NCBI GenBank assembly: GCA_028280265.1
Contig: JANQMD010000055.1
Coordinates: forward strand, 3,626 to 67,625
Length of the DNA: 64,000 nucleotides
Direction of reading: 5' to 3'
From: Flavobacteriaceae bacterium
GTDB lineage: Bacteria > Bacteroidota > Bacteroidia > Flavobacteriales > Flavobacteriaceae
In this document: one piece after another, positions 1-64,000 of the stretch
Numbering within the stretch: position 1 is the first letter of the stretch
Layout of the letters: each line of letters starts with the position of its first letter
Position numbers and translations under genes: made by a program
Notes under the pieces: model-generated
The model's database searches: none
The model's input: the letters and a program-made list of their open reading frames with translations, nothing else
Told to the model about the DNA's origin: nothing

Positions 1-1806
1 CATGTTAAATGCGTTCACAGCACCAATCAAACAGTTGTTCGAAATATTATCTAAGTGACCTCTATATCTCAACCATGGTCCTGCCATAGAAATGTGATCT
101 GTGGTACATTTTCCATGAGCTTTAATTAACAACTTAGCCCCTTTAATTTCGTTACCAATTGGTTGGAAAGGAGTTAATAATTCTAAACGCTCAGAGTTAG
201 GGTCTACATTGATCTGTACTCCACTACCATCTTCTTCAGGAGCTAAATAGCCATTATCTTTTACTTCAAAACCTTTTGGTGGTAATTCCCATCCTGTTGG
301 CTCGTCTAGCATTACTTCTTCTCCATCTTTATTGATTAAGCTATCTGTTAATGGATTGAAATCTAAACGACCAGCAATTGCAATAGCAGCTACAAGTTCT
401 GGTGATGCAACGAATGCGTGCGTATTTGGATTCCCGTCAGCTCTTTTTGCGAAGTTTCTGTTGAAAGAATGTACGATACTATTTTTAGGCGCATTCTTTG
501 GGTCTTCATAACGAGCCCACTGACCGATACATGGCCCACACGCATTGGTAAAGATTTTAGCATCTAATTTTTCGAAAATATTTAATATCCCGTCTCTTTC
601 TGCTGTATATCTTACTTGCTCAGAACCTGGGTTAATTCCAAACTCTGCTTTTGTTTCCAAACCTTTGTCTAAAGCTTGCTGTGCAATAGAAGAAGCTCTA
701 GATAAGTCTTCGTAAGAAGAGTTGGTACAAGATCCTATCAATCCCCACTCTACTTTTAAAGGCCACTCATTTTCAGTTGCCTTTTTGGTCATTTCAGAAC
801 CTGCTGTAGTAGATAAATCTGGTGTAAAAGGTCCATTTAATAAAGGTCCTAACTCCGAAAGGTTAATTTCAATTACTTGATCGAAATATTGCTCTGGATT
901 TGCATAAACTTCTGGGTCAGCCGTTAAGTATTCTTTTACTTCATTAGCTGCATCAGCTACATCAGAACGATCTGTTGCTCTTAGATAACGCTCCATCGTT
1001 TCATCATATCCAAATGTTGAAGTAGTCGCTCCAATTTCAGCACCCATGTTACAGATGGTACCTTTACCTGTACAAGACATTGCACTAGCTCCTGGACCAA
1101 AATATTCTACAATCGCTCCTGTTCCACCTTTTACAGTAAGAATCTCAGCTACTTTTAAAATCACATCTTTAGGGGCAGTCCATCCAGAAAGTTTTCCAGT
1201 TAGTTTTACTCCTATCAACTTTGGAAATTTTAATTCCCATGGCATTCCTGCCATCACATCTACAGCATCAGCACCTCCTACACCAATGGCAACCATTCCC
1301 AATCCTCCTGCATTTACCGTATGAGAATCCGTTCCAATCATCATTCCTCCAGGAAATGCATAATTTTCTAATACTACTTGGTGAATAATCCCTGCTCCTG
1401 GCTTCCAAAAACCAATTCCATATTTATTAGATACAGACTCTAAAAAGTTAAATACTTCGTTACTTGTATTCAACGCTGACTGCAAATCCTTATCGGCTCC
1501 AACTTTTGCTTGTATTAAATGATCGCAATGTACAGTAGTAGGAACAGCAACTTTACTTTTACCAGCTTGCATAAACTGTAATAATGCCATTTGAGCAGTA
1601 GCATCTTGACATGCTACTCTGTCTGGAGCAAAGTCTACATAATCTTTCCCCCTTTCAAATGCTTTGGAAGGCACTCCTTCCCATAGGTGAGCATATAATA
1701 TTTTCTCTGCTAGTGTAAGTGGTTTTCCGGTAAGCTCTTTCGCAGCATCAACTCTTTCTGCTATTTTACTGTAAACCTCCTTAATCATTGCTATATCAAA
1801 AGCCAT
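1..1806 (-). CDS. aconitate hydratase (mitochondrial-type aconitase), N-terminal 602 codons; C-terminal part lies beyond the window start
   Basis: Absent from the ORF track because it is open at the window edge. Minus-strand translation from ATG 1806-1804 gives [12 protein letters not shown]... Aconitase motifs read directly: [11 protein letters not shown] (~1315-1345), GLIGSCTN (~720-745), ACGPCIGQW (~520-545). 1806 nt = 602 codons without a stop. Confidence 0.9.
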
Positions 1807-1983
1807 ATGATGTTTTATTTAAGGTTAATTTTAAAGTATTGCAAAAGTACTGCTTTTTGACGTATTTTAAAAAATAAACATCAAACTAAGCTAATTAATA
1901 AATTATTATTTTAAAATGAGTTACTTTTTAAATATTTGACAATGAAAAATTTATTTTCAGCTATTTTTTTAAGAATATGATAA

Positions 1984-2288
1984 AAAAAGCAGGTCAATAA
2001 GCCGGATTCTGTTCTCTATTTAAAGAGTCTTATCATTTATCTCGCTCTAAAATTACTTTTAGAGTCTATCTGCCTACCCCTTAGAATCGGGCGAGTTACC
2101 CTCGATCTCTAATATACGTGACATTGCACCGTATAGAGTTTACCTGATTTCACTACAGCCGAACTGTACTTGCTTTCTGTTGCACTTGTCCTCAGCTTAC
2201 GCTGGACGGGCGTTACCCGCTATACTACTCTGTGGTGTCCGGACTTTCCTCCACGCCATGGCGTGGCGATAAGATAGACCTGCTTTCG
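1984..2288 (-). ncRNA. rnpB: RNase P RNA, bacterial type A (~305 nt)
   Basis: The minus strand carries both conserved P4 strands: GGAGGAAAGTCCGG (rc of 2239-2252) and ACAGAATCCGGCTTA (rc of 1998-2012). Terminal P1 pairing is GAAAGCAGGTC (rc 2277-2287) with GACCTGCTTT (rc 1986-1995). It is a GC-rich island in an ORF-free gap. Ends +/-5 nt. Confidence 0.9.
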
Positions 2289-2293
2289 GTTGT

Positions 2294-2301
2294 CAAAAGT
2301 A
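2294..2301 (-). promoter_or_regulatory. candidate Bacteroidota -7 promoter box (TAnnTTTG) for rnpB
   Basis: The minus strand reads TACTTTTG followed by ACAACC and then the P1 5' strand GAAAGCAGG. This spacing fits a transcription start at the mature RNA 5' end. No clean -33 TTTG was seen. Confidence 0.5.
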
Positions 2302-2316
2302 CAATCTTTTATTCAT

Positions 2317-2343
2317 AAAAAAACCCACTCAAGATTGAGTGGG
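2317..2343 (-). terminator. rho-independent terminator (second of two after dnaJ, insulating rnpB)
   Basis: Stem CCCACTC (2324-2330) pairs with GAGTGGG (2337-2343). On the minus strand it is followed by a 7-T run (plus-strand A run 2317-2323). Confidence 0.75.
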
Positions 2344-2355
2344 AAAAATTGCTAT

Positions 2356-2387
2356 GAAAAAGAAAAAGTGTTGTTGTTTCCAACAAC
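2356..2387 (-). terminator. rho-independent terminator immediately after dnaJ
   Basis: Stem GTTGTTG (2370-2376) pairs with CAACAAC (2381-2387), loop TTTC. On the minus strand it is followed by ACTTTTTCTTTTT. Confidence 0.7.
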
Positions 2388-2449
2388 GTTTCAAATGTAA
2401 TATTTAATTTTTAAAACAAAAAACTTTTTAACCAAAAATTAAATTAATG

Positions 2450-3574
2450 TTAGGAGAACATATCTTTCACTTTTTCAAAAAATGATTTATCTGATTTCTT
2501 AGGAGATGGTGAGAAATTATCGTCTTCCTTCATCTTCTCGAAGAATTGTCTTTGCTCTTTAGTCAGCTCTTGAGGCGTCCAGACATTAATGTGTATCAAA
2601 AAATCTCCATTACCATAACGCTCTATACTTGGCAGTCCTTTTCCCTTTAGACGAAGAATTTTTCCAGATTGCGTTCCTCCATCAATTTTTATTTTCACTT
2701 TTCCTGAAACGGTTTCAACTTCCTTACTAGTACCTAAGACAGCATCGGACAGACTAATGTATAAATCATAATGAACATTGGTTCCTTCTCTTTTCAGTGT
2801 TTCGTGAGGAATTTCTTCAATTAGAACCAATAAATCTCCAGAGATTGAGTTTTTACCAGGAGCTTCATTTCCTTTTCCACCCACTTTTAGTTGTACTCCT
2901 TCTGTAACCCCAGCAGGGATTTGAATAGAAACGGTTTCCTCTTTTACTATCAGTCCTTGAGAATCTGAGCCATTTGGCTTGCTAGAAATCACTTCACCTG
3001 TACCCTGACAAGTTCCACAAGTAGTAGCCGTTTGCATCCTTCCTAAAATAGTATTGGTTACACGCATCTGCTGACCCGTTCCATTACAAGTAGAACAGGT
3101 TTTGTATGAAACTCCATCTGCTTGTACTTTACGACGGACCTTTACTTTCTTTTCAACCCCTTTGGCAATTTCTTCTAAGGTAAGTTTTACTCGAATACGA
3201 AGATTGCTTCCTTTCACCCTGGCCTGACCTCTTCCTCCTCCGCCAAAGCCGCCGAAGCCGCCCCCAAATGCACCTCCAAAAATGTCTCCAAACTGACTAA
3301 AAATATCTTCCATATTCATTCCGCCTCCACCAAAGCCACCTTGTCCGCCTTCAAAAGCAGCATGTCCATACTGATCGTAACGAGCTTTTTTGTTCTCATC
3401 ACTCAATATTTCATATGCCTCGGCAGCCTGTTTGAACTTTTCTTCGGCTTGTTTATCATCGGGGTTCTTATCTGGATGATATTTGATAGCCATCTTACGG
3501 TAGGCCTTTTTAATTTCTGCCGCAGATGCCGATCTTGTTACTCCTAATACTTCGTAGTAATCTTGTTTTGCCAT
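2450..3574 (-). CDS. dnaJ: molecular chaperone DnaJ (Hsp40)
   Basis: J domain with HPD (KYHPDKNP), a long Gly/Phe-rich linker, CxxCxGxG motifs ([16 protein letters not shown]) and a C-terminal substrate-binding region. The ATG at 3574 ([11 protein letters not shown]) is preferred over the TTG at 3583 used by the ORF track. Confidence 0.95.
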
Positions 3575-3628
3575 AGTTTTCAATTGTCAATGATCATTGA
3601 TCACCGTTCATTGTATAATTGTTAATTG

Positions 3629-4162
3629 TTACTGTCCTATTACGACTTTAGGGTAACGAATAATTTTATCTCCTAACTTATACCCTTTTTCAACTGCATC
3701 GATAATCTTTCCTTTTAATTTGTCTGAAGGAGCTGGAATTTGTGTGATAGCTTCATGAATTTCAGCATCAAAAGCATCTCCTTGCTTCACTTTTATCTCA
3801 GACAATCCTTTGGACTGCAATGTACTTTTTAGCTTGTCACTGATCAATTGCATTCCTTTTAACAACTCTTTGTCTTTAGCCTTTTTGATTTCTGCCAAAC
3901 CTCTATCAAAATCGTCCATAATTGGCAGTAAAGCTGTCATTACTTCTTGACTTGCTGTCTTGAATAGTTCTATTCTTTCTTTAGTCGTTCGTTTTTTATA
4001 GTTTTCAAACTCTGCAAATAATCTTAAATATTTGTCTTTTTCTATCTGTACAAGCTCCTCTGTAGTTGGTTCCTCTTTTGCAACCTCCTGATTGTCTTCT
4101 ACCTGAGCTTCTTTTTCGTTGTTTTGAATTTCTTCTTCCTGTATCTTTTCTTCTTTACTCAT
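3629..4162 (-). CDS. grpE: nucleotide exchange factor GrpE
   Basis: Acidic coiled-coil N-terminus and the GrpE core LRLFAEFENYKKRTTKE. Sits directly upstream of dnaJ on the same strand. Confidence 0.9.
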   Translation of the reverse strand: MSKEEKIQEEEIQNNEKEAQVEDNQEVAKEEPTTEELVQIEKDKYLRLFAEFENYKKRTTKERIELFKTASQEVMTALLPIMDDFDRGLAEIKKAKDKELLKGMQLISDKLKSTLQSKGLSEIKVKQGDAFDAEIHEAITQIPAPSDKLKGKIIDAVEKGYKLGDKIIRYPKVVIGQ

Positions 4163-4326
4163 TTTTAGTAATGATTAAAATGTTTACATTTTATTGTCAA
4201 GAATTTTGCCAATAAAAAAATAGTGCCAACTTGACACTATTTCATCATAAAATAGACAAACACAGATTTTAATATCGATGCCATTTCAAAAATGGTGGAG
4301 TTAATGACAAGCTTTTGTTCTTCTTT

Positions 4327-4560
4327 TTAAGAGAATCCCATGACTCTGTGATGTACTACTTTATCTTCGTTAATAAAGGTCATAGACATTTCTGAAATAT
4401 CTAAGTTTTTTACTTTCTGATCTAGAAAACAATTAAGTGTGTCTACCAGAATGTCATCAAATCTTATATAGCTATTATTTTTACCCGAGGATGCAAATAA
4501 GGAAATACTTGCGAATAGGCAGATGATATATTTTATGCTCTTGGAGGTTCGTTTAGACAA
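4327..4560 (-). CDS. hypothetical small protein with N-terminal hydrophobic anchor
   Basis: 77-aa ORF in an otherwise empty gap. It has a basic N-terminus followed by the hydrophobic stretch IICLFASISLFASS. No recognisable domain. Confidence 0.3.
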   Translation of the reverse strand: MSKRTSKSIKYIICLFASISLFASSGKNNSYIRFDDILVDTLNCFLDQKVKNLDISEMSMTFINEDKVVHHRVMGFS

Positions 4561-4691
4561 AACTATTTTGCTTTTATGTCTAGGACTACACTAGAACCAA
4601 AAATGTTATTTAGATTAATGAAAAAATAAAGAATTTATAATTATATAACAATCATTTATCTATTTTTACGCATTATTAATAAAATTTCAGA

Positions 4692-5945
4692 ATGAAAATT
4701 TATGCTACTTTATTGATAACATACATTGGTTTTTTTCTGACTTATGCATTGAATAAATATCTGACTACCCATCTCAACTTAGATGGATTAGGAGATTTTA
4801 AGGTAGGCTTGAGTGTTGCTAGTATACTTGCCATTATCATTAACTTTGGCGGAAATGGATCCCTTAAACGTTTTATTCCCAAATATTTTAGCAATAAAGA
4901 TTTTGCTTCCATCGCTGGTTTAATACGATTTTATTTTCGCAAAATACTTCAGCTATCCCTGATTTTGTTGGTTCTTTATATTATTGCATATTTTGTTATA
5001 AAATTTGTCGGCAATGCCGAATTAGAACACGAAGCAATGGAGGCAGTACTACTGACACCACTGATTGCTTTAAGTATGTTAATTGTATCGGGACTTCAGG
5101 CACGATATAGACCTATACAGTCCATTTTGTCTCACCGAGTTTTAGAACCCTTAATATTCCTATTTCTTTGTTATTGTTGGCTTCACTTTTGGCATCCACC
5201 AAACATTAATGAAATTATTATTTTATTTACTATAACTACAGTATCCATTCTGCTGATACAATCGTATTTTTTCAATAAAACTTTGCCTTTTAACTTACTA
5301 AAAGTAAAACCATTATTTCATGTTAGCGAATGGAAAAAGGTGGGTTTTCCACTACTATACTCTACTGTTGCCAATACTTTTCTAGTAAAAATTGATACGC
5401 TGGCTCTGGAGGTTATACATCCTGATGAAAAAGCTGTTGGAATATTTACTTTGTTGATATTTATAGTATCACTTATTAAGTTAAATTATAGCTCCATTCT
5501 AAGTGTTATCACGCCAGGGATAGCCGTATCTGAAGATAGAGTAACTTGGCAAAAAATTTATAATAAAGGTTTCTTATCTATGCTAACTGTCAATCTGATT
5601 GCTAGTTCGATACTTATCATTTTTGCTAATGATATACTTCTGAACTTTGGTGAAGAAATGCTACCCTATAAAAACTGGTTGATCATCCTACTTTCAGCTG
5701 AAGTTATAAATAGAGCATTAGAGGTGTCATCTGCGTTTTTAAGATTTACAGGACATCAAAAACAGGCTAAAGATAATAGCAATCTTGTCATGGTATTAAA
5801 TTTAGTATCATGTCCTATTTTAGTATTTTTTTACGGAATGCCTGGAGCAATGGTCTCTCTGATTATTACCCGATTTGTAAGAGCTTTTAATTACTCGCGC
5901 CTAATGAAAAAACATGTTGGTATCAAACCTTTAATTATATACTAA
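4692..5945 (+). CDS. polytopic membrane protein, MOP/Wzx-like oligosaccharide flippase family
   Basis: 417 aa with about 12 hydrophobic segments throughout. The general pattern matches polysaccharide-biosynthesis flippases. No neighbouring glycosyltransferases. Confidence 0.5.
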   Translation: MKIYATLLITYIGFFLTYALNKYLTTHLNLDGLGDFKVGLSVASILAIIINFGGNGSLKRFIPKYFSNKDFASIAGLIRFYFRKILQLSLILLVLYIIAYFVIKFVGNAELEHEAMEAVLLTPLIALSMLIVSGLQARYRPIQSILSHRVLEPLIFLFLCYCWLHFWHPPNINEIIILFTITTVSILLIQSYFFNKTLPFNLLKVKPLFHVSEWKKVGFPLLYSTVANTFLVKIDTLALEVIHPDEKAVGIFTLLIFIVSLIKLNYSSILSVITPGIAVSEDRVTWQKIYNKGFLSMLTVNLIASSILIIFANDILLNFGEEMLPYKNWLIILLSAEVINRALEVSSAFLRFTGHQKQAKDNSNLVMVLNLVSCPILVFFYGMPGAMVSLIITRFVRAFNYSRLMKKHVGIKPLIIY

Positions 5946-6230
5946 GAAAACATTTTGCTTTTTAAAGTATACTTATCTTGTGTAGCTTTTATTGATTTAA
6001 CTTGAATTTTTCATTCTAAAAACGTGCATAAAACGTTCCTTAAAATGCTGAAAAATAACGAATATCGTCTATCTAAAATCATCAATAACAAACACAACTA
6101 TTGATCTTGATCCAGAAATTAACTGTAGATTAAAAACTCTGTTATTTTTAGAGCTTGCAACTGGTTCAGGATGACAATTTCAAAGGAAACTCAAGGTCTA
6201 TGGTTATTGCTACGAAAAATTCTTTTTGAA

Positions 6231-7544
6231 TTAATTTTCCAGTCGCTCAATTTTAGCACCAATCGATCGCAAACGGTGTTCTATGTCTTCATAGCCACGA
6301 TCTATTTGCTCAATGTTATTGATGACACTTGTTCCTTTGGCTGAGAGAGCTGCAATTAACAAAGAGATTCCCGCTCGGATATCTGGTGAGGTCATTTTTG
6401 TAGCTTTCAATTGAGATTGACGGTTATGCCCAATGACAGTTGCTCTGTGAGGGTCGCATAAGATAACCTTTGCTCCCATGTCAATTAATTTGTCTACAAA
6501 GAAGAGTCGACTTTCAAACATTTTTTGGTGAATCAAAACAGTTCCTTTTGCTTGTGTAGCCACGACTAAGACAATACTTAATAAATCGGGTGTAAATCCT
6601 GGCCACGGAGCGTCGGCCACCGTAAGAACGGATCCGTCTATATATGTTTGAATTTCATAAGAGTCTTGTTCTGGAATGTAAATGTCATCACCTCTTTTCT
6701 CGAGTTGGATTCCTAACTTTCTAAAAACATTTGGGATTTGACCTAAATCTTTCCAACTCACATCTTCAATGGTCAATTCAGATTGAGTCATAGCAGCCAT
6801 TCCAATCCAACTTCCAATTTCAATCATGTCTGGCAAAACTCTGTGGGAACAACCTCCTAGTGAATCAACTCCTTCTATTATGAGTAAGTTCGAACCTACT
6901 CCACTAATTTTAGCACCCATGCTATTCAACATTTTAGACAACTGTTGAATGTAGGGTTCACAGGCAGCATTGTAAATGGTTGTTTTTCCTTTTGCCAAAA
7001 CAGCAGCCATGATAATATTTGCTGTTCCAGTCACAGAGGCTTCATCTAGAAGCATGTCAGTCCCTGTAAGTCCTTCTTCGGCTTCTACTCCATAGAAATA
7101 CTCTTCTCTATTGTATCTAAATTTTGCTCCTAATCGAATAAATCCTTCGAAATGTGTATCCAATCGTCTCCTCCCTATCTTATCTCCTCCTGGTCTAGGA
7201 ATATACCCTTTCCCAAAACGAGCTAATAAAGGTCCCACAATCATGATAGAGCCTCGCAAAGAACTACCATCTCTTTTAAATTCTACAGATTCTAAATATT
7301 GTAAGTTAATTTCATCTGCTTGAAATGTATAGCTATTGGGAGAGTGCTTTTCAATTTTCACCCCTAATTCTCCTAAAATGAATATCAATTTATTGACATC
7401 GATAATATTTGGAATATTATCTATCCTAACTTTTTCAGGAGTAAGCAATACAGCACATAAAATTTGTAATGCTTCATTTTTAGCCCCTTGTGGTTTTATG
7501 GAACCTCTTAATTTATGTCCGCCTTCAATCTTAAAAGAAGCCAT
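6231..7544 (-). CDS. murA: UDP-N-acetylglucosamine 1-carboxyvinyltransferase
   Basis: Aligns by eye along its full length with E. coli MurA (KIEGGHKLRGSIKPQGAKNEALQILCA; RGSIMIVGPLLARFGKG; DRGYEDIEHRLRSIGAKIERL). The active-site loop reads PGGDKIGRRRLD, with Asp where E. coli has Cys115. Confidence 0.95.
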   Translation of the reverse strand: MASFKIEGGHKLRGSIKPQGAKNEALQILCAVLLTPEKVRIDNIPNIIDVNKLIFILGELGVKIEKHSPNSYTFQADEINLQYLESVEFKRDGSSLRGSIMIVGPLLARFGKGYIPRPGGDKIGRRRLDTHFEGFIRLGAKFRYNREEYFYGVEAEEGLTGTDMLLDEASVTGTANIIMAAVLAKGKTTIYNAACEPYIQQLSKMLNSMGAKISGVGSNLLIIEGVDSLGGCSHRVLPDMIEIGSWIGMAAMTQSELTIEDVSWKDLGQIPNVFRKLGIQLEKRGDDIYIPEQDSYEIQTYIDGSVLTVADAPWPGFTPDLLSIVLVVATQAKGTVLIHQKMFESRLFFVDKLIDMGAKVILCDPHRATVIGHNRQSQLKATKMTSPDIRAGISLLIAALSAKGTSVINNIEQIDRGYEDIEHRLRSIGAKIERLEN

Positions 7545-8165
7545 TTATCTTTTTCTATTTTTATTTTTTCCTCCTTTGTTACCTTGACTCTTTCTTGATC
7601 TTAGTAAGTCTTTTGCATCTGATAAAGATTCTTCTGAATTTCTTAAATCAAACTTACCATCAGAGAGTTCATAAAGGTGTTCAAAAATAACAGCATCTTC
7701 TACCGTATCTTTATTCCAGCTCAAGAAGCATTTCTTCATATGATTTGCGATGGTAAAAACCAATGCATCTTTCATTTCTCCATCATCCCATGTCAATGCT
7801 GTATCGATCATAATCTGGATATTATTTCCATAAAATCGATACTTAGAAGCAGATTTGGGATAATTTAAACGATCTGGCTTCCCTTGTAATTCTTCTTTTG
7901 AAGGTTTTTCATAAGGTCCATCGACATCCAATTGAAAGTTTGACATGATATGAAGCTGATCCCATAATTTATGCTTAAAATCTGGAACATCTCTTAAATG
8001 CGGTTGTAGGTTTCCCATGACATCGATAATAGCCTGTGCCATTTTATTTCTCTCCTCCTTGGTTTCTAAACCCACACAATGGTCAACTAATTTTTGAATA
8101 TGCCTTCCATATTCTGGGATGATTAATAAAGTTCTTTCTGAGTTGTATTCTAAATCAAATGTCAT
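7545..8165 (-). CDS. DUF4290-like protein with basic C-terminal tail
   Basis: 206 aa. Its stop abuts the murA start with no gap. From memory, a DUF4290 gene typically precedes murA in Flavobacteriia. The tail is RSRKSQGNKGGKNKNRKR. Confidence 0.6.
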   Translation of the reverse strand: MTFDLEYNSERTLLIIPEYGRHIQKLVDHCVGLETKEERNKMAQAIIDVMGNLQPHLRDVPDFKHKLWDQLHIMSNFQLDVDGPYEKPSKEELQGKPDRLNYPKSASKYRFYGNNIQIMIDTALTWDDGEMKDALVFTIANHMKKCFLSWNKDTVEDAVIFEHLYELSDGKFDLRNSEESLSDAKDLLRSRKSQGNKGGKNKNRKR

Positions 8166-8230
8166 GTATCTATCTTATGGTGTTTTGTAATGCTTTGCAA
8201 AATACATATTATTTGGTACGAAAAATCGAA

Positions 8231-10555
8231 TTACCCAATAATTTTGAGCTTAGCAAATTGTAGTAATAATTTTTTCTTTCCTACGGTTCCAAATTGGATT
8301 TCTGCCTTCTTATTGGCTCCAGTTCCTTCAAGAGCAATTACCTCTCCTTTACCAAATCTATTATGTTCAACAATATTTCCTATTGTGATTTTATCATCAA
8401 ACAGATTTGTATTTGAGTTGTTTGTTTTTGCAACTCTCTTTAAATTTTTAGAGACGCTTGTAATATTTTTTTTAAACTCTTGCCGCTCTTGTCTTTTCCT
8501 CTGAATGGGTTTTTGAAATCGTATTTTTTTAGGGGCATCTCCAAAAATGTCTTGATCAACAAATCTATTTACCGAAGGCTCTACTCTTTTGGGTGTTAAA
8601 TATTCTAAAAATTGCTCATCTATCTCTTCCAAAAATCTACTAGGTTCTCCATCAGTGAGTTTTCCCCAACGGTACCGAGTTTGCGCATACGTTAAATAGG
8701 CTTGCTTTTCAGCACGAGTTAATGCGACATAAAACAGTCTTCTTTCCTCTTCTAATTCAGCACGTGTATTCATACTCATTGCTGATGGAAACAAGTTTTC
8801 TTCTAATCCAACAATGTAGACATAAGGGAATTCTAACCCTTTTGCTAGGTGAATGGTCATTAGAGAAACTCTAGGTTTGTCATCTTTTTTATCAGAATCA
8901 AAATCTGTAGCCAGTGCAACATCTTCTAAAAATGCTGTCAAAGAAGCATCTTCTCCAGTTTCTATTCGATCAGTGATAAAATCTTTAACCCCATTGAGTA
9001 ATTCTTGTATGTTCTCCACCTTACTAACGGCTTCAGGAGTCCCATCTTTTTCCAAATCTTTGATTAGCTGTGTCTGTTTGACTACCAAATCTGCAATATC
9101 AAACGCATTTTTTGTCTGAGCTTCAATTTGAAAGCGCAGAATCATGTTCAGGAAATTTTGAAGTTTGGCCACTGTTCCTGAATTGATTTTTAAATCAATT
9201 TTGTCGAGGTTTTGGATAATTTCAAAGATGGATTTCTTATAGTGATTGGCAGCAATGGTTAATTTATCAATTGTGGTTGCTCCAATTCCTCTTGCTGGAT
9301 AATTGATAATTCTCTTTAAAGCTTCTTCATCATTCGGATTGATCAACATACGGAGGTACGACAATAAATCTTTGATTTCTTTCCGTTGATAAAATGAGAT
9401 GCCACCATAAATCTTATACGGAATATCCTTTTTACGGAGCGCATCTTCCATCGCTCTCGACTGCGCATTGGTCCTGTACAAAATGGCAAACTGATCACTC
9501 TTTAGTTGGTGGTTCATTTTGTTATCAAAGATAGATTGTGCAACATACCTACCTTCTTCTCCATCAGAAATGGTACGCATTACTTTGATTCGTTCACCAG
9601 AATCATTTTGTGTCCAAACCTGTTTGTCTAGCTTTGTCTTGTTTTTCTCAATGACTGAATTGGCAGCATTGACAATGTTTTTCGTAGATCGATAATTCTG
9701 TTCGAGCTTGAAAGTCTTTACATCCGGATAGTCTTTCTGAAAACTCAAAATATTTTGAATGTTCGCTCCACGAAAGGCATAAATACTTTGTGAATCATCC
9801 CCCACGACACAAATATTTTGAAAACGATCTGCCAGAGCTCTCACAATTAAATACTGAGAGTGGTTAGTATCTTGATACTCATCTACCAGAATATATCGGA
9901 AACGATCTTGATATTTAGCCAACACATCTGGATGTCTTGCCAACAATTCGTTGGTGCGTAAAAGTAAATCGTCAAAATCCATTGCTCCGGATTTGAAGCA
10001 ACGGTCTACATATTCTTTATAGATATCACCAATCTTTGGGCGACTCGCCATTAAATCAGCCTCTTGAAGATCTGAATTATTGAAGTAGGCTCTTACCGTA
10101 ATCAAGCTATTTTTAAAAGAAGATATCCTACTTAAAACCTGTTTGGGTTTGTAGCGATCTTTATCCAATCCCATTTCCTTGATAATAGCGGTAATCAAAC
10201 GAACAGAATCTTGCGTATCGTAAATAGTAAAGTTAGACGGATAGCCTAATTTATCGGCTTCTGCTCTTAGGATTCTGGCAAAAACGGAATGGAAAGTTCC
10301 CATCCATAAATTTTTAGCTTCACTTGGACCAACTACGGCTGCAATACGATCTTTCATTTCACGGGCAGCTTTGTTGGTAAAAGTCAATGACAATATGTTA
10401 AAAGCATCTACTCCCTCTTGCATTAAATGGGCAATACGATAGGTAAGAACTCTTGTCTTTCCTGACCCTGCTCCAGCGATGATGATCATAGGTCCATCTT
10501 TCTGTAAAACTGCTGCTTTTTGAGGTGGGTTTAAGGTGTCTAAATAGTGAGCCAA
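8231..10555 (-). CDS. ATP-dependent DNA helicase, UvrD/PcrA family
   Basis: Walker A AGAGSGKTRVLT, motif II LVDEYQDTNHSQY, and QNYRST. The C-terminal Tudor-like tail is GNIVEHNRFGKGEVIALEG. Confidence 0.92.
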   Translation of the reverse strand: MAHYLDTLNPPQKAAVLQKDGPMIIIAGAGSGKTRVLTYRIAHLMQEGVDAFNILSLTFTNKAAREMKDRIAAVVGPSEAKNLWMGTFHSVFARILRAEADKLGYPSNFTIYDTQDSVRLITAIIKEMGLDKDRYKPKQVLSRISSFKNSLITVRAYFNNSDLQEADLMASRPKIGDIYKEYVDRCFKSGAMDFDDLLLRTNELLARHPDVLAKYQDRFRYILVDEYQDTNHSQYLIVRALADRFQNICVVGDDSQSIYAFRGANIQNILSFQKDYPDVKTFKLEQNYRSTKNIVNAANSVIEKNKTKLDKQVWTQNDSGERIKVMRTISDGEEGRYVAQSIFDNKMNHQLKSDQFAILYRTNAQSRAMEDALRKKDIPYKIYGGISFYQRKEIKDLLSYLRMLINPNDEEALKRIINYPARGIGATTIDKLTIAANHYKKSIFEIIQNLDKIDLKINSGTVAKLQNFLNMILRFQIEAQTKNAFDIADLVVKQTQLIKDLEKDGTPEAVSKVENIQELLNGVKDFITDRIETGEDASLTAFLEDVALATDFDSDKKDDKPRVSLMTIHLAKGLEFPYVYIVGLEENLFPSAMSMNTRAELEEERRLFYVALTRAEKQAYLTYAQTRYRWGKLTDGEPSRFLEEIDEQFLEYLTPKRVEPSVNRFVDQDIFGDAPKKIRFQKPIQRKRQERQEFKKNITSVSKNLKRVAKTNNSNTNLFDDKITIGNIVEHNRFGKGEVIALEGTGANKKAEIQFGTVGKKKLLLQFAKLKIIG

Positions 10556-10892
10556 AGGGAATTTATTTAAAGATCAAAAATACCATTAGGAATGCATAGG
10601 AACAAGTAAAGTTATTGACAATTTTTAGTGAGTAAATAACAATTCTCTGATACTAGCAATCTCATTTGAGTAGATCAGTAAAAATACTCTGTAAAGAAAA
10701 CTATTTTACTTCGCTAGGGTATTAAAATATCAAAACACACTGTCTTCCCTGTAACTTTTTATTTTTATTCTAATGAAAAGTTATTCTTCATTACAACCTG
10801 TAGCTATTAATTTTTAAATATTTATAATTATATTGGCTAAGTGCTTTTATTACAGAGCACAAAGTTTAATTAATCATTTTAAAAATTTAGCC

Positions 10893-12731
10893 ATGAAAAA
10901 GACTTTCTATTTCTTTTGCTTTATTCTATTTACTATTACTTGTGGGGCTCAGACCTTATATCAATTCCCTGTTAATCCATTACAAGATTCAAGTACAGAT
11001 TTTCAAAATTTAATTAACTCTATTAACTCCAGTGGAGAAAAAGCTACAATTGAGTTTATCAATGAAACTATTTTAAACAGTAATCATACTGTCAACAGCA
11101 ATGTTCATTTGAAATTTAGAAAAGGTGGACTTATAAAAGGTTCAGGTGTATTAACAATTAATACTTCTATTCAGGCAGGTCATTTTCAAATATTTGATAT
11201 CAACAAAATAATTAACGGGAAAATTCAAACACCTTATTTATATCCTCAATGGTATGGGGCTGTTGCTGATGATTCAAATCCTGATGATGTAGCTATCAAC
11301 AAAACAATAGAATTAGCAAACAGAACTGCACAATACAGAACTATATTTTTTCCTTCAGGAAATTACTTGCTATCTGCACCTATTATTCTAAAACAATTTT
11401 CGGGTATAAAAGGAGAAAATTTAAGGGGTACTGTCTTAAAAACTACGGGTTCATTCACAGGTAGCTCTATGATTACAAATGATGATGGAGCTTATTATAA
11501 CAATATTGAAAATTTCCTTTTAGAAAATGATTATGTACTTCCGAATATGGTCATGATTGATGTACACCAACAATGGGAAGGGTCGTATATTAAAAATATA
11601 CATTTATCAATTCAAGAAAACTCTGGAGTTAAAGCTCAGGTAAAAGGGGGTATATGGCATACGAAAAAAGACCCTAACAGAACTCAATCAGGAGGTGGGC
11701 AATACGCCGTTGAAAATATTAATGCATTCTATGGTTTAGGTTTATGTAAAGAAGAATTTGTGAAGTTAGAAAACGATGGTGGTTTATACTTAAGGAAATG
11801 GAACATTAACTCTAAGCACATGACTAATCAAAGAAACGGTGCATTAGTCTCTCTAAAAGTAACAGGGTTAGTTCTAGACGCAAGCGACTTTCACCTTGAA
11901 GTAAGTCCAGCTTATAACACTCCTTCAATTATAATGAAAGGAGGAGCTGTGTCAATTATAAGTTTGACCAATTCTGATATCGTTCCTTATTTGAATAAAA
12001 ATGGAAGTCAAAATGTGATTGGCTTTACTAATGATGAACTAGTAGGTATTGAGATTGATATACATGAAGATGAAGGAAATACTGCTGAATGGAATATAGA
12101 AAATGTTACTTTAAAGTCAGGTACAGGTGGTAATTGGTATGTTGATTATAAAATACCTGTTAGGCTAAAAACTTTTAGTGGTGATACAATGAATCCAGTC
12201 AAGGTGAAAGACTTTCTAAACTTTCCCGATACCGATAATAAAAATCCGACTATTATACGGAAATTTACCAAGAATGAAATTTCTATGAATCGTCATGTGG
12301 TGGATCCTCATTTTCAAAATACCATTGGTATTAAGGAAGGTATCATTAATCAGCAAACTATAGGGACATTAGGTATAAATGCAACTGCGCAAATTTTTAC
12401 TCCTCACTTAATGTCAGATTATACAAACGGGAAAAATAGAGAGGATAAAATTGAAAATTATACCTTAAGTTCAGGTAATAATTATCAAGCTAAAGGATAC
12501 ATGGTTTTTATCTCTGCAATGGATACTTGGGGCGTTCCTAAAGGAGGCCTATTTCAAGTTTTAACTACCTACTATGAAGGGACATTAAGGCATAGCATTA
12601 GTCCACAAGAAATCAATGGCGTGAGGTTAGAAATTGACTCTAGTAATAAGCTTAATGTGAAGAATACCTCTCCGAGAAGTTTTTCAAGAACGAATGTAAT
12701 GATTTTAGGAACTGGTACAGAAAAGCAATAG
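10893..12731 (+). CDS. secreted right-handed beta-helix protein (pectate-lyase-superfamily / tailspike-like)
   Basis: Signal peptide MKKTFYFFCFILFTITCGA|Q. The motif YPQWYGAVADDSNPDDVAINKTIELANRTAQYRTIFFPSGNYLL is typical of Pectate_lyase_3-type N-termini. The start is moved to ATG 10893 from the track start at 10833. Confidence 0.5.
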   Translation: MKKTFYFFCFILFTITCGAQTLYQFPVNPLQDSSTDFQNLINSINSSGEKATIEFINETILNSNHTVNSNVHLKFRKGGLIKGSGVLTINTSIQAGHFQIFDINKIINGKIQTPYLYPQWYGAVADDSNPDDVAINKTIELANRTAQYRTIFFPSGNYLLSAPIILKQFSGIKGENLRGTVLKTTGSFTGSSMITNDDGAYYNNIENFLLENDYVLPNMVMIDVHQQWEGSYIKNIHLSIQENSGVKAQVKGGIWHTKKDPNRTQSGGGQYAVENINAFYGLGLCKEEFVKLENDGGLYLRKWNINSKHMTNQRNGALVSLKVTGLVLDASDFHLEVSPAYNTPSIIMKGGAVSIISLTNSDIVPYLNKNGSQNVIGFTNDELVGIEIDIHEDEGNTAEWNIENVTLKSGTGGNWYVDYKIPVRLKTFSGDTMNPVKVKDFLNFPDTDNKNPTIIRKFTKNEISMNRHVVDPHFQNTIGIKEGIINQQTIGTLGINATAQIFTPHLMSDYTNGKNREDKIENYTLSSGNNYQAKGYMVFISAMDTWGVPKGGLFQVLTTYYEGTLRHSISPQEINGVRLEIDSSNKLNVKNTSPRSFSRTNVMILGTGTEKQ

Positions 12732-12752
12732 CTTTAATTAAGATTTCGATTT

Positions 12753-12786
12753 AAAAAGGAGTTAAAAATAATTAACTCCTTTTTTT
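12753..12786. terminator. bidirectional terminator between convergent genes
   Basis: Stem AGGAGTTAA (12757-12765) pairs with TTAACTCCT (12772-12780). It is flanked by an A run upstream and a T6 run downstream. Confidence 0.8.
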
Positions 12787-13900
12787 AGTCCAATGAAATT
12801 ATATTCCTCTTAAATAAAGGCACAGACAAGAGTGTCATTAACAATCCCATTCCTATGAGAATTCCCATTTTGGGTAAGATATCTACTACGGTTAATTGTC
12901 TCCAGAAAATATCAAAAAAGCCTTCTATACCCCAGTAATTCACGCTAAAAACAGCTACTTTTTTTATAAAATCTGGCATCATATAAATCGGAATCATACT
13001 GCCTCCTATGGCAGACATTAATATGATAATGATACTGCTCATCCCCTGTAATTGTTGACGTGTTTTTACTACTGAGACTAAGAAAATACCAAAACTAGAC
13101 ACGGCAAATGAGATACAAAGAATCAACAATGCCAGTGTCAATGTATCCATAAAAATAGGCAGTCCAAATGCCAACCAAGCAAAAACAAACATTCCCGCTA
13201 ATTGCAGTACTGAGATAATCATGGCAGTACTCATTTTACCAAAAAGAATATGTAAAGGCTTGATGGGCGAACTTAAAAGTCTCTTTAGTGTACCCGCTTC
13301 TTTTTCATCTAACAAGCTACCACCAATAGCGGCAATACTAAATAGTAACATCATAATAGCAGTTCCTGATACCGCTTGCACCAATCCTGGATTCGGTTTG
13401 TTATCGGTTAATTTGATTACTGGAGTAGTTTTTACTTGTAAATTTGAATTTACTTGCGTTTTCCCAAATGCTCTTTGCATACTTTCCTGAACTACAGAGA
13501 GCAACATTCTTGTTTGGATTTCTCTCGCTGCATCAAACTGGAGTTCTACAGGAATCGGAGAACCATTCATGACAGCTTCTTGAAACCCTTTATTGAATAA
13601 CAAGACGCCTACATTCTTTCCTTTTTTGACTTTATCTAATGCTTTTTCCTCTGTCATTTGCTTCAGGTTCATCATAGGTAACGAATGAACTTTATGAATG
13701 AAATTAATGGAAGCCTGACTACTGTCTTTATCAACTACCAACAGAGTTGTGGGTTTGGGAACTCTTTTCTTTCTTCCAACACCTCCAAATGAAAAAGCAA
13801 ATAGTGTAATTAAAATGATCGGTAATAAAAATGTGAGTAGAATTCCTTTTCTATCTGAAAAATATAGCTTTAAATCCTTAAGAAGTATTGTTTTAATCAT
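12785..13900 (-). CDS. ABC-2 type transporter permease
   Basis: N-terminal TM segment, a large extracytoplasmic loop, then about 5 C-terminal TM segments. Lies directly downstream of the ABC ATPase. Confidence 0.8.
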   Translation of the reverse strand: MIKTILLKDLKLYFSDRKGILLTFLLPIILITLFAFSFGGVGRKKRVPKPTTLLVVDKDSSQASINFIHKVHSLPMMNLKQMTEEKALDKVKKGKNVGVLLFNKGFQEAVMNGSPIPVELQFDAAREIQTRMLLSVVQESMQRAFGKTQVNSNLQVKTTPVIKLTDNKPNPGLVQAVSGTAIMMLLFSIAAIGGSLLDEKEAGTLKRLLSSPIKPLHILFGKMSTAMIISVLQLAGMFVFAWLAFGLPIFMDTLTLALLILCISFAVSSFGIFLVSVVKTRQQLQGMSSIIIILMSAIGGSMIPIYMMPDFIKKVAVFSVNYWGIEGFFDIFWRQLTVVDILPKMGILIGMGLLMTLLSVPLFKRNIISLD

Positions 13901-13917
13901 CTTATAATATTTTCTAG

Positions 13918-14838
13918 TTAGTCTCTTAGTTGCTTTCCTGTTAGATGAAGAAAAATCATTTCTAGATTGACTTTTCTTAATTGTATGTCTTTGATTTTAA
14001 CAGATAAAGAATTGCAGGTTGAAATAATAACGGGCAGTTCTTTTACACCAGCATGAATATGCACCGTATTAGAATCTTTTGACATTTGAGTAGAAATAGC
14101 GCTTTTTAAATTTTCAAACTGACTGTTAGTGAATGTTTCAAACTCTATTTGGACTTCCTCAGTATTGGGAACCAATTCTTGTAGTTGGTTTTTAGTCCCT
14201 TGTGCTATGATTTCTCCATTATCTACAATTGCGATACGGTCACACAAACGCTCTACTTCTTCCATGTAATGAGTTGTATATACAATGGTCATCCCTTGCT
14301 TGTTTAGAGATTCAATGATTTCGAAAATTAGATTTCTACTTTGTGGATCAATTCCTACCGTAGGCTCATCTAAAAGCAGAACTTTTGGATTGTGCAGCAG
14401 GGCCGCTGCGATGTTTATTCTTCTTTTCATTCCCCCTGAATAGGTTTTTACAAGGTCTTTTCTTCTTTCATATAGCCCAATGAGTTTAAGAGTTTCGTCT
14501 ATTTTCTTTTTCAAATCAGCAACTACAATTCCGTATAGTTTTCCCCAAAAAAGAAGGTTCTCATAAGCTGATAGCTCTTCGTAGAGAGAAATTTCCTGTG
14601 GAACTACCCCAATAAGGGTTTTAAATTTTCTAGCATTACCATTCAATTTTATTCCGTCAATTGAAATGATTCCCTTATCACATTTCAGCATTGAACTTAG
14701 CATACTAAGCGTGGTCGATTTCCCAGCTCCATTGGGTCCTAGTAATCCAAAAATCTCACCTTCATTAATTTCAAAACTGATGTTCTTTACTGCTTGTACA
14801 GTTCCATAAGACTTCGAAAGGTTGGCAACTTGTATCAT
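13918..14838 (-). CDS. ABC transporter ATP-binding protein
   Basis: Walker A GPNGAGKST, signature SGGMKRR, Walker B LLLDEPT. The probable start is MIQVANLSKSYG (14838) rather than the track start at 14859. Confidence 0.92.
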   Translation of the reverse strand: MIQVANLSKSYGTVQAVKNISFEINEGEIFGLLGPNGAGKSTTLSMLSSMLKCDKGIISIDGIKLNGNARKFKTLIGVVPQEISLYEELSAYENLLFWGKLYGIVVADLKKKIDETLKLIGLYERRKDLVKTYSGGMKRRINIAAALLHNPKVLLLDEPTVGIDPQSRNLIFEIIESLNKQGMTIVYTTHYMEEVERLCDRIAIVDNGEIIAQGTKNQLQELVPNTEEVQIEFETFTNSQFENLKSAISTQMSKDSNTVHIHAGVKELPVIISTCNSLSVKIKDIQLRKVNLEMIFLHLTGKQLRD

Positions 14839-14975
14839 AATTTTTATTTGATAGGTCAAAAATCTAGGTTCGAGTGCTTTTTTGAAAAATGTTCAGGATG
14901 AGTTGTAAGATTATCAGGACGAACTGTAAACCATTTCTTTTCTTTGATTAAATGATTATAAAAGAATATTTTTGA

Positions 14976-15491
14976 ATGATGGAAGACAAAATACTAGAAG
15001 GACTTGCTTATGCCATTCCTGCATTGGTTACTGGAGGGGTTGCCTATTTTATTTTTAGTGGATTTCTAAAACAAGATAGCAGAGAGAAAAAACTAGAAAT
15101 GTTAGCGAACAAGAAAAAAGAAGGGTTACCGATTAAGTTACAAGCATACGAACGAATGCTACTGTTCTGTGAGCGTATAAACCCAGTTAAATTATTACTT
15201 CGCGTAAAGCCCATTGGCGATAGAAAAGAGGATTATATACAGCTTTTGATCGCAAATATTGAGCAAGAGTTTGAACACAATTTAGTCCAGCAACTCTATA
15301 TCTCGGATGAATGCTGGAATGTTGTCATCGCATCGAAAACTGCTGTGATTAATACGCTAAAGCAAATCGTAGACTCCTCTGGGTCTGCAAGTGATTTTAG
15401 AGAAAACGTTCTATTAGAATATTCTAAAAAGCTACCTCAAACCGATACTGCCGTTGCTTTTTTGAAAAATGACGTAAAAAAACTTCTCTAA
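14976..15491 (+). CDS. hypothetical membrane-anchored protein
   Basis: 171 aa with one N-terminal TM segment (LAYAIPALVTGGVAYFIFSGF). No recognisable domain. Confidence 0.5.
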   Translation: MMEDKILEGLAYAIPALVTGGVAYFIFSGFLKQDSREKKLEMLANKKKEGLPIKLQAYERMLLFCERINPVKLLLRVKPIGDRKEDYIQLLIANIEQEFEHNLVQQLYISDECWNVVIASKTAVINTLKQIVDSSGSASDFRENVLLEYSKKLPQTDTAVAFLKNDVKKLL

Positions 15492-15507
15492 TGTTTTTAA
15501 CACAAAA

Positions 15508-15536
15508 AAACGCTGGTTTTTTCAAACTCAGCGTTT
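15508..15536. terminator. bidirectional terminator hairpin
   Basis: AAACGCTG (15508-15515) pairs with CAGCGTTT (15529-15536) between convergent genes, with A and T runs on either side. Confidence 0.6.
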
Positions 15537-15564
15537 TCGCATTTAATATTCGGGGGAATATATA

Positions 15565-17478
15565 TTAGAATTGCAAACGCATTCCTAACTGAAAATTTCT
15601 ACCTCTGGTTGAAAAACCAAAGATTTCTTGGTAATCTTCGTTCAATATATTTGTGATGTTTCCGTAAACATCAACTTGTTTTGACAAAGAATGTTTTACT
15701 CCAAAATCCAACAATGAATAGGATGCTAATTGCACTGCTAGTGGATTGGAAAAATTTCTAAAATCTGTATCATCACGATCACTTACATACTGATAATCCA
15801 AAGAAAAGTTTGTTTTTTCCGATAATATGTAGGTAAAGTTTGCATTAAATTTATTTTTGGGGATACGTATTGCTACTACATCATTTTTTGTATATGAATA
15901 GTTCGCATTCACAGCAAACTCTTTGGTAAATTGATAAGAAGTATTTATTTCAACTCCATTGATAGTTGTATCTCCACCATTTGTCATTCGAAAAGTTGTT
16001 GAATCGAATACAATAATATTTTTCACATCTCTGTTAAAATACACAGCATTCACTAAAAAATCCCCAAGCTTATACTCGGCTCCAAATTCATAAGATGAGC
16101 TTTCTTGAGGTTTTAAGTCTGGATTTCCCCATGTAGCAAACAATTCCTGAATGGAAGGAGCTACAAAAGCAGTACTATAAGAACCAAAGAAACGTGCGTA
16201 ACCATTTTCATTTGTAAATCTGTACGATGGGTTTAGATTATACACAAAGTGGTTTCCATAAATACTGTGATTGTTTAAACGAACTCCTGCATTCGCATTA
16301 AATCCGCTACCTGAAATAAACACAATGTTTGCATAAGGATCTGTAATTGTTGTCTCTGGTTTCTGACTGTATTGAGTTTCTGTAAGCTGTGTTTGTCCGA
16401 AAGGAATAGAGAACGTTTGAATTTTATTCTTTTGTAGGTTTACTCCTACAATTAATTTCACCTTTTTAAAATTATGCTTTACAAAAGCATCTACCATTGT
16501 ATTATCTCCATTACTTTTTCCTGGAAAAGAGGTATTTGTTCTATCTATGTCGAATTTTGTATATCCAAAATTTACCTTCACAGAACCACTTGCATACCTA
16601 TACTCTGGAGAGAAACTGAACCTGTAATTAGATTCTCTAGCTTGGTTGTTTCCGTCTGCAAAAGAACCTGCATCATAACTGTTATTAAAGTTATTTACAG
16701 AATAGGTAGCCGTTGTGGAAAAACTATCTGAAAAATCATAGCCCAACCTCAAGTCAAAGTTGTTTCTTCGAAAAGGATCATCATTAAAATTATTTGTTCC
16801 TGCCATATCTTTTGCAGCAGAAAAACCATCGGATTCAAATAAAGAAAACGAGGCTAGGTAATTCAATTTTTTAATAGTCCCATTAGTTCCTAGGTCAACT
16901 TGTTTTACAGTCCCTTTATTACTTTTAGTAGCTGTTTTATTAGAACCTAAAGAAGTTCCAAAATAAGAGTTAGAAACTCCAGATTTCGCTTTTTTCATAC
17001 GAATATCGATAACTGCAGTTGCTGCACCTGATCCATATAAAGTACTAGAAGCTCCTTTGCTTATTTCTATGGATTCTACTTGTTCAAGATTAAGCAATCT
17101 TAAATCAAAATTATTCTGTAGAGGGTTTACTACTTGCAGCCCATCAATCAGAATTACTACTTCATTGCTACGTCCTCCTCTAACGAAATATCCCAAAGTT
17201 TGTCCAAAAACACTTGTGTTTCCATTAATTTCGATACCAGCAATACGGTTGATTAAATCTACAACGGTTTTCCCTTTGTTTTGTTCAATAGTTTTGGAAG
17301 TAATTTTGTGAACAATTTTTCCAGAATTCTCTTTTTTAATTTTAAATCGTGAATCAATCACAATTTCGTCTAACTCCTCTACTCTTTCTTTTTCGTTGTC
17401 ATCCTTTTCTTGCCCATTTACAATATTAAAGGCAGAGAAAAATGCCAAAGCACCAATGATTATACATTGTTTTTTCAT
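15565..17478 (-). CDS. btuB: TonB-dependent outer-membrane receptor, cobalamin type
   Basis: Signal peptide (...NIVNG|QE), a plug domain, and a beta-barrel ending in the terminal aromatic residue (GMRLQF). The 637-aa size is typical of BtuB. A cobalamin riboswitch lies in its leader and cob genes are adjacent. Confidence 0.85.
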   Translation of the reverse strand: MKKQCIIIGALAFFSAFNIVNGQEKDDNEKERVEELDEIVIDSRFKIKKENSGKIVHKITSKTIEQNKGKTVVDLINRIAGIEINGNTSVFGQTLGYFVRGGRSNEVVILIDGLQVVNPLQNNFDLRLLNLEQVESIEISKGASSTLYGSGAATAVIDIRMKKAKSGVSNSYFGTSLGSNKTATKSNKGTVKQVDLGTNGTIKKLNYLASFSLFESDGFSAAKDMAGTNNFNDDPFRRNNFDLRLGYDFSDSFSTTATYSVNNFNNSYDAGSFADGNNQARESNYRFSFSPEYRYASGSVKVNFGYTKFDIDRTNTSFPGKSNGDNTMVDAFVKHNFKKVKLIVGVNLQKNKIQTFSIPFGQTQLTETQYSQKPETTITDPYANIVFISGSGFNANAGVRLNNHSIYGNHFVYNLNPSYRFTNENGYARFFGSYSTAFVAPSIQELFATWGNPDLKPQESSSYEFGAEYKLGDFLVNAVYFNRDVKNIIVFDSTTFRMTNGGDTTINGVEINTSYQFTKEFAVNANYSYTKNDVVAIRIPKNKFNANFTYILSEKTNFSLDYQYVSDRDDTDFRNFSNPLAVQLASYSLLDFGVKHSLSKQVDVYGNITNILNEDYQEIFGFSTRGRNFQLGMRLQF

Positions 17479-17569
17479 TTTGAATGATTTAGTTTTAACA
17501 AATAAATCAGGTAAAATTTTTGTACAAAATATTTAGATTAGTACACAAACCTTTATCCCGAAAGTTTTT

Positions 17570-17755
17570 ACTCATGATTTATGGCAGGTCTCCTGACTTG
17601 TTTTAAACTATTGAACCTTCCCAACATTATGTCAGTGGTATTTGTAGTAATAGTCTCTCTTTTAAAAAGAGATGCCGAAATAAGTTCGGCATAAACTTAC
17701 AGTTGCGGGAACAGTCTTGGATTTGCACCAAATTCCCTTTTAATTCACAAACAAC
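17570..17755 (-). promoter_or_regulatory. cobalamin (B12) riboswitch in the btuB leader
   Basis: The minus strand reads AAAGGGAATTTGGTGCAAATCC, then GTTCCCGCAACTGTAA, then CCACTG...TTGGGAAGG, then the B12 box AGTCAGGAGACCTGCC (rc of 17583-17598). Ends are approximate. Confidence 0.9.
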
Positions 17756-17784
17756 GAAATTGATTGCGAAACCAAAAATCAGCA

Positions 17785-17814
17785 CAAATTTATAGTATTA
17801 TTATGTAATACAAA
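17785..17814 (-). promoter_or_regulatory. candidate Bacteroidota promoter (-33 TTTG / -7 TAAATTTG) driving riboswitch-btuB
   Basis: The minus strand reads gcTTTGtattacataataatactaTAAATTTGtgc. The -7 box is the rc of 17785-17792, the -33 TTTG is the rc of 17811-17814, and the spacer is 18 nt. It lies about 30 nt upstream of the riboswitch core. Confidence 0.5.
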
Positions 17815-17832
17815 GCTTATTTATAAAAAAGA

Positions 17833-18840
17833 TTATATAACCAATTTTAAATCTGCATAGTTAACAAACTTGTGCTCTAAGTTTGTAGGAGTCGGATAGT
17901 ACTCTGAGTGAATGATTTTGGCTAAAACTTCAATTCCATTTACCAGTGTACTTGCAGATGGCTGTGTAAACATATCGAAATCAGCTATATAAACCTGATC
18001 ATTTTTTACAGCTTGAAGTGTTTCCCACTCTGGTTTTTCTTCTAAAAACTTCATATCATCTAAAGTCCTTTTAACATTATACCCGCATGGAGCAATAATT
18101 AAAACCTCTGGATTGTACATCACAATTTTTTCCCATGGAATTACAATACTATCACCTGAAGGATGTGACATCATATCGATACCACCTGCATACGATATTT
18201 GGTGAGGTATCCAATGTCCACAATTGAATAACGGATCAATCCATTCTAATAAAAGAGTGCTTTTTGGCAGTAGTTGATGTTTTCTTTGCACATCTATCAC
18301 TCGATCAATTCTCTTTTTTAATTTACTGACATAAGTAACTCCTATTTCTTCTTTTTTCATTGCTCTTGCAATCGTAATTGCTGTTTCAAAAACATCTTCT
18401 AAAGATTGCGGGGTTAGTGCAATTAATTCAGGCATTTTTTCAAGCTTTGATACTGCGGCGGCCGTACATTCCGTATCGATTTGACACACTTCACAAACAT
18501 CCTGTGTGAAAATAATATCAGGTGCAATGTTTTGTAGTTTCTCTTCTTCTACATAGTATAAGCTTTCCCCCGTTTTCTTACTATTAGAAAACAATTCGTC
18601 TATTTCTTTACTTGTATAATTTTTACCTTCTAGCAAACATCGTACAACTGGGGTTTTCTCTTTTAGAGCCTGAGTTGGACATTCAAAAGTGATTCCTTCT
18701 AAAGAATCTTGCAATCCCATGTCATAAATCATTTGTGTAACAGCTGGTAAAAAAGAAGAAACAATCATATCGTAAATTTTAAATGCTAAAATACTTTGTT
18801 TTACTAATATTCTTTTCATTTCTCTAAAATCTTTTATCAT
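17833..18840 (-). CDS. BtuF/TroA-like periplasmic-binding-protein-fold protein without a signal peptide
   Basis: Peripla_BP_2-like pattern: IVSSFLPAVTQMIYDMGL, DIIFTQDVCEVCQ, PEVLIIAPCGY. There is no hydrophobic N-terminus. The start is uncertain: ATGs at 18840, 18819 and 18768, and the last would leave a 98-bp divergent promoter region. Confidence 0.6.
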   Translation of the reverse strand: MIKDFREMKRILVKQSILAFKIYDMIVSSFLPAVTQMIYDMGLQDSLEGITFECPTQALKEKTPVVRCLLEGKNYTSKEIDELFSNSKKTGESLYYVEEEKLQNIAPDIIFTQDVCEVCQIDTECTAAAVSKLEKMPELIALTPQSLEDVFETAITIARAMKKEEIGVTYVSKLKKRIDRVIDVQRKHQLLPKSTLLLEWIDPLFNCGHWIPHQISYAGGIDMMSHPSGDSIVIPWEKIVMYNPEVLIIAPCGYNVKRTLDDMKFLEEKPEWETLQAVKNDQVYIADFDMFTQPSASTLVNGIEVLAKIIHSEYYPTPTNLEHKFVNYADLKLVI

Positions 18841-18866
18841 CTTTGTTGTGATTTATAATCATTCCT

Positions 18867-19370
18867 ATGATCTATTATATTACAGGGGGAGAACGTTCAG
18901 GAAAAAGTTCTTATGCCCAAAAGCTGGCAGAAGAGTTGTCTGATTCTCCTTACTATCTGGCTACTTCCAGAATTTGGGATGAAGATTTTAAAGAGCGTGT
19001 AAAAAGACATGTTTCAGATAGAGATGAAAGCTGGATTACTATTGAAGAGGAAAAAAACATCAGTTCTGTAATACCCAGTAAGAGTGTTATCGTTATTGAT
19101 TGTGTTACGTTATGGCTAACCAATCTTTTTGTAGATACCAAATACAATGTTCAACAATCGCTGGAGTTTGCTAAAAAAGAAGTCGAAAAACTTTTAGCTA
19201 TAGATGCAACTATCATTATCATTTCTAATGAAATAGGCATGGGGGTGCATTCATCATCAGAATCTGGAAGAAAGTTTACTGAACTACAGGGATGGACCAA
19301 TCAATTTATTGCTAAAAAATCTGAGAAAGCTGTATTGATGGTTTCTGGATTGCCAATCACATTAAAATAA
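18867..19370 (+). CDS. cobU: adenosylcobinamide kinase / adenosylcobinamide-phosphate guanylyltransferase
   Basis: P-loop ITGGERSGKSSYA, a 167-aa size and its operon context. Confidence 0.9.
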   Translation: MIYYITGGERSGKSSYAQKLAEELSDSPYYLATSRIWDEDFKERVKRHVSDRDESWITIEEEKNISSVIPSKSVIVIDCVTLWLTNLFVDTKYNVQQSLEFAKKEVEKLLAIDATIIIISNEIGMGVHSSSESGRKFTELQGWTNQFIAKKSEKAVLMVSGLPITLK

Positions 19371-19380
19371 AATATATCCT

Positions 19381-20421
19381 ATGAATCATAGTCCAATTAC
19401 CCCAATTTCTTTATCAATAGAAGAATCGCTACAAAAGAAAATAGATTTCAAAACCAAACCACTTGGAGCTCTAGGAACTCTGGAAGGACTTGCATTACAA
19501 ATAGGTAAAATTCAAAATACAACAGAGCCTATAATTACAAAACCATCAATTGTTGTTTTTGCAGGGGATCACGGGATTGTAAATTCTCGTCAGGTAAGTC
19601 CATATCCTCAAGAAGTAACCCAACAAATGGTTTTGAATTTTTTAAATGGAGGTGCAGCTATTAATGTGTTTTGTAAGCAACATCAAATTGATTTGCTAAT
19701 TGTAGATGCTGGTGTAAATGCTAGTTTTGAAGAACACCCTAAATTGATCAATGCTAAAATAGCTATGGGGACTCAGGATTATTCTAAGCAAAAAGCAATG
19801 ACTATTGAACAGTGTTATTCTGCAATTTCTCAAGGCAGGAAACAAATTCAAAAGCTTCATAATCAAGGAACTAATTGCATAGGATTTGGTGAAATGGGGA
19901 TAGGAAATACTTCTGCTGCTACCCTACTCATGAGCTATTTTACACAAACAGCTATCGAAGATTGTGTTGGTAAAGGTACAGGGCTTACAGAAGAAGGTGT
20001 TTTACAAAAAGCTGTTATTTTAAAAAATGTCTACGAATTACATCAAGAAAATATTCAATCTCCTATAGATGCAATTTCATCTTTTGGTGGTTATGAGATA
20101 GCAATGATATGTGGAGCGATTTTAGAAGCCGCTTCTCTTAAAATGATCATTTTAGTTGACGGTTTTATTGTAACTTCTGCTCTTCTTGCTGCTCATGCCA
20201 TCGATAATAACGTTCTTGACTACTGTATTTTTAGCCATACTTCTGGAGAAAGAGGACATCAAAAAATGTTATCCTTTTTGAATGTTACTCCGATCTTGAA
20301 TTTAGGCATGCGCTTGGGAGAAGGAACTGGATGTGCTGTTGCCTTTCCTATTGTAGCCTCAGCAATTCACTTTTTAAATGAAATGGCAACTTTTGAAAGT
20401 GCCAATGTAAGTGAAGCATAG
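19381..20421 (+). CDS. cobT: nicotinate-nucleotide--dimethylbenzimidazole phosphoribosyltransferase
   Basis: Motifs KTKPLGALGTLE, VFAGDHG, GEMGIGNTS and LGMRLGEGTGC. Confidence 0.92.
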   Translation: MNHSPITPISLSIEESLQKKIDFKTKPLGALGTLEGLALQIGKIQNTTEPIITKPSIVVFAGDHGIVNSRQVSPYPQEVTQQMVLNFLNGGAAINVFCKQHQIDLLIVDAGVNASFEEHPKLINAKIAMGTQDYSKQKAMTIEQCYSAISQGRKQIQKLHNQGTNCIGFGEMGIGNTSAATLLMSYFTQTAIEDCVGKGTGLTEEGVLQKAVILKNVYELHQENIQSPIDAISSFGGYEIAMICGAILEAASLKMIILVDGFIVTSALLAAHAIDNNVLDYCIFSHTSGERGHQKMLSFLNVTPILNLGMRLGEGTGCAVAFPIVASAIHFLNEMATFESANVSEA

Positions 20422-20424
20422 CTT

Positions 20425-21192
20425 ATGAAAGGACAGATTCGTTATTTTTTAACAGCTATTTTCTTTTTCACAAGAATTCCTTGTCCAAAATGGATTGATC
20501 ATTCTTCTGAAGCTTTGAACAAAAGCAATCGATATTTTTCCTTAGTTGGAATTGTAGTTGGTAGTTTTTCCGCTCTTGTATATTATTTTACAAGTTTTTT
20601 ATTCTCTTCTGAAATCGCAATATTACTCAGTATGGTTTCTTCTGTGTGGATTACTGGTGCATTTCATGAAGATGGCTTTGCTGATGTCTGTGACGGTTTT
20701 GGTGGTGGGTGGACTAAAGAGAAAATTCTCACCATCATGAAAGATTCCACTTTAGGAACATTTGGAGTCACAGGATTGGTCTTTATTTTTTTAATTAAAT
20801 TTCTGTTATTAAATGAATTGAATTACTCAATCTATACAATTATTTTTATTATTATTTCTGGACATAGTTTGAGTCGTTTTATAGCAACGATCCTTTTGTA
20901 TACCCACCCTTATGTAAGAGATATTGATAGCTCTAAAATTAAGCCCACTTCTACCCAAATGAGTACTAAAGCTCTTATCATTTCTGGATTTTTCGGAATA
21001 CTTCCCTTACTCTTTTTTGAGAGTTATTGGATCTTTCTGGCAGTTATTCCTATGTTCCTTTCTTATATTTATATGGGACATTTTTTCAAAAAATGGATTG
21101 GTGGGCAAACTGGTGATTGTGCAGGAGCTTTGCAACAAGTATCTGAGATTGTATTTTACCTATCAGCAGTAGTTATATGGAAATTCTTTTAA
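20425..21192 (+). CDS. cobS: adenosylcobinamide-GDP ribazoletransferase (cobalamin synthase)
   Basis: Polytopic membrane protein with the CobS motifs TGAFHEDGFADVCDG and GGQTGDCAGA. Confidence 0.9.
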   Translation: MKGQIRYFLTAIFFFTRIPCPKWIDHSSEALNKSNRYFSLVGIVVGSFSALVYYFTSFLFSSEIAILLSMVSSVWITGAFHEDGFADVCDGFGGGWTKEKILTIMKDSTLGTFGVTGLVFIFLIKFLLLNELNYSIYTIIFIIISGHSLSRFIATILLYTHPYVRDIDSSKIKPTSTQMSTKALIISGFFGILPLLFFESYWIFLAVIPMFLSYIYMGHFFKKWIGGQTGDCAGALQQVSEIVFYLSAVVIWKFF

Positions 21193-21701
21193 TCCGACAT
21201 ACAACACCAAAAGTGCATAAAGGAATTTGTTATGGGCAAACTAATCTTGATTTAAAAGAAACATATCCACAAGAACTGAAAAAAATTCAAAAAGCATTAT
21301 CTACTGAAAGCTTTTTTAGGGTTTACAGTAGCCCTTTAAAACGTTGTGCTATTCTCGCGAAAGATTTAAGTAATCATGTGGTTTATGATGATCGATTACA
21401 AGAACTTAACTTTGGAGATTGGGAAATGCAGCCCTGGGATCAAATAAATTCTGACGAATTGAATCTTTGGATGGAGGATTTTGTAAATGAACAGGTTCCT
21501 AATGGTGAGTCATATCTACAATTAAGTGAAAGAGCCATCTCATTTGTAAAAGAGTTAAAAAATAATGGTATTGAAAAAGCTATTTTGATAACGCATGCAG
21601 GATTTATCAGAAGCCTGGTGGCCTATACCAATAAAACGCATTTGAAAGACTCTTTTGATTTAAAGTTAGCCTACGGAGATCATATTTATATTACTTTATA
21701 A
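21177..21701 (+). CDS. cobC: alpha-ribazole phosphatase (histidine phosphatase family)
   Basis: LLIRHTT (RHG-type motif) and ITHAGFIR. Overlaps the cobS 3' end by 16 nt. Confidence 0.8.
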   Translation: MEILLIRHTTPKVHKGICYGQTNLDLKETYPQELKKIQKALSTESFFRVYSSPLKRCAILAKDLSNHVVYDDRLQELNFGDWEMQPWDQINSDELNLWMEDFVNEQVPNGESYLQLSERAISFVKELKNNGIEKAILITHAGFIRSLVAYTNKTHLKDSFDLKLAYGDHIYITL

Positions 21702-21709
21702 TTATTAAA

Positions 21710-22831
21710 ATGAAAAATAAAACACCTTATTTTCTCGCACTTCTTTTACTCATCTTATCATGTAAAAAAGAAAAAGTCAAAAAAAATATTCCTAGCGAAA
21801 CTACTGCTGCATCAGTAATTAAATATGCCAAAGGCTTTGATATCGTCATGGAAAATGGAGAAAAAAAACTCATCATTAAATCACCTTATAAAGATGCTGA
21901 AAAACAATTCGTTTATACTTTAAGTAATAAGGTCGATTTAACCAAGAATGCAATTAAAGTTCCAGCCCAAAGAATTGTAGTTACTAGCACCACTCATGTT
22001 CCTATGGTTGAATTACTAGGAGCAGAAAAAAGAATCAAAGGGTACCCGAATACTAAATTTGTCTCGTCTAAAAGGACCCGAAAATTAATCGATAGTGGGG
22101 AAATTAAAGAGTTGGGAAGTGAACAAGACATAAACATGGAAATGCTCATTTCTGTAAATCCTGATCTCGTAGTTGGATTTGCCGTGAATTCGGACCACAA
22201 AATGCACAATTCCTTGCAAAAGATTGGAATTCCAATTATATACAACGGTGCTTGGTTAGAGCAAACTCCCCTAGGGAGAGCTGAATGGATTAAGTTCTTT
22301 GGTGTTTTATTAGGATTAGAAAAAAAAGCAGATAGTGTTTTTCAAAAAATTGAAAGTGAGTACTTAAAATCACTCAAGCTTACAGAAAAAATTGAGAAAA
22401 AGCCATCTGTCATTTCTGGCAGCCTCTATAAAGACATCTGGTATGTTCCTGCAGGAGAAAGCTTTGTAGCTACTTACTTCAAAGAAGCTAAATACAATTA
22501 TATTTGGAAAGGCACAAAAGGAACTGGAAGCTTGCCTTTGAGTTTAGAAACTGTTTTGGACAAAGGAAAAGAGGCTGATTATTGGATTGGTACAGGGTTA
22601 TTTGAAACTAAAGAACAATTAAAAAGTGCTAATAAAAACTATGTCAATTTTGCACCGTACCAAAAAAATTCTATCTACACAATGGCTACAAAAAAAGGAG
22701 CAACTGGTGGACTGATTTATTTTGAGTTATCTCCTGTGAGGCCAGATTTGGTTTTAAAGGATATGATTAAAATAGCGAACCCAGATTTGTTACCAGACTA
22801 TAAACTGACATTTTTCGAAAAAATGAAATAA
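21710..22831 (+). CDS. BtuF-like substrate-binding lipoprotein (Peripla_BP_2 family)
   Basis: Lipoprotein signal LLLILSC|KKE. The pattern RIVVTSTTHVPMVELLG and NPDLVVGF is typical of siderophore/B12 binders. It is the last gene of the cob operon, 8 nt after cobC. Confidence 0.7.
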   Translation: MKNKTPYFLALLLLILSCKKEKVKKNIPSETTAASVIKYAKGFDIVMENGEKKLIIKSPYKDAEKQFVYTLSNKVDLTKNAIKVPAQRIVVTSTTHVPMVELLGAEKRIKGYPNTKFVSSKRTRKLIDSGEIKELGSEQDINMEMLISVNPDLVVGFAVNSDHKMHNSLQKIGIPIIYNGAWLEQTPLGRAEWIKFFGVLLGLEKKADSVFQKIESEYLKSLKLTEKIEKKPSVISGSLYKDIWYVPAGESFVATYFKEAKYNYIWKGTKGTGSLPLSLETVLDKGKEADYWIGTGLFETKEQLKSANKNYVNFAPYQKNSIYTMATKKGATGGLIYFELSPVRPDLVLKDMIKIANPDLLPDYKLTFFEKMK

Positions 22832-22863
22832 CTGAATGAAGGTTGAGAGTATCACATAAAAAA

Positions 22864-22895
22864 ATAAACCTTAGCTAAATTCTAAGGTTTATTTG
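22864..22895 (+). terminator. candidate terminator after the cob operon
   Basis: 10-bp stem ATAAACCTTA (22864-22873) pairs with TAAGGTTTAT (22883-22892), followed by a weak T tract. Confidence 0.5.
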
Positions 22896-22976
22896 GATAC
22901 TTTGATTAGGAAGATTGGGGAGACATATAGATGGTACAAAACTAAGGGTTTTTACAGCTCAAAAAGAGTTTCAAAA

Positions 22977-23010
22977 GGGTAGTTTTAGGGTAGTTTTAGG
23001 GTAGTATTTA
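22977..23010. repeat. 11-bp tandem repeat, 3 units (GGGTAGTTTTA x2 plus GGGTAGTATTT)
   Basis: Read directly. Units lie at 22977-22987, 22988-22998 and 22999-23009, in the convergent intergenic region. Confidence 0.9.
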
Positions 23011-23021
23011 ATAAAAAAGCC

Positions 23022-24329
23022 TTATTTTGTTGTGTTTTCTGCAATTGTGTATACTTCCTTTCGACTTTTTATTTCTAACTTTTCATAGATATTCTTGATA
23101 TGAAACTTCACTGTATTGATAGAAACATTTAACTCATTCGCAATCTCTTTGTTCGTTTTCAAAAGAGCAAGGAGATTAAAGATTTCTCTTTCTCTAGAAC
23201 TTAAGGTTTCTATTTTATCTCTTGGAGAAGTTCTAGAAATTGTTTCTGTAGAAAACCTGATAATTTCATTTCTCATGTAAATATTTTCTTCTTTTAAGGT
23301 GTTCATCCTATACAATACTGCTACAGACAGTATAATCATCTCTAAAAAAGCGCCAATTTTAATATTGGTAGAATTTATATCTATAAACGATATTCCTAAA
23401 AATTTTAAAATGTAAAAGTCAATAGCAGAAAACAAGAAAATTACATACGCAAAAGTTAAAATTTTTGTGTAAACATTTTTATGAAACAGCAATATGGACG
23501 AAAACCAAAAAATGAATAATAGAGAAAACAATAATATATTCACCGTGAGTATGTAGTAAAAATTTTCATCCACTATAAAAAGAATTCCAAAAATAATCAG
23601 GCTAAAAATTAAAGCATAACTTATTGTTTTAATTTTTGGATAATGGATATCTAAGAGCAAGTAATTATATGCAAACTTGTAAGAAAAAAAAGCTAAAAAA
23701 ATATAATTTAAAACTATTACCATAGTAATAGCACTCTCATTAATATTGAAAAAATTTAACATTCCGTCCATTGTAAATACTGCTAGCGTTATATTAAACA
23801 ACAGCATTGAGTAATGAAAAAATGTATCATCTTTAAATACGAAATAGTAGCATAGGTTGTAAATTATTATTAAAAGTGCAAAGCCATAATAAAAACCATT
23901 GAATATCAATTGTTCTTTATCTCTTGATGTTAATATCTCTTCAGTATCAAATTCAATCGGTATATATGCATTAAATCTAGATTTCACTTTAATATATGTA
24001 TCGTGATTTCTCAAAAAACTATAACTGAGGTACCTTTCATTTGGTAGTTTGTCTATTCTTTTAAAGTTTTGATAGACCTCAGCTTGGTTTATACGATCGT
24101 AAATAATTTTAAAAATGTATTTTGAATCGGTATCGTGAGATGGAACTTTAAACCAATAGGTTTGATCAGCATATTTTTCTAAAACTTGTGACGTTAATAG
24201 TGTAAAATTCTTTTCAAGAATATCTTCGTACGTTAAATCATTACTCGCATCTTTGAAATAAAAAACATCTGACTGAGAAAGAATGGAACCTGTAAAAAAC
24301 AGGGATATTAAGAGCATTTTAAACTTCAT
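23022..24329 (-). CDS. membrane-tethered one-component regulator: 7TMR-DISM sensor (extracellular domain plus 7 TM) fused to a LuxR-type HTH
   Basis: Signal peptide MKFKMLLISLFFTGSILS|Q, a ~150-aa extracellular domain and seven hydrophobic segments. The C-terminus is LSSREREIFNLLALLKTNKEIANELNVSINTVKFHIKNIYEKL. The start is set at ATG 24329, which overlaps the upstream stop (ATGA). Confidence 0.75.
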   Translation of the reverse strand: MKFKMLLISLFFTGSILSQSDVFYFKDASNDLTYEDILEKNFTLLTSQVLEKYADQTYWFKVPSHDTDSKYIFKIIYDRINQAEVYQNFKRIDKLPNERYLSYSFLRNHDTYIKVKSRFNAYIPIEFDTEEILTSRDKEQLIFNGFYYGFALLIIIYNLCYYFVFKDDTFFHYSMLLFNITLAVFTMDGMLNFFNINESAITMVIVLNYIFLAFFSYKFAYNYLLLDIHYPKIKTISYALIFSLIIFGILFIVDENFYYILTVNILLFSLLFIFWFSSILLFHKNVYTKILTFAYVIFLFSAIDFYILKFLGISFIDINSTNIKIGAFLEMIILSVAVLYRMNTLKEENIYMRNEIIRFSTETISRTSPRDKIETLSSREREIFNLLALLKTNKEIANELNVSINTVKFHIKNIYEKLEIKSRKEVYTIAENTTK

Positions 24330-24655
24330 TTTGCCAATTTTTCCATTCTGTTTGCCTTCATAAATAAATACAACGGAAAGGTAAAAGCTACAGCTACTAA
24401 AAAGGTGAGAGGAATTAAAATCCACCAGGCTTTCACTTTGTTTTTAATGGCATCAGGAATATACCATACAAAAAACGTCAACACAACAACAGTTAAATCA
24501 GCCCCTAAAGACTTGCCTGCTAAGTTTGATTGTGCCAATTCAAAAAAATGAAAAAATGATGCTACTTCATACTCCATAAAGTAATGGATATTATAATACC
24601 ACGTGTAGCATAATCCTAGGATGGCTAGGAAAAGGAAAATATATTTACGTTTCAT
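24326..24655 (-). CDS. small 3-TM membrane protein (DUF2834-like, tentative)
   Basis: 109 aa with hydrophobic segments at the N-terminus, the middle and the C-terminus. Its stop TGA overlaps the ATG of the LuxR-type gene. Confidence 0.5.
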   Translation of the reverse strand: MKRKYIFLFLAILGLCYTWYYNIHYFMEYEVASFFHFFELAQSNLAGKSLGADLTVVVLTFFVWYIPDAIKNKVKAWWILIPLTFLVAVAFTFPLYLFMKANRMEKLAK

Positions 24656-24740
24656 GTAAGGAGAGAGTTAATGAGTAAATAATTTTATGTATGTTAAATT
24701 TTATGAGATCAAATTCAAAATTTTAGTTTAATAATCTAAA

Positions 24741-27419
24741 TCAGAAAAGCGTTATCTGTCCATCGTCATCGGCTTTTAAATCACCCTTATCTTTCTCTTC
24801 TGATGTTGTTTTGTTTTCTTTCTTTTCAACTGATGCTTCAGTTTGTTGGGCCAATACTTCCTCATCTACCACTTCTACTTCTTCAATAGGTGCTTCCTCT
24901 GGCTCTTCATAGGGAAGTGAGTCTAATAGGTTTACTTGTCTTATTTTATCTGTAGTCAACTGATTTCCTTGTGCTTTAATCCCTTTGACTGCTATAAACT
25001 CTTCAAAATTTACTTGACGATTATCAATGGATCTCTTGGAGAAGACTACTTCTGCAATAGGTCTATAGTCTGTAGCAATAATCTCCAGTTGTGAATTGGG
25101 ATGATCAGATATAAATAGTTCTTCTTTGTCGGGGTTCTCAATCAAAAAACGCTTGACAAAATACCTTTCCTTTTCTCCATCAAAATAGATGGCTGAAATC
25201 GGTTTTTTAGGATTCCATTTCTCTAACACAATCATATCCTCCTCAAAATGCATTTGCAAATCGGGAGTAACGGCTTTAATTTTCCCAGATTGAGTGGCTA
25301 TGAGTAATTTATCTTCAGCTCTAAACTCTCCGAGTAATTCTCCTCTATCATCAACATTTAACCGTTGTACCGCATCATCGAACCAAATTTTTCTGGGTTT
25401 TAAGGTAGAAACTCCAGCAGATTTGAATTCTACCTTTCTAATGGCAAATTTAGTAATTGTGTTTCCTCTAACACCACGACCTTTTACCGCCAAATCGGAG
25501 AAATCAATATCCCATTTTAGCTTTTTAATGCTTCCTACAGCTCTCAATAAAATGGTTACCACTTCTGCTTCTCCATTAGGATTAGCAGTAAAGTAATGCA
25601 CTACAGAACCCTTGCTTCCGTTGGTTAAATCGTATTCCTTATCTCTTGTAATTCCAGTGACTGTAAAGCGTTTCATATAACTTGGACCACTTCTACCATC
25701 ACGATACATCATATTGTATACTGTACGCTTGTCTTTTTTCTTAAAAACAGCTACGTGAATAATGTCTTTTCCAACAAAAGTTTTCGACGCAACTTTGGTA
25801 ACCATCATCTTGCCATCTTTTCTAAAGATAATCACATTGTCAATATCGGCACAATCGGTCACATATTCGTCTTTACGCAAAGAGGTTCCTACAAATCCTT
25901 CTTCTCGATTTACATAGAGCTTTGTATTTCGAATCACTACTTTAGTGGCAACAATATCATCGAAAATTCTTATTTCTGTCTTGCGCTCTTTTCCTTTGCC
26001 ATACTTCGATTTCAGCTCTTTAAAATAGTCTATCGCATATTCAATCAAGTTGGCTAAGTGATGCTTTACCTGTTCAATTTTTTCTTCAAGACTTTCAATA
26101 AACTGTTTAGCCTTGTCAATGTCAAATTTTGATATTTTCTTGATGCGAATTTCAGTCAGACGAATAATATCCTCTTCGGTTACGGCTCGTTTTAAATGCT
26201 TGATATGAGGCTTTAGCCCTTCATCAATTGCTGCAATTACTCCTTCCCAGGTCTCTTCTTCTTCGATATCGCGATAAATACGGTTTTCTATGAAAATCCT
26301 CTCTAAAGATGCAAAATGCCACTGTTCCTCTAGTTCATTCAATTGAATCTCTAATTCACGCTTCAACAGTTCAACTGTATAATCTGTTGAGGATTTGAGC
26401 ATTTCAGAAACCCCAATAAATTTTGGTTTATGATCTTCAATGATACAACACAAAGGAGAGATGGAACTTTCACAGGCTGTAAAAGCATACAGAGCATCAA
26501 TGGTTTTGTCTGGAGAAATGTTTGGTGGCAGATGCACTAATATTTCAACATTTGCAGCTGTATTGTCTTCAATCCGCTTTATTTTGATTTTCCCTTTATC
26601 GTTTGCTTTTAGTATGCTATCTATGAGACTGGAGGTGGTAGTTCCATAAGGAATTTCCGTAATGACCAATGTTTTCTTATCTAACTGAGAAATTTTAGCT
26701 CTTACACGAACCTTCCCTCCTCTTTTTCCATCATTGTAATTGCTAAAGTCTGCAATTCCTCCTGTAAGAAAATCGGGAACTATTTTAAAACTTCTGCCTT
26801 TTAAATATTTGACAGAGGCATCTATGAGTTCGTTAAAGTTATGAGGTAGAATTTTTGTAGACAATCCTACTGCAATTCCTTCTGCACCTTGCGCTAAGAG
26901 CAACGGGAATTTTACAGGCAAATGAACAGGTTCTTTTTTACGTCCATCATAAGAGGCTTGCCATTCTGTTGTTTTTGGATTAAAGATAACATCCAAAGCA
27001 AATTTCGATAGACGTGCTTCAATATAACGTGAGGCTGCAGCTCGATCTCCTGTGAGAATGTTCCCCCAGTTTCCTTGCATGTCTATTAACAATTCCTTTT
27101 GTCCCATTTGTACCATGGCATCAGCAATAGAGGCATCCCCGTGAGGGTGGTACTGCATTGTATGACCTACAATATTAGCAACTTTGTTATAACGACCATC
27201 ATCCAAATCTTTCATGGAATGCATGATTCGTCTTTGCACAGGTTTAAAACCGTCATTAATGGCTGGAACCGCTCTTTCTAGAATAACATAAGAAGCATAA
27301 TCCAAAAACCACTCCTTGTACATTCCAGTAACTTTGGTAATGGTTTCGGTAGCTTCTGTATTTTCCGATTGACTTAACTCTTCGTCAAACTCTTCTTGTT
27401 CGTTTATTTCTTCACTCAT
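24741..27419 (-). CDS. parC: DNA topoisomerase IV subunit A (type IIA topoisomerase A subunit)
   Basis: Motifs AVPAINDGFKPVQRRIMHSM, QRDR YHPHGDASIADAMV and the catalytic Tyr motif AASRYIEARL. It pairs with a 617-aa B subunit. Assigning ParC rather than GyrA rests on size, the acidic tail and operon context. Confidence 0.75.
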   Translation of the reverse strand: MSEEINEQEEFDEELSQSENTEATETITKVTGMYKEWFLDYASYVILERAVPAINDGFKPVQRRIMHSMKDLDDGRYNKVANIVGHTMQYHPHGDASIADAMVQMGQKELLIDMQGNWGNILTGDRAAASRYIEARLSKFALDVIFNPKTTEWQASYDGRKKEPVHLPVKFPLLLAQGAEGIAVGLSTKILPHNFNELIDASVKYLKGRSFKIVPDFLTGGIADFSNYNDGKRGGKVRVRAKISQLDKKTLVITEIPYGTTTSSLIDSILKANDKGKIKIKRIEDNTAANVEILVHLPPNISPDKTIDALYAFTACESSISPLCCIIEDHKPKFIGVSEMLKSSTDYTVELLKRELEIQLNELEEQWHFASLERIFIENRIYRDIEEEETWEGVIAAIDEGLKPHIKHLKRAVTEEDIIRLTEIRIKKISKFDIDKAKQFIESLEEKIEQVKHHLANLIEYAIDYFKELKSKYGKGKERKTEIRIFDDIVATKVVIRNTKLYVNREEGFVGTSLRKDEYVTDCADIDNVIIFRKDGKMMVTKVASKTFVGKDIIHVAVFKKKDKRTVYNMMYRDGRSGPSYMKRFTVTGITRDKEYDLTNGSKGSVVHYFTANPNGEAEVVTILLRAVGSIKKLKWDIDFSDLAVKGRGVRGNTITKFAIRKVEFKSAGVSTLKPRKIWFDDAVQRLNVDDRGELLGEFRAEDKLLIATQSGKIKAVTPDLQMHFEEDMIVLEKWNPKKPISAIYFDGEKERYFVKRFLIENPDKEELFISDHPNSQLEIIATDYRPIAEVVFSKRSIDNRQVNFEEFIAVKGIKAQGNQLTTDKIRQVNLLDSLPYEEPEEAPIEEVEVVDEEVLAQQTEASVEKKENKTTSEEKDKGDLKADDDGQITLF

Positions 27420-27444
27420 ATTTTAAACGCTATACGTCTAAATG

Positions 27445-27627
27445 TTATTGATTACTTTTTTTGTTTGATAACTGCATTGCAATGATCATACATATTGCTG
27501 TTATAATACCAAAAAATGCTGATCGATTTGCTTTACTTATTAAATTATCCCAATCTATCTCTAATAACCAAACGATAAGCATTACAGCAAAAAATATTGA
27601 TATTCCATTTCTTACTTTACTCGTCAT
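27445..27627 (-). CDS. small two-TM membrane protein
   Basis: 60 aa with two hydrophobic helices. It lies 3 nt after the upstream lipoprotein gene and 25 nt before parC. Confidence 0.45.
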   Translation of the reverse strand: MTSKVRNGISIFFAVMLIVWLLEIDWDNLISKANRSAFFGIITAICMIIAMQLSNKKSNQ

Positions 27628-27630
27628 TAC

Positions 27631-28203
27631 TTACTTAAAATTTACTCGATTGGTTGTTGTTTCTATTATTCTACTATCGTCCAAAAAAGTCCGAATGATA
27701 AACTCAGCTTGATTGGGTAAATTATTGGTGTTCTTAAAATCTATTAAAATTCCATCATGGACATTTGGATTGTTCTCTCGTATGTAATCTGCTATGGTCT
27801 TTTGACTTCCTTCTATCACCAAGTCATTAGTGATTTCTGTTTCAATACCGTTGTTAGCCAGATCACGCACAAAAATCGCAATGCTTTGTATCTTATTCTT
27901 ATATACGACTGTTACATCCTCACAATCGATAGATGCATAAATTGATTGTATACCTACTTTACTGATTTCGTTCAATATAGACCCTATTTTACTTTCCGTT
28001 CCAGTAAACAAAACTTCTAAGAGCAAATCTTCTTTGTTGATTGAAGTTTGACCATCGACTTCAACAAAGTGAATTCCATTCAGTATTAAATTTCTTGAAG
28101 TCACACCAGTTACTGTATACTCAAGAGTATGGTTAGGACAACAGGATGTGGCAAACTGCAACCCAAATAATACAATAAATACAGTAGTAATTTTCTTCTT
28201 CAT
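27631..28203 (-). CDS. hypothetical lipoprotein (possibly DUF5034-like)
   Basis: Lipobox LQFATSC|C. 190 aa. Its start codon directly abuts the parE stop (28204). Confidence 0.55.
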   Translation of the reverse strand: MKKKITTVFIVLFGLQFATSCCPNHTLEYTVTGVTSRNLILNGIHFVEVDGQTSINKEDLLLEVLFTGTESKIGSILNEISKVGIQSIYASIDCEDVTVVYKNKIQSIAIFVRDLANNGIETEITNDLVIEGSQKTIADYIRENNPNVHDGILIDFKNTNNLPNQAEFIIRTFLDDSRIIETTTNRVNFK

Positions 28204-30057
28204 TTATTCTTCAACTACGTCGAGTTCTACTTTTAAGTTTTCAATGATAAACTTTTGTCTGTCTGGGGTATTTTTCCCCATGTAGAATTGTAACATTTGG
28301 TCTATAGACATCTCTTTGTCTAGCATTACAGGATCCAAACGAATATCGTCACCGATAAAATGCACAAACTCATTAGGAGATATTTCTCCCAGCCCCTTAA
28401 ATCGTGTAATCTCTGGCTTTCCTCTTAATTTACCTATAGCTGACTGCTTTTCTTCTTCCGAATAACAGTAAATCGTTTCTTTTTTGTTTCGAACTCTAAA
28501 CAAAGGCGTTTCTAGAATATAGAGATGCCCTTCTTTAATCACTTCTGGGAAGAATTGTAAGAAAAAGGTAATCAATAACAATCGAATGTGCATCCCATCC
28601 ACATCGGCATCTGTTGCGATAACAATGTTATTGTAACGCAGATCTTCCAGTCCATCCTCAATGTTCAAGGCTGCTTGCAAAAGATTGAATTCTTCATTTT
28701 CATACACAATCTTTTTTGAGAGTCCGTATGAATTCAAAGGCTTCCCTTTTAAGCTAAAGACTGCCTGTGTATTTACATTTCTGGACTTTGTAATGGATCC
28801 TGATGCAGAATCACCCTCTGTGATAAAAAGCGTGGTGTCTAAGTACCCTTCTTTTTTAGTATCTCCAAAATGAACACGACAATCGCGTAATTTTTTGTTG
28901 TGTAAACTTGCTTTTTTAGCCCGTTCCCTTGCCAGCTTCCGAATTCCAGAGAGTTCCTTTCGTTCCTTCTCTGCCTGTAAGATTTTCTTTTGTAGCTTTT
29001 CTGCAGTTTCGGTATTCTTGTGTAAGAAATTGTCTAAATGAGTCTTTACAAAATCATTGATGTAAGTTCTCACGGTAGGAAGTCCACCTCCCATTTCTGT
29101 GGACCCTAATTTTGTTTTTGTCTGACTTTCAAAAACAGGTTCCATGACTTTGATAGAAACAGCAGAGATAATAGATTTCCTCACATCGGAGGCCTCAAAG
29201 TTTTTTCCATAAAACTCACGCACTGTTTTTACAATGGATTCTCTAAATGCTGCTTGGTGAGTTCCTCCTTGTGTGGTATGTTGTCCGTTCACAAAGGAAT
29301 GATATTCCTCCGAATATTGAGTTTTGCTATGCGTAATAGCAACCTCAATGTCATTTCCCTTTAAATGGATAATTGGATACAACATATCTTCAATATTATT
29401 ATTGTCTTCCAACAAGTCTTTCAGTCCATTTTCAGAGACATATTTTTCTCCATTGAAAATGATGGTCAAACCAGGATTCAGGTACACGTAATTCTTTAAC
29501 ATACGTACCACGTACTCTGGTCGGAATTTATAGTTTTTGAAAATTGAGTCGTCAGGAACAAAAGAAACTTTGGTTCCTTTTCTTCTGGAAGTCTCATCCA
29601 ATTGCTCTTGGTTGATGAGATTTCCCTGTTCAAACTCAGCCGAGGCAGATTTTCCATCTCTATTGGATTCAACTCGAAAGTAGGTTGAGAGCGCATTTAC
29701 AGCCTTAGTTCCTACTCCGTTCAATCCAACTGACTTTTTAAAAGCACGTGTATCGTACTTTCCTCCTGTGTTCATTTTAGAAACAACATCAACTACTTTT
29801 CCGAGAGGAATTCCTCTTCCATAGTCCCTTACAGTCACTTTATTTCCTTGAATGGAAATTTCTATGGTCTTACCAGCGCCCATCACAAATTCATCGATAG
29901 AATTGTCCAGTACTTCTTTCAAAAGAATATAAATACCATCATCTCCAGAAGATCCATCGCCCAATTTACCAATGTACATACCAGGTCTCATTCTGATATG
30001 TTCTTTCCAATCGAGAGACCGTATATTATCTTCCGTATACTTCGTTTCTTGCGCCAT
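28204..30057 (-). CDS. parE: DNA topoisomerase IV subunit B
   Basis: GHKL ATPase motifs ([23 protein letters not shown]), Toprim EGDSASGS and [16 protein letters not shown]. 617 aa. Confidence 0.75.
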
Positions 30058-30288
30058 AAAATAGAACTGCTGTTTGACTCCTTGCTAAAATAGGGTTTCT
30101 ACACATAAATCAAAATGACAGTGGATATTAGTTATTAACAGAATTATTCTGTTTTTGTTGATTGAAATTGATTAAGAAATCTCTAGTGAGATTATAATTT
30201 TTAATTGAAAAATAACAATCTGTTATATTTTTAAACATTTCGGAATTCGTATGAGATTATAGCTATTTTCGTTGATGAAATAAAGTAT

Positions 30289-31494
30289 ATGGAATATCAA
30301 GATTTATTAGAGCTGACCAAGAAATACGACAGTCCTCTTTATGTCTATTACACGGATACTATTGAGTATCAATACAGAAGAATTACTGAAGCATTCTCCG
30401 ATGTAAATAAACTACAAATTAATTACGCTGTAAAAGCGTTGTCAAATATTAATATTTTAAAGTTTTTTAAGAAGTTAGATTCTGGACTAGACACCGTTTC
30501 TATCCAAGAAGTAAGATTAGGTTTGGAGGCTGGATTTGATCCAAAAAAAATTATATATACCCCTAACGGAGTTTCTCTAGAAGAGATTGAAGAAGTAGCT
30601 ACGAAAGGAGTACAAATCAATATTGATAATTTGTCCATTCTTGAATTGTTTGGACAAAAGCATCCAGACATTCCTGTTTGCATTCGGATCAATCCTCATA
30701 TCATGGCTGGAGGAAATAGTAAAATTTCTGTAGGTCATATTGATTCAAAATTCGGTATCTCTATTCATCAGGTTCCACATATTTTAAGAGTGGTGGAAAA
30801 TACAGGAATGACCATCAATGGCATTCACATGCACACAGGATCTGACATTTTAGACATTGACACTTTTGTAAGAGCTTCTGAGATTTTATTTGACGTTGCA
30901 AAGCAATTTAAAAACATAGATTTTATCGATTTTGGAAGTGGTTTTAAGGTTCCTTATAAGGATGATGATATCTCCACTGATATTGAACAGCTGGGTGTAC
31001 AGTTAAGTGAGCGATTTAATCAATTCTGTCAGGAATATGGTAAAGAGATCACACTAATGTTTGAACCCGGTAAGTTTTTAGTTTCAGCTGCAGGTTATTT
31101 CTTGGCTAGGGTGAATGTAGTAAAACAAACCACCTCAACCGTTTTTGCAGGTATTGATAGCGGATTTAACCACTTGATTCGTCCTATGATGTACGATTCG
31201 TATCATAAGATTACAAATATTTCAAATCCAGAAGGTAGAGATCGTTATTACTCTGTGGTCGGTTACATCTGTGAAACAGACACTTTTGGATCCAATCGTA
31301 GAATTTCTGAAATTTCTGAAGGAGATATTTTATGTTTCCATAATGCGGGTGCTTATTGTTTTTCAATGGCCTCTAATTACAACTCTCGCTACAGACCTGC
31401 TGAAGTAATGATTTATAAACAAGAAGATTTTTTAATTCGAAAACGCGAAACTTTTGATGACATTCTAAATAACCAACAAGTATTCGAATTTTAA
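30289..31494 (+). CDS. lysA: diaminopimelate decarboxylase
   Basis: PLP-Lys motif INYAVKAL, HMHTGS, EPGKFLV and the C-terminal NAGAY. Confidence 0.88.
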   Translation: MEYQDLLELTKKYDSPLYVYYTDTIEYQYRRITEAFSDVNKLQINYAVKALSNINILKFFKKLDSGLDTVSIQEVRLGLEAGFDPKKIIYTPNGVSLEEIEEVATKGVQINIDNLSILELFGQKHPDIPVCIRINPHIMAGGNSKISVGHIDSKFGISIHQVPHILRVVENTGMTINGIHMHTGSDILDIDTFVRASEILFDVAKQFKNIDFIDFGSGFKVPYKDDDISTDIEQLGVQLSERFNQFCQEYGKEITLMFEPGKFLVSAAGYFLARVNVVKQTTSTVFAGIDSGFNHLIRPMMYDSYHKITNISNPEGRDRYYSVVGYICETDTFGSNRRISEISEGDILCFHNAGAYCFSMASNYNSRYRPAEVMIYKQEDFLIRKRETFDDILNNQQVFEF

Positions 31495-31499
31495 AAGGG

Positions 31500-31526
31500 A
31501 GAGCAGCGAAAGCTGCTCTTTTTCTT
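31500..31526 (+). terminator. rho-independent terminator after lysA
   Basis: AGAGCAGC, GAAA loop, GCTGCTCT, followed by TTTTCTTTCTT. Confidence 0.85.
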
Positions 31527-31620
31527 TCTTGAAACTATTGTGGTATCTATAATTTTAGTGAATAATTTGTTGTAGACTCTTTTAAATATTTTATTATTTT
31601 TCGCTATCTAAATTTACTTC

Positions 31621-33954
31621 ATGAAAGTTTGTATCGCCGAGAAACCAAGTGTTGCCAGAGAGATCGCTAACATTTTAGGAGCCAATACAAAACGTGATGG
31701 ATATTACGAAGGAAACGGTTATGCAGTCACTTATACATTTGGGCATTTGTGTACACTCTTAGAGCCCAAAGATTACAAACCACACTGGAAAAGATGGGAT
31801 TTGAACAACCTACCTATGCTACCAGAAAAGTTTTCTACAAAGGTGACTGATGACAAAGGAATTCAAAAACAGTTTAAAATAGTCAGAAGTTTATTTGAAA
31901 AAGCAGAACTCATCATCAATTGCGGGGATGCTGGTCAAGAAGGAGAGCTGATTCAAAGATGGGTCATTAATCAATCTAATTATAGAGGAGAAGTCAAACG
32001 TCTATGGATTTCCTCTCTTACAGAAGAAGCGATTAAAGAAGGGTTTGAAAACTTACATTCTTCAGAAAAATACGATCATTTATACTACGCTGGGTATTCC
32101 AGAGCTATTGGTGATTGGTTGTTAGGATTAAATGCCACTCGATTGTACACTGTAAAATTCGGAGGCTACAAACAAGTGCTGTCTATTGGTAGGGTGCAGA
32201 CTCCTACACTGGCTATGTTAGTAAATCGTTATAAGGAGATTGAAAACTTTAAGCCTCAACCCTACTGGGAATTACAAACTACTTATAGAGATACAGTATT
32301 TCATTATGAAGAAGGTCGTTTTACAAAAAAAGAAGATGGTGAAGCACTTTCTGAAAAGATCAAAGCATCTCCTTTTCAGATCACTTCAGTAAACAAGAAA
32401 AAAGGAAAGGATTACGCCCCTAAGTTATTTGACTTAACCAGTTTACAGGTGTATTGTAACAATAAATTTGGATTCTCGGCAGATGAGACTTTAAAGGTTG
32501 TTCAGAAACTATACGAAATGAAAGTTGTAACCTATCCAAGAGTAGATACCACTTTCCTACCTAATGATTTGTATCCTAAAGTTGCTGAAATTTTAAGGCG
32601 TCTTACAAGATATAAAGAACTTACTCAACCTCTAATGGACAGTAAAATTAGAAAGTCCAAAAGGGTTTTTGATGATAAAAAAGTAACGGATCACCATGCC
32701 ATCATCCCAACGGGCATAGAGGCTAACCTACAATACAATCATCAACAAGTATATGATATTATTACCAGACGTTTTATTGCTGTATTCTATGAAGATAGCG
32801 ACATTTCTAATACCTCTGTTCAGGGAAAAGTAGTTGACATTCCATTTAAAGCAACAGGAAAAGAAATTTTAACGCAAGGATGGCGAGTTGTTTTTCAATC
32901 CGATGATAACACTTCGAAAAAGTCTTCTTCACAACAAGCTGTCTTACCTACTTTTGCTGAAGGCGAAAAAGGAGAACATCAACCTTCTTTCTTGGAAAAA
33001 GAAACCAAACCGCCAAGAAATTATACTGAGGCCAGCTTATTACGCTCTATGGAGACCGCAGGCAAACAAGTTGATGATGATGAAATGCGTGAATTGATGA
33101 AAGAAAATGGTATTGGGCGTCCTTCTACACGAGCCAGTATTATTGAGACACTTTTTAAAAGGAAATACATTGAACGCAAAAAGAAGTTGGTACTTCCTAC
33201 GCAGACTGGAATTCAGTTAATTGATCTGATTGATAATGAATTATTGAAATCAGCAGAATTGACTGGAAGATGGGAAAAACGATTGAAAGAAATTGAACGC
33301 GGAGAGTTCAATGCAGGAACATTCATCAACAATATGAAAAAGATGGTTGATGATTTGGTGTATGAAGTTCGATCCAGTAAGAAGAAAGCAACCATTTCGA
33401 ACCTGCCTTATCAGCAGAAAGGCGCAGTTGAGAAGTCGCAAAAAAAGAAAATCAAAAAACAAGTTGCAGGTAAAAGCTGTCCAAAATGCACAAATGGGAA
33501 ACTTTTAAAAGGGAAATCGGCTTATGGCTGTTCTGAGTATAACAAAAGTTGTGATTTTAAAATTCCTTTTAAAATTCACTCTAAAAAGATTTCCGAAAAT
33601 CAAATTATACGATTGCTAGAAAAGGGTGCTACAACCAATTTAAAAGGCTTTAAAACGGATACTGAAACTGTTGAAGGATTGTTACGTTTTGAGGAAGGTT
33701 TCAATATCAAATTGGAACCCAAAAAGACTGAGATCACTTCATCGCTTCAAAATTCTGATACTGCTCGTAATAACCAGGAAAAAATTCCATGCCCAAAATG
33801 TAAAAAGGGAACGATTCTTAAGGGGAAAGAAGCCTATGGTTGTTCAAATTATAGACAAGGATGCGATTTTACTTTTTCTTTCAAAAAGATTAAAGAAATA
33901 GCAAACGGAAAGTCGCTAACAAAAGAGCTTGTACTTCAAATCATTAGTACATAA
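31621..33954 (+). CDS. topB: DNA topoisomerase III with two C-terminal zinc ribbons
   Basis: Toprim MKVCIAEKPSVAREIA, catalytic Tyr in VVTYPRVDT, and two copies of CPKC...GK.AYGCS.Y...CDF at the C-terminus. Confidence 0.9.
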   Translation: MKVCIAEKPSVAREIANILGANTKRDGYYEGNGYAVTYTFGHLCTLLEPKDYKPHWKRWDLNNLPMLPEKFSTKVTDDKGIQKQFKIVRSLFEKAELIINCGDAGQEGELIQRWVINQSNYRGEVKRLWISSLTEEAIKEGFENLHSSEKYDHLYYAGYSRAIGDWLLGLNATRLYTVKFGGYKQVLSIGRVQTPTLAMLVNRYKEIENFKPQPYWELQTTYRDTVFHYEEGRFTKKEDGEALSEKIKASPFQITSVNKKKGKDYAPKLFDLTSLQVYCNNKFGFSADETLKVVQKLYEMKVVTYPRVDTTFLPNDLYPKVAEILRRLTRYKELTQPLMDSKIRKSKRVFDDKKVTDHHAIIPTGIEANLQYNHQQVYDIITRRFIAVFYEDSDISNTSVQGKVVDIPFKATGKEILTQGWRVVFQSDDNTSKKSSSQQAVLPTFAEGEKGEHQPSFLEKETKPPRNYTEASLLRSMETAGKQVDDDEMRELMKENGIGRPSTRASIIETLFKRKYIERKKKLVLPTQTGIQLIDLIDNELLKSAELTGRWEKRLKEIERGEFNAGTFINNMKKMVDDLVYEVRSSKKKATISNLPYQQKGAVEKSQKKKIKKQVAGKSCPKCTNGKLLKGKSAYGCSEYNKSCDFKIPFKIHSKKISENQIIRLLEKGATTNLKGFKTDTETVEGLLRFEEGFNIKLEPKKTEITSSLQNSDTARNNQEKIPCPKCKKGTILKGKEAYGCSNYRQGCDFTFSFKKIKEIANGKSLTKELVLQIIST

Positions 33955-34058
33955 ACAGCAAGGTTTATACTCATAATACCCAAGCTTTTAAAAACCAATT
34001 TCACATCTTAGTTTTGGCATATTTTTTGGTCTAGATATTACAAATTAAAACCCTTTTA

Positions 34059-34451
34059 ATGATGCCTAAATTATCTAAAATTTTACTCGCTTTTTTTATT
34101 GCTTTTGCATCTCTATCAACTTATGGTCAAACCGTAAAAGAATACAAATCTTTTTCTCTAAATATCGATGAACTGCCAGAATATGTGGTTATCTTTTCAG
34201 AAACAACTGGACGTATAATGGGAAATATTGTTACTCAAATTGATTCAAAAAAATCTCCAGACAAATCCGCTCTAGATAAATTGGATGATATTTTAACAAA
34301 TAAAAAGAAGCTTAGAGTCAGAAATCAAACTGATCTACTAAATATTATGTTAGGTTTCGGCTATGAGTATGTAAATGCTTTCAGTGCTGGTCAAAGCGAT
34401 ATGTCTAAAATAGTATTTCGAAAAAAAGTAAAGTATCGTACATCAGAATAG
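34059..34451 (+). CDS. hypothetical secreted protein
   Basis: 130 aa with signal peptide ...ASLSTYG|QT. No recognisable domain. Confidence 0.5.
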   Translation: MMPKLSKILLAFFIAFASLSTYGQTVKEYKSFSLNIDELPEYVVIFSETTGRIMGNIVTQIDSKKSPDKSALDKLDDILTNKKKLRVRNQTDLLNIMLGFGYEYVNAFSAGQSDMSKIVFRKKVKYRTSE

Positions 34452-34488
34452 ACAATAAAAAGGGGTGTCTATAAAGAGGATAAAAAAC

Positions 34489-34515
34489 GTTATTCTGAAT
34501 TTATTTCAGAATAAC
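34489..34515 (-). terminator. 11-bp perfect hairpin, likely terminator for the aminopeptidase gene
   Basis: GTTATTCTGAA (34489-34499), loop TTTAT, TTCAGAATAAC (34505-34515). On the minus strand it is followed by GTTTTTTAT. Confidence 0.6.
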
Positions 34516-34597
34516 AAAATAGTTGGTTTTCAATAAAAGTTAGAATCCATAACTAGTACAGATTGATGAAAACCAGACCTTTTAGACTGCTCCTGTT

Positions 34598-36232
34598 TTA
34601 CTCTTTATCTAAATCGGGTAATAAAAATTCATCTAAAACACTGGGCTTAGCCATCATCTTTTCAATTTCATCTGACTTTCTAGGTGCTTCTGCAGATAGA
34701 TTCACTGGGCCTTTTTCAGTAATTAAAATATCATCTTCTATGCGAATCGCGATTCCCCACCATTTCTTATCACAAGGGCTTCCTTCTGGAATATAAATCC
34801 CTGGTTCAACCGTAATCACGGAATTGGCTTTTAATGCTCCGTATGTACCTGGATCATGAACATCTAATCCAAGGTAATGAGAAACTCCATGAGGTAAATA
34901 ATTATGTTTTTCATCCACCGATTTAATAATTCCTAATGCAAATAATCCTTTGTTAATTTCTACTTTAGAAGCTGCATTTGGTGCATTAAATTTTGCTCCA
35001 ACGATACTGGCCTTAATTCCAGCTTCTTGCGCTTTGTATACAACATCATAAACTGCTTTCTGTTCTGGTGTAAATTTCCCACTAGCTGGAATAGTTCTCG
35101 TCACATCTGCTGTATACCCTCGATATTCCGCACCTAAATCCATTAATACTAAATCATGCCCTACTTCAGTTTTGTTGTTTTCAATATAATGTAAAATACA
35201 GCCATTATTTCCAGCTCCCACAATGGATGGATACCCCTCATATTCAGCACCATACTTTTTGTACACAAATTCATGAATTCCTTGTACCTCTGTCTCTGAC
35301 ATGTGAGGCTTCATAGCTTTCATCACCTCAATTTGCCCAACAGCTGAGATTCGAATTGCCTTGGTTAACAATTTCAACTCCTCTTTTGTTTTTATTTCCC
35401 TCATTGCGCCTATTTGTGATGGGAAAAACTCAATATCTACATTGGTTTTTGGCTGCATCGCCAATGCAATTTTTTGCTGCATATCTTTCGCAAGCTTTTC
35501 ATCAGCTGCATTGATATAACCTTGAATAATTTTATCCTTCTTTAATTCTTCGTACTGATCTTGATATTGTTTAATGATTCCAACTACATTGGCTCTACTC
35601 TCAATCGGAGTTTCCTTAATCTGTCTATAGAAATATTTTTTTACATTCGACAGGTAACTTTCTGGGTTGTATCCAGATTTTTTCTTGAAAGAAACTACCA
35701 AATCAAAAATATCTGCACTTCCTCCAGAGTTTCTATAATCATCTTTGAATTTGCCATCGATAAATACTTTATCAAACTTTTTGAAATCTATTTTGGATTT
35801 AATGAATTCGATTCCATTTTCAGCTATAGTAAAACCTAATTTTGTCTCAGCTCCCTCTTTCCCTAGCCTTCTTCCATTCCACATTTCGGCTCTAGGATTT
35901 CTCTCTTGCACATATAAAATTTCATTGTAGCTGTTTCCGTTTTCATTTTTTTGGTCTTCTGCAAACAAAACCAAAACAGCATTGGGCTCCCTGTAACCTG
36001 TTAGATAATAGAAATTAGGATCTTGATGGTAAACATAATCTACATCATTTGCTCTATTTCTAACTGGATTCGCAAACACAACTGCTACTGAATTCTTAGG
36101 CATTTTAGAACGAAGCAAATCTCTTCTTTGCTTGTGAAAATCTTTAGAAAGATAGTCTTTTGGGGTTCCCTCCTGCGAACTTAAGCTAGCAGTAAAAAAG
36201 AGAAGACATAAAAATGAAAAGAAGTTTTTCAT
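34598..36232 (-). CDS. exported Xaa-Pro aminopeptidase (M24B family)
   Basis: Signal peptide ...TASLSS|QE. AMP_N region DPNFYYLTGYREPNAVLVL. M24 metal-ligand region LMDLGAEYRGYTADVTRT, HGVSHYLGLDVHD, VITVEPGIY and IRIEDDILIT. Confidence 0.88.
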   Translation of the reverse strand: MKNFFSFLCLLFFTASLSSQEGTPKDYLSKDFHKQRRDLLRSKMPKNSVAVVFANPVRNRANDVDYVYHQDPNFYYLTGYREPNAVLVLFAEDQKNENGNSYNEILYVQERNPRAEMWNGRRLGKEGAETKLGFTIAENGIEFIKSKIDFKKFDKVFIDGKFKDDYRNSGGSADIFDLVVSFKKKSGYNPESYLSNVKKYFYRQIKETPIESRANVVGIIKQYQDQYEELKKDKIIQGYINAADEKLAKDMQQKIALAMQPKTNVDIEFFPSQIGAMREIKTKEELKLLTKAIRISAVGQIEVMKAMKPHMSETEVQGIHEFVYKKYGAEYEGYPSIVGAGNNGCILHYIENNKTEVGHDLVLMDLGAEYRGYTADVTRTIPASGKFTPEQKAVYDVVYKAQEAGIKASIVGAKFNAPNAASKVEINKGLFALGIIKSVDEKHNYLPHGVSHYLGLDVHDPGTYGALKANSVITVEPGIYIPEGSPCDKKWWGIAIRIEDDILITEKGPVNLSAEAPRKSDEIEKMMAKPSVLDEFLLPDLDKE

Positions 36233-36340
36233 GGGTATATTTTAAGTAGAATTCAAATCTACTGTTTATTCTCTCTTTGCTAAAAAAAATTAACACAATT
36301 TTTGCTTTCGAAAACGATATCGTATTCTAGAGATTTTCAA

Positions 36341-36348
36341 TACATTTG
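36341..36348 (+). promoter_or_regulatory. candidate -7 promoter box TACATTTG upstream of gcvT
   Basis: Exact match to TAnnTTTG, 27 nt before the gcvT ATG. No clear -33 element. Confidence 0.4.
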
Positions 36349-36374
36349 CGTACTGAAAAACAAATCAAAATCAG

Positions 36375-37460
36375 ATGAAAAATACAGCTTTAACTCATGT
36401 TCATGAGGCTTTGGGAGCAAAAATGGTTCCTTTTGCAGGCTACAACATGCCTGTTCAATATGAAGGAGTAAACGCAGAACATCAAACAATTCGTGAAGGT
36501 GTGGGGGTTTTCGATGTTAGTCACATGGGCGAGTTTTTAGTGGAAGGTGAAAATGCACTCACACTTGTACAAAAAGTGACTTCAAATGACGCTTCAAAAT
36601 TAGCTATTGGAGATGCTCAGTACTCTTGTTTTCCAAATGACAATAATGGAATTGTAGATGATTTGATTTGTTATCGAGTTAAAGAAAACACTTATTTGTT
36701 AGTGGTCAATGCCTCTAACATTGAAAAAGACTGGAATTGGGTAAACAAACATAACGAAGAAATTGGTGCTGAGCTAAAGAATATCTCAGATCAATATTCT
36801 TTATTAGCCATTCAAGGACCTAAAGCGATTGAAGCAATGCAGTCATTGACATCAGTTGATTTGGCTGAAATCCCTTTTTACAAATTCAAAGTAGCAGATT
36901 TTGCAGGTGTTGAGCATGCCATTATATCTGCCACTGGATATACAGGATCGGGAGGTTTCGAAATCTACGTGAAGAATGAAGAGGTAGAAAGTGTTTGGAA
37001 TAAGGTTTTTGAAGCTGGGGCTGATTGGGGTATTAAACCCATCGGTTTAGCAGCCCGTGATACACTACGTCTAGAAATGGGATACTGTTTGTATGGTAAT
37101 GATATTGACGATACAACTTCTCCTATTGAAGCTGGATTGGGGTGGATTACCAAGTTCACAAAAGACTTTATAAATTCCGAAAATTTAAAAGCTCAGAAAG
37201 AAAATGGGATCTCCCGAAGATTGGTCGCTTTTGAAATGACGGAAAGAGGTATTCCCAGACAAGGATATGAAATTGTGGATGGAGAAGGAAATGTTATTGG
37301 CAATGTAACTTCTGGTACTATGAGTCCTTCTTTAGGAAAAGGAATTGGTTTAGGCTATGTTACTAAAGAGAATAGCAAAAGAGACTCTGAAATCTTTATT
37401 CAAATTCGTAAAAAACAAATACCCGCGAAGGTTGTAAAATTACCTTTCTATAAAGGCTAG
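36375..37460 (+). CDS. gcvT: glycine cleavage system aminomethyltransferase
   Basis: Motifs [28 protein letters not shown] and [17 protein letters not shown]. Confidence 0.95.
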
Positions 37461-37481
37461 AAAGAAAATCATAACTCAATA

Positions 37482-37512
37482 AAAAAGCCGCTTTGCAAGA
37501 AAGCGGCTTTTT
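37482..37512. terminator. bidirectional terminator between gcvT and ychF
   Basis: AGCCGCTTT, loop GCAAG, AAAGCGGCT, flanked by A6 and T5 runs. Confidence 0.85.
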
Positions 37513-37533
37513 GTTGAATGTATTTAATATGTA

Positions 37534-38625
37534 CTAGACATTAAATCTAAAATGCATCACATCTCCATCTTGTACAATGTAGTCCTTCCCTTCCACTCTC
37601 ATTTTTCCGGCTTCTTTCACTTTTGATTCAGATCCATAAGATTCATAGTCATTATAACTAATTGTTTCAGCGCGTATGAAACCTTTTTCAAAATCTGTGT
37701 GAATCACACCTGCTGCTTGTGGTGCAGTGGCTCCAACTGGGATCGTCCAAGCTCTTACTTCCTTCACTCCAGCAGTAAAATAGGTTTGTAAATTCAACAA
37801 TTTGTATGCAGAGCGAATTAAGCGAGAAACTCCTGCTTCTTCCAATCCTAAATCATCCAAAAACAATTGGCGCTCTTCATAGTCTTCTAACTCAGCAATA
37901 TCAGCTTCTGTTGCTACTGCTAAAACAATAGTCTCTGCTCCTTCGTCTTTTACAGCTTCTATAACTGCGTCTACATGCGAATTCCCAGAAACTGCAGAAC
38001 TCTCATCGACATTACAAACGTATAGTACTGGCTTAGCTGTAATAAATTGCAATGGTTTTACAAATTCATCTTCTTTTTCTGTGAAGTCTATAGCCCTTAC
38101 TGAAATGCCTCCTAAAAGAGTTTCTTCCACTTTTAAAAGCACTTCTAACTCAGCTTGCGCCTCTTTCTGTCCTGTTTTTGCAGTTCTTTTTACACGCTCT
38201 AAACGCTTTTGAACAGTTTCCAAATCTTTCAATTGCAGCTCAATATCGATGGTCTCTTTATCACGAATAGGGTCTACAGAGCCATCTACATGGACAATGT
38301 TTTCATTTTCAAAACAGCGTAAAACATGCAAGATTGCATCCGTTTCTCGAATGTTTGCTAAGAACTGATTTCCCAAACCTTCTCCTTTACTTGCTCCCTT
38401 GACCAAACCAGCAATGTCTACAATCTCAACAGTAGCAGGCACAACTTTTTCTGGAGCTACTAACTCTTCTAATTTTTCCAATCTAAGATCTGGAACATTT
38501 ACTACTCCTAAGTTTGGTTCGATGGTACAAAATGGAAAATTTGCACTTTGTGCTTTCGCATTCGATAAACAGTTAAACAGTGTTGATTTTCCTACGTTGG
38601 GTAATCCTACAATTCCAGCTTTCAT
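37534..38625 (-). CDS. ychF: redox-regulated ribosome-associated ATPase YchF
   Basis: Motifs [18 protein letters not shown] and [10 protein letters not shown], plus the C-terminal TGS-like [15 protein letters not shown]. Confidence 0.95.
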
Positions 38626-38981
38626 CTAAGGTTGTTTTTTTAAGGCCTGCCTGCCGCTAGGCAGGTGCAAATATAATCTTTAAATGCGATTTTGTAAACT
38701 TTGTTAAATATGTATTTACGACTAAGTAGTCCCTCGTATTTATACGGATAACACCTATTCACCAACTTAAACTAACCAACTGATTGTGAGTAATATAATC
38801 TTATAGAAAATATCAATAAATAGAAAAAACACCATCTCTTTCGTTTTCTATTTCTATTAATTAAAATTGTTTTATACTTTAGAAGTAGTAAAAAACAAAC
38901 CAGCATTCGTCTGATTTTTCTCCCTAATTGTCGAAAATGTTCATCCAAAAGCAATATGCGAATCATCTTAAACCAAAAAAC

Positions 38982-41759
38982 ATGAAAAAATTTCTACAAG
39001 CTTTCTTTTATTTATTTTGTGGAATTATCTATTCTCAAATCACTGTAGAAGGAACAATTCTCGATTCAGAAAAAAAACCATTACCTGGAGCTGACATCAT
39101 TGAAAAAGGAACCAATAATGGAACAGTTTCTAAGTTAGACGGAACTTTTACAATTACTGTAAGCTCTAACGAATCCATTTTAGTTGCAAGCTTTATTGGA
39201 TATCAAAGCAAAGAGGTAAAAGTTGGGAGTTCAAAGAATCTAGTTATAGAATTACAAGAATCACTGACCTTAGACGAAGTGGTTTTGGTAGGATCGAGAA
39301 CTCCAGCCAGAAGTAACACCTCTACTCCATTACCCGTAGATGTTTTGTCTTCAAAAGATCTGACTTCAGTTGGTCAGATAAGTTTTGAACAGGCATTACA
39401 ATATCAAGTACCCTCCTTTAATGTTGTGAATGTACCTGTATCTGATGCCTCTTCATTATTAGATCCTTATGAAATAAGGAACTTAGGTCCAAGTAGGACT
39501 TTAATACTAATCAATGGAAAACGAAAAAACCTGAGCGCTCTCGTATACACATACAGCTTAGCAGGAAGGGGAGAAACTGGAGCCGATATTTCAGCGATCC
39601 CTATTGACGCAATTAAAAGAGTGGAAATTTTGAGAGATGGTGCCTCGGCTCACTATGGTTCTGACGCAATTGCTGGAGTTATCAATATTATATTAAAAGA
39701 CAGCCCCAGAAAAGGAAATGCTATTTACCGAGGAGGAGTTACTTCTCAAGGAGATGGAACACAATATAGTTTTGTTGTAAACAATGGAGAAAGTATTGGA
39801 AAGGATAAGGGCTTTTTCAATTATACCATAGACTTATCAAAATCAAATCGCGCCAACAGACCTGGAACTGTAGACGCTTTAGGTGAAGCTACTGACTTTG
39901 GTGCCAACATAGCTGACGTTCAGGAGTTTTTAAGTCGTAGACCCGATGCTGGAAATGTAAACGGAACACCAGATATAACGGCTGCAAAGTTTTTGATCAA
40001 TGCTGGATATAACTTAAACGAAAAAGGAAAGTTGTATATGAATGCTGCTTATGTGTATAAAGAAGCAAACAGTTTTGCCAACTACAGAACTCCTTATTGG
40101 AGAACGCTGGCCCAATATCCTTATCTATCAAGTTTTTTTCCAGCACCTGGAAAGCCAAATAATTATGACGGCTACATTCCAAGTTTTGATGGAGTACTAA
40201 ATGATTATCATGCGACCGTTGGTTTTAAAACAGAAAAAAACGGTTGGACATTGGACACTAGCTTTACCACAGGTGGAAATGCTCAAAATTACACTGTAAG
40301 AAATTCACATAATGGGAACTCGGTATTTTCTGCGTCAACTTGGATTGATACGAATAACAACGGTATTGTAGATGCTGGTGAACTCACTCAAGGAGAACAG
40401 CTCTACCGAGAAAATAGCCCTATCAATTTTGATGTAGGTGGTTTTAAGTTTAACCACAGTGTAGGGAATGTAGATGTTTCTAAGATTATTTCAGACAAAC
40501 TTAGTATCGCTTTTGGTAGTGAGTTTCGCTCTGAAAATTTTGAAATTGTTGCTGGTGAACTTGCCTCATATGATGGAGGTGGTTCTGATTCTTATGCAGG
40601 AAGTAGACCTGAGAATTCAAAAAGATACAACCGTCACAATCTTGGAGGATATCTTGAACTTGATTACGATGTAACCAAAAACTTCTTAATAAGTGCCACA
40701 GCACGCGCAGAAACATATTCTGATTTCGGAAATACTTTTGTTTGGAAACTAAGTTCAAGATATATCATCAATGATAATATTACATTAAGAGGCTCAGCCT
40801 CTACAGGATTCCGAGCTCCAACATTGCACCAAATTTACTCTCAAAAATTACAGTATACATTCGTTCCTGGTCAAGGGATACAAATTGCAGGTCTCATCAA
40901 CAATGTTTCTCCAGATGCTAAAATCTTAGGAATTCCTCAGCTGAAAGCAGAAAAATCTAATAATTTTACTCTTGGCCTTGGCGCTAAGATTAATAAAGAT
41001 TTTCAACTCACTTTAGATTATTACAATATCAAAATAAAAGACCGAGTGATTTTAGGAAGTGATATCTCTGGAACACAAGCTGGCAATACACAACTGGATG
41101 CTTTTTTAAATTCGCGAAGCTTAAGAGGAATTTCTTTTTTTATCAATGGCTTGGATACACAAACATCAGGAGTTGATTTTGTTCTCAATTATAAGAGAAT
41201 TCCTTTTAACGACGGCACACTTTCTTTTAACCTATCTGGAAACTATACTATAGAAAATAAACAAGTTGGAGCTACCAAAAACCCAAATATTATATCTAAC
41301 GCTGGGCAATCAGTGGTGAATAAAGCTATTTCATCCGCCCTATTTACCTCTAGACCAAGAACAAAAATAGTTTTTGGAAGTACATTCAATAAAAGCAAGT
41401 TGAGTACTTCTATAAATAATACATACTTTGGAAAATCAGTTTTTAGTCAACTAGGACTCAACCAAAACTTGCGAACTGAATTTATACCTAAAATCTTAAC
41501 GGATGTTCATGTAAACTACAAATTAACAGATAAAACATCCATTTCTTTAAGTGTAAATAATATATTTAATGTAGTGCCTGAGTGGAATTTTAAGGCAGAA
41601 AACTCAGCGGGGCAAGCAATTTTAAATGATCCAGCGCAAGTAAAAACACAATCTAATTTAATTACTTTCAATCAACGTTATTCTAGAACTACTTATGACG
41701 CTTTCCATTTCAGTCAATTAGGAACTATTCTAAACTTTTCATTGAACTATCAATTGTAA
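38982..41759 (+). CDS. TonB-dependent outer-membrane receptor with N-terminal CarboxypepD_reg domain
   Basis: Signal peptide ...CGIIYS|QI, a CarboxypepD_reg-like ITVEGTILDSEKKPLPGADI...DGTFTITV, a plug domain and a long barrel ending LNYQL. There is no SusD partner downstream. The start is moved to ATG 38982. Confidence 0.85.
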   Translation: MKKFLQAFFYLFCGIIYSQITVEGTILDSEKKPLPGADIIEKGTNNGTVSKLDGTFTITVSSNESILVASFIGYQSKEVKVGSSKNLVIELQESLTLDEVVLVGSRTPARSNTSTPLPVDVLSSKDLTSVGQISFEQALQYQVPSFNVVNVPVSDASSLLDPYEIRNLGPSRTLILINGKRKNLSALVYTYSLAGRGETGADISAIPIDAIKRVEILRDGASAHYGSDAIAGVINIILKDSPRKGNAIYRGGVTSQGDGTQYSFVVNNGESIGKDKGFFNYTIDLSKSNRANRPGTVDALGEATDFGANIADVQEFLSRRPDAGNVNGTPDITAAKFLINAGYNLNEKGKLYMNAAYVYKEANSFANYRTPYWRTLAQYPYLSSFFPAPGKPNNYDGYIPSFDGVLNDYHATVGFKTEKNGWTLDTSFTTGGNAQNYTVRNSHNGNSVFSASTWIDTNNNGIVDAGELTQGEQLYRENSPINFDVGGFKFNHSVGNVDVSKIISDKLSIAFGSEFRSENFEIVAGELASYDGGGSDSYAGSRPENSKRYNRHNLGGYLELDYDVTKNFLISATARAETYSDFGNTFVWKLSSRYIINDNITLRGSASTGFRAPTLHQIYSQKLQYTFVPGQGIQIAGLINNVSPDAKILGIPQLKAEKSNNFTLGLGAKINKDFQLTLDYYNIKIKDRVILGSDISGTQAGNTQLDAFLNSRSLRGISFFINGLDTQTSGVDFVLNYKRIPFNDGTLSFNLSGNYTIENKQVGATKNPNIISNAGQSVVNKAISSALFTSRPRTKIVFGSTFNKSKLSTSINNTYFGKSVFSQLGLNQNLRTEFIPKILTDVHVNYKLTDKTSISLSVNNIFNVVPEWNFKAENSAGQAILNDPAQVKTQSNLITFNQRYSRTTYDAFHFSQLGTILNFSLNYQL

Positions 41760-41783
41760 GAGAGATTCTTACCATTAAATTAA

Positions 41784-41817
41784 AAGAGCCTGCATATTTC
41801 GAAATATGCAGGCTCTT
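41784..41817. terminator. bidirectional terminator (15-bp palindromic stem)
   Basis: AGAGCCTGCATATTT, central CG, AAATATGCAGGCTCT, lying between convergent genes. On the minus strand it is followed by TTTTAATTT. Confidence 0.8.
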
Positions 41818-41842
41818 ATAAAATATACTTTCGACAACCAAT

Positions 41843-42190
41843 TTAATCATGCATAAAGCGTTGTTTCGCTAATAACTCTTCTTCCGTTTCTACATTATCT
41901 TCATCAGGTACGCAACAGTCAACAGGACAAACTGCAGCACACTGAGGCTCTTCATGAAACCCTTTACATTCGGTACATTTATCTACCACAATGTAATAAA
42001 TTTCATCAGAAACAGGCTCCTGCTCTTCATCTGCATTTACCTCATTTCCATTCGGTAGGACTACATTTCCTGATAAATCCGTACCATCAGAATACTTCCA
42101 ATCATCAGCACCTTCATATATAGCAGTATTTGGGCATTCTGGTTCACATGCTCCACAATTTATACACTCATCTGTAATAATTATTGCCAT
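41843..42190 (-). CDS. 2x[4Fe-4S] ferredoxin with internal insertion
   Basis: [12 protein letters not shown] and [22 protein letters not shown]. The start is set at [12 protein letters not shown] (42190). Confidence 0.85.
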
Positions 42191-42261
42191 CTCTGTTCTC
42201 TTTTGTTTTGTGTAACTTTGCAACGCAAAAATACAGCCTAAAAAAGTAGTAACCAAAAGAA

Positions 42262-43323
42262 ATGAGTAGTATTCAAAATAGAATAAAAACTTTTGCAGAA
42301 CTAGGTAAGTTCCTCAGTCAGTTTTCTAGGGAGAAAATTCAGCAAAAAAAGGATGTTCAGTTTAATGATATTTTTTTCGATGGGTTCCAACATCAAATAA
42401 AGATAGCTGAAGAGAGCAACAACTGGTTTACAAGAGATAACATCTTGTTTTCCATAGAGAATTGGGCAGATGCGCTACAATCAAAGCATCTAGAAAAATG
42501 GATTTCTGAAGAAGATTTCAACGATCAAGCGGACAAACTCGTGGCTATTATCATGGCGGGTAATATTCCTCTCGTTGGATTTCATGATTTTTTATCCGTG
42601 CTGGTATCTGGACATTCTGTGTTAGTTAAACAATCTTCTAATGACAATCACTTACTTCCCTTTTTATCGAAATATCTGGAATACATTGATCCATATTTCA
42701 AAGGAAAAATTTCATTTACAGAGGAAAAATTAGAAGGGTTCGATGCTGTTATTGCGACTGGAAGTAACAATACAGCTCGTTATTTTGAATATTATTTTAA
42801 GGATAAACCAAATATCATCCGAAAAAACAGAAACTCCGTTGCTGTTATACAAGGAAATGAATCGGAACAAGATTTTGAATCTTTAGGGGAAGATGTGTTT
42901 CGTTATTTTGGACTAGGATGTAGAAGTGTTTCTAAGTTATTCGTACCAAAAGATTTTAATTTTGATCTTTTTTTTCAAGGTGTGTACAAGCAACAAAATA
43001 TTATAAACAATGCGAAATATGCCAATAACTATGATTATAACAAAGCAGTATATCTGATGAGTGAATTTGATATTCTTGAAAACGGGTTTCTTATGATTAA
43101 AGAAGACGAGAGTTATGCATCTCCTATTGCAACTCTTTTTTACGAATACTATGATAGTCTAGAAAATTTAAAAATTAAACTATATCAAGATGCTGAAAAT
43201 ATTCAGTGTATTGTGGCAAATAATTTCATTGAAAATGAAGTCAAATTTGGGCAAACTCAATTCCCAAGTCTTTGGGATTATGCAGACGGTGTAAATACCT
43301 TGAACTTTTTATCCAAAATTTGA
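42262..43323 (+). CDS. LuxC-like acyl-CoA reductase family protein
   Basis: 353 aa. The pattern [18 protein letters not shown]... and [13 protein letters not shown] fits the LuxC-type family, as far as I recall. Divergent from the ferredoxin. Confidence 0.55.
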
Positions 43324-43380
43324 TATAAAATTCACTTTAGGATCATCAAATTTTTAAGAAATTTGTTCCTTATTTAAACA

Positions 43381-44457
43381 ATGCAACAGCAAATGAAAAA
43401 ACATAATTTTAGTGCAGGTCCATGTATCTTACCAGAAGAAGTACTAAACAAAGCTTCCGAAGCCGTAGTAAACTTTAACGATGACGATCTTTCCTTAATC
43501 GAAATTTCACATAGAAGTAAACCTTTTGTGAATGTAATGGAGAATGCAAGAGCATTGGTTTTAGAACTCTTAGACTTAGAAAACAAAGGATATTCTGTGT
43601 TGTTTTTACAAGGTGGCGCGAGTACACAGTTTTTAATGACTGCTTACAATCTTTTGAATAAGAAAGCGGCTTATCTAAATACAGGTACTTGGAGCACGAA
43701 GGCAATAAAAGAAGCGAAGTTATTTGGAGAATTGGTAGAAGTGGCATCTTCAAAAGATCAAAATTTCACTTATATACCTAAGAATTTTGAGATTCCTACT
43801 GATGCAGATTATTTTCACTGTACTAGTAACAATACCATTTTTGGGACTCAAATGAAGGAGTTTCCTAATACGGATGTTCCCATGGTTTGTGATATGAGCT
43901 CAGACATTTTCTCTAGAAAACTAGATTTCTCAAAATTTGATTTGATCTATGCTGGGGCACAAAAGAACATGGGACCAGCTGGTACCACTGTTGTTATTAT
44001 AAAAGAAGATCTTTTGGGAAAAGTAGATCGAGTGATTCCATCCATGCTTGATTATCAAGTTCATCTAGGGAAAGATAGTATGTTTAATACTCCAGCTGTT
44101 TTCCCTGTATATGTATCCATGCTCACTTTGGAATGGCTAAAAAATTTAGGGGGAATTGATTTTATTGAAAAAGTAAATGAGAAAAAATCTGCTTTACTTT
44201 ACAATGAAATTGACAGAAACCCGCTATTTGAAGGTGTCGTAGCTGTTGAAGATAGAAGTCACATGAACGCTACGTTCACACTAAAAAACGATGCATTAAA
44301 AGATACTTTTGATGCTATGTGGAAAGAAGCTAGGATCAACGGTTTAAACGGACACAGAAGTGTTGGAGGTTATAGGGCAAGTATGTACAATGCTCTACCG
44401 CTATATAGTGTCCAAACACTGGTAGATGTGATGCAAGAATTGGAACGAAAAGCATAG
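43381..44457 (+). CDS. serC: 3-phosphoserine aminotransferase
   Basis: Motifs NFSAGPCILPEEVL, ISHRSK and the PLP-Lys motif GAQKNMGPAG. Confidence 0.92.
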   Translation: MQQQMKKHNFSAGPCILPEEVLNKASEAVVNFNDDDLSLIEISHRSKPFVNVMENARALVLELLDLENKGYSVLFLQGGASTQFLMTAYNLLNKKAAYLNTGTWSTKAIKEAKLFGELVEVASSKDQNFTYIPKNFEIPTDADYFHCTSNNTIFGTQMKEFPNTDVPMVCDMSSDIFSRKLDFSKFDLIYAGAQKNMGPAGTTVVIIKEDLLGKVDRVIPSMLDYQVHLGKDSMFNTPAVFPVYVSMLTLEWLKNLGGIDFIEKVNEKKSALLYNEIDRNPLFEGVVAVEDRSHMNATFTLKNDALKDTFDAMWKEARINGLNGHRSVGGYRASMYNALPLYSVQTLVDVMQELERKA

Positions 44458-44460
44458 ACT

Positions 44461-44528
44461 GTCATTCCGAACAAGGTGAAGGAATCTCTTTCATAAGATT
44501 GCTTCGTCACTTTATTCCTCGCAATGAC
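44461..44528. repeat. GC-enriched structured intergenic element with GTCATT/AATGAC termini (REP/MITE-like)
   Basis: The sequence is GTCATTCCGAACAAGGTGAAGGAATC...GATTGCTTCGTCACTTTATTCCTCGCAATGAC. It has terminal inverted hexamers and an internal GGAAT/ATTCC pairing. Only one copy is present in the window. Confidence 0.4.
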
Positions 44529-44543
44529 AAAATTAGATTATAA

Positions 44544-45494
44544 ATGAAAATATTAGCAAACGACGGAATCTCCCAGAGTGGAATAGCCGCACTAGAGAAA
44601 GAAGGTTTTGAAGTAATTACTACCAAAGTAGCGCAAGAACAGCTTGAAAATTACATTAATGAACATCAAATCGATGCCATATTAGTTCGTAGTGCTACTC
44701 AAGTACGGCAAGAATTGATTGATGCTTGTCCAAGTTTAAAATTAGTAGGAAGAGGCGGAGTTGGAATGGATAACATCGATGTTGAATATGCAATTGATCA
44801 AGGGTTGCATGTCATCAATACACCTGCAGCTTCATCTAGTTCAGTTGCTGAATTGGTTTTTGCTCATTTATTTGGAATGGTTCGTTTTTTGCACCAATCC
44901 AATAGAGAAATGCCTTTGGAAGGAGATTCTCGTTTCAAGGAGCTCAAAAAAGCCTATGGAGCTGGTACAGAATTGCGTGGAAAAACCATTGGTATTATAG
45001 GTTTTGGACGTATTGGTCAGGAAGTAGCCAAAATTGCTTTGGGTCTTGGCATGAAGGTAATTGCCAACGATGCTTATAGTGAAGGAGCACCCATCACAAT
45101 TAATTTCTTCAATGGCCAAAGTATTACAATTTCCATCGAAACTTCTGATATGGACACATTACTCAAAGAAAGTGACTTTATCACGTTACACGTTCCTTCT
45201 CAAGAAGAGTACATTATTGGAGAAAAAGAGATTGAAGGGATGAAAGAAGGAGTAGGTATTGTAAATGCTGCTCGTGGTGGAGTTATTGATGAAATTGCTT
45301 TGGTAAATGCCATTAAAAATAAAAAAGTAAAGTTTGCTGGGTTAGATGTATTTGAAAATGAGCCAAAACCAGAAGTTCAATTGTTAATGAATCCTGAACT
45401 ATCTTTAACACCACATATTGGTGCCGCTACGTTGGAAGCACAAGATAGAATTGGTACTGAATTGGCTTCTCAAATTACCAAGTTGCTCAAATAA
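44544..45494 (+). CDS. serA: D-3-phosphoglycerate dehydrogenase (short form without ACT domain) / D-2-hydroxyacid dehydrogenase
   Basis: NAD fold GIIGFGRIGQEVA, catalytic-region NAARGGVIDE and TPHIGAAT. Adjacent to serC. Confidence 0.75.
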   Translation: MKILANDGISQSGIAALEKEGFEVITTKVAQEQLENYINEHQIDAILVRSATQVRQELIDACPSLKLVGRGGVGMDNIDVEYAIDQGLHVINTPAASSSSVAELVFAHLFGMVRFLHQSNREMPLEGDSRFKELKKAYGAGTELRGKTIGIIGFGRIGQEVAKIALGLGMKVIANDAYSEGAPITINFFNGQSITISIETSDMDTLLKESDFITLHVPSQEEYIIGEKEIEGMKEGVGIVNAARGGVIDEIALVNAIKNKKVKFAGLDVFENEPKPEVQLLMNPELSLTPHIGAATLEAQDRIGTELASQITKLLK

Positions 45495-45497
45495 TTT

Positions 45498-46733
45498 ATG
45501 GCAATTGTAAAACCGTTTCGGGGTGTAAGACCCAGTAGAGATAAAGTTGCATTGGTTTCTTCAAAATCATACGAAGCTTATACCTCTGCTGAACTTGCAG
45601 CTAAGTTAGATTTTAATCCATTTACATTTCTACATATCATTAATCCAGGATACAAATTTCACAAGGAAATTTCTGGGGAAGAAAGATACCAACTGGTACA
45701 CAATCGATACGAAGAGTTTAAAGAGAATGAAATTTTTATAAAAGATCATCTGCGATCTTTTTATATCTATGAAAGCTCAGAATTTTATAACAGTTTTTGT
45801 GGTATTATATCGGCAACTTCCGTGGATGATTATAAAAATGGAATTATTAAAAAGCACGAAGGAACATTACACAAACGAGAAGTTCTCTTTGAAACTTACC
45901 TGAAATCAACAGGATTCAATGCAGAGCCTGTATTGCTAACCTACAAGGATGATGTAGATTTTAATCGGTTTATTGAAGAGATAAAATCAGATAGGCCTGA
46001 GTATGAATTCTCTACTACAGATAAAAAATTACATCGCTTATGGTTGGTTCAAGATGAGAAGCGAATTGAAAAAATCGTCTCATTCTTTGAGGGTGTGAAA
46101 GATTTTTATATCGCTGATGGTCATCATAGGAGTGCTTCTTCTACTCTACTTTCTGAGGGTTTAAAATCTGAAAATCCTAATCATACTGGAAATGAAGATT
46201 ACAATTACTTCATGAGCTATCTGATTCCTGAATCCAATCTGAAAATAAGAGAATTCAATAGACTGGTCAAAGATTTGAACGGTCTAAGTGTAGATGAGTT
46301 TCTCATTCGATTGGACACTTATTTTAGAATAGAAAATAGAGGTTCCAATTTATACAGACCTAAACAAAAGCATCATTTTAGCATGTATTTGAATGGTGAA
46401 TTCTATTCTCTTTACCTTCGAAAAAACAAATATCAGTTTGATGATTCGTTGAGTCGATTGGATACTGAAATTTTGTTTAGAACTGTATTAAAACCTATTT
46501 TAGGTATCGAAGACCTAAACAACAATAGTAGAATCGGTTATTCCAATAATAAATTGGATATTTTGTCTATTAAAACAAATGTAGATAATGGCAAATATCA
46601 GGTTGGTTTTGGAATGGTCCCTATCACTATTAATGAAATGAAGGAAATTGCCGATGCCGAATTGAAAATGCCTCCAAAGACAAGCTATATAGAACCCAAG
46701 TTAAGAAGTGGGTTGATTATGTACGAATTTTAG
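45498..46733 (+). CDS. DUF1015 family protein
   Basis: N-terminus MAIVKPFRGVRP and the conserved FYIADGHHRSAS. 411 aa. Lies 3 nt after serA. Confidence 0.8.
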   Translation: MAIVKPFRGVRPSRDKVALVSSKSYEAYTSAELAAKLDFNPFTFLHIINPGYKFHKEISGEERYQLVHNRYEEFKENEIFIKDHLRSFYIYESSEFYNSFCGIISATSVDDYKNGIIKKHEGTLHKREVLFETYLKSTGFNAEPVLLTYKDDVDFNRFIEEIKSDRPEYEFSTTDKKLHRLWLVQDEKRIEKIVSFFEGVKDFYIADGHHRSASSTLLSEGLKSENPNHTGNEDYNYFMSYLIPESNLKIREFNRLVKDLNGLSVDEFLIRLDTYFRIENRGSNLYRPKQKHHFSMYLNGEFYSLYLRKNKYQFDDSLSRLDTEILFRTVLKPILGIEDLNNNSRIGYSNNKLDILSIKTNVDNGKYQVGFGMVPITINEMKEIADAELKMPPKTSYIEPKLRSGLIMYEF

Positions 46734-46735
46734 TT

Positions 46736-47401
46736 ATGGATTATATCAAACAAAATTTAGAAAGAATAAAAGCCAATCTGCCTGAACAGGTTACTTTGGT
46801 TGCTGTATCAAAAACCAAGCCCATAGCCGATATCAAAGAAGCCTATGATGGTGGTCAGAGAGTTTTTGGCGAAAATAAAATTCAAGAAATGGTCTCGAAG
46901 TACGATGCTTTACCAAAAGATATTGAATGGCATATGATTGGGCATTTGCAGAGGAATAAGGTGAAATATATGGCGCACTTTGTACATCTAATTCATGGTG
47001 TTGATAGTCTAAAAACATTAAAAGAAATAGACAAACAGGCTAAAAAACATGGTAGAATCATTCACTGTTTGCTTCAAGCAAGAATTGCGAAAGAAGAGAC
47101 TAAGTTTGGATTGCCTTTTGATGAGATCAGAGACATTTTATCTTCAGAAGAATATAAAACCCTGTCCAATATATCGGTTATAGGTCTTATGGGAATGGCT
47201 ACTTTTACGAATGATTCAAGCATTATAGATGGTGAGTTTGCCTCTTTAAAGCAGTTATTTGAAGAGCTAAAAATTCACAATTCCACATTCAAGACACTAT
47301 CTATGGGTATGAGTGGAGATTATAACATTGCTATTAAAAATGGGAGTACTATGATTCGCGTCGGAAGTTCTATATTTGGAGTAAGAAACTACATAACTTA
47401 G
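46736..47401 (+). CDS. yggS: YggS-family pyridoxal-phosphate homeostasis protein
   Basis: Motifs VAVSKTKP, FGENKIQE, WHMIGHLQRNK, SMGMSGDY and RVGSSIFG. Confidence 0.9.
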   Translation: MDYIKQNLERIKANLPEQVTLVAVSKTKPIADIKEAYDGGQRVFGENKIQEMVSKYDALPKDIEWHMIGHLQRNKVKYMAHFVHLIHGVDSLKTLKEIDKQAKKHGRIIHCLLQARIAKEETKFGLPFDEIRDILSSEEYKTLSNISVIGLMGMATFTNDSSIIDGEFASLKQLFEELKIHNSTFKTLSMGMSGDYNIAIKNGSTMIRVGSSIFGVRNYIT

Positions 47402-47412
47402 AGAAAAAAAAT

Positions 47413-48492
47413 TTGTACGCTGTTTTAGATATAGAAACAACTGGTGGTAAATACAATGAAGAAGGAATTACCGAGATTGCTATTTACAGATTTGATGGTG
47501 ACATGGTCACAGATCAATTCATAAGTTTAGTCAATCCAGAAAAACCCATTCAAGAATTTGTAGTTAAGCTTACTGGCATCAACAATAAAATGTTACGTAA
47601 CGCTCCAAAGTTTTTCGAAGTAGCAAAGCGAGTTATTGAAATCACAAAGGATTGTACTCTTATTGCTCACAATGCTGAATTTGATTCTAGAATCTTAGCT
47701 ACAGAATTTAAACGTCTTGGTTTTAACTATGAAATGAATTCAATCTGCACAGTTGAGCTAAGCAGAAAACTAATTCCTGATGAAGAATCGTACAGTTTAG
47801 GAAAACTATGTAAGTCACTTGGAATCCCTATGAGTAATCGTCATAGAGCCTCTGGTGATGCTTTGGCTACTGTTCAGCTTTTTAAATTACTTCTTGAAAA
47901 AGATAAGGATAAGGAGATTATAGAACAGACTATCAAATATTTTGATAATCGGACAGTCAAACAAAAAATCAATTCTATTGTAGAAAATCTTCCAGAAAAA
48001 TCTGGAGTCCTTTATGTTCATGATAAAGATGGTAAAGTCATCTACATTGGTCGAGGAAGAAACATAAAAACTGAGGTTAATAAATTGTTTGCAAAAGAAT
48101 CTAAAAGGGTTTTTAAAATTCAGGAAAGAGTTCAAAAAATTACATACAATCTAACAGGCAACGAATTATTGACAAGATTACGTTACAATTTAGATCTCGA
48201 TACCTTGCAACCAAAATACAACTTTGGCAAAAAAAGAAAAAAGGGGGTTGATGATTTTGCCCATGATGACTTTATTATTCAACATAAAGGAAGAGAAGTA
48301 GGAGAAAATGCTATTGTTTTAATTGAAGAAAACGAAGTAATTGGCTACGGTTTTACCAACCTTGCCTTTCAAGAAGCTGATTTAGAAATTTTAAAATCAA
48401 TTCTCAACCCTGTAGATAATAAACCTCTTGCCAAAATAATTGTTAAAAATTATCTCAAGAATAATTCTGTTACTAAAATCATCCGTTTTTAA
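47413..48492 (+). CDS. DEDDh 3'-5' exonuclease (DnaQ-like) fused to a GIY-YIG nuclease domain
   Basis: ExoI LDIETTG, ExoII AHNAEFDSRIL, ExoIII HRASGDALAT, then GIY-YIG GVLYVHDKDGKVIYIGRGRN. TTG start. Confidence 0.8.
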   Translation: MYAVLDIETTGGKYNEEGITEIAIYRFDGDMVTDQFISLVNPEKPIQEFVVKLTGINNKMLRNAPKFFEVAKRVIEITKDCTLIAHNAEFDSRILATEFKRLGFNYEMNSICTVELSRKLIPDEESYSLGKLCKSLGIPMSNRHRASGDALATVQLFKLLLEKDKDKEIIEQTIKYFDNRTVKQKINSIVENLPEKSGVLYVHDKDGKVIYIGRGRNIKTEVNKLFAKESKRVFKIQERVQKITYNLTGNELLTRLRYNLDLDTLQPKYNFGKKRKKGVDDFAHDDFIIQHKGREVGENAIVLIEENEVIGYGFTNLAFQEADLEILKSILNPVDNKPLAKIIVKNYLKNNSVTKIIRF

Positions 48493-48535
48493 TTCAGAAA
48501 TACTTTTCATAGATTGCGTATCTAAAATTATTACT

Positions 48536-50488
48536 ATGAAAAAATATATACTTACGCTTTTAGCAGTCTGTTTCTCATTTTCTTCTTTTTCTCAAAAAAA
48601 GAAAGTATTAAAACTAGGACAGACAACTCGACCAGAACTAGAAATGTCAATTTACCCAAAAGATTCTACAGCAAATGCTGTGGTATTATTTGAAGAGGCT
48701 TTCTGTTATGTTGATGAGAAAAGGAATTACAAGTTTACAACAGATCATTACTATAGAATAAAAATTCTTACCAAAGAAGGCAAAGAAAAAGCCAACATAT
48801 CTGTTGATTTGTATAAAAAAGAAGAGATTTTAGACATTAAAGCCTTCACCTACAATATAGAAAATGGAGCTATCACGAAGATTCCACTCACTAAAAAGGA
48901 TATTTTCACTAAAAAAGTATCTGATAAATACAGAACCGTTAGTTTTACTTTACCCAACATTAAAAAAGGATCTGTGATAGAATACAGCTATTCTATTACT
49001 TCTCCATACAATTCAATAGACAGCTGGTATTACCAATCAGATATACCAAAAATAGAAAGTTCTTTTTCCACACTATTATTAGCAAATTGGAGGTATAAAA
49101 AAAGAATGACAGGCTATTTAAAACTCAGTACAGCAGAAAATAAAATCAAGAAAAATTGTATGTATGTGGATGGCGCTGGACAAGGAGATTGCATTTCTTC
49201 TACCTTCATTATGAAAGATATTCCAACTTTTGAGGATGAAGATTATATGACTTCAAAAGAAAACTTTATTTCTAAGGTTTCATACGATTTAGAATCTTTT
49301 ACAAACATACGTGGGAGGACAAAGAAATATACAACGGATTGGAAAAAAGCTGAATTGACGTTAAAACGGAAATTCTTAAATAACCAGTCGGAAAAAAAAT
49401 CTTTTTTTAGGAGAAATTTACCAGAAAATGTCAATACCATATCGTTACCTCTTGAGAGAGCAAAGAAAATTTTCTCTTTTATCCAAGGACACTATACATG
49501 GAATCGAAAAAATTGGTATTCGAGTGAAATCAATATCAAAAGAGCCTTTAAAGAAAAGTCTGGTGGTATAGATGACATTAATATTTCGCTCTACAATGCG
49601 TTTAAATCATCTGGTATTGATGCCAATCTTGTCCTTGTTTCTACGAGAAGAAATGGAATTCCAACCAAGTTGTATCCAGTCATCACACAGTTTAATTATA
49701 TTCTTGTAAAAGCAACGATAGAAGGAAAAGAATACTTCCTAGATGCAAGTGACAAAAATTATAGTTTTGGATTTGTTCCTTTCAAATGCCTCAATGGAGA
49801 AGCAAGGGTATTGGATTTTGACAAAGGTGGTTATTGGCAAAAAATAAAAAGCGGACAAAAATCGCAAATCTCTTATCGTTTGAATGCCAAGTTAAATCAA
49901 GAGAATCAATTTGAGATTGATTTACATGTAAAAAGAAGTGGATATTATGCCTACAATCTTAGAAATGAGCTTGACAAGATCAGTCAAGACCAGTACATTG
50001 AAGAACTTGAGGAGGGTGATTTACAAGATGCAGAGGTAGAAGATTTCAATTTCGAAAATTTGGATAAACTAGATGATAATGTAATTCAAAAGATGAAAAT
50101 TTTAATTGATACTGAAATCGACAGTGGCAATGAAATTCTTTTCAACCCTATATTATTCATAAAAACAGTAAAAAATCCTTTTCAATCCAAAGACCGTCTT
50201 TTCCCTATTGATTATGGCTACAAGAGAAAGTATACTTATAAATACTCGTTTCAAATTCCTGAAGGATTTGAACTAAAAAATCTACCTGAGAATAATGCCA
50301 AAAAGCTTCCTGCTGGAGATGCTTTCTATATTTACAGAGTATGGCAAAAGGGAGATAAACTAAATGTTTATATAAAATTCCAAACTTCTAAAAGTGTTAT
50401 AAGTGGTACTCAGTATTTTTATTTGAAAGAGTTGTATAAATCTATGATACAAAGTGAAAAAAGCATGATCAAATTGGTTAAAAAATAA
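48536..50488 (+). CDS. exported DUF3857 / transglutaminase-like / DUF3858-type protein (probable pseudo-enzyme)
   Basis: Signal peptide ...FSFSSFS|QK. The central region GGIDDINISLYNAFKSSGIDANLVLVSTR...NYILVKATIEGKEYFLDASD follows the transglutaminase-core pattern but lacks the Cys and His. The start is moved to ATG 48536. Confidence 0.6.
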   Translation: MKKYILTLLAVCFSFSSFSQKKKVLKLGQTTRPELEMSIYPKDSTANAVVLFEEAFCYVDEKRNYKFTTDHYYRIKILTKEGKEKANISVDLYKKEEILDIKAFTYNIENGAITKIPLTKKDIFTKKVSDKYRTVSFTLPNIKKGSVIEYSYSITSPYNSIDSWYYQSDIPKIESSFSTLLLANWRYKKRMTGYLKLSTAENKIKKNCMYVDGAGQGDCISSTFIMKDIPTFEDEDYMTSKENFISKVSYDLESFTNIRGRTKKYTTDWKKAELTLKRKFLNNQSEKKSFFRRNLPENVNTISLPLERAKKIFSFIQGHYTWNRKNWYSSEINIKRAFKEKSGGIDDINISLYNAFKSSGIDANLVLVSTRRNGIPTKLYPVITQFNYILVKATIEGKEYFLDASDKNYSFGFVPFKCLNGEARVLDFDKGGYWQKIKSGQKSQISYRLNAKLNQENQFEIDLHVKRSGYYAYNLRNELDKISQDQYIEELEEGDLQDAEVEDFNFENLDKLDDNVIQKMKILIDTEIDSGNEILFNPILFIKTVKNPFQSKDRLFPIDYGYKRKYTYKYSFQIPEGFELKNLPENNAKKLPAGDAFYIYRVWQKGDKLNVYIKFQTSKSVISGTQYFYLKELYKSMIQSEKSMIKLVKK

Positions 50489-50514
50489 ATTTGTAATCAT
50501 ATAATGATCTACAT

Positions 50515-50553
50515 AAAAAAATAAATACGGCAAATGCCGTATTTATTTTTTTT
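50515..50553 (+). terminator. strong rho-independent terminator
   Basis: ATAAATACGGC (50521-50531), loop AAAT, GCCGTATTTAT (50536-50546), followed by T7. An A run precedes it. Confidence 0.88.
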
Positions 50554-50597
50554 ATATTTAATCAGATTTTTGGAAAACAACTTTTAACTCTCCTATC

Positions 50598-52079
50598 ATG
50601 AAAAGATTTGTATTTCTATTAATCTGCCTCCTAATTACTATTCTGTCATTTGGTCAAGATGACGAATACGGAACTGGTTTGGACTTTAGCCAAGAGAAGT
50701 ACGAATCGGTACCGATGTCTGCCCCTATCTTAACAAGAAGCTACACAAATTTACCCAAGCGTTTTAGTTTAAAGCCTTATGCTCCTACTCCTGGTGATCA
50801 AGGCAGGCAACCCTCTTGTGTTGGCTGGGCCAGTGGCTACGGAGCAAGAACCATTGCTTATGCCGTTAAAAATAACTGGAAATTCAATAAGGTAAAGATC
50901 AATCAAAACGCTTTTTCTCCTTCATTCATTTATAATCAAATTAAGTCATACGGTGATAATAATTGCACACGAGGATCTTTTATCGCCGATGCTATGAAGT
51001 TGATGAATACCTCGGGCATTTTGAAAAAGAGAGAATTCGCTTACAATCCTAATAGCTGTACCTCTAAGCCCAATAGTTTTGGACTACAAAAAGCGAGAAA
51101 TAATAAGATTATCACTTTTGAGAGGTTAGCAAGGTGGGACAACCCGTATAACTTGGTTGGAAAAGTAAAAAAGGCAATTGCCAACAAAAATCCAGTTGTA
51201 GTTGGAATGTTCAAGTATGGTAAACTAGGTGGACTTGGCGAATTGTGGTCACCTCCTACTGTACCTTCAGGTGGTGGACATGCTATGGTTGTGGTGGGTT
51301 ATGACGATACAAAACATGGAGGAGCTTTTGAAATTATGAACTCATGGGGTACTCGATTTAGAAATGGTGGTTTTTTCTGGGTACGATACAACGACTTTAA
51401 AAAGTACATTAAAACCGCTTATGTGCTGGTCGACAATGCCAACTCTATTCCCAATAAAATTGACAATAACACCAATGTTACCAATAAATACAAGTATAAC
51501 AAGCTGTCTGGTGAAATTGCTTTGCGATTAAGTAGTGGCAGAGACATGGTTCCTAACCTTTCGAGTGAAGCAAAAAGAAATTTTAATATTGTAAAAGCAG
51601 GTAATAGCAAACGAATAAAAGCTACGTATACAATTAACAAAGCTTATTCTTCTGGAACTCAGTTTAGAATTTACTTAAAAAGCAAACAAAGAGGATATGT
51701 GTATTTAATTGGTTATGGAGGGTCCGACAAATCTGTTAACAAATTATATCCATTCGATAATTTTAGTCCTTTCTTTAACTACTCCAACAGTGAGATTGCC
51801 ATTCCAAACGAGGAGTACTTCATAGAATTTGACAGCAAGCCTGGACAAGATATCCTTTGTGTATTGTTTAGCAAACAGAGATTGGACATCAATAATATTG
51901 TCAACAAAGCTCGATATAGCGGCGGCGATTTTGTTGCCAATATTAAAAAGGATTTACAGACTAAAATGTTTAAAGGAAGTGAACTCACATTTAGCAATAA
52001 CAAGATTGCTTTCAGTGCTTCAAGCAGTAATTCTGCCTCTAAAGTAGTACCTATTTTTATTTCAATGAACCATCAATAA
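50598..52079 (+). CDS. exported papain-family (C1) cysteine peptidase with C-terminal DUF4384-like domain
   Basis: Signal peptide MKRFVFLLICLLITILSFG|Q. Catalytic set: Gln in DQGRQPSC, Cys in SCVGWASGYG, His in GGGHAMVVVGYDD, Asn-Ser-Trp in IMNSWGTRF. The C-terminal ~130 aa (RIYLKSKQRGYVYLIGYGGSDKSVNKLYP...DILCVLFS) is DUF4384-like. Confidence 0.8.
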   Translation: MKRFVFLLICLLITILSFGQDDEYGTGLDFSQEKYESVPMSAPILTRSYTNLPKRFSLKPYAPTPGDQGRQPSCVGWASGYGARTIAYAVKNNWKFNKVKINQNAFSPSFIYNQIKSYGDNNCTRGSFIADAMKLMNTSGILKKREFAYNPNSCTSKPNSFGLQKARNNKIITFERLARWDNPYNLVGKVKKAIANKNPVVVGMFKYGKLGGLGELWSPPTVPSGGGHAMVVVGYDDTKHGGAFEIMNSWGTRFRNGGFFWVRYNDFKKYIKTAYVLVDNANSIPNKIDNNTNVTNKYKYNKLSGEIALRLSSGRDMVPNLSSEAKRNFNIVKAGNSKRIKATYTINKAYSSGTQFRIYLKSKQRGYVYLIGYGGSDKSVNKLYPFDNFSPFFNYSNSEIAIPNEEYFIEFDSKPGQDILCVLFSKQRLDINNIVNKARYSGGDFVANIKKDLQTKMFKGSELTFSNNKIAFSASSSNSASKVVPIFISMNHQ

Positions 52080-52085
52080 TAGATC

Positions 52086-55000
52086 ATGAAACGATACCTC
52101 TCTCTATTTATCCTTTTCAGCTATACATTTATAAACAGTTCTTTTTCTCAAAATTACCTATATCAAGAAGAGTTCAACAGTCAAGGGGCATGGACAAAAG
52201 GAAATAATGAACTCCGAGAACTCTACGTCTCTAATGGAAAATATTATTTCGAGCATAAAAAAACACAAGGTTCTAGGGATGTCACCACAAGAACATTCTA
52301 CATAAACTTTTCCAAAGATTTTGAAATAGAAACATCTATCCAGAAAATTTCAGGAGTACAAGACTATGGGGTTTCATTTTTATACGATTATAAGGATAGC
52401 GATAATTATACGGAGTTTGGTTATACTGCTACGGGATATTACCGTGTTGCAAGGTCTGCGAATGGATCATATAGCAGCATCAAAAGTTGGGCAACAACCT
52501 CTTACCTCAAAAAAGGGAACTACGCAACAAATAAACTTAAAATCAAAAAGTCTGGAAATCGAATTACTTATTACATCAATGGTTCTTATGTATATGGAAT
52601 GGACTTTAAAAAGTTCAAAGGAAGTAAAATAGGATTCCGTTTGTATAGAAACCAGAAAGTAGCAATAGATTACATTCGAGTAAAATATATAAGTGGTTCA
52701 AATACAAATACAGTCACCAACACCACTTCTAAAACGATTCTCTTTGATGGGTTTAACAATAATAACAATAAATGGTCCCAAAGTAATACTTCGAGTGTAA
52801 GGCTCGCTGTAGAAGGAGGAGATTACCTTATAGATCATAAAAGAGATAAAGGAGGTTGGTCTTCTACCATTAAAAAATACATCAACTCTTCCCATAACTT
52901 TAGAATTACTGCTCAAATAAAGAAAAACAGTGGAATTCAAGACAATGGATTTGGAGTTACCTTTGGTAAAAAAGATAACGACAACCAAAACCACTTTTTA
53001 ATTTCTGGTGATGGTGCTTATAAAATTGTTCAGTACAAGAATGCTACCCGTAAATACATCAAAGATTGGACGTCCTCGACTCACATTAAAAAAGGAAATG
53101 GACAATACAATTATTTAAAAGTTCAAAAAGTTGGATCTGCCTATAAGTTTTACATCAATAGCAAGCTTGTACACACAAGTTACTCTATAAAATTATATGG
53201 AGATCGAGTTGGGTTTTCCGTATTTGACAAGCAGTCTATTAAGGTAGGGTACTTAAGTATGATGTATGAAGATGGAGGCACTAATACCAATACAAACATC
53301 GCCAATACCAATTCTCATGTAAGTAGAGAAACCATCATTTTTGATGGTTATACCGATAATAGAAACGATTGGTCTATTTCAAAGAACGAGAAAGTAGATT
53401 TAGATATTCGAAATGGCAACTACTACTTCGATCACAAAAGAGCTCGTGGAGGGTGGTCTTCTACCATGGTGAAATACATAGATACTTCTAGAGATTTTAA
53501 AATTCTTGCTGATATAAAAAAAGAGAGCGGAATCCTTAATAACGGATACGGTATCACCTTTGGCAGAAAAGATTCTAACAATCAGAACCTCTTCTATGTC
53601 AATGGGAATGGCTCCTACTCCATCAATAAAATGAAGGATGGAAAAGACAATTTCAAGAGAGAGTGGGCCTCTTCCAGTGCTATTAGAAAAGGAAATGGTG
53701 GATATAACATACTAAAAGTAGTAAAAGTTGGAAGTAAATTAGAATACTACATCAACAATACAAAGGTATACACAGATTACAATCCTGAATTCTTTGGAGA
53801 TCGCTTGGGATATATTCTATATGACAAGCAAAAAATATCCATTGCATATCTGAGTGTAGGATACTTAGATAAGAAAAAATCTGTTGTGAGAAACAATGAC
53901 AATACAACGGATAATATTAGCAATTACACATACAGCAATGCTGGATTTCATTTCAGTGATCAATTCACCAACAATACAAATGGCTGGTATACCGGTAGTG
54001 ATGAGAAAAGAGATTTTAGTATTAAAAACGGAAAGTATTATTTAAAACACAAACGCAACCAAAAAGGTTGGTCAGCATATCAAGAGCAACCTATTGATAC
54101 CAATCGTGACTTTGAAATTGAAACAAAAATTGATAAAATTAGCGGTATAAACAACTATGGGTATGGTCTCATTTTTGGAAAAAAAGGAGATAGCGACTTT
54201 CGCTTTTATATTTCATCCAATGGTTATTACAAAGTTGCCAGAATGGTCAACAATAATGAGCAGGTCATTAAAAAATGGACCACAACAAGCTATGTAAATA
54301 CTGGTAATAAAAAGTCGAATGTTCTTAAGGTTAAAAAAGAAAAAGATTATTATAAGTTCTATATCAATGGAAATTATGTCTATCAAACCGATTTCGAAAA
54401 TTTCTACGGCAATGACCTCGGTTTTGTTGTGTATAATAATCAAGAAGTGGCAGTCGATTACGTTCGAGTGAAATATTTGAGCTCTAACACTAGTGTTGTT
54501 GCTAAAAATAAAGTGTTGAGACTTCCTCTAAATGAGAGTTTCTCTTCCAACATCAATAATTGGTCGAATGATAATTTGAGCAACTATACCTCAGATGTAT
54601 CTGGCGGAAAACTCAACATTCACAGGAAAAAAGAGGGCGGTATTTTCATCAGCAAAGATGTCGATATAGATACCAATAAAGATTTCATCATCGAAACCTC
54701 TATTAGTCGTCAAAAGACAGGAGCATCTGGTTTGTATGGTTTTACTTTTGGCCGTAAAAATTCAAGCAACGAATTTACGTTCCTGATTAGCACCAATGGA
54801 AGCTATATGTTCAGAAAGTTTGATCACAACAAATACAATAAAATCATCCCCTTTACTTCCAACAGCGCAGTAAAAACAGGCATTGGTCAAGCCAATAAGA
54901 TTAAAATTGTAAAGTCTGGGAGCCTGCTTCGTTTTTATATCAACGGGCAGTATATGAATGAAGCTCCTTTTGAGAATTTCTTTGGCAATAAGCTAGGGTT

Positions 55001-56117
55001 TACTGCTTATCATGAGCAGAAAATTTCTGTTGATTACTTAAATATCAAATACCAAACTAGTAGTTACAACAATCCGCCTATTGTCGTAATTACAGAGCCT
55101 GATGTAGATTTAAAACGTGGATTTAAAATTGTGAAGACCAAGAAAATAAGAGTAAGCGGAAAGGCCGCTGATAAAGATGGAATTTATGAAGTCCTTATCA
55201 ATGGCGTTGATGCTACGGTAAACGAAGATGGGACTTTCTATGCAAATGTTCCTCTGAAAATTGGTAGCAATGAACTCATTGTGAAAGCTACTGATATCAA
55301 ACAAGCCTCTTCTACCAAGACTTTTAGAATCAAAAGAAAATCACCTGATGTAGATAAAACAGACGTTGTAGTTACGAAGGTAGATAAGAAGTTGGATGTT
55401 GGTTTCGGTAAGTATTATGCGCTTTTAATTGGAGTCAGTGATTACAATGATGCCAGTAATGTCCCAGATCTAGAAGGGCTGCCTACTAAAGATGCGAAAG
55501 ACTTGAAAGATGTTCTAGTGGAACAATACAGTTTTGAGGAAGAAAATATCGTCTTGCTAAACAACAGTCCTACCGAGAATCAAATATTGCGCGAATTTGT
55601 AAAATTGAAGAAAAAAATAACCAATAAAGACAATGTATTGATCTTTTATGCAGGTCATGGTATTTATGACGAAGCTACGGAAACCGGTAGTTGGCTACCA
55701 TCAGATGCAGATCCAGAATACGGGTTGAACATGATTAGCAATTCAACGATCAAAGATTACATCAAAGGAATCAATTCTAAACACACGCTTCTTATTTCGG
55801 ATGCTTGCTTTAGTGGTTCTATTTTCAAAACACGTTCTTACAAAGCAGCACCTAAGTCGATTACAAGAAAGTTTGAGTTGCCCAGTAGAAAAGCTATTAC
55901 AAGTGGTACACTTAAGACAGTTCCCAATAAGAGTGTGTTCTTAAAATACTTGATAAATCGCCTCAAAAACAATCAGGAAGCTTATCTAACCGCTCGAAAA
56001 ATATTTGATCGGATAGAAGAACCTGTGATGAACAATAGTAAAAACGTTCCTCAATACGGAACCATACAAGAAGTGGGTGACGAAGGGGGTGATTTTATCT
56101 TCATCAGAAAAGAATAA
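52086..56117 (+). CDS. exported multidomain protein: 5 tandem ~198-aa jelly-roll/lectin-like repeats, an Ig-like domain and a C-terminal caspase-like (peptidase C14) domain
   Basis: Signal peptide MKRYLSLFILFSYTFINSSFS|Q. Five repeats span 52149-55054, an Ig-like segment ~55075-55340, and a caspase domain ~55410-56114 with His in IFYAGHG and Cys in LLISDACFSG. Starts 6 nt after the C1 peptidase gene. Confidence 0.85.
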   Translation: MKRYLSLFILFSYTFINSSFSQNYLYQEEFNSQGAWTKGNNELRELYVSNGKYYFEHKKTQGSRDVTTRTFYINFSKDFEIETSIQKISGVQDYGVSFLYDYKDSDNYTEFGYTATGYYRVARSANGSYSSIKSWATTSYLKKGNYATNKLKIKKSGNRITYYINGSYVYGMDFKKFKGSKIGFRLYRNQKVAIDYIRVKYISGSNTNTVTNTTSKTILFDGFNNNNNKWSQSNTSSVRLAVEGGDYLIDHKRDKGGWSSTIKKYINSSHNFRITAQIKKNSGIQDNGFGVTFGKKDNDNQNHFLISGDGAYKIVQYKNATRKYIKDWTSSTHIKKGNGQYNYLKVQKVGSAYKFYINSKLVHTSYSIKLYGDRVGFSVFDKQSIKVGYLSMMYEDGGTNTNTNIANTNSHVSRETIIFDGYTDNRNDWSISKNEKVDLDIRNGNYYFDHKRARGGWSSTMVKYIDTSRDFKILADIKKESGILNNGYGITFGRKDSNNQNLFYVNGNGSYSINKMKDGKDNFKREWASSSAIRKGNGGYNILKVVKVGSKLEYYINNTKVYTDYNPEFFGDRLGYILYDKQKISIAYLSVGYLDKKKSVVRNNDNTTDNISNYTYSNAGFHFSDQFTNNTNGWYTGSDEKRDFSIKNGKYYLKHKRNQKGWSAYQEQPIDTNRDFEIETKIDKISGINNYGYGLIFGKKGDSDFRFYISSNGYYKVARMVNNNEQVIKKWTTTSYVNTGNKKSNVLKVKKEKDYYKFYINGNYVYQTDFENFYGNDLGFVVYNNQEVAVDYVRVKYLSSNTSVVAKNKVLRLPLNESFSSNINNWSNDNLSNYTSDVSGGKLNIHRKKEGGIFISKDVDIDTNKDFIIETSISRQKTGASGLYGFTFGRKNSSNEFTFLISTNGSYMFRKFDHNKYNKIIPFTSNSAVKTGIGQANKIKIVKSGSLLRFYINGQYMNEAPFENFFGNKLGFTAYHEQKISVDYLNIKYQTSSYNNPPIVVITEPDVDLKRGFKIVKTKKIRVSGKAADKDGIYEVLINGVDATVNEDGTFYANVPLKIGSNELIVKATDIKQASSTKTFRIKRKSPDVDKTDVVVTKVDKKLDVGFGKYYALLIGVSDYNDASNVPDLEGLPTKDAKDLKDVLVEQYSFEEENIVLLNNSPTENQILREFVKLKKKITNKDNVLIFYAGHGIYDEATETGSWLPSDADPEYGLNMISNSTIKDYIKGINSKHTLLISDACFSGSIFKTRSYKAAPKSITRKFELPSRKAITSGTLKTVPNKSVFLKYLINRLKNNQEAYLTARKIFDRIEEPVMNNSKNVPQYGTIQEVGDEGGDFIFIRKE
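52149..55054 (+). repeat. five in-frame tandem coding repeats (period 576-615 nt)
   Basis: The anchor Trp codon of each unit lies at 52191, 52773, 53370, 53985 and 54561. Every unit ends with a (V/L)x(V/I)(K/G)Y(I/L) strand. Units 1 and 4 resemble each other most, as do units 2 and 3. Confidence 0.9.
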
Positions 56118-56217
56118 AGAATTTTCCTGAAGTGAGCTTCCCTTGTGAAAAATTCTTAGAAATATCTGACTTGTTTCATTTTATCAATAAATCAACATAG
56201 AAATTCTATTATTTAGA

Positions 56218-56319
56218 TCCCGAAACAATGCTTCGACACTTCGGTTACTCTCAGCGCAAGCCAGCTCAGCATGACAGTTCGGGGTGACATTTTCAGAGGT
56301 AATCAAGGCCTAGCCTTGA
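56218..56319. repeat. GC-enriched structured intergenic element
   Basis: CCCGAA (56219-56224) pairs with TTCGGG (56278-56283), enclosing direct repeats (CTTCG x2, CTCAGC x2) and GCTCAGCATGACA. A 7-bp hairpin TCAAGGC-cta-GCCTTGA follows at 56303-56319. This composition stands out from the AT-rich flanks. Confidence 0.4.
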
Positions 56320-56369
56320 TGAATTCTTTTCGATTAATTTAAGTATATTGTGTTCAAAATGATTCTTTC

Positions 56370-57191
56370 TTGAGCACACAGAAAAAACAAACCTCTTTAA
56401 AGCATCGCCTTCATGAAATCATTTACGAAGCCGATACGCCTTCTGGGAAACTCTTTGATGTAGTCTTACTCATTGCCATACTAGCGAGTATCTTATTTGT
56501 AATGCTAGAAAGTGTTCAAAGCATTAATGATACATATGGCGATTTATTAAATATTGCTGAATGGGTCATTACCATTCTCTTCTCTATTGAATATGTTTTG
56601 CGCATCATTTCCATCAACAAACCTTGGAAATACATCTTTAGTTTTTATGGCATCATAGACCTCTTGTCTACCATTCCAAAGTATGTATCACTGATCCTTG
56701 TAGGTAGCCATAATTTGGCCGCCTTAAGAGCCTTGAGGTTGTTACGTGTGTTTAGAATCTTGAAATTGGCACGATATATTGGAGAATCTAATCGACTTCT
56801 CTTGGCCCTAAGGGCCAGTAGAGCTAAAATTGCGGTCTTTCTATTCTTTGTCTTAATCCTCTGTATCATTTTAGGAACCGTCATGTATATGGTTGAAGGA
56901 GCCGAAAATGGGTTTACTAGCATTCCCAGAAGTGTCTATTGGGCTATTGTTACCCTAACAACCGTTGGATATGGTGATATTGCTCCTGGCACACCATTAG
57001 GTCAGCTAATTGCAAGTGTGATTATGATTTTGGGTTATGCAATTATTGCCATTCCTACTGGAATAGTAAGTTCAGAAATGGTCAGAGCGAAGATTCATAC
57101 CAATACCCAAGCTTGTCCAAATTGTTTGAAAGAAAATCATCAAGATGGAGCGGTTTTTTGTTATCATTGCGGTCACGAACTCAATGAATAA
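56370..57191 (+). CDS. 6-TM voltage-gated-type K+ channel with C-terminal zinc-ribbon tail
   Basis: S4 helix LRALRLLRVFRILKLARYI with a basic residue every third position. Selectivity filter TLTTVGYGD. Tail CPNCLKENHQDGAVFCYHCGH. TTG start. Confidence 0.85.
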   Translation: MSTQKKQTSLKHRLHEIIYEADTPSGKLFDVVLLIAILASILFVMLESVQSINDTYGDLLNIAEWVITILFSIEYVLRIISINKPWKYIFSFYGIIDLLSTIPKYVSLILVGSHNLAALRALRLLRVFRILKLARYIGESNRLLLALRASRAKIAVFLFFVLILCIILGTVMYMVEGAENGFTSIPRSVYWAIVTLTTVGYGDIAPGTPLGQLIASVIMILGYAIIAIPTGIVSSEMVRAKIHTNTQACPNCLKENHQDGAVFCYHCGHELNE

Positions 57192-58103
57192 ATGAAACCT
57201 TCTCAAAAGACTTTGATCACGGTTCTTGGCCCTACTGCTATTGGTAAAACTTCGCTTAGTATTGAGTTAGCCAAGCATTATAATACTGAGATTATTTCCT
57301 GTGATTCTAGGCAGTTTTATAAAGAAATGCGTATAGGTACAGCCGTCCCAGAACCTCATGAATTGGAAGCCATACCGCACCACTTCATTCAAAACAGAAG
57401 TATTTTTGAAGATTACAATGTCGGTGATTTCGAAAAAGACGCTCTGCTACTCCTAGAAGATTTGTTTCAAAAAAATGATGTTGTGATTATGGTCGGTGGA
57501 AGTGGTTTGTATGTAGATGCTGTTCTAAGGGGTTTTGATGAGTTTCCTAAGGTGGATCCCGAGATTCGTAAAAACTTACAAGTGCAACTTGAAAAAGAAG
57601 GTATAGAGTCACTTCAGCAACAATTGAAAACGTTAGATATCGATACCTATCAAAGTATCGCTCTAGACAACCCTCAACGTTTGACAAGAGCTCTAGAAAT
57701 CTGTATTGGAAGTGGTCAGCCCTATTCTAGTTTTAAAAACAAGGCAAAAAAGAGGCGAAATTTTCAATCGATTAAAGTCGGTTTGAAGGGTGAACGCCAG
57801 AAGATTTATGATCGTATTAATCTCCGCGTTGACATGATGGTGAAAGAAGGATTGATTGGAGAAGCAAAAAAATTGTATCCTCATAAAAATCTCAATGCAT
57901 TACAGACTGTAGGTTACAGAGAACTCTTTTCCTTTTTCAATGGAGACATCACAGAAGATTTTGCTATTGAAGAAATTAAGAAGAATACCCGAAGGTTTGC
58001 CAAAAGACAATTGACCTGGTTTCGAAAAGATGAAACCATCCTTTGGTTCGATTTTAAGACGACTCCTCAAACCATCATCGAATCCATTAAAGAAAAACTT
58101 TAA
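57192..58103 (+). CDS. miaA: tRNA dimethylallyltransferase
   Basis: P-loop GPTAIGKTSLSIELA, plus SCDSRQFYKEMRIGTA and RRFAKRQLTWFR. Confidence 0.95.
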   Translation: MKPSQKTLITVLGPTAIGKTSLSIELAKHYNTEIISCDSRQFYKEMRIGTAVPEPHELEAIPHHFIQNRSIFEDYNVGDFEKDALLLLEDLFQKNDVVIMVGGSGLYVDAVLRGFDEFPKVDPEIRKNLQVQLEKEGIESLQQQLKTLDIDTYQSIALDNPQRLTRALEICIGSGQPYSSFKNKAKKRRNFQSIKVGLKGERQKIYDRINLRVDMMVKEGLIGEAKKLYPHKNLNALQTVGYRELFSFFNGDITEDFAIEEIKKNTRRFAKRQLTWFRKDETILWFDFKTTPQTIIESIKEKL

Positions 58104-58171
58104 CTGTTTTTAAGACGATTATATTTTCGAGAGTCGTTCCCTTTTTTATCTTTGCGCAAAATATTAATTAT

Positions 58172-58690
58172 ATGAAGTTTAGAATATTAGTAGCTATTTT
58201 CTGTTTCGTGGGTGTTTTAGGAAATAGTCAAACAAAAGTAGGATCGGTTGACTCAGAACTTATCATTGGTTTGATGCCCGAAACCAAGCAAATGATGAAA
58301 AGATTAGGAGATTATGCAAAAAAATTGGATTCTTCCTATCAAGTGAAGTTACTAGACTATCAAAGCAAACTAGATGCCTACCAAAAATTGGGCGATGTTT
58401 CCGACAACTATAAAAAGCTAAAAGCAGACGAGATCAATGAAATGAATCAGGGATTGCAACAAAGCAAACAAAATGGGAATCAATTAATTCAATTGAAGAG
58501 AAATGAATTGATGAGACCTTTGTATAAGAAATTGACCGATGTAATTGCTGAAATATCGAAAGCTGAGGGCTACACACAAATTCTAACCACTTCAGGAAAT
58601 GAATTTGCTTATATCGATCCTAAATTTGATATCACTCAAAAAGTCATGGATAAATTGGGAGTTAAAATTCCCGAGGAAGACAAAAAATAA
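58172..58690 (+). CDS. OmpH/Skp-family periplasmic chaperone
   Basis: Signal peptide ...VLGNS|QT and a coiled-coil-rich 172-aa protein with the typical KVGSVDSELII start. Confidence 0.75.
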   Translation: MKFRILVAIFCFVGVLGNSQTKVGSVDSELIIGLMPETKQMMKRLGDYAKKLDSSYQVKLLDYQSKLDAYQKLGDVSDNYKKLKADEINEMNQGLQQSKQNGNQLIQLKRNELMRPLYKKLTDVIAEISKAEGYTQILTTSGNEFAYIDPKFDITQKVMDKLGVKIPEEDKK

Positions 58691-58696
58691 TCAAAC

Positions 58697-58726
58697 AAAA
58701 AAGAGAGCTTAATGGCTCTCTTTTTT
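58697..58726. terminator. bidirectional terminator
   Basis: A6-GAGAGC-ttaatg-GCTCTC-T6 between convergent genes. Confidence 0.85.
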
Positions 58727-58727
58727 G

Positions 58728-59534
58728 TTACAAATCTTTGGTATAGTAGTTATAATCTTTGATTACTCGGTCTATAAATTCTATATCGCTATTTTCTTCA
58801 GGCTTAATTTGAGTTACCTCAGCTATTTTAGTTCGTAGTTTAATCAATTTCTTGTAATCTCTTTTTGCTTTAGCTACCGTAAAAGTATCTTTAATGATTC
58901 TCATATCGTTATCTGTTAATTTGATAACATTCGGATACTTTGGAACATAATTCTCTTCTAACTCCTCCTCTATTGTTTTAGAAAATCGAGCATTGTCTTT
59001 TAAATCTACTACAATGGTATTAGCAATGAGATCTCCTACCCTTTGATTCTTTTTAGAAGTAGCTACACAGATAATTCCTACTAATTTTCCAACAAGAAAT
59101 AACATACCTAACAATGTTTCATTCGATATATCCATCGCCGTGGCATATACGACCAAAAGAAAAAACAAGTTAAAATCTACAATCCTCAAGAACCAGCGAA
59201 TGGTCAAGTCTAACTTAGAAGGCACATACCCATCCAGAGTAATTACTCTAATATTTAACAATTTTTTACCAATAGTCTGCCCTTTCATTAAGATTTCTGT
59301 GTACAAAGAGTATAAAATCACAGGAGACAATCCTAAAAATGACAAACTCATGAAAGACCAGTCATCTAGGTAAGAGCCAGATATCATGGGCTCTATTAAT
59401 TTAACATATATAAAATAGAAATACGCAATTTTTAAAACGTTATCAATAACAAATGCAAATATTCTTTGCATTTCGCTAGCCAATTTAAAATCTATAGAAA
59501 CATTTTGAGTCGTATTTATTTGGAGTGTCTGCAT
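58728..59534 (-). CDS. RDD-family membrane protein
   Basis: RIFAFVIDNVLKIAYFYFIY and GQTIGKKLLNIRVITLDG match the RDD domain pattern. Three TM segments plus a soluble C-terminal tail. Confidence 0.8.
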   Translation of the reverse strand: MQTLQINTTQNVSIDFKLASEMQRIFAFVIDNVLKIAYFYFIYVKLIEPMISGSYLDDWSFMSLSFLGLSPVILYSLYTEILMKGQTIGKKLLNIRVITLDGYVPSKLDLTIRWFLRIVDFNLFFLLVVYATAMDISNETLLGMLFLVGKLVGIICVATSKKNQRVGDLIANTIVVDLKDNARFSKTIEEELEENYVPKYPNVIKLTDNDMRIIKDTFTVAKAKRDYKKLIKLRTKIAEVTQIKPEENSDIEFIDRVIKDYNYYTKDL

Positions 59535-59557
59535 ACTTTTATTTATTTTAGCTACGT

Positions 59558-60523
59558 ATGAGAGAGATCGCTTTTATAAAGCAAAATAAAAAAAAATGGC
59601 TAGAGTTTGAGAAAATTATCTCAGAGAATCTAAAAAAAGATCCCGACGAAATTGCCGACCTGCATATCAAGATTATGAATGACTTGGCGTATGCCCAATC
59701 TTTTTATCCAAAAAGTAGAGTTGTTCCTTATCTTAACAAACTCGCAAAAAGTAGTTATTCAAAGGTGTATGATGTAAAAAGAAAGGACAAAAACCTAGTC
59801 TTTGATTTCTTTTTAGAAAAAGTGCCTCTTATATGTTACAAAAACCGCAAGTATATATACATCGCATTTATTGTCTTTTTTGTTTTCTTTTTTATAGGCC
59901 TGGTGTCCACTTTTAATGATGAAACATTTGCAAGGAAAGTATTAGGAGACTCCTATGTAAACGCTACCTTAGAAAACATTGAAAACGGAGATACTTTGGC
60001 TGTATACAAAGGTGGTAGTCATTGGGGCAGCTTTTTAGGTATTTTTTTTAATAATCTTCGTGTTGGTTTCCAAATGTTTATTTCTGGTCTTTTTGTTGGT
60101 TTTGGAACAGGTCTGTACATAACATACAACTCTATAATGGTCGCAGTATTTCAGGCTTTCTTTTATCAACAAAACACCTTGTGGGATAGTGTAAAAGGAA
60201 TTTGGATCCATGGAACTTATGAAATCTTTGGGATGATTATTGAATCTGCTGCTGGCTATATGATCGGAGCTAGTATTTTATTTCCAGGGACACTCAAAAG
60301 GTTTGAATCTTTTAAGATTGGGTTTAGAAATGCTTTTTATATTTTTATAAGTACCATTCCATTTACATTGGTTGCTGCTTTTTTAGAAGGTTATGTGACA
60401 AGATATTACAATACCATGCCTACATTCTTATGCTATGCGATTATTTTGTTTTGTTTCGTCACCATTTTCTATTACTACCTCGTTTTTCCATTCAAAGTAG
60501 CTAAAAAGCATGCCATATTATGA
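59558..60523 (+). CDS. SpoIIM-like (DUF95) integral membrane protein
   Basis: A cytoplasmic N-terminal helical region followed by TM segments, with the conserved IHGTYEIFGMIIESAAGYMIGASILFPG. Confidence 0.75.
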   Translation: MREIAFIKQNKKKWLEFEKIISENLKKDPDEIADLHIKIMNDLAYAQSFYPKSRVVPYLNKLAKSSYSKVYDVKRKDKNLVFDFFLEKVPLICYKNRKYIYIAFIVFFVFFFIGLVSTFNDETFARKVLGDSYVNATLENIENGDTLAVYKGGSHWGSFLGIFFNNLRVGFQMFISGLFVGFGTGLYITYNSIMVAVFQAFFYQQNTLWDSVKGIWIHGTYEIFGMIIESAAGYMIGASILFPGTLKRFESFKIGFRNAFYIFISTIPFTLVAAFLEGYVTRYYNTMPTFLCYAIILFCFVTIFYYYLVFPFKVAKKHAIL

Positions 60524-61269
60524 AAAGATTGAGTCACATATTGCTATCTCTTTTTATTTGCTATAGTGCTATAGCTCAAACAAGTTATGAGTTTGAAAAT
60601 TTAGGAAGTGAAACAAATGCCAATGCAAACTATCAACTCAAAGATAGTTTGTACAATAAAAACAAAGAATACACTGTAAAACGATCTATTGATGAAGTTT
60701 TAAAAGATAAATATACAGGTAAGCAATACGAGTATAAAGACGATTTAAAAGAAGAAAAAGAAGAAGTTCAACAAGTACACTCTAGTAGTTCAGGCATTGC
60801 CTTAGGGAAAGGGTTCTCTTTTTTTATGTCGGTAATTTTTCCAACTCTTTTGGTCGTTGTTGTTGTCCTGATTGTTCTTAAATATTTGATGAATATCAAT
60901 TTGATTTCATGGAAAAGAATTCCTAAAATCAAAGCCACAGTTTCGAAAAAAGAGAATGTAGAAGAAAATTTTGACGAAAGCGACTTTGAAGCTTTATTGA
61001 AGGAAGCGATTAAAAATCAGAATTATCGTTTAGCAATTCGTTATTACTATCTCACCCTCTTAAAAAAACTGAATCATAAAAAACTCATAGAGTATCATAA
61101 AGACAAAACCAATTCCGATTATCTTTTTGAGATTGAAGATCAAAAAATCCGATCAGAATTCTCTTATCTTTCATACGTGTATACCTATATATGGTATGGA
61201 GAATTTCAAATTAATAGGGAGAAGTTTCAGAGTATTCAGGTGAAGTATCAATCATTTTTAAAGAGATAA
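60520..61269 (+). CDS. DUF4129-like membrane protein
   Basis: Signal peptide ...YSAIA|QT, a mid-protein TM segment (FFMSVIFPTLLVVVVVLIVL), then a C-terminal helical domain (NYRLAIRYYYLTLLKKL...KDKTNSDYLFEI). Its ATG overlaps the upstream stop (ATGA). Confidence 0.6.
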   Translation: MKRLSHILLSLFICYSAIAQTSYEFENLGSETNANANYQLKDSLYNKNKEYTVKRSIDEVLKDKYTGKQYEYKDDLKEEKEEVQQVHSSSSGIALGKGFSFFMSVIFPTLLVVVVVLIVLKYLMNINLISWKRIPKIKATVSKKENVEENFDESDFEALLKEAIKNQNYRLAIRYYYLTLLKKLNHKKLIEYHKDKTNSDYLFEIEDQKIRSEFSYLSYVYTYIWYGEFQINREKFQSIQVKYQSFLKR

Positions 61270-61275
61270 AGTAAG

Positions 61276-62481
61276 ATGATTAACTATATCAAATACATAT
61301 TACTTGCTTTAATCTTCATCAGTCTAACTAACTGTAAAAAAACAGATTGGAGAGAGAATTATAACGAAAAAAAGAAAACTCCCTTCGGTACTTATATTCT
61401 TTTTCAAGAATCAGAAAAACTGTTCGATTATTATTCTAACATATTAATTGACCAGAATATTTATGATTTTATCTCTGACGAAGAGAATGAAGCCTATGGT
61501 ACATTCAATTACATCTGTATAAAGAATTCAGCCTATAAAATTGATACAACAGGAATACAAAGAATTCTATCCAATGTTTATCAAGGTAGCACTGCTTTCT
61601 TTTCTCTTAATTACTATAGCTCAACATTAGAAGATGCACTGCAAATTAAGGTTCAGAATTTAGACTCTACCTCATACAAACCTTCTCAATTGAAGAAGTT
61701 ATTTGGTACTTTGCATTTGAACAACGACGATTTTTCTGATAAATCATATCATTTTGATAGAAACCTCAGGAGAAATTATTTTTCCAATTACAACAAGAAG
61801 AATACCATTGTTTTAGGTACACAAAAGATTAACAACAAAGAGCAACCTATCTTTTTAAAGATTTATCATGGGAAAGGTTCTATTTATGTTCATACGCAAC
61901 CAGTAGTTTTTTCTAATTACAATATGTTGAAAGGCAAGCATGAATATGCCACCAATGTTCTCTCATATTTACCAAGCGATGTGAACTATTGGGACCCTCA
62001 ATTGTATTGGCCAGGTTATAATAACCAAGAGAAAGAATCTTCTTCTATTTTAAGTTTTTTCTGGGAAAATGAATCTTTAAAATGGTTTTTAAACCTGTGC
62101 TTTATAGGATTGATACTTTTTATGATTTTCAATGTCAGAAGAAAACAAAGAGCCATTCCCGTTTTAGCAGAATCAAAAAATTCTACATTAGAATTTACCA
62201 AAACCATCTCAGCATTTTATCTAAAAAGCAACAACCATAAAGATTTGATTGATAAAAAAATTGCATTCTTTTTTAATAAGGTAAGATCTCAATATCGATT
62301 GGATACCCATAAAATTGATGGAAAATTTATTGAAAGACTGGCCCTCAAATCTGGAAATAATTTACAAAGCACAAAATATCTTGTGAATAGTATATTATCT
62401 ATTCAAAAGAAGTACGAATGTACCGAGGAAGATCTCATGGTACTTAATAAAATGATCAATAACTTTTTGAAACCAAAATAG
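61276..62481 (+). CDS. DUF4350-like lipoprotein with C-proximal TM segment
   Basis: Lipobox FISLTNC|KK, a ~250-aa extracytoplasmic domain, the TM segment WFLNLCFIGLILFMIF, and a cytoplasmic tail. Lies 6 nt after the previous gene. Confidence 0.5.
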   Translation: MINYIKYILLALIFISLTNCKKTDWRENYNEKKKTPFGTYILFQESEKLFDYYSNILIDQNIYDFISDEENEAYGTFNYICIKNSAYKIDTTGIQRILSNVYQGSTAFFSLNYYSSTLEDALQIKVQNLDSTSYKPSQLKKLFGTLHLNNDDFSDKSYHFDRNLRRNYFSNYNKKNTIVLGTQKINNKEQPIFLKIYHGKGSIYVHTQPVVFSNYNMLKGKHEYATNVLSYLPSDVNYWDPQLYWPGYNNQEKESSSILSFFWENESLKWFLNLCFIGLILFMIFNVRRKQRAIPVLAESKNSTLEFTKTISAFYLKSNNHKDLIDKKIAFFFNKVRSQYRLDTHKIDGKFIERLALKSGNNLQSTKYLVNSILSIQKKYECTEEDLMVLNKMINNFLKPK

Positions 62482-62482
62482 T

Positions 62483-63523
62483 ATGGAAGAATTAAATGAA
62501 AATATTCCACAAGACAAACAAGAAGAACAAATTACTGAAGAATCGGTAGAAAATCTTGAATTTGAAAGTAGAATTGACATGAGTGAGTTGCAAGAGACAA
62601 TTCACAAAATAAAAAAAGAGCTACAGAAAGTTTTAGTGGGTCAAAATGAAATGATTGATTTACTTATAGTCACACTTTTAGCCGATGGCCATGCTTTGAT
62701 TGAAGGAGTTCCTGGTGTTGCAAAAACAGTAACTGCCAAATTGCTCTCTAGAACCATGAAAGTAGCTTTTAGTAGGATTCAGTTTACTCCCGATTTAATG
62801 CCTTCAGATATTTTAGGAACTTCTGTGTTTAATGCCAAAAAATCTGACTTTGAATTTAAAAAAGGCCCTATTTTTTCTAACATGATTTTAATCGATGAAA
62901 TCAACCGTGCGCCGGCTAAAACACAGGCAGCTCTTTTTGAAGTAATGGAAGAGAAACAAGTGACTATTGACGGTGTTAGATATGAAATGGAACAACCTTT
63001 TTTAGTCGTAGCTACTCAGAACCCAATTGAACAAGAAGGGACTTATCGTTTACCTGAAGCACAGCTAGATCGTTTCCTATTTAAAATAAAAGTAAAATAT
63101 CCGGATGCTACTGAAGAGTTGGAAATTATTAAGAGAGAACATGAAGTTAAAAGCTCTGAGCAACTTGAAAAAGTGGAGGCCATCATCAATGGCAAGAAAA
63201 TAGCAGAATACAAAGCGCTTGTTCGAAATGTAAAAGTGGAAGAAAATCTACTGAAATACATCACAGATATTGTAGTAAATACCCGTACCAATTCTTTGCT
63301 GTATTTAGGTGCTTCGCCCAGAGCTAGTATTTCAATTTTAAATGCCTCTAAGGTATTTGCTGCTATTGAAGGTAGAGACTTTGTCACTCCAGAAGATGTT
63401 AAAAGAGCAGCCATTCCTGTATTGGAACATCGAGTAATCGTAACGCCAGAAAGGGAAATGGAGGGTTTGACTAGCGAAATAATTATCAAGCAAATCATAG
63501 AGGGGCAAGAAATTCCCAGATAA
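62483..63523 (+). CDS. MoxR-family AAA+ ATPase (AAA_3)
   Basis: LVGQNEMIDLLIVTLLADGHALIEGVPGVAKT (Walker A), ILIDEINRA (Walker B), ATQNPIEQEGTYRLPEAQLDRF. Lies 1 nt after the previous gene. Confidence 0.95.
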   Translation: MEELNENIPQDKQEEQITEESVENLEFESRIDMSELQETIHKIKKELQKVLVGQNEMIDLLIVTLLADGHALIEGVPGVAKTVTAKLLSRTMKVAFSRIQFTPDLMPSDILGTSVFNAKKSDFEFKKGPIFSNMILIDEINRAPAKTQAALFEVMEEKQVTIDGVRYEMEQPFLVVATQNPIEQEGTYRLPEAQLDRFLFKIKVKYPDATEELEIIKREHEVKSSEQLEKVEAIINGKKIAEYKALVRNVKVEENLLKYITDIVVNTRTNSLLYLGASPRASISILNASKVFAAIEGRDFVTPEDVKRAAIPVLEHRVIVTPEREMEGLTSEIIIKQIIEGQEIPR

Positions 63524-63548
63524 GTAAGGCTCTGTATCGTCTGTAGGT

Positions 63549-64000
63549 ATGAAAAATTTATTCAACTCTTTGCATTTAAATAACCGATTTTTTTACGGTT
63601 TAACTTTTGTTGCTCTTTGTTTTCTGATTGGTTTTTTTATACCCGTTATTTCGATCATTTCAAAATCTTTACTATTGCTACTCGTTCTATTAACTTTAGT
63701 AGATGTATTGGTATTGTTTTTTCAAAAAGAAGGTGTTACGCTAGAGCGTATTTTACCAGAAAAACTCTCGAATGGCGATAAAAATAATGTTCGTATTACA
63801 GTTACAAACCATTATAAATTTCCTCTGCATGTGTCACTTTTAGAGGAACTTCCTTTTCAATTTCAAAAAAGGATTTTCGATTTTAATTACCAAATAGCTT
63901 CTAAAGCTACTAAGGTTGTTGATTATGAACTAACACCTTATAAAAGAGGAGTGTATCATTTTGGACATGTAAATACTTTTATCAGCTCTCCATTACAATT
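63549..64000 (+). CDS. DUF58-family protein (5' part; continues beyond window end)
   Basis: Absent from the ORF track because it is open at the edge. My translation from ATG 63549 gives MKNLFNSLHLNNRFFYGLTFVALCFLIGFF...LERILPEKLSNGDKNNVRITVTNHYKFPLHV...YELTPYKRGVYHFGHV. It shows two N-terminal TM segments and then the typical DUF58 beta region. Confidence 0.75.
   Translation, partial: MKNLFNSLHLNNRFFYGLTFVALCFLIGFFIPVISIISKSLLLLLVLLTLVDVLVLFFQKEGVTLERILPEKLSNGDKNNVRITVTNHYKFPLHVSLLEELPFQFQKRIFDFNYQIASKATKVVDYELTPYKRGVYHFGHVNTFISSPLQ

Follow-up and report, generated by a model that had tools for sequence, protein, structure and literature searches.

Prokaryotic p20 domains are as a rule flanked by accessory domains (PMC3501461, PMC6426788). 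Likely signal-peptide N-terminal helices and an extracellular role of prokaryotic caspase homologues were discussed in 2012 (PMC3501461), so that their export is not a new idea. The recurrence of DUF4384 with caspase-like proteases, stated in the initial annotation of the locus studied here, is borne out by the trypsin-like/p20/DUF4384 proteins described in Alphaproteobacteria by Klemencic et al. 2019, in which the p20 domain carries a QC dyad (PMC6426788). In the type III-E CRISPR system Craspase, the caspase-like protease Csx29 cleaves Csx30, which in some groups bears a C-terminal DUF4384. Craspase is thus a precedent for DUF4384 on the partner or substrate of a caspase. In the Prc-NlpI and CtpA-LbcA systems of Proteobacteria, a periplasmic protease relies on a TPR-type binding module to reach specific substrates. 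A literature search found no paper describing a papain-caspase operon, in agreement with the earlier statement that no described function is known for such a module.

The window, a 64,000-nucleotide stretch of contig JANQMD010000055.1 from a Flavobacteriaceae bacterium, carries such an operon. Gene 1 (50598..52079, 493 aa) codes for a C1 papain-like peptidase whose C-terminal region contains DUF4384; gene 2 (52086..56117, 1343 aa) codes for five ConA/CBM66-like repeats, an Ig domain and, last, a caspase domain of the C14 family. Both products are predicted to be exported. The two genes are 6 nt apart; all features given below lie, like them, on the + strand. Gene 2 shares with orthocaspases and metacaspase-like C14B peptidases the p20-type fold, the His/Cys dyad and two S1-pocket Asp residues, and the closest solved relative of its caspase by sequence is Arabidopsis metacaspase-4 (6W8S). 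Unlike known orthocaspases, it combines predicted Sec export with a head of five ConA/CBM66-like modules and a Glucodextran_B Ig domain, and shares its operon with a papain-like peptidase. The pair and the alphaproteobacterial proteins have in common a p20 domain, DUF4384 and an apparently active protease of a second clan. However, the latter are single polypeptides with a serine protease and a pseudo-enzyme caspase (Gln for the catalytic His), whereas the window has two genes, a C1 thiol protease, an intact caspase dyad and DUF4384 on the non-caspase partner. Craspase likewise joins a caspase-like protease to a DUF4384-bearing partner, but it is cytoplasmic and RNA-guided, its protease is of the TPR-CHAT type, and it includes neither a C1 peptidase nor signal peptides. 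The TPR-guided targeting of Prc-NlpI and CtpA-LbcA is analogous to the TPR-Ig-caspase variants described below, although these systems use unrelated S41 serine proteases and a separate lipoprotein adaptor, with no second protease.

The gene 1 protein, the sole member of its 90%-identity cluster, opens with a predicted Sec signal peptide (aa 1-19, ...LSFG/QDDE; 50598..50654), whose small-residue-Gln junction, read off the sequence, is typical of Bacteroidota; 97% of homologues keep Q20. The following extension (aa 20-47, 50655..50738) ends in the near-invariant Arg47 (P-x-L-T-R/S), kept in 97% of homologues and located 5 residues ahead of the LPxx[FY]SLK motif where the C1 core starts. We infer from this arrangement a candidate short pro-region with Arg47 as a candidate processing site; Arg47 could also play a structural role rather than mark a cleavage site. 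The catalytic domain (aa ~52-283, 50751..51446) is supported by Pfam, conservation and alignment with 3OIS, and Peptidase_C1 matches residues 119-267 with 36.1 bits (cut-off 20.7). 3OIS, a bacterial C1 protease which we take to be xylellain from Xylella fastidiosa (the database entry is named just "Cysteine protease"), is the best solved match (E = 2.8e-11), with DQGR..SC, GGHA..VGYDD and NSWG aligned. The full papain catalytic set noted initially is thereby corroborated: DQGRQPSC, GGGHAMVVVGYDD and NSWG of gene 1 line up with the corresponding motifs, and at least 97-98% of 120 homologues retain Q68 (50799-50801), C74 (50817-50819), H228 (51279-51281) and N248 (51339-51341). Both proteins have a short N-terminal extension in place of a full I29 prodomain, but gene 1, unlike 3OIS, has a signal peptide, a tie to a caspase gene and an extra C-terminal region of ~190 aa. 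This region (aa 301-493, 51498..52076) contains the expected DUF4384 (PF14326; aa 350-427, 51645-51878), found with 28.9 and 31.0 bits in two scans (cut-off 27). Its conservation (0.85-0.91) is on par with that of the catalytic core, and an AF2 model (pLDDT 80.9) shows a beta-sandwich and two helices; no solved structural relative of this fold was found. The DUF4384 score barely exceeds its cut-off. Finally, the conservation of two further Cys residues, C122 and C153, in at least 98% of homologues is consistent with an oxidising compartment.

Gene 2 also begins with a predicted Sec signal peptide (aa 1-21, ...NSSFS/QNYLY; 52086..52148), likewise read off the sequence. Of 118 gene 2 homologues, 115 show N-terminal Lys/Arg, a hydrophobic core and the small-residue-Gln junction, as do about 105 of 118 for gene 1. 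The Glucodextran_B-type Ig-like domain (aa 1015-1084, 55128..55337; Pfam 7.3e-10) precedes the C14 caspase/orthocaspase-like domain (aa 1111-1343, 55416..56114). Peptidase_C14 (PF00656) escaped detection in the Pfam scan of the whole protein, and a separate scan of the C-terminal 250 aa gave it 60.5 bits (cut-off 21.4); the Peptidase_C1, DUF4384 and Peptidase_C14 matches that had been anticipated (PF00112, PF14326, PF00656) are thus all above cut-off. The dyad is intact, as first described: YAGHG and SDACFSG, carrying H1191 (55656-55658) and C1241 (55806-55808), line up with the catalytic dyad of metacaspase-4 and are present in all full-length gene 2 homologues among the 120 listed. The acidic residues D1136 (PTKDA loop) and D1239 (SDAC, C-2) occupy the positions of Asp95 and Asp211, the S1-pocket residues of the trypanosome metacaspase TbMC2 (PMC6426788). 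Because Asp is found at both S1-pocket positions, the caspase domain is predicted to cleave after Arg or Lys.

The five repeats that precede the Ig domain are beta-sandwich modules of ~190 aa each, 32-43% identical in pairwise comparison. Repeat 1 (aa 21-214, 52146..52727) is of type 1, which nearly always opens the array, and repeat 5 (aa 810-1000, 54513..55085) of type 5, which always adjoins the Ig domain. Repeats 2 (aa 215-406, 52728..53303) and 3 (aa 414-605, 53325..53900) represent the internal types 2 and 3, which are gained or lost, and share 70% identity over a 164-nt stretch. Repeat 4 (type 4; aa 618-809, 53937..54512) was chosen for modelling. Its all-beta AF2 model (pLDDT 94.6) has CBM66 (4b1m) as top PDB match in Foldseek (E = 5e-8, TM up to 0.65), and CBM66 is also best in a PDB sequence-profile search with the repeat (E = 0.011). 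The lectin/CBM fold suggested initially is thus upheld; as modelled, the repeat is a binding-type fold, and sugar binding is putative. The Bacillus subtilis levanase module CBM66 (4AZZ, 4B1L, 4B1M) is the nearest likeness by both structure and PDB sequence profile. Against Pfam 3keto-disac_hyd (PF06439), presumably the former DUF1080, the repeats of the window score 17.9 bits, under the cut-off of 26.8, and more distant family members match above it. However, unlike CBM66 and 3keto-disac_hyd, the family forms ordered arrays of 2-6 position-specific types, and its fusions are to caspases, TPR, WD40 or OmpA domains, as opposed to glycoside hydrolases. About 40 of the best 148 family representatives carry C14.

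Comparison of related loci showed that the two genes are a real unit, inherited together. A signal-peptide-bearing caspase gene lies directly 3' of the gene 1 homologue in 44 of 45 distinct places, a count that includes contig-end cases where the repeat-bearing N-terminus alone is visible. A gene 1 homologue is immediately 5' of the repeat-caspase gene in L001, L002, L004, L005 and L006-L012. Among 33 metagenome loci, 32 have the same order and one lies on a contig too short to show it; each of the 22 that reach far enough terminates in a caspase domain. Where genes were called, the gap is 3-8 nt. The adjacency is found in at least five genomic contexts, among them hisS/folE and LuxC (L009), ispG and DoxX/S66/metG (L051) and other sets in L055 and L056. 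It extends to 34-38% identity (L049, L051, L055, L056) and to three Bacteroidota classes, Flavobacteriia, Sphingobacteriia (Pedobacter heparinus) and Chitinophagia (Flavihumibacter). The proposed pairing is therefore borne out, and this conserved linkage supports the view of two co-directional genes that form an autonomous unit and encode exported thiol proteases of different clans. In most close relatives the pair sits in a common housekeeping synteny (exonuclease/[transglutaminase-like]/pair/ion-channel/miaA), so that the co-occurrence count is due in part to common descent. Gene 1 tracks the caspase, not the repeats: it is present with the two-repeat variants in L049 and L051, and L003, with a repeat-only protein, has neither caspase nor gene 1. 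The distant repeat-caspases in L013, L014/15 and L053 stand alone with no C1 neighbour, so the caspase does not generally depend on a C1 partner. A Persicobacter protein of 30% identity, with C1 and a sub-threshold DUF4384 (23.7 bits, cut-off 27), has no adjoining caspase.

The lectin-like array is not a constant part of the papain-caspase operon, a new result of this analysis. In Pedobacter and Flavihumibacter, the C1-DUF4384 gene is followed by caspases with TPR or AhpC/TSA-thioredoxin-like heads: AhpC/TSA-Ig-C14 and TPR-Ig-C14 in L055, TPR-Ig-C14 and two further Ig-containing proteins in L056, one with C14 shown and one cut by the locus end. The gene 2 family HMM hits these caspase domains at 1e-75 to 1e-101, and their dyads are intact; the proteins have signal peptides and are free of ConA-like repeats. 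The Glucodextran_B-type Ig domain precedes the caspase in L055, L056 and L058 as well. Therefore the conserved core is C1-DUF4384 plus [variable head]-Ig-caspase, in which the array is one among several interchangeable heads on a constant Ig-caspase cassette. The array can no longer be regarded as a fixed glycan sensor; a head that recruits targets is a better reading than a glycan-triggered cascade, which is speculative.

Upstream of the pair, an intrinsic-terminator-like hairpin (50515..50552; 17-pair stem, 4-nt loop, T run) marks the end of a DUF3857/transglutaminase-like gene, at the place where a terminator had been claimed, and is predicted to insulate the pair from that gene. The GC-rich structured element reported downstream was the weakest point of an initial annotation otherwise right in nearly all details, including the two signal peptides: its folding does not surpass that of shuffled sequence (z = -1.6), and it matches no Rfam family, is single-copy and is missing in every related locus fetched. 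Only the hairpin at 56302..56320 (8-pair stem with 4 G-C pairs, T-rich tail), inside the 252-nt gap 3' of gene 2, looks terminator-like. NCBIfam detected no T9SS C-terminal domain in either protein (whole or C-terminal pieces), and neither has a lipobox, the signal-peptide junctions being without Cys; a periplasmic or envelope location is therefore the most likely prediction for both.

These features bear on nutrient acquisition, in which algal or particle-bound (glyco)proteins would be broken down by both proteases, either set free or exposed on the cell surface, with the array anchoring the caspase to polysaccharide-rich substrates. The five-repeat hosts are indeed marine Flavobacteriaceae (Polaribacter, Pseudotenacibaculum, Tenacibaculum-like, along with numerous TARA and North Sea-type metagenome contigs), the fold of the repeat is CBM66/GH16-like, and metacaspases of Bacteroidetes have been speculated to aid the degradation of phytoplankton polymers (PMC4933709). 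However, besides the missing T9SS domain and lipobox, the called neighbours are housekeeping genes with no SusC/SusD-like or glycoside hydrolase gene among them, no glycoside hydrolase catalytic domain turned up when the best representatives of the repeat family were scanned with Pfam, and the operon occurs with TPR or thioredoxin-like heads in non-marine Pedobacter, Mucilaginibacter and Flavihumibacter. We consider this explanation unlikely.

Somewhat less probable still is a role in extracytoplasmic conflict, surveillance or self-destruction, with swappable heads sensing an invader or envelope damage and switching on the caspase, which would activate a papain-like executioner, or with both proteins as antagonistic effectors against neighbour cells. 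A variable head on a constant effector and tandem caspases (two in L055, three in L056) recall immune-sensor architecture, some Csx30 substrates end in DUF4384, and an Azospirillum exoprotein of the two-partner-secretion type ends in the Ig-caspase cassette. The best NCBIfam match of the caspase domain is of the EACC1-associated type (4e-19), but its score of 69 is far under the cut-off of 140; the PADLOC "caspase" model also matches (7e-15), but it is generic and the only PADLOC model with a match in the pair or the gene upstream of it. Moreover, no NTPase and no immunity-like or toxin-like gene is seen as a partner, a plasmid search returned distant, partial relatives only, and the neighbourhood is a stable housekeeping one, apparently inherited vertically across genera, with no signs of mobile elements. 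Finally, that the two exported proteases are functionally independent and adjacent only by inherited synteny, as the shared arrangement of close relatives and the solitary distant repeat-caspases would allow, is improbable, since the adjacency, with its very short gaps, is kept in at least five unrelated flank contexts, to 34-38% identity across three classes, and outlasts full replacement of the caspase head, and since direct DUF4384-caspase fusions exist in other lineages.

The initial interpretation of the gene pair is, as a whole, partly supported. Our own reading, which we hold tentatively and at somewhat less than even confidence, is that the pair may be the local version of an uncharacterised, Bacteroidota-wide protease system of the cell envelope. 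Its constant parts would be an exported C1 peptidase of the papain type, bearing a DUF4384 beta-sandwich on its C-terminal side, and, directly 3', at least one exported protein in which a variable binding head precedes an Ig domain of Glucodextran_B type and a C14 orthocaspase-like domain. The ordered array of five ConA/CBM66-fold modules would be the head in this window. Both proteins would remain in the periplasm or envelope, where the head would bring the caspase to its target, possibly glycan-bearing here and recognized by TPR or thioredoxin-like heads in the sister operons. DUF4384, which in other lineages is fused on one polypeptide with p20 and other protease domains, may, as this domain co-occurrence suggests, dock the C1 peptidase onto the caspase. 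The two proteases would then share one target, or one would mature the other; in a specific version, the caspase would cut the gene 1 protein at Arg47/Ser48 and remove its 27-aa N-terminal extension.

The two genes lie close together on the + strand. Gene 1 (50598-52079, 493 aa), which encodes an exported C1-DUF4384 peptidase, is followed after 6 nt and in the same direction by gene 2 (52086-56117, 1343 aa), whose product carries five repeats, an Ig-like domain and a caspase domain. The pair is a real, conserved and uncharacterised feature. A strong terminator-like hairpin is located upstream of it (50515-50552), as the initial annotation had proposed. The G+C content of the window is ~34%, and the locus shows no compositional break. 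Among 15 billion collected sequences, the gene 1 and gene 2 proteins are each the sole member of their own 90%-identity cluster. The nearest relatives, Pseudotenacibaculum haliotis among them, are 83-84% identical, and those of Polaribacter are further off. The host is therefore a member of the marine Flavobacteriaceae.

The gene 1 protein matches Peptidase_C1 (PF00112) over residues 119-267, with 36.1 bits for a Pfam cut-off of 20.7. The DUF4384 profile (PF14326) gave 28.9 and 31.0 bits in two Pfam scans, a small margin over the cut-off of 27, and its match spans positions 2-80 of the 81-position profile. Both families had been expected from the sequence. Among solved structures, the best match to gene 1 is the bacterial C1 protease 3OIS (E = 2.8e-11), whose DQGR..SC, GGHA..VGYDD and NSWG motifs align with their gene 1 counterparts. 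Across 120 aligned homologues, Q68, C74, H228 and N248 are kept in at least 97-98% of the sequences, which bears out the complete Gln/Cys/His/Asn papain set read in the initial annotation. The DUF4384 region is conserved like the catalytic core in the same alignment (mean column conservation 0.85-0.91). The AlphaFold model of residues 296-493 (pLDDT 80.9) consists of a beta-sandwich and two helices, suggesting an Ig-like sandwich with a helical addition. No convincing solved relative of this region was found: the best Foldseek match had E = 0.037 and the PDB sequence-profile search was blank. The I29 propeptide of subfamily C1A gave no match in the Pfam scan of gene 1. Instead, a 27-aa extension (aa 20-47) is located between the signal peptide and the core. 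It ends with Arg47, which is 97% conserved among the 120 homologues and lies five residues before the catalytic core.

After its repeats, the gene 2 protein continues with a Glucodextran_B-type Ig domain (7.3e-10, Pfam). Scanned alone, the C-terminal 250 aa gave the anticipated Peptidase_C14 match (PF00656) at 60.5 bits, well over the cut-off of 21.4; hmmscan of the whole protein did not report it. Many homologues carry no PF00656 in their precomputed annotation, which holds Glucodextran_B only or nothing, and caspase surveys drawn from whole-protein Pfam tables will undercount this clade. The YAGHG and SDACFSG motifs of gene 2 align with YSGHG and SDSCHSG of Arabidopsis metacaspase-4, which contain the catalytic His and Cys. 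No full-length gene 2 homologue lacks either motif, confirming that the His/Cys dyad is intact. By sequence alignment alone, D1136 and D1239 occupy the positions of Asp95 and Asp211 of the acidic S1 pocket of TbMC2. With Asp at both positions, the gene 2 caspase is predicted to cleave after Arg or Lys, like the metacaspases and orthocaspases of group C14B. Among NCBIfam models, the best match was the EACC1-associated caspase type NF047832, at 69 bits under a cut-off of 140.

The five repeats, of ~190 aa each with 32-43% mutual identity, were uncovered by motif anchoring and MAFFT; self-BLAST of gene 2 showed none. The model of repeat 4 is all-beta (pLDDT 94.6). Its top structural match in the PDB is the CBM66 of Bacillus subtilis levanase (4b1m; E = 5e-8, probability 1.00, TM 0.65-0.76), and other matches include a phage Dit carbohydrate-binding module, GH16 glucanases and botulinum-toxin binding domains. 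CBM66 is also the sole PDB sequence-profile match of the repeat, albeit weak (E = 0.011). The 3keto-disac_hyd profile (PF06439) matched the window repeats under its cut-off (17.9 versus 26.8 bits). The modelled structure thus points to a ConA-like beta-sandwich fold, and the description of the repeats as lectin-like was right as to fold. The dedicated sensor role that went with it is weakened, since the same Ig-caspase carries interchangeable heads (the parts preceding the Ig and caspase domains) in other genomes.

The repeat family comprises 12,748 cluster representatives at E <= 1e-3. Among the best 148 of these, ~40 have a caspase domain, located at the N- or the C-terminus, and 57 consist of repeats only; the remainder carry TPR, WG repeats, OmpA, PD40, WD40, or kinase and FGE-sulfatase domains. 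Pfam scans of the best representatives revealed no glycoside hydrolase catalytic domain. Members of the gene 2 family carry arrays of four (37 proteins), five (72) or six copies (10). The repeats are position-specific types, most commonly in the order 1-2-3-4-5, and copy number shifts as the internal types 2 and 3 are lost or duplicated. A 164-nt stretch of repeats 2 and 3 (52833-52996 and 53430-53593) retains 70% DNA identity. The other repeats have diverged in DNA, which suggests that the duplications are old. In a Tenacibaculum MAG (L003, 7941-10457), an 838-aa protein is made of a signal peptide and repeats only, with neither Ig nor caspase domain and no C1 neighbour. The array therefore also occurs as a protein of its own.

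Export of both proteins, already proposed from their signal peptides, is predicted across the two families, where an N-terminal Lys/Arg and a hydrophobic core precede a small-residue-Gln junction (SFG|Q in gene 1, SFS|Q in gene 2). This junction fits the 'Q-rule' pattern that signal peptidase I substrates follow in Bacteroidota. No type A or type B T9SS C-terminal sorting domain was detected with NCBIfam models in whole proteins or isolated C-termini at E up to 10. There is no lipobox Cys at either junction, and the sole Cys of the gene 1 leader (C10) is within the hydrophobic core. Because both a sorting domain and a lipobox Cys are absent, we infer that the two proteins probably remain in the periplasm or envelope. 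To our knowledge, every prokaryotic caspase homologue of known function acts in the cytoplasm. We know of many signal-peptide-bearing prokaryotic homologues, none of them with an assigned role.

The initial annotation asked whether the two genes recur as neighbours in related genomes, which they do. A gene 1 homologue lies directly 5' of a repeat-caspase gene in four genome loci and four further distinct assemblies. The same pairing was found in 32 of 33 metagenome loci retrieved with the gene 1 C-terminal region alone, the 33rd contig being too short to judge, and the caspase domain is at the end in all 22 metagenome loci that reach far enough. Scanning the genome collection with the gene 2 protein alone gave only 5 loci; the breadth comes from the metagenome scan and exact-protein look-ups. 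Most loci share the synteny of the window (exonuclease, sometimes a DUF3857/transglutaminase-like gene, the pair, an ion channel and miaA), and that share of the count could therefore reflect common descent. The flanks differ elsewhere, with hisS/folE on one side and LuxC on the other in L009, and ispG and DoxX/S66/metG in L051, and the pair is kept at 34-38% identity with the array cut to two repeats (L049, L051). No C1-like or DUF4384-like gene was found beside the repeat-only protein of L003 or the distant repeat-caspases of L013-L015, and that of L053 likewise has no C1 neighbour. In L053 (2310-4847), an 845-aa Peptidase_M14 carboxypeptidase is located directly 5' of a three-repeat caspase, in the place taken by the C1 peptidase elsewhere; DUF4384 was not detected in this M14 protein. 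A Persicobacter replicon encodes a 30%-identical C1 protein (DUF4384 at 23.7 bits, cut-off 27) without an adjacent caspase. The search for plasmid carriage returned only distant relatives.

A search seeded with the distant gene 1 homologue of L051 extended the family beyond the Flavobacteriaceae. C1-DUF4384 proteins of ~475 aa are present in Sphingobacteriia (Mucilaginibacter, Pedobacter, Solitalea, Daejeonella) and Chitinophagia (Flavihumibacter, Ferruginibacter). In both genomes examined, a single C1-DUF4384 gene precedes tandem paralogous caspases with differing heads. In Pedobacter heparinus (L055), the caspase genes (7449-11191) encode exported AhpC/TSA-thioredoxin-Ig-C14 and TPR-Ig-C14 proteins, and two genes (392 and 262 aa) that match no Pfam family come after them. 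In Flavihumibacter (L056), the downstream genes (7524-13425) encode TPR-Ig-C14, an Ig-C14 protein whose head is unassigned, and another Ig-containing protein, which overruns the end of the fetched locus and has C14 in its precomputed annotation. Against the profile of the gene 2 family, the four complete caspase domains give 1e-75 to 1e-101, and their dyads are intact. All five proteins have signal-peptide-like N-termini, and the ConA-like repeat was found in none of them. Since other heads precede the same Ig-caspase in these loci, the conserved core is C1-DUF4384 plus [variable head]-Ig-caspase and excludes the five-repeat array, which is the head used by marine Flavobacteriaceae. From the thioredoxin-like head of Pedobacter comes a hint that catalytic thiols may need to be kept reduced where the compartment is oxidising. 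The Ig-C14 cassette was also encountered on plasmid pAB510d of Azospirillum sp. B510 (L058, 4759-9990), at the C-terminus of a 1743-aa exoprotein with an N-terminal two-partner-secretion domain (Glucodextran_B Ig and Peptidase_C14; 27% identical over 98% of the query). Alphaproteobacteria therefore export this cassette by another secretion route.

The gene upstream of the pair (48440-50488, + strand) encodes a signal peptide, DUF3857 and weak matches to a transglutaminase core and DUF3858, and would be a third thiol-enzyme-type fold in succession. It adjoins the pair in ~21 of 45 listed loci and is duplicated in L001. We rejected it as a third core member on this count and because, in the window, the terminator stands in between. 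Downstream, gene 2 is followed by a 252-nt gap (56118-56369) with a weaker terminator-like hairpin (56302-56320). The GC-rich structured element proposed there (56216-56290) was dropped from the module: its folding energy is ordinary, an Rfam scan matched nothing, and it is single-copy and absent from relatives. The gap after the caspase gene is only ~50 nt in Pseudotenacibaculum haliotis, compared to 252 nt in the window, and the GC-rich segment may be a small insertion. In Polaribacter marinivivus (L002, 12009-19185), ~7 kb separate the caspase and ion-channel genes, which are directly adjacent elsewhere. Elsewhere in the window, bacterial RNase P class A RNA (1982-2286, - strand, 212 bits) and a cobalamin riboswitch (17566-17791, - strand, 102.6 bits) were detected.

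The constituent parts belong to known families (C1, DUF4384, C14 and the ConA/CBM66-like fold). No description of the operon was found in literature on DUF1080/caspase, Bacteroidetes orthocaspase and papain-like/caspase operon topics, and the operon, its constant cassette with swappable heads and its phylum-wide spread appear to be undescribed. Exported caspase homologues were already noted in 2012 (PMC3501461), and DUF4384 accompanies cyanobacterial orthocaspases (PMC7475262). In alphaproteobacterial trypsin-like/p20/DUF4384 proteins, DUF4384 is at the C-terminus (PMC6426788). These proteins combine the same three elements as the pair on one polypeptide, and by the logic of gene fusion this argues for joint action of gene 1 and the caspase.

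We tentatively favour an envelope protease system, the best-supported reading, though slightly less likely than not. The head would bring the Ig-caspase to its target and DUF4384 would tie the papain-like enzyme to the caspase; both enzymes would then act on one target, or one would mature the other. A specific version would combine the Arg47|Ser48 junction of gene 1 with the predicted basic-residue preference of the caspase. Among the alternatives, a pair of nutrient-acquisition proteases, in line with the nutritional role speculated in 2016 for Bacteroidetes metacaspases (PMC4933709), is the least unlikely. A conflict or self-destruction system is somewhat less probable again. In PADLOC-DB 2.0 only the generic 'caspase' model matched (7e-15), gene 1 and the upstream gene matching nothing, and membership in a known anti-phage defence system was rejected on that result.

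Close behind, and doubtful, is a periplasmic ligand-gated caspase system of Bacteroidota, where interchangeable sensor heads would switch on the Ig-caspase, which would activate the papain-like executioner via DUF4384. The heads would be the lectin-fold arrays, TPR and thioredoxin-like domains, and they would detect a specific envelope cue, for example a protein, a redox change or a glycan that is foreign or damaged. If true, the system would parallel, outside the cytoplasm, the sensor-caspase-effector logic that gasdermin and Craspase-type immunity follow within it. The glycan-triggered cascade of the initial annotation is weakened, because interchangeable heads suit recruitment better than one dedicated glycan trigger. 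That the genes are coincidental neighbours is very improbable.

The pair offers a concrete and widely conserved handle on signal-peptide-bearing prokaryotic caspases. It is an operon of two, sometimes three or four genes in Bacteroidota that can be cultivated, among them Polaribacter, Pedobacter heparinus and Mucilaginibacter, with intact active sites, a fixed Ig-caspase cassette and papain-DUF4384 partner, and swappable heads. DUF4384 gains a first testable role, as a caspase-partnering module, and a ConA/CBM66-like repeat family emerges whose best-scoring members are fused to caspases, not to glycoside hydrolases. If the two proteases act sequentially, the operon would encode a protease cascade of the bacterial envelope; if they do not, it is still a new system of envelope proteolysis, and the phylum that carries it is ecologically dominant.
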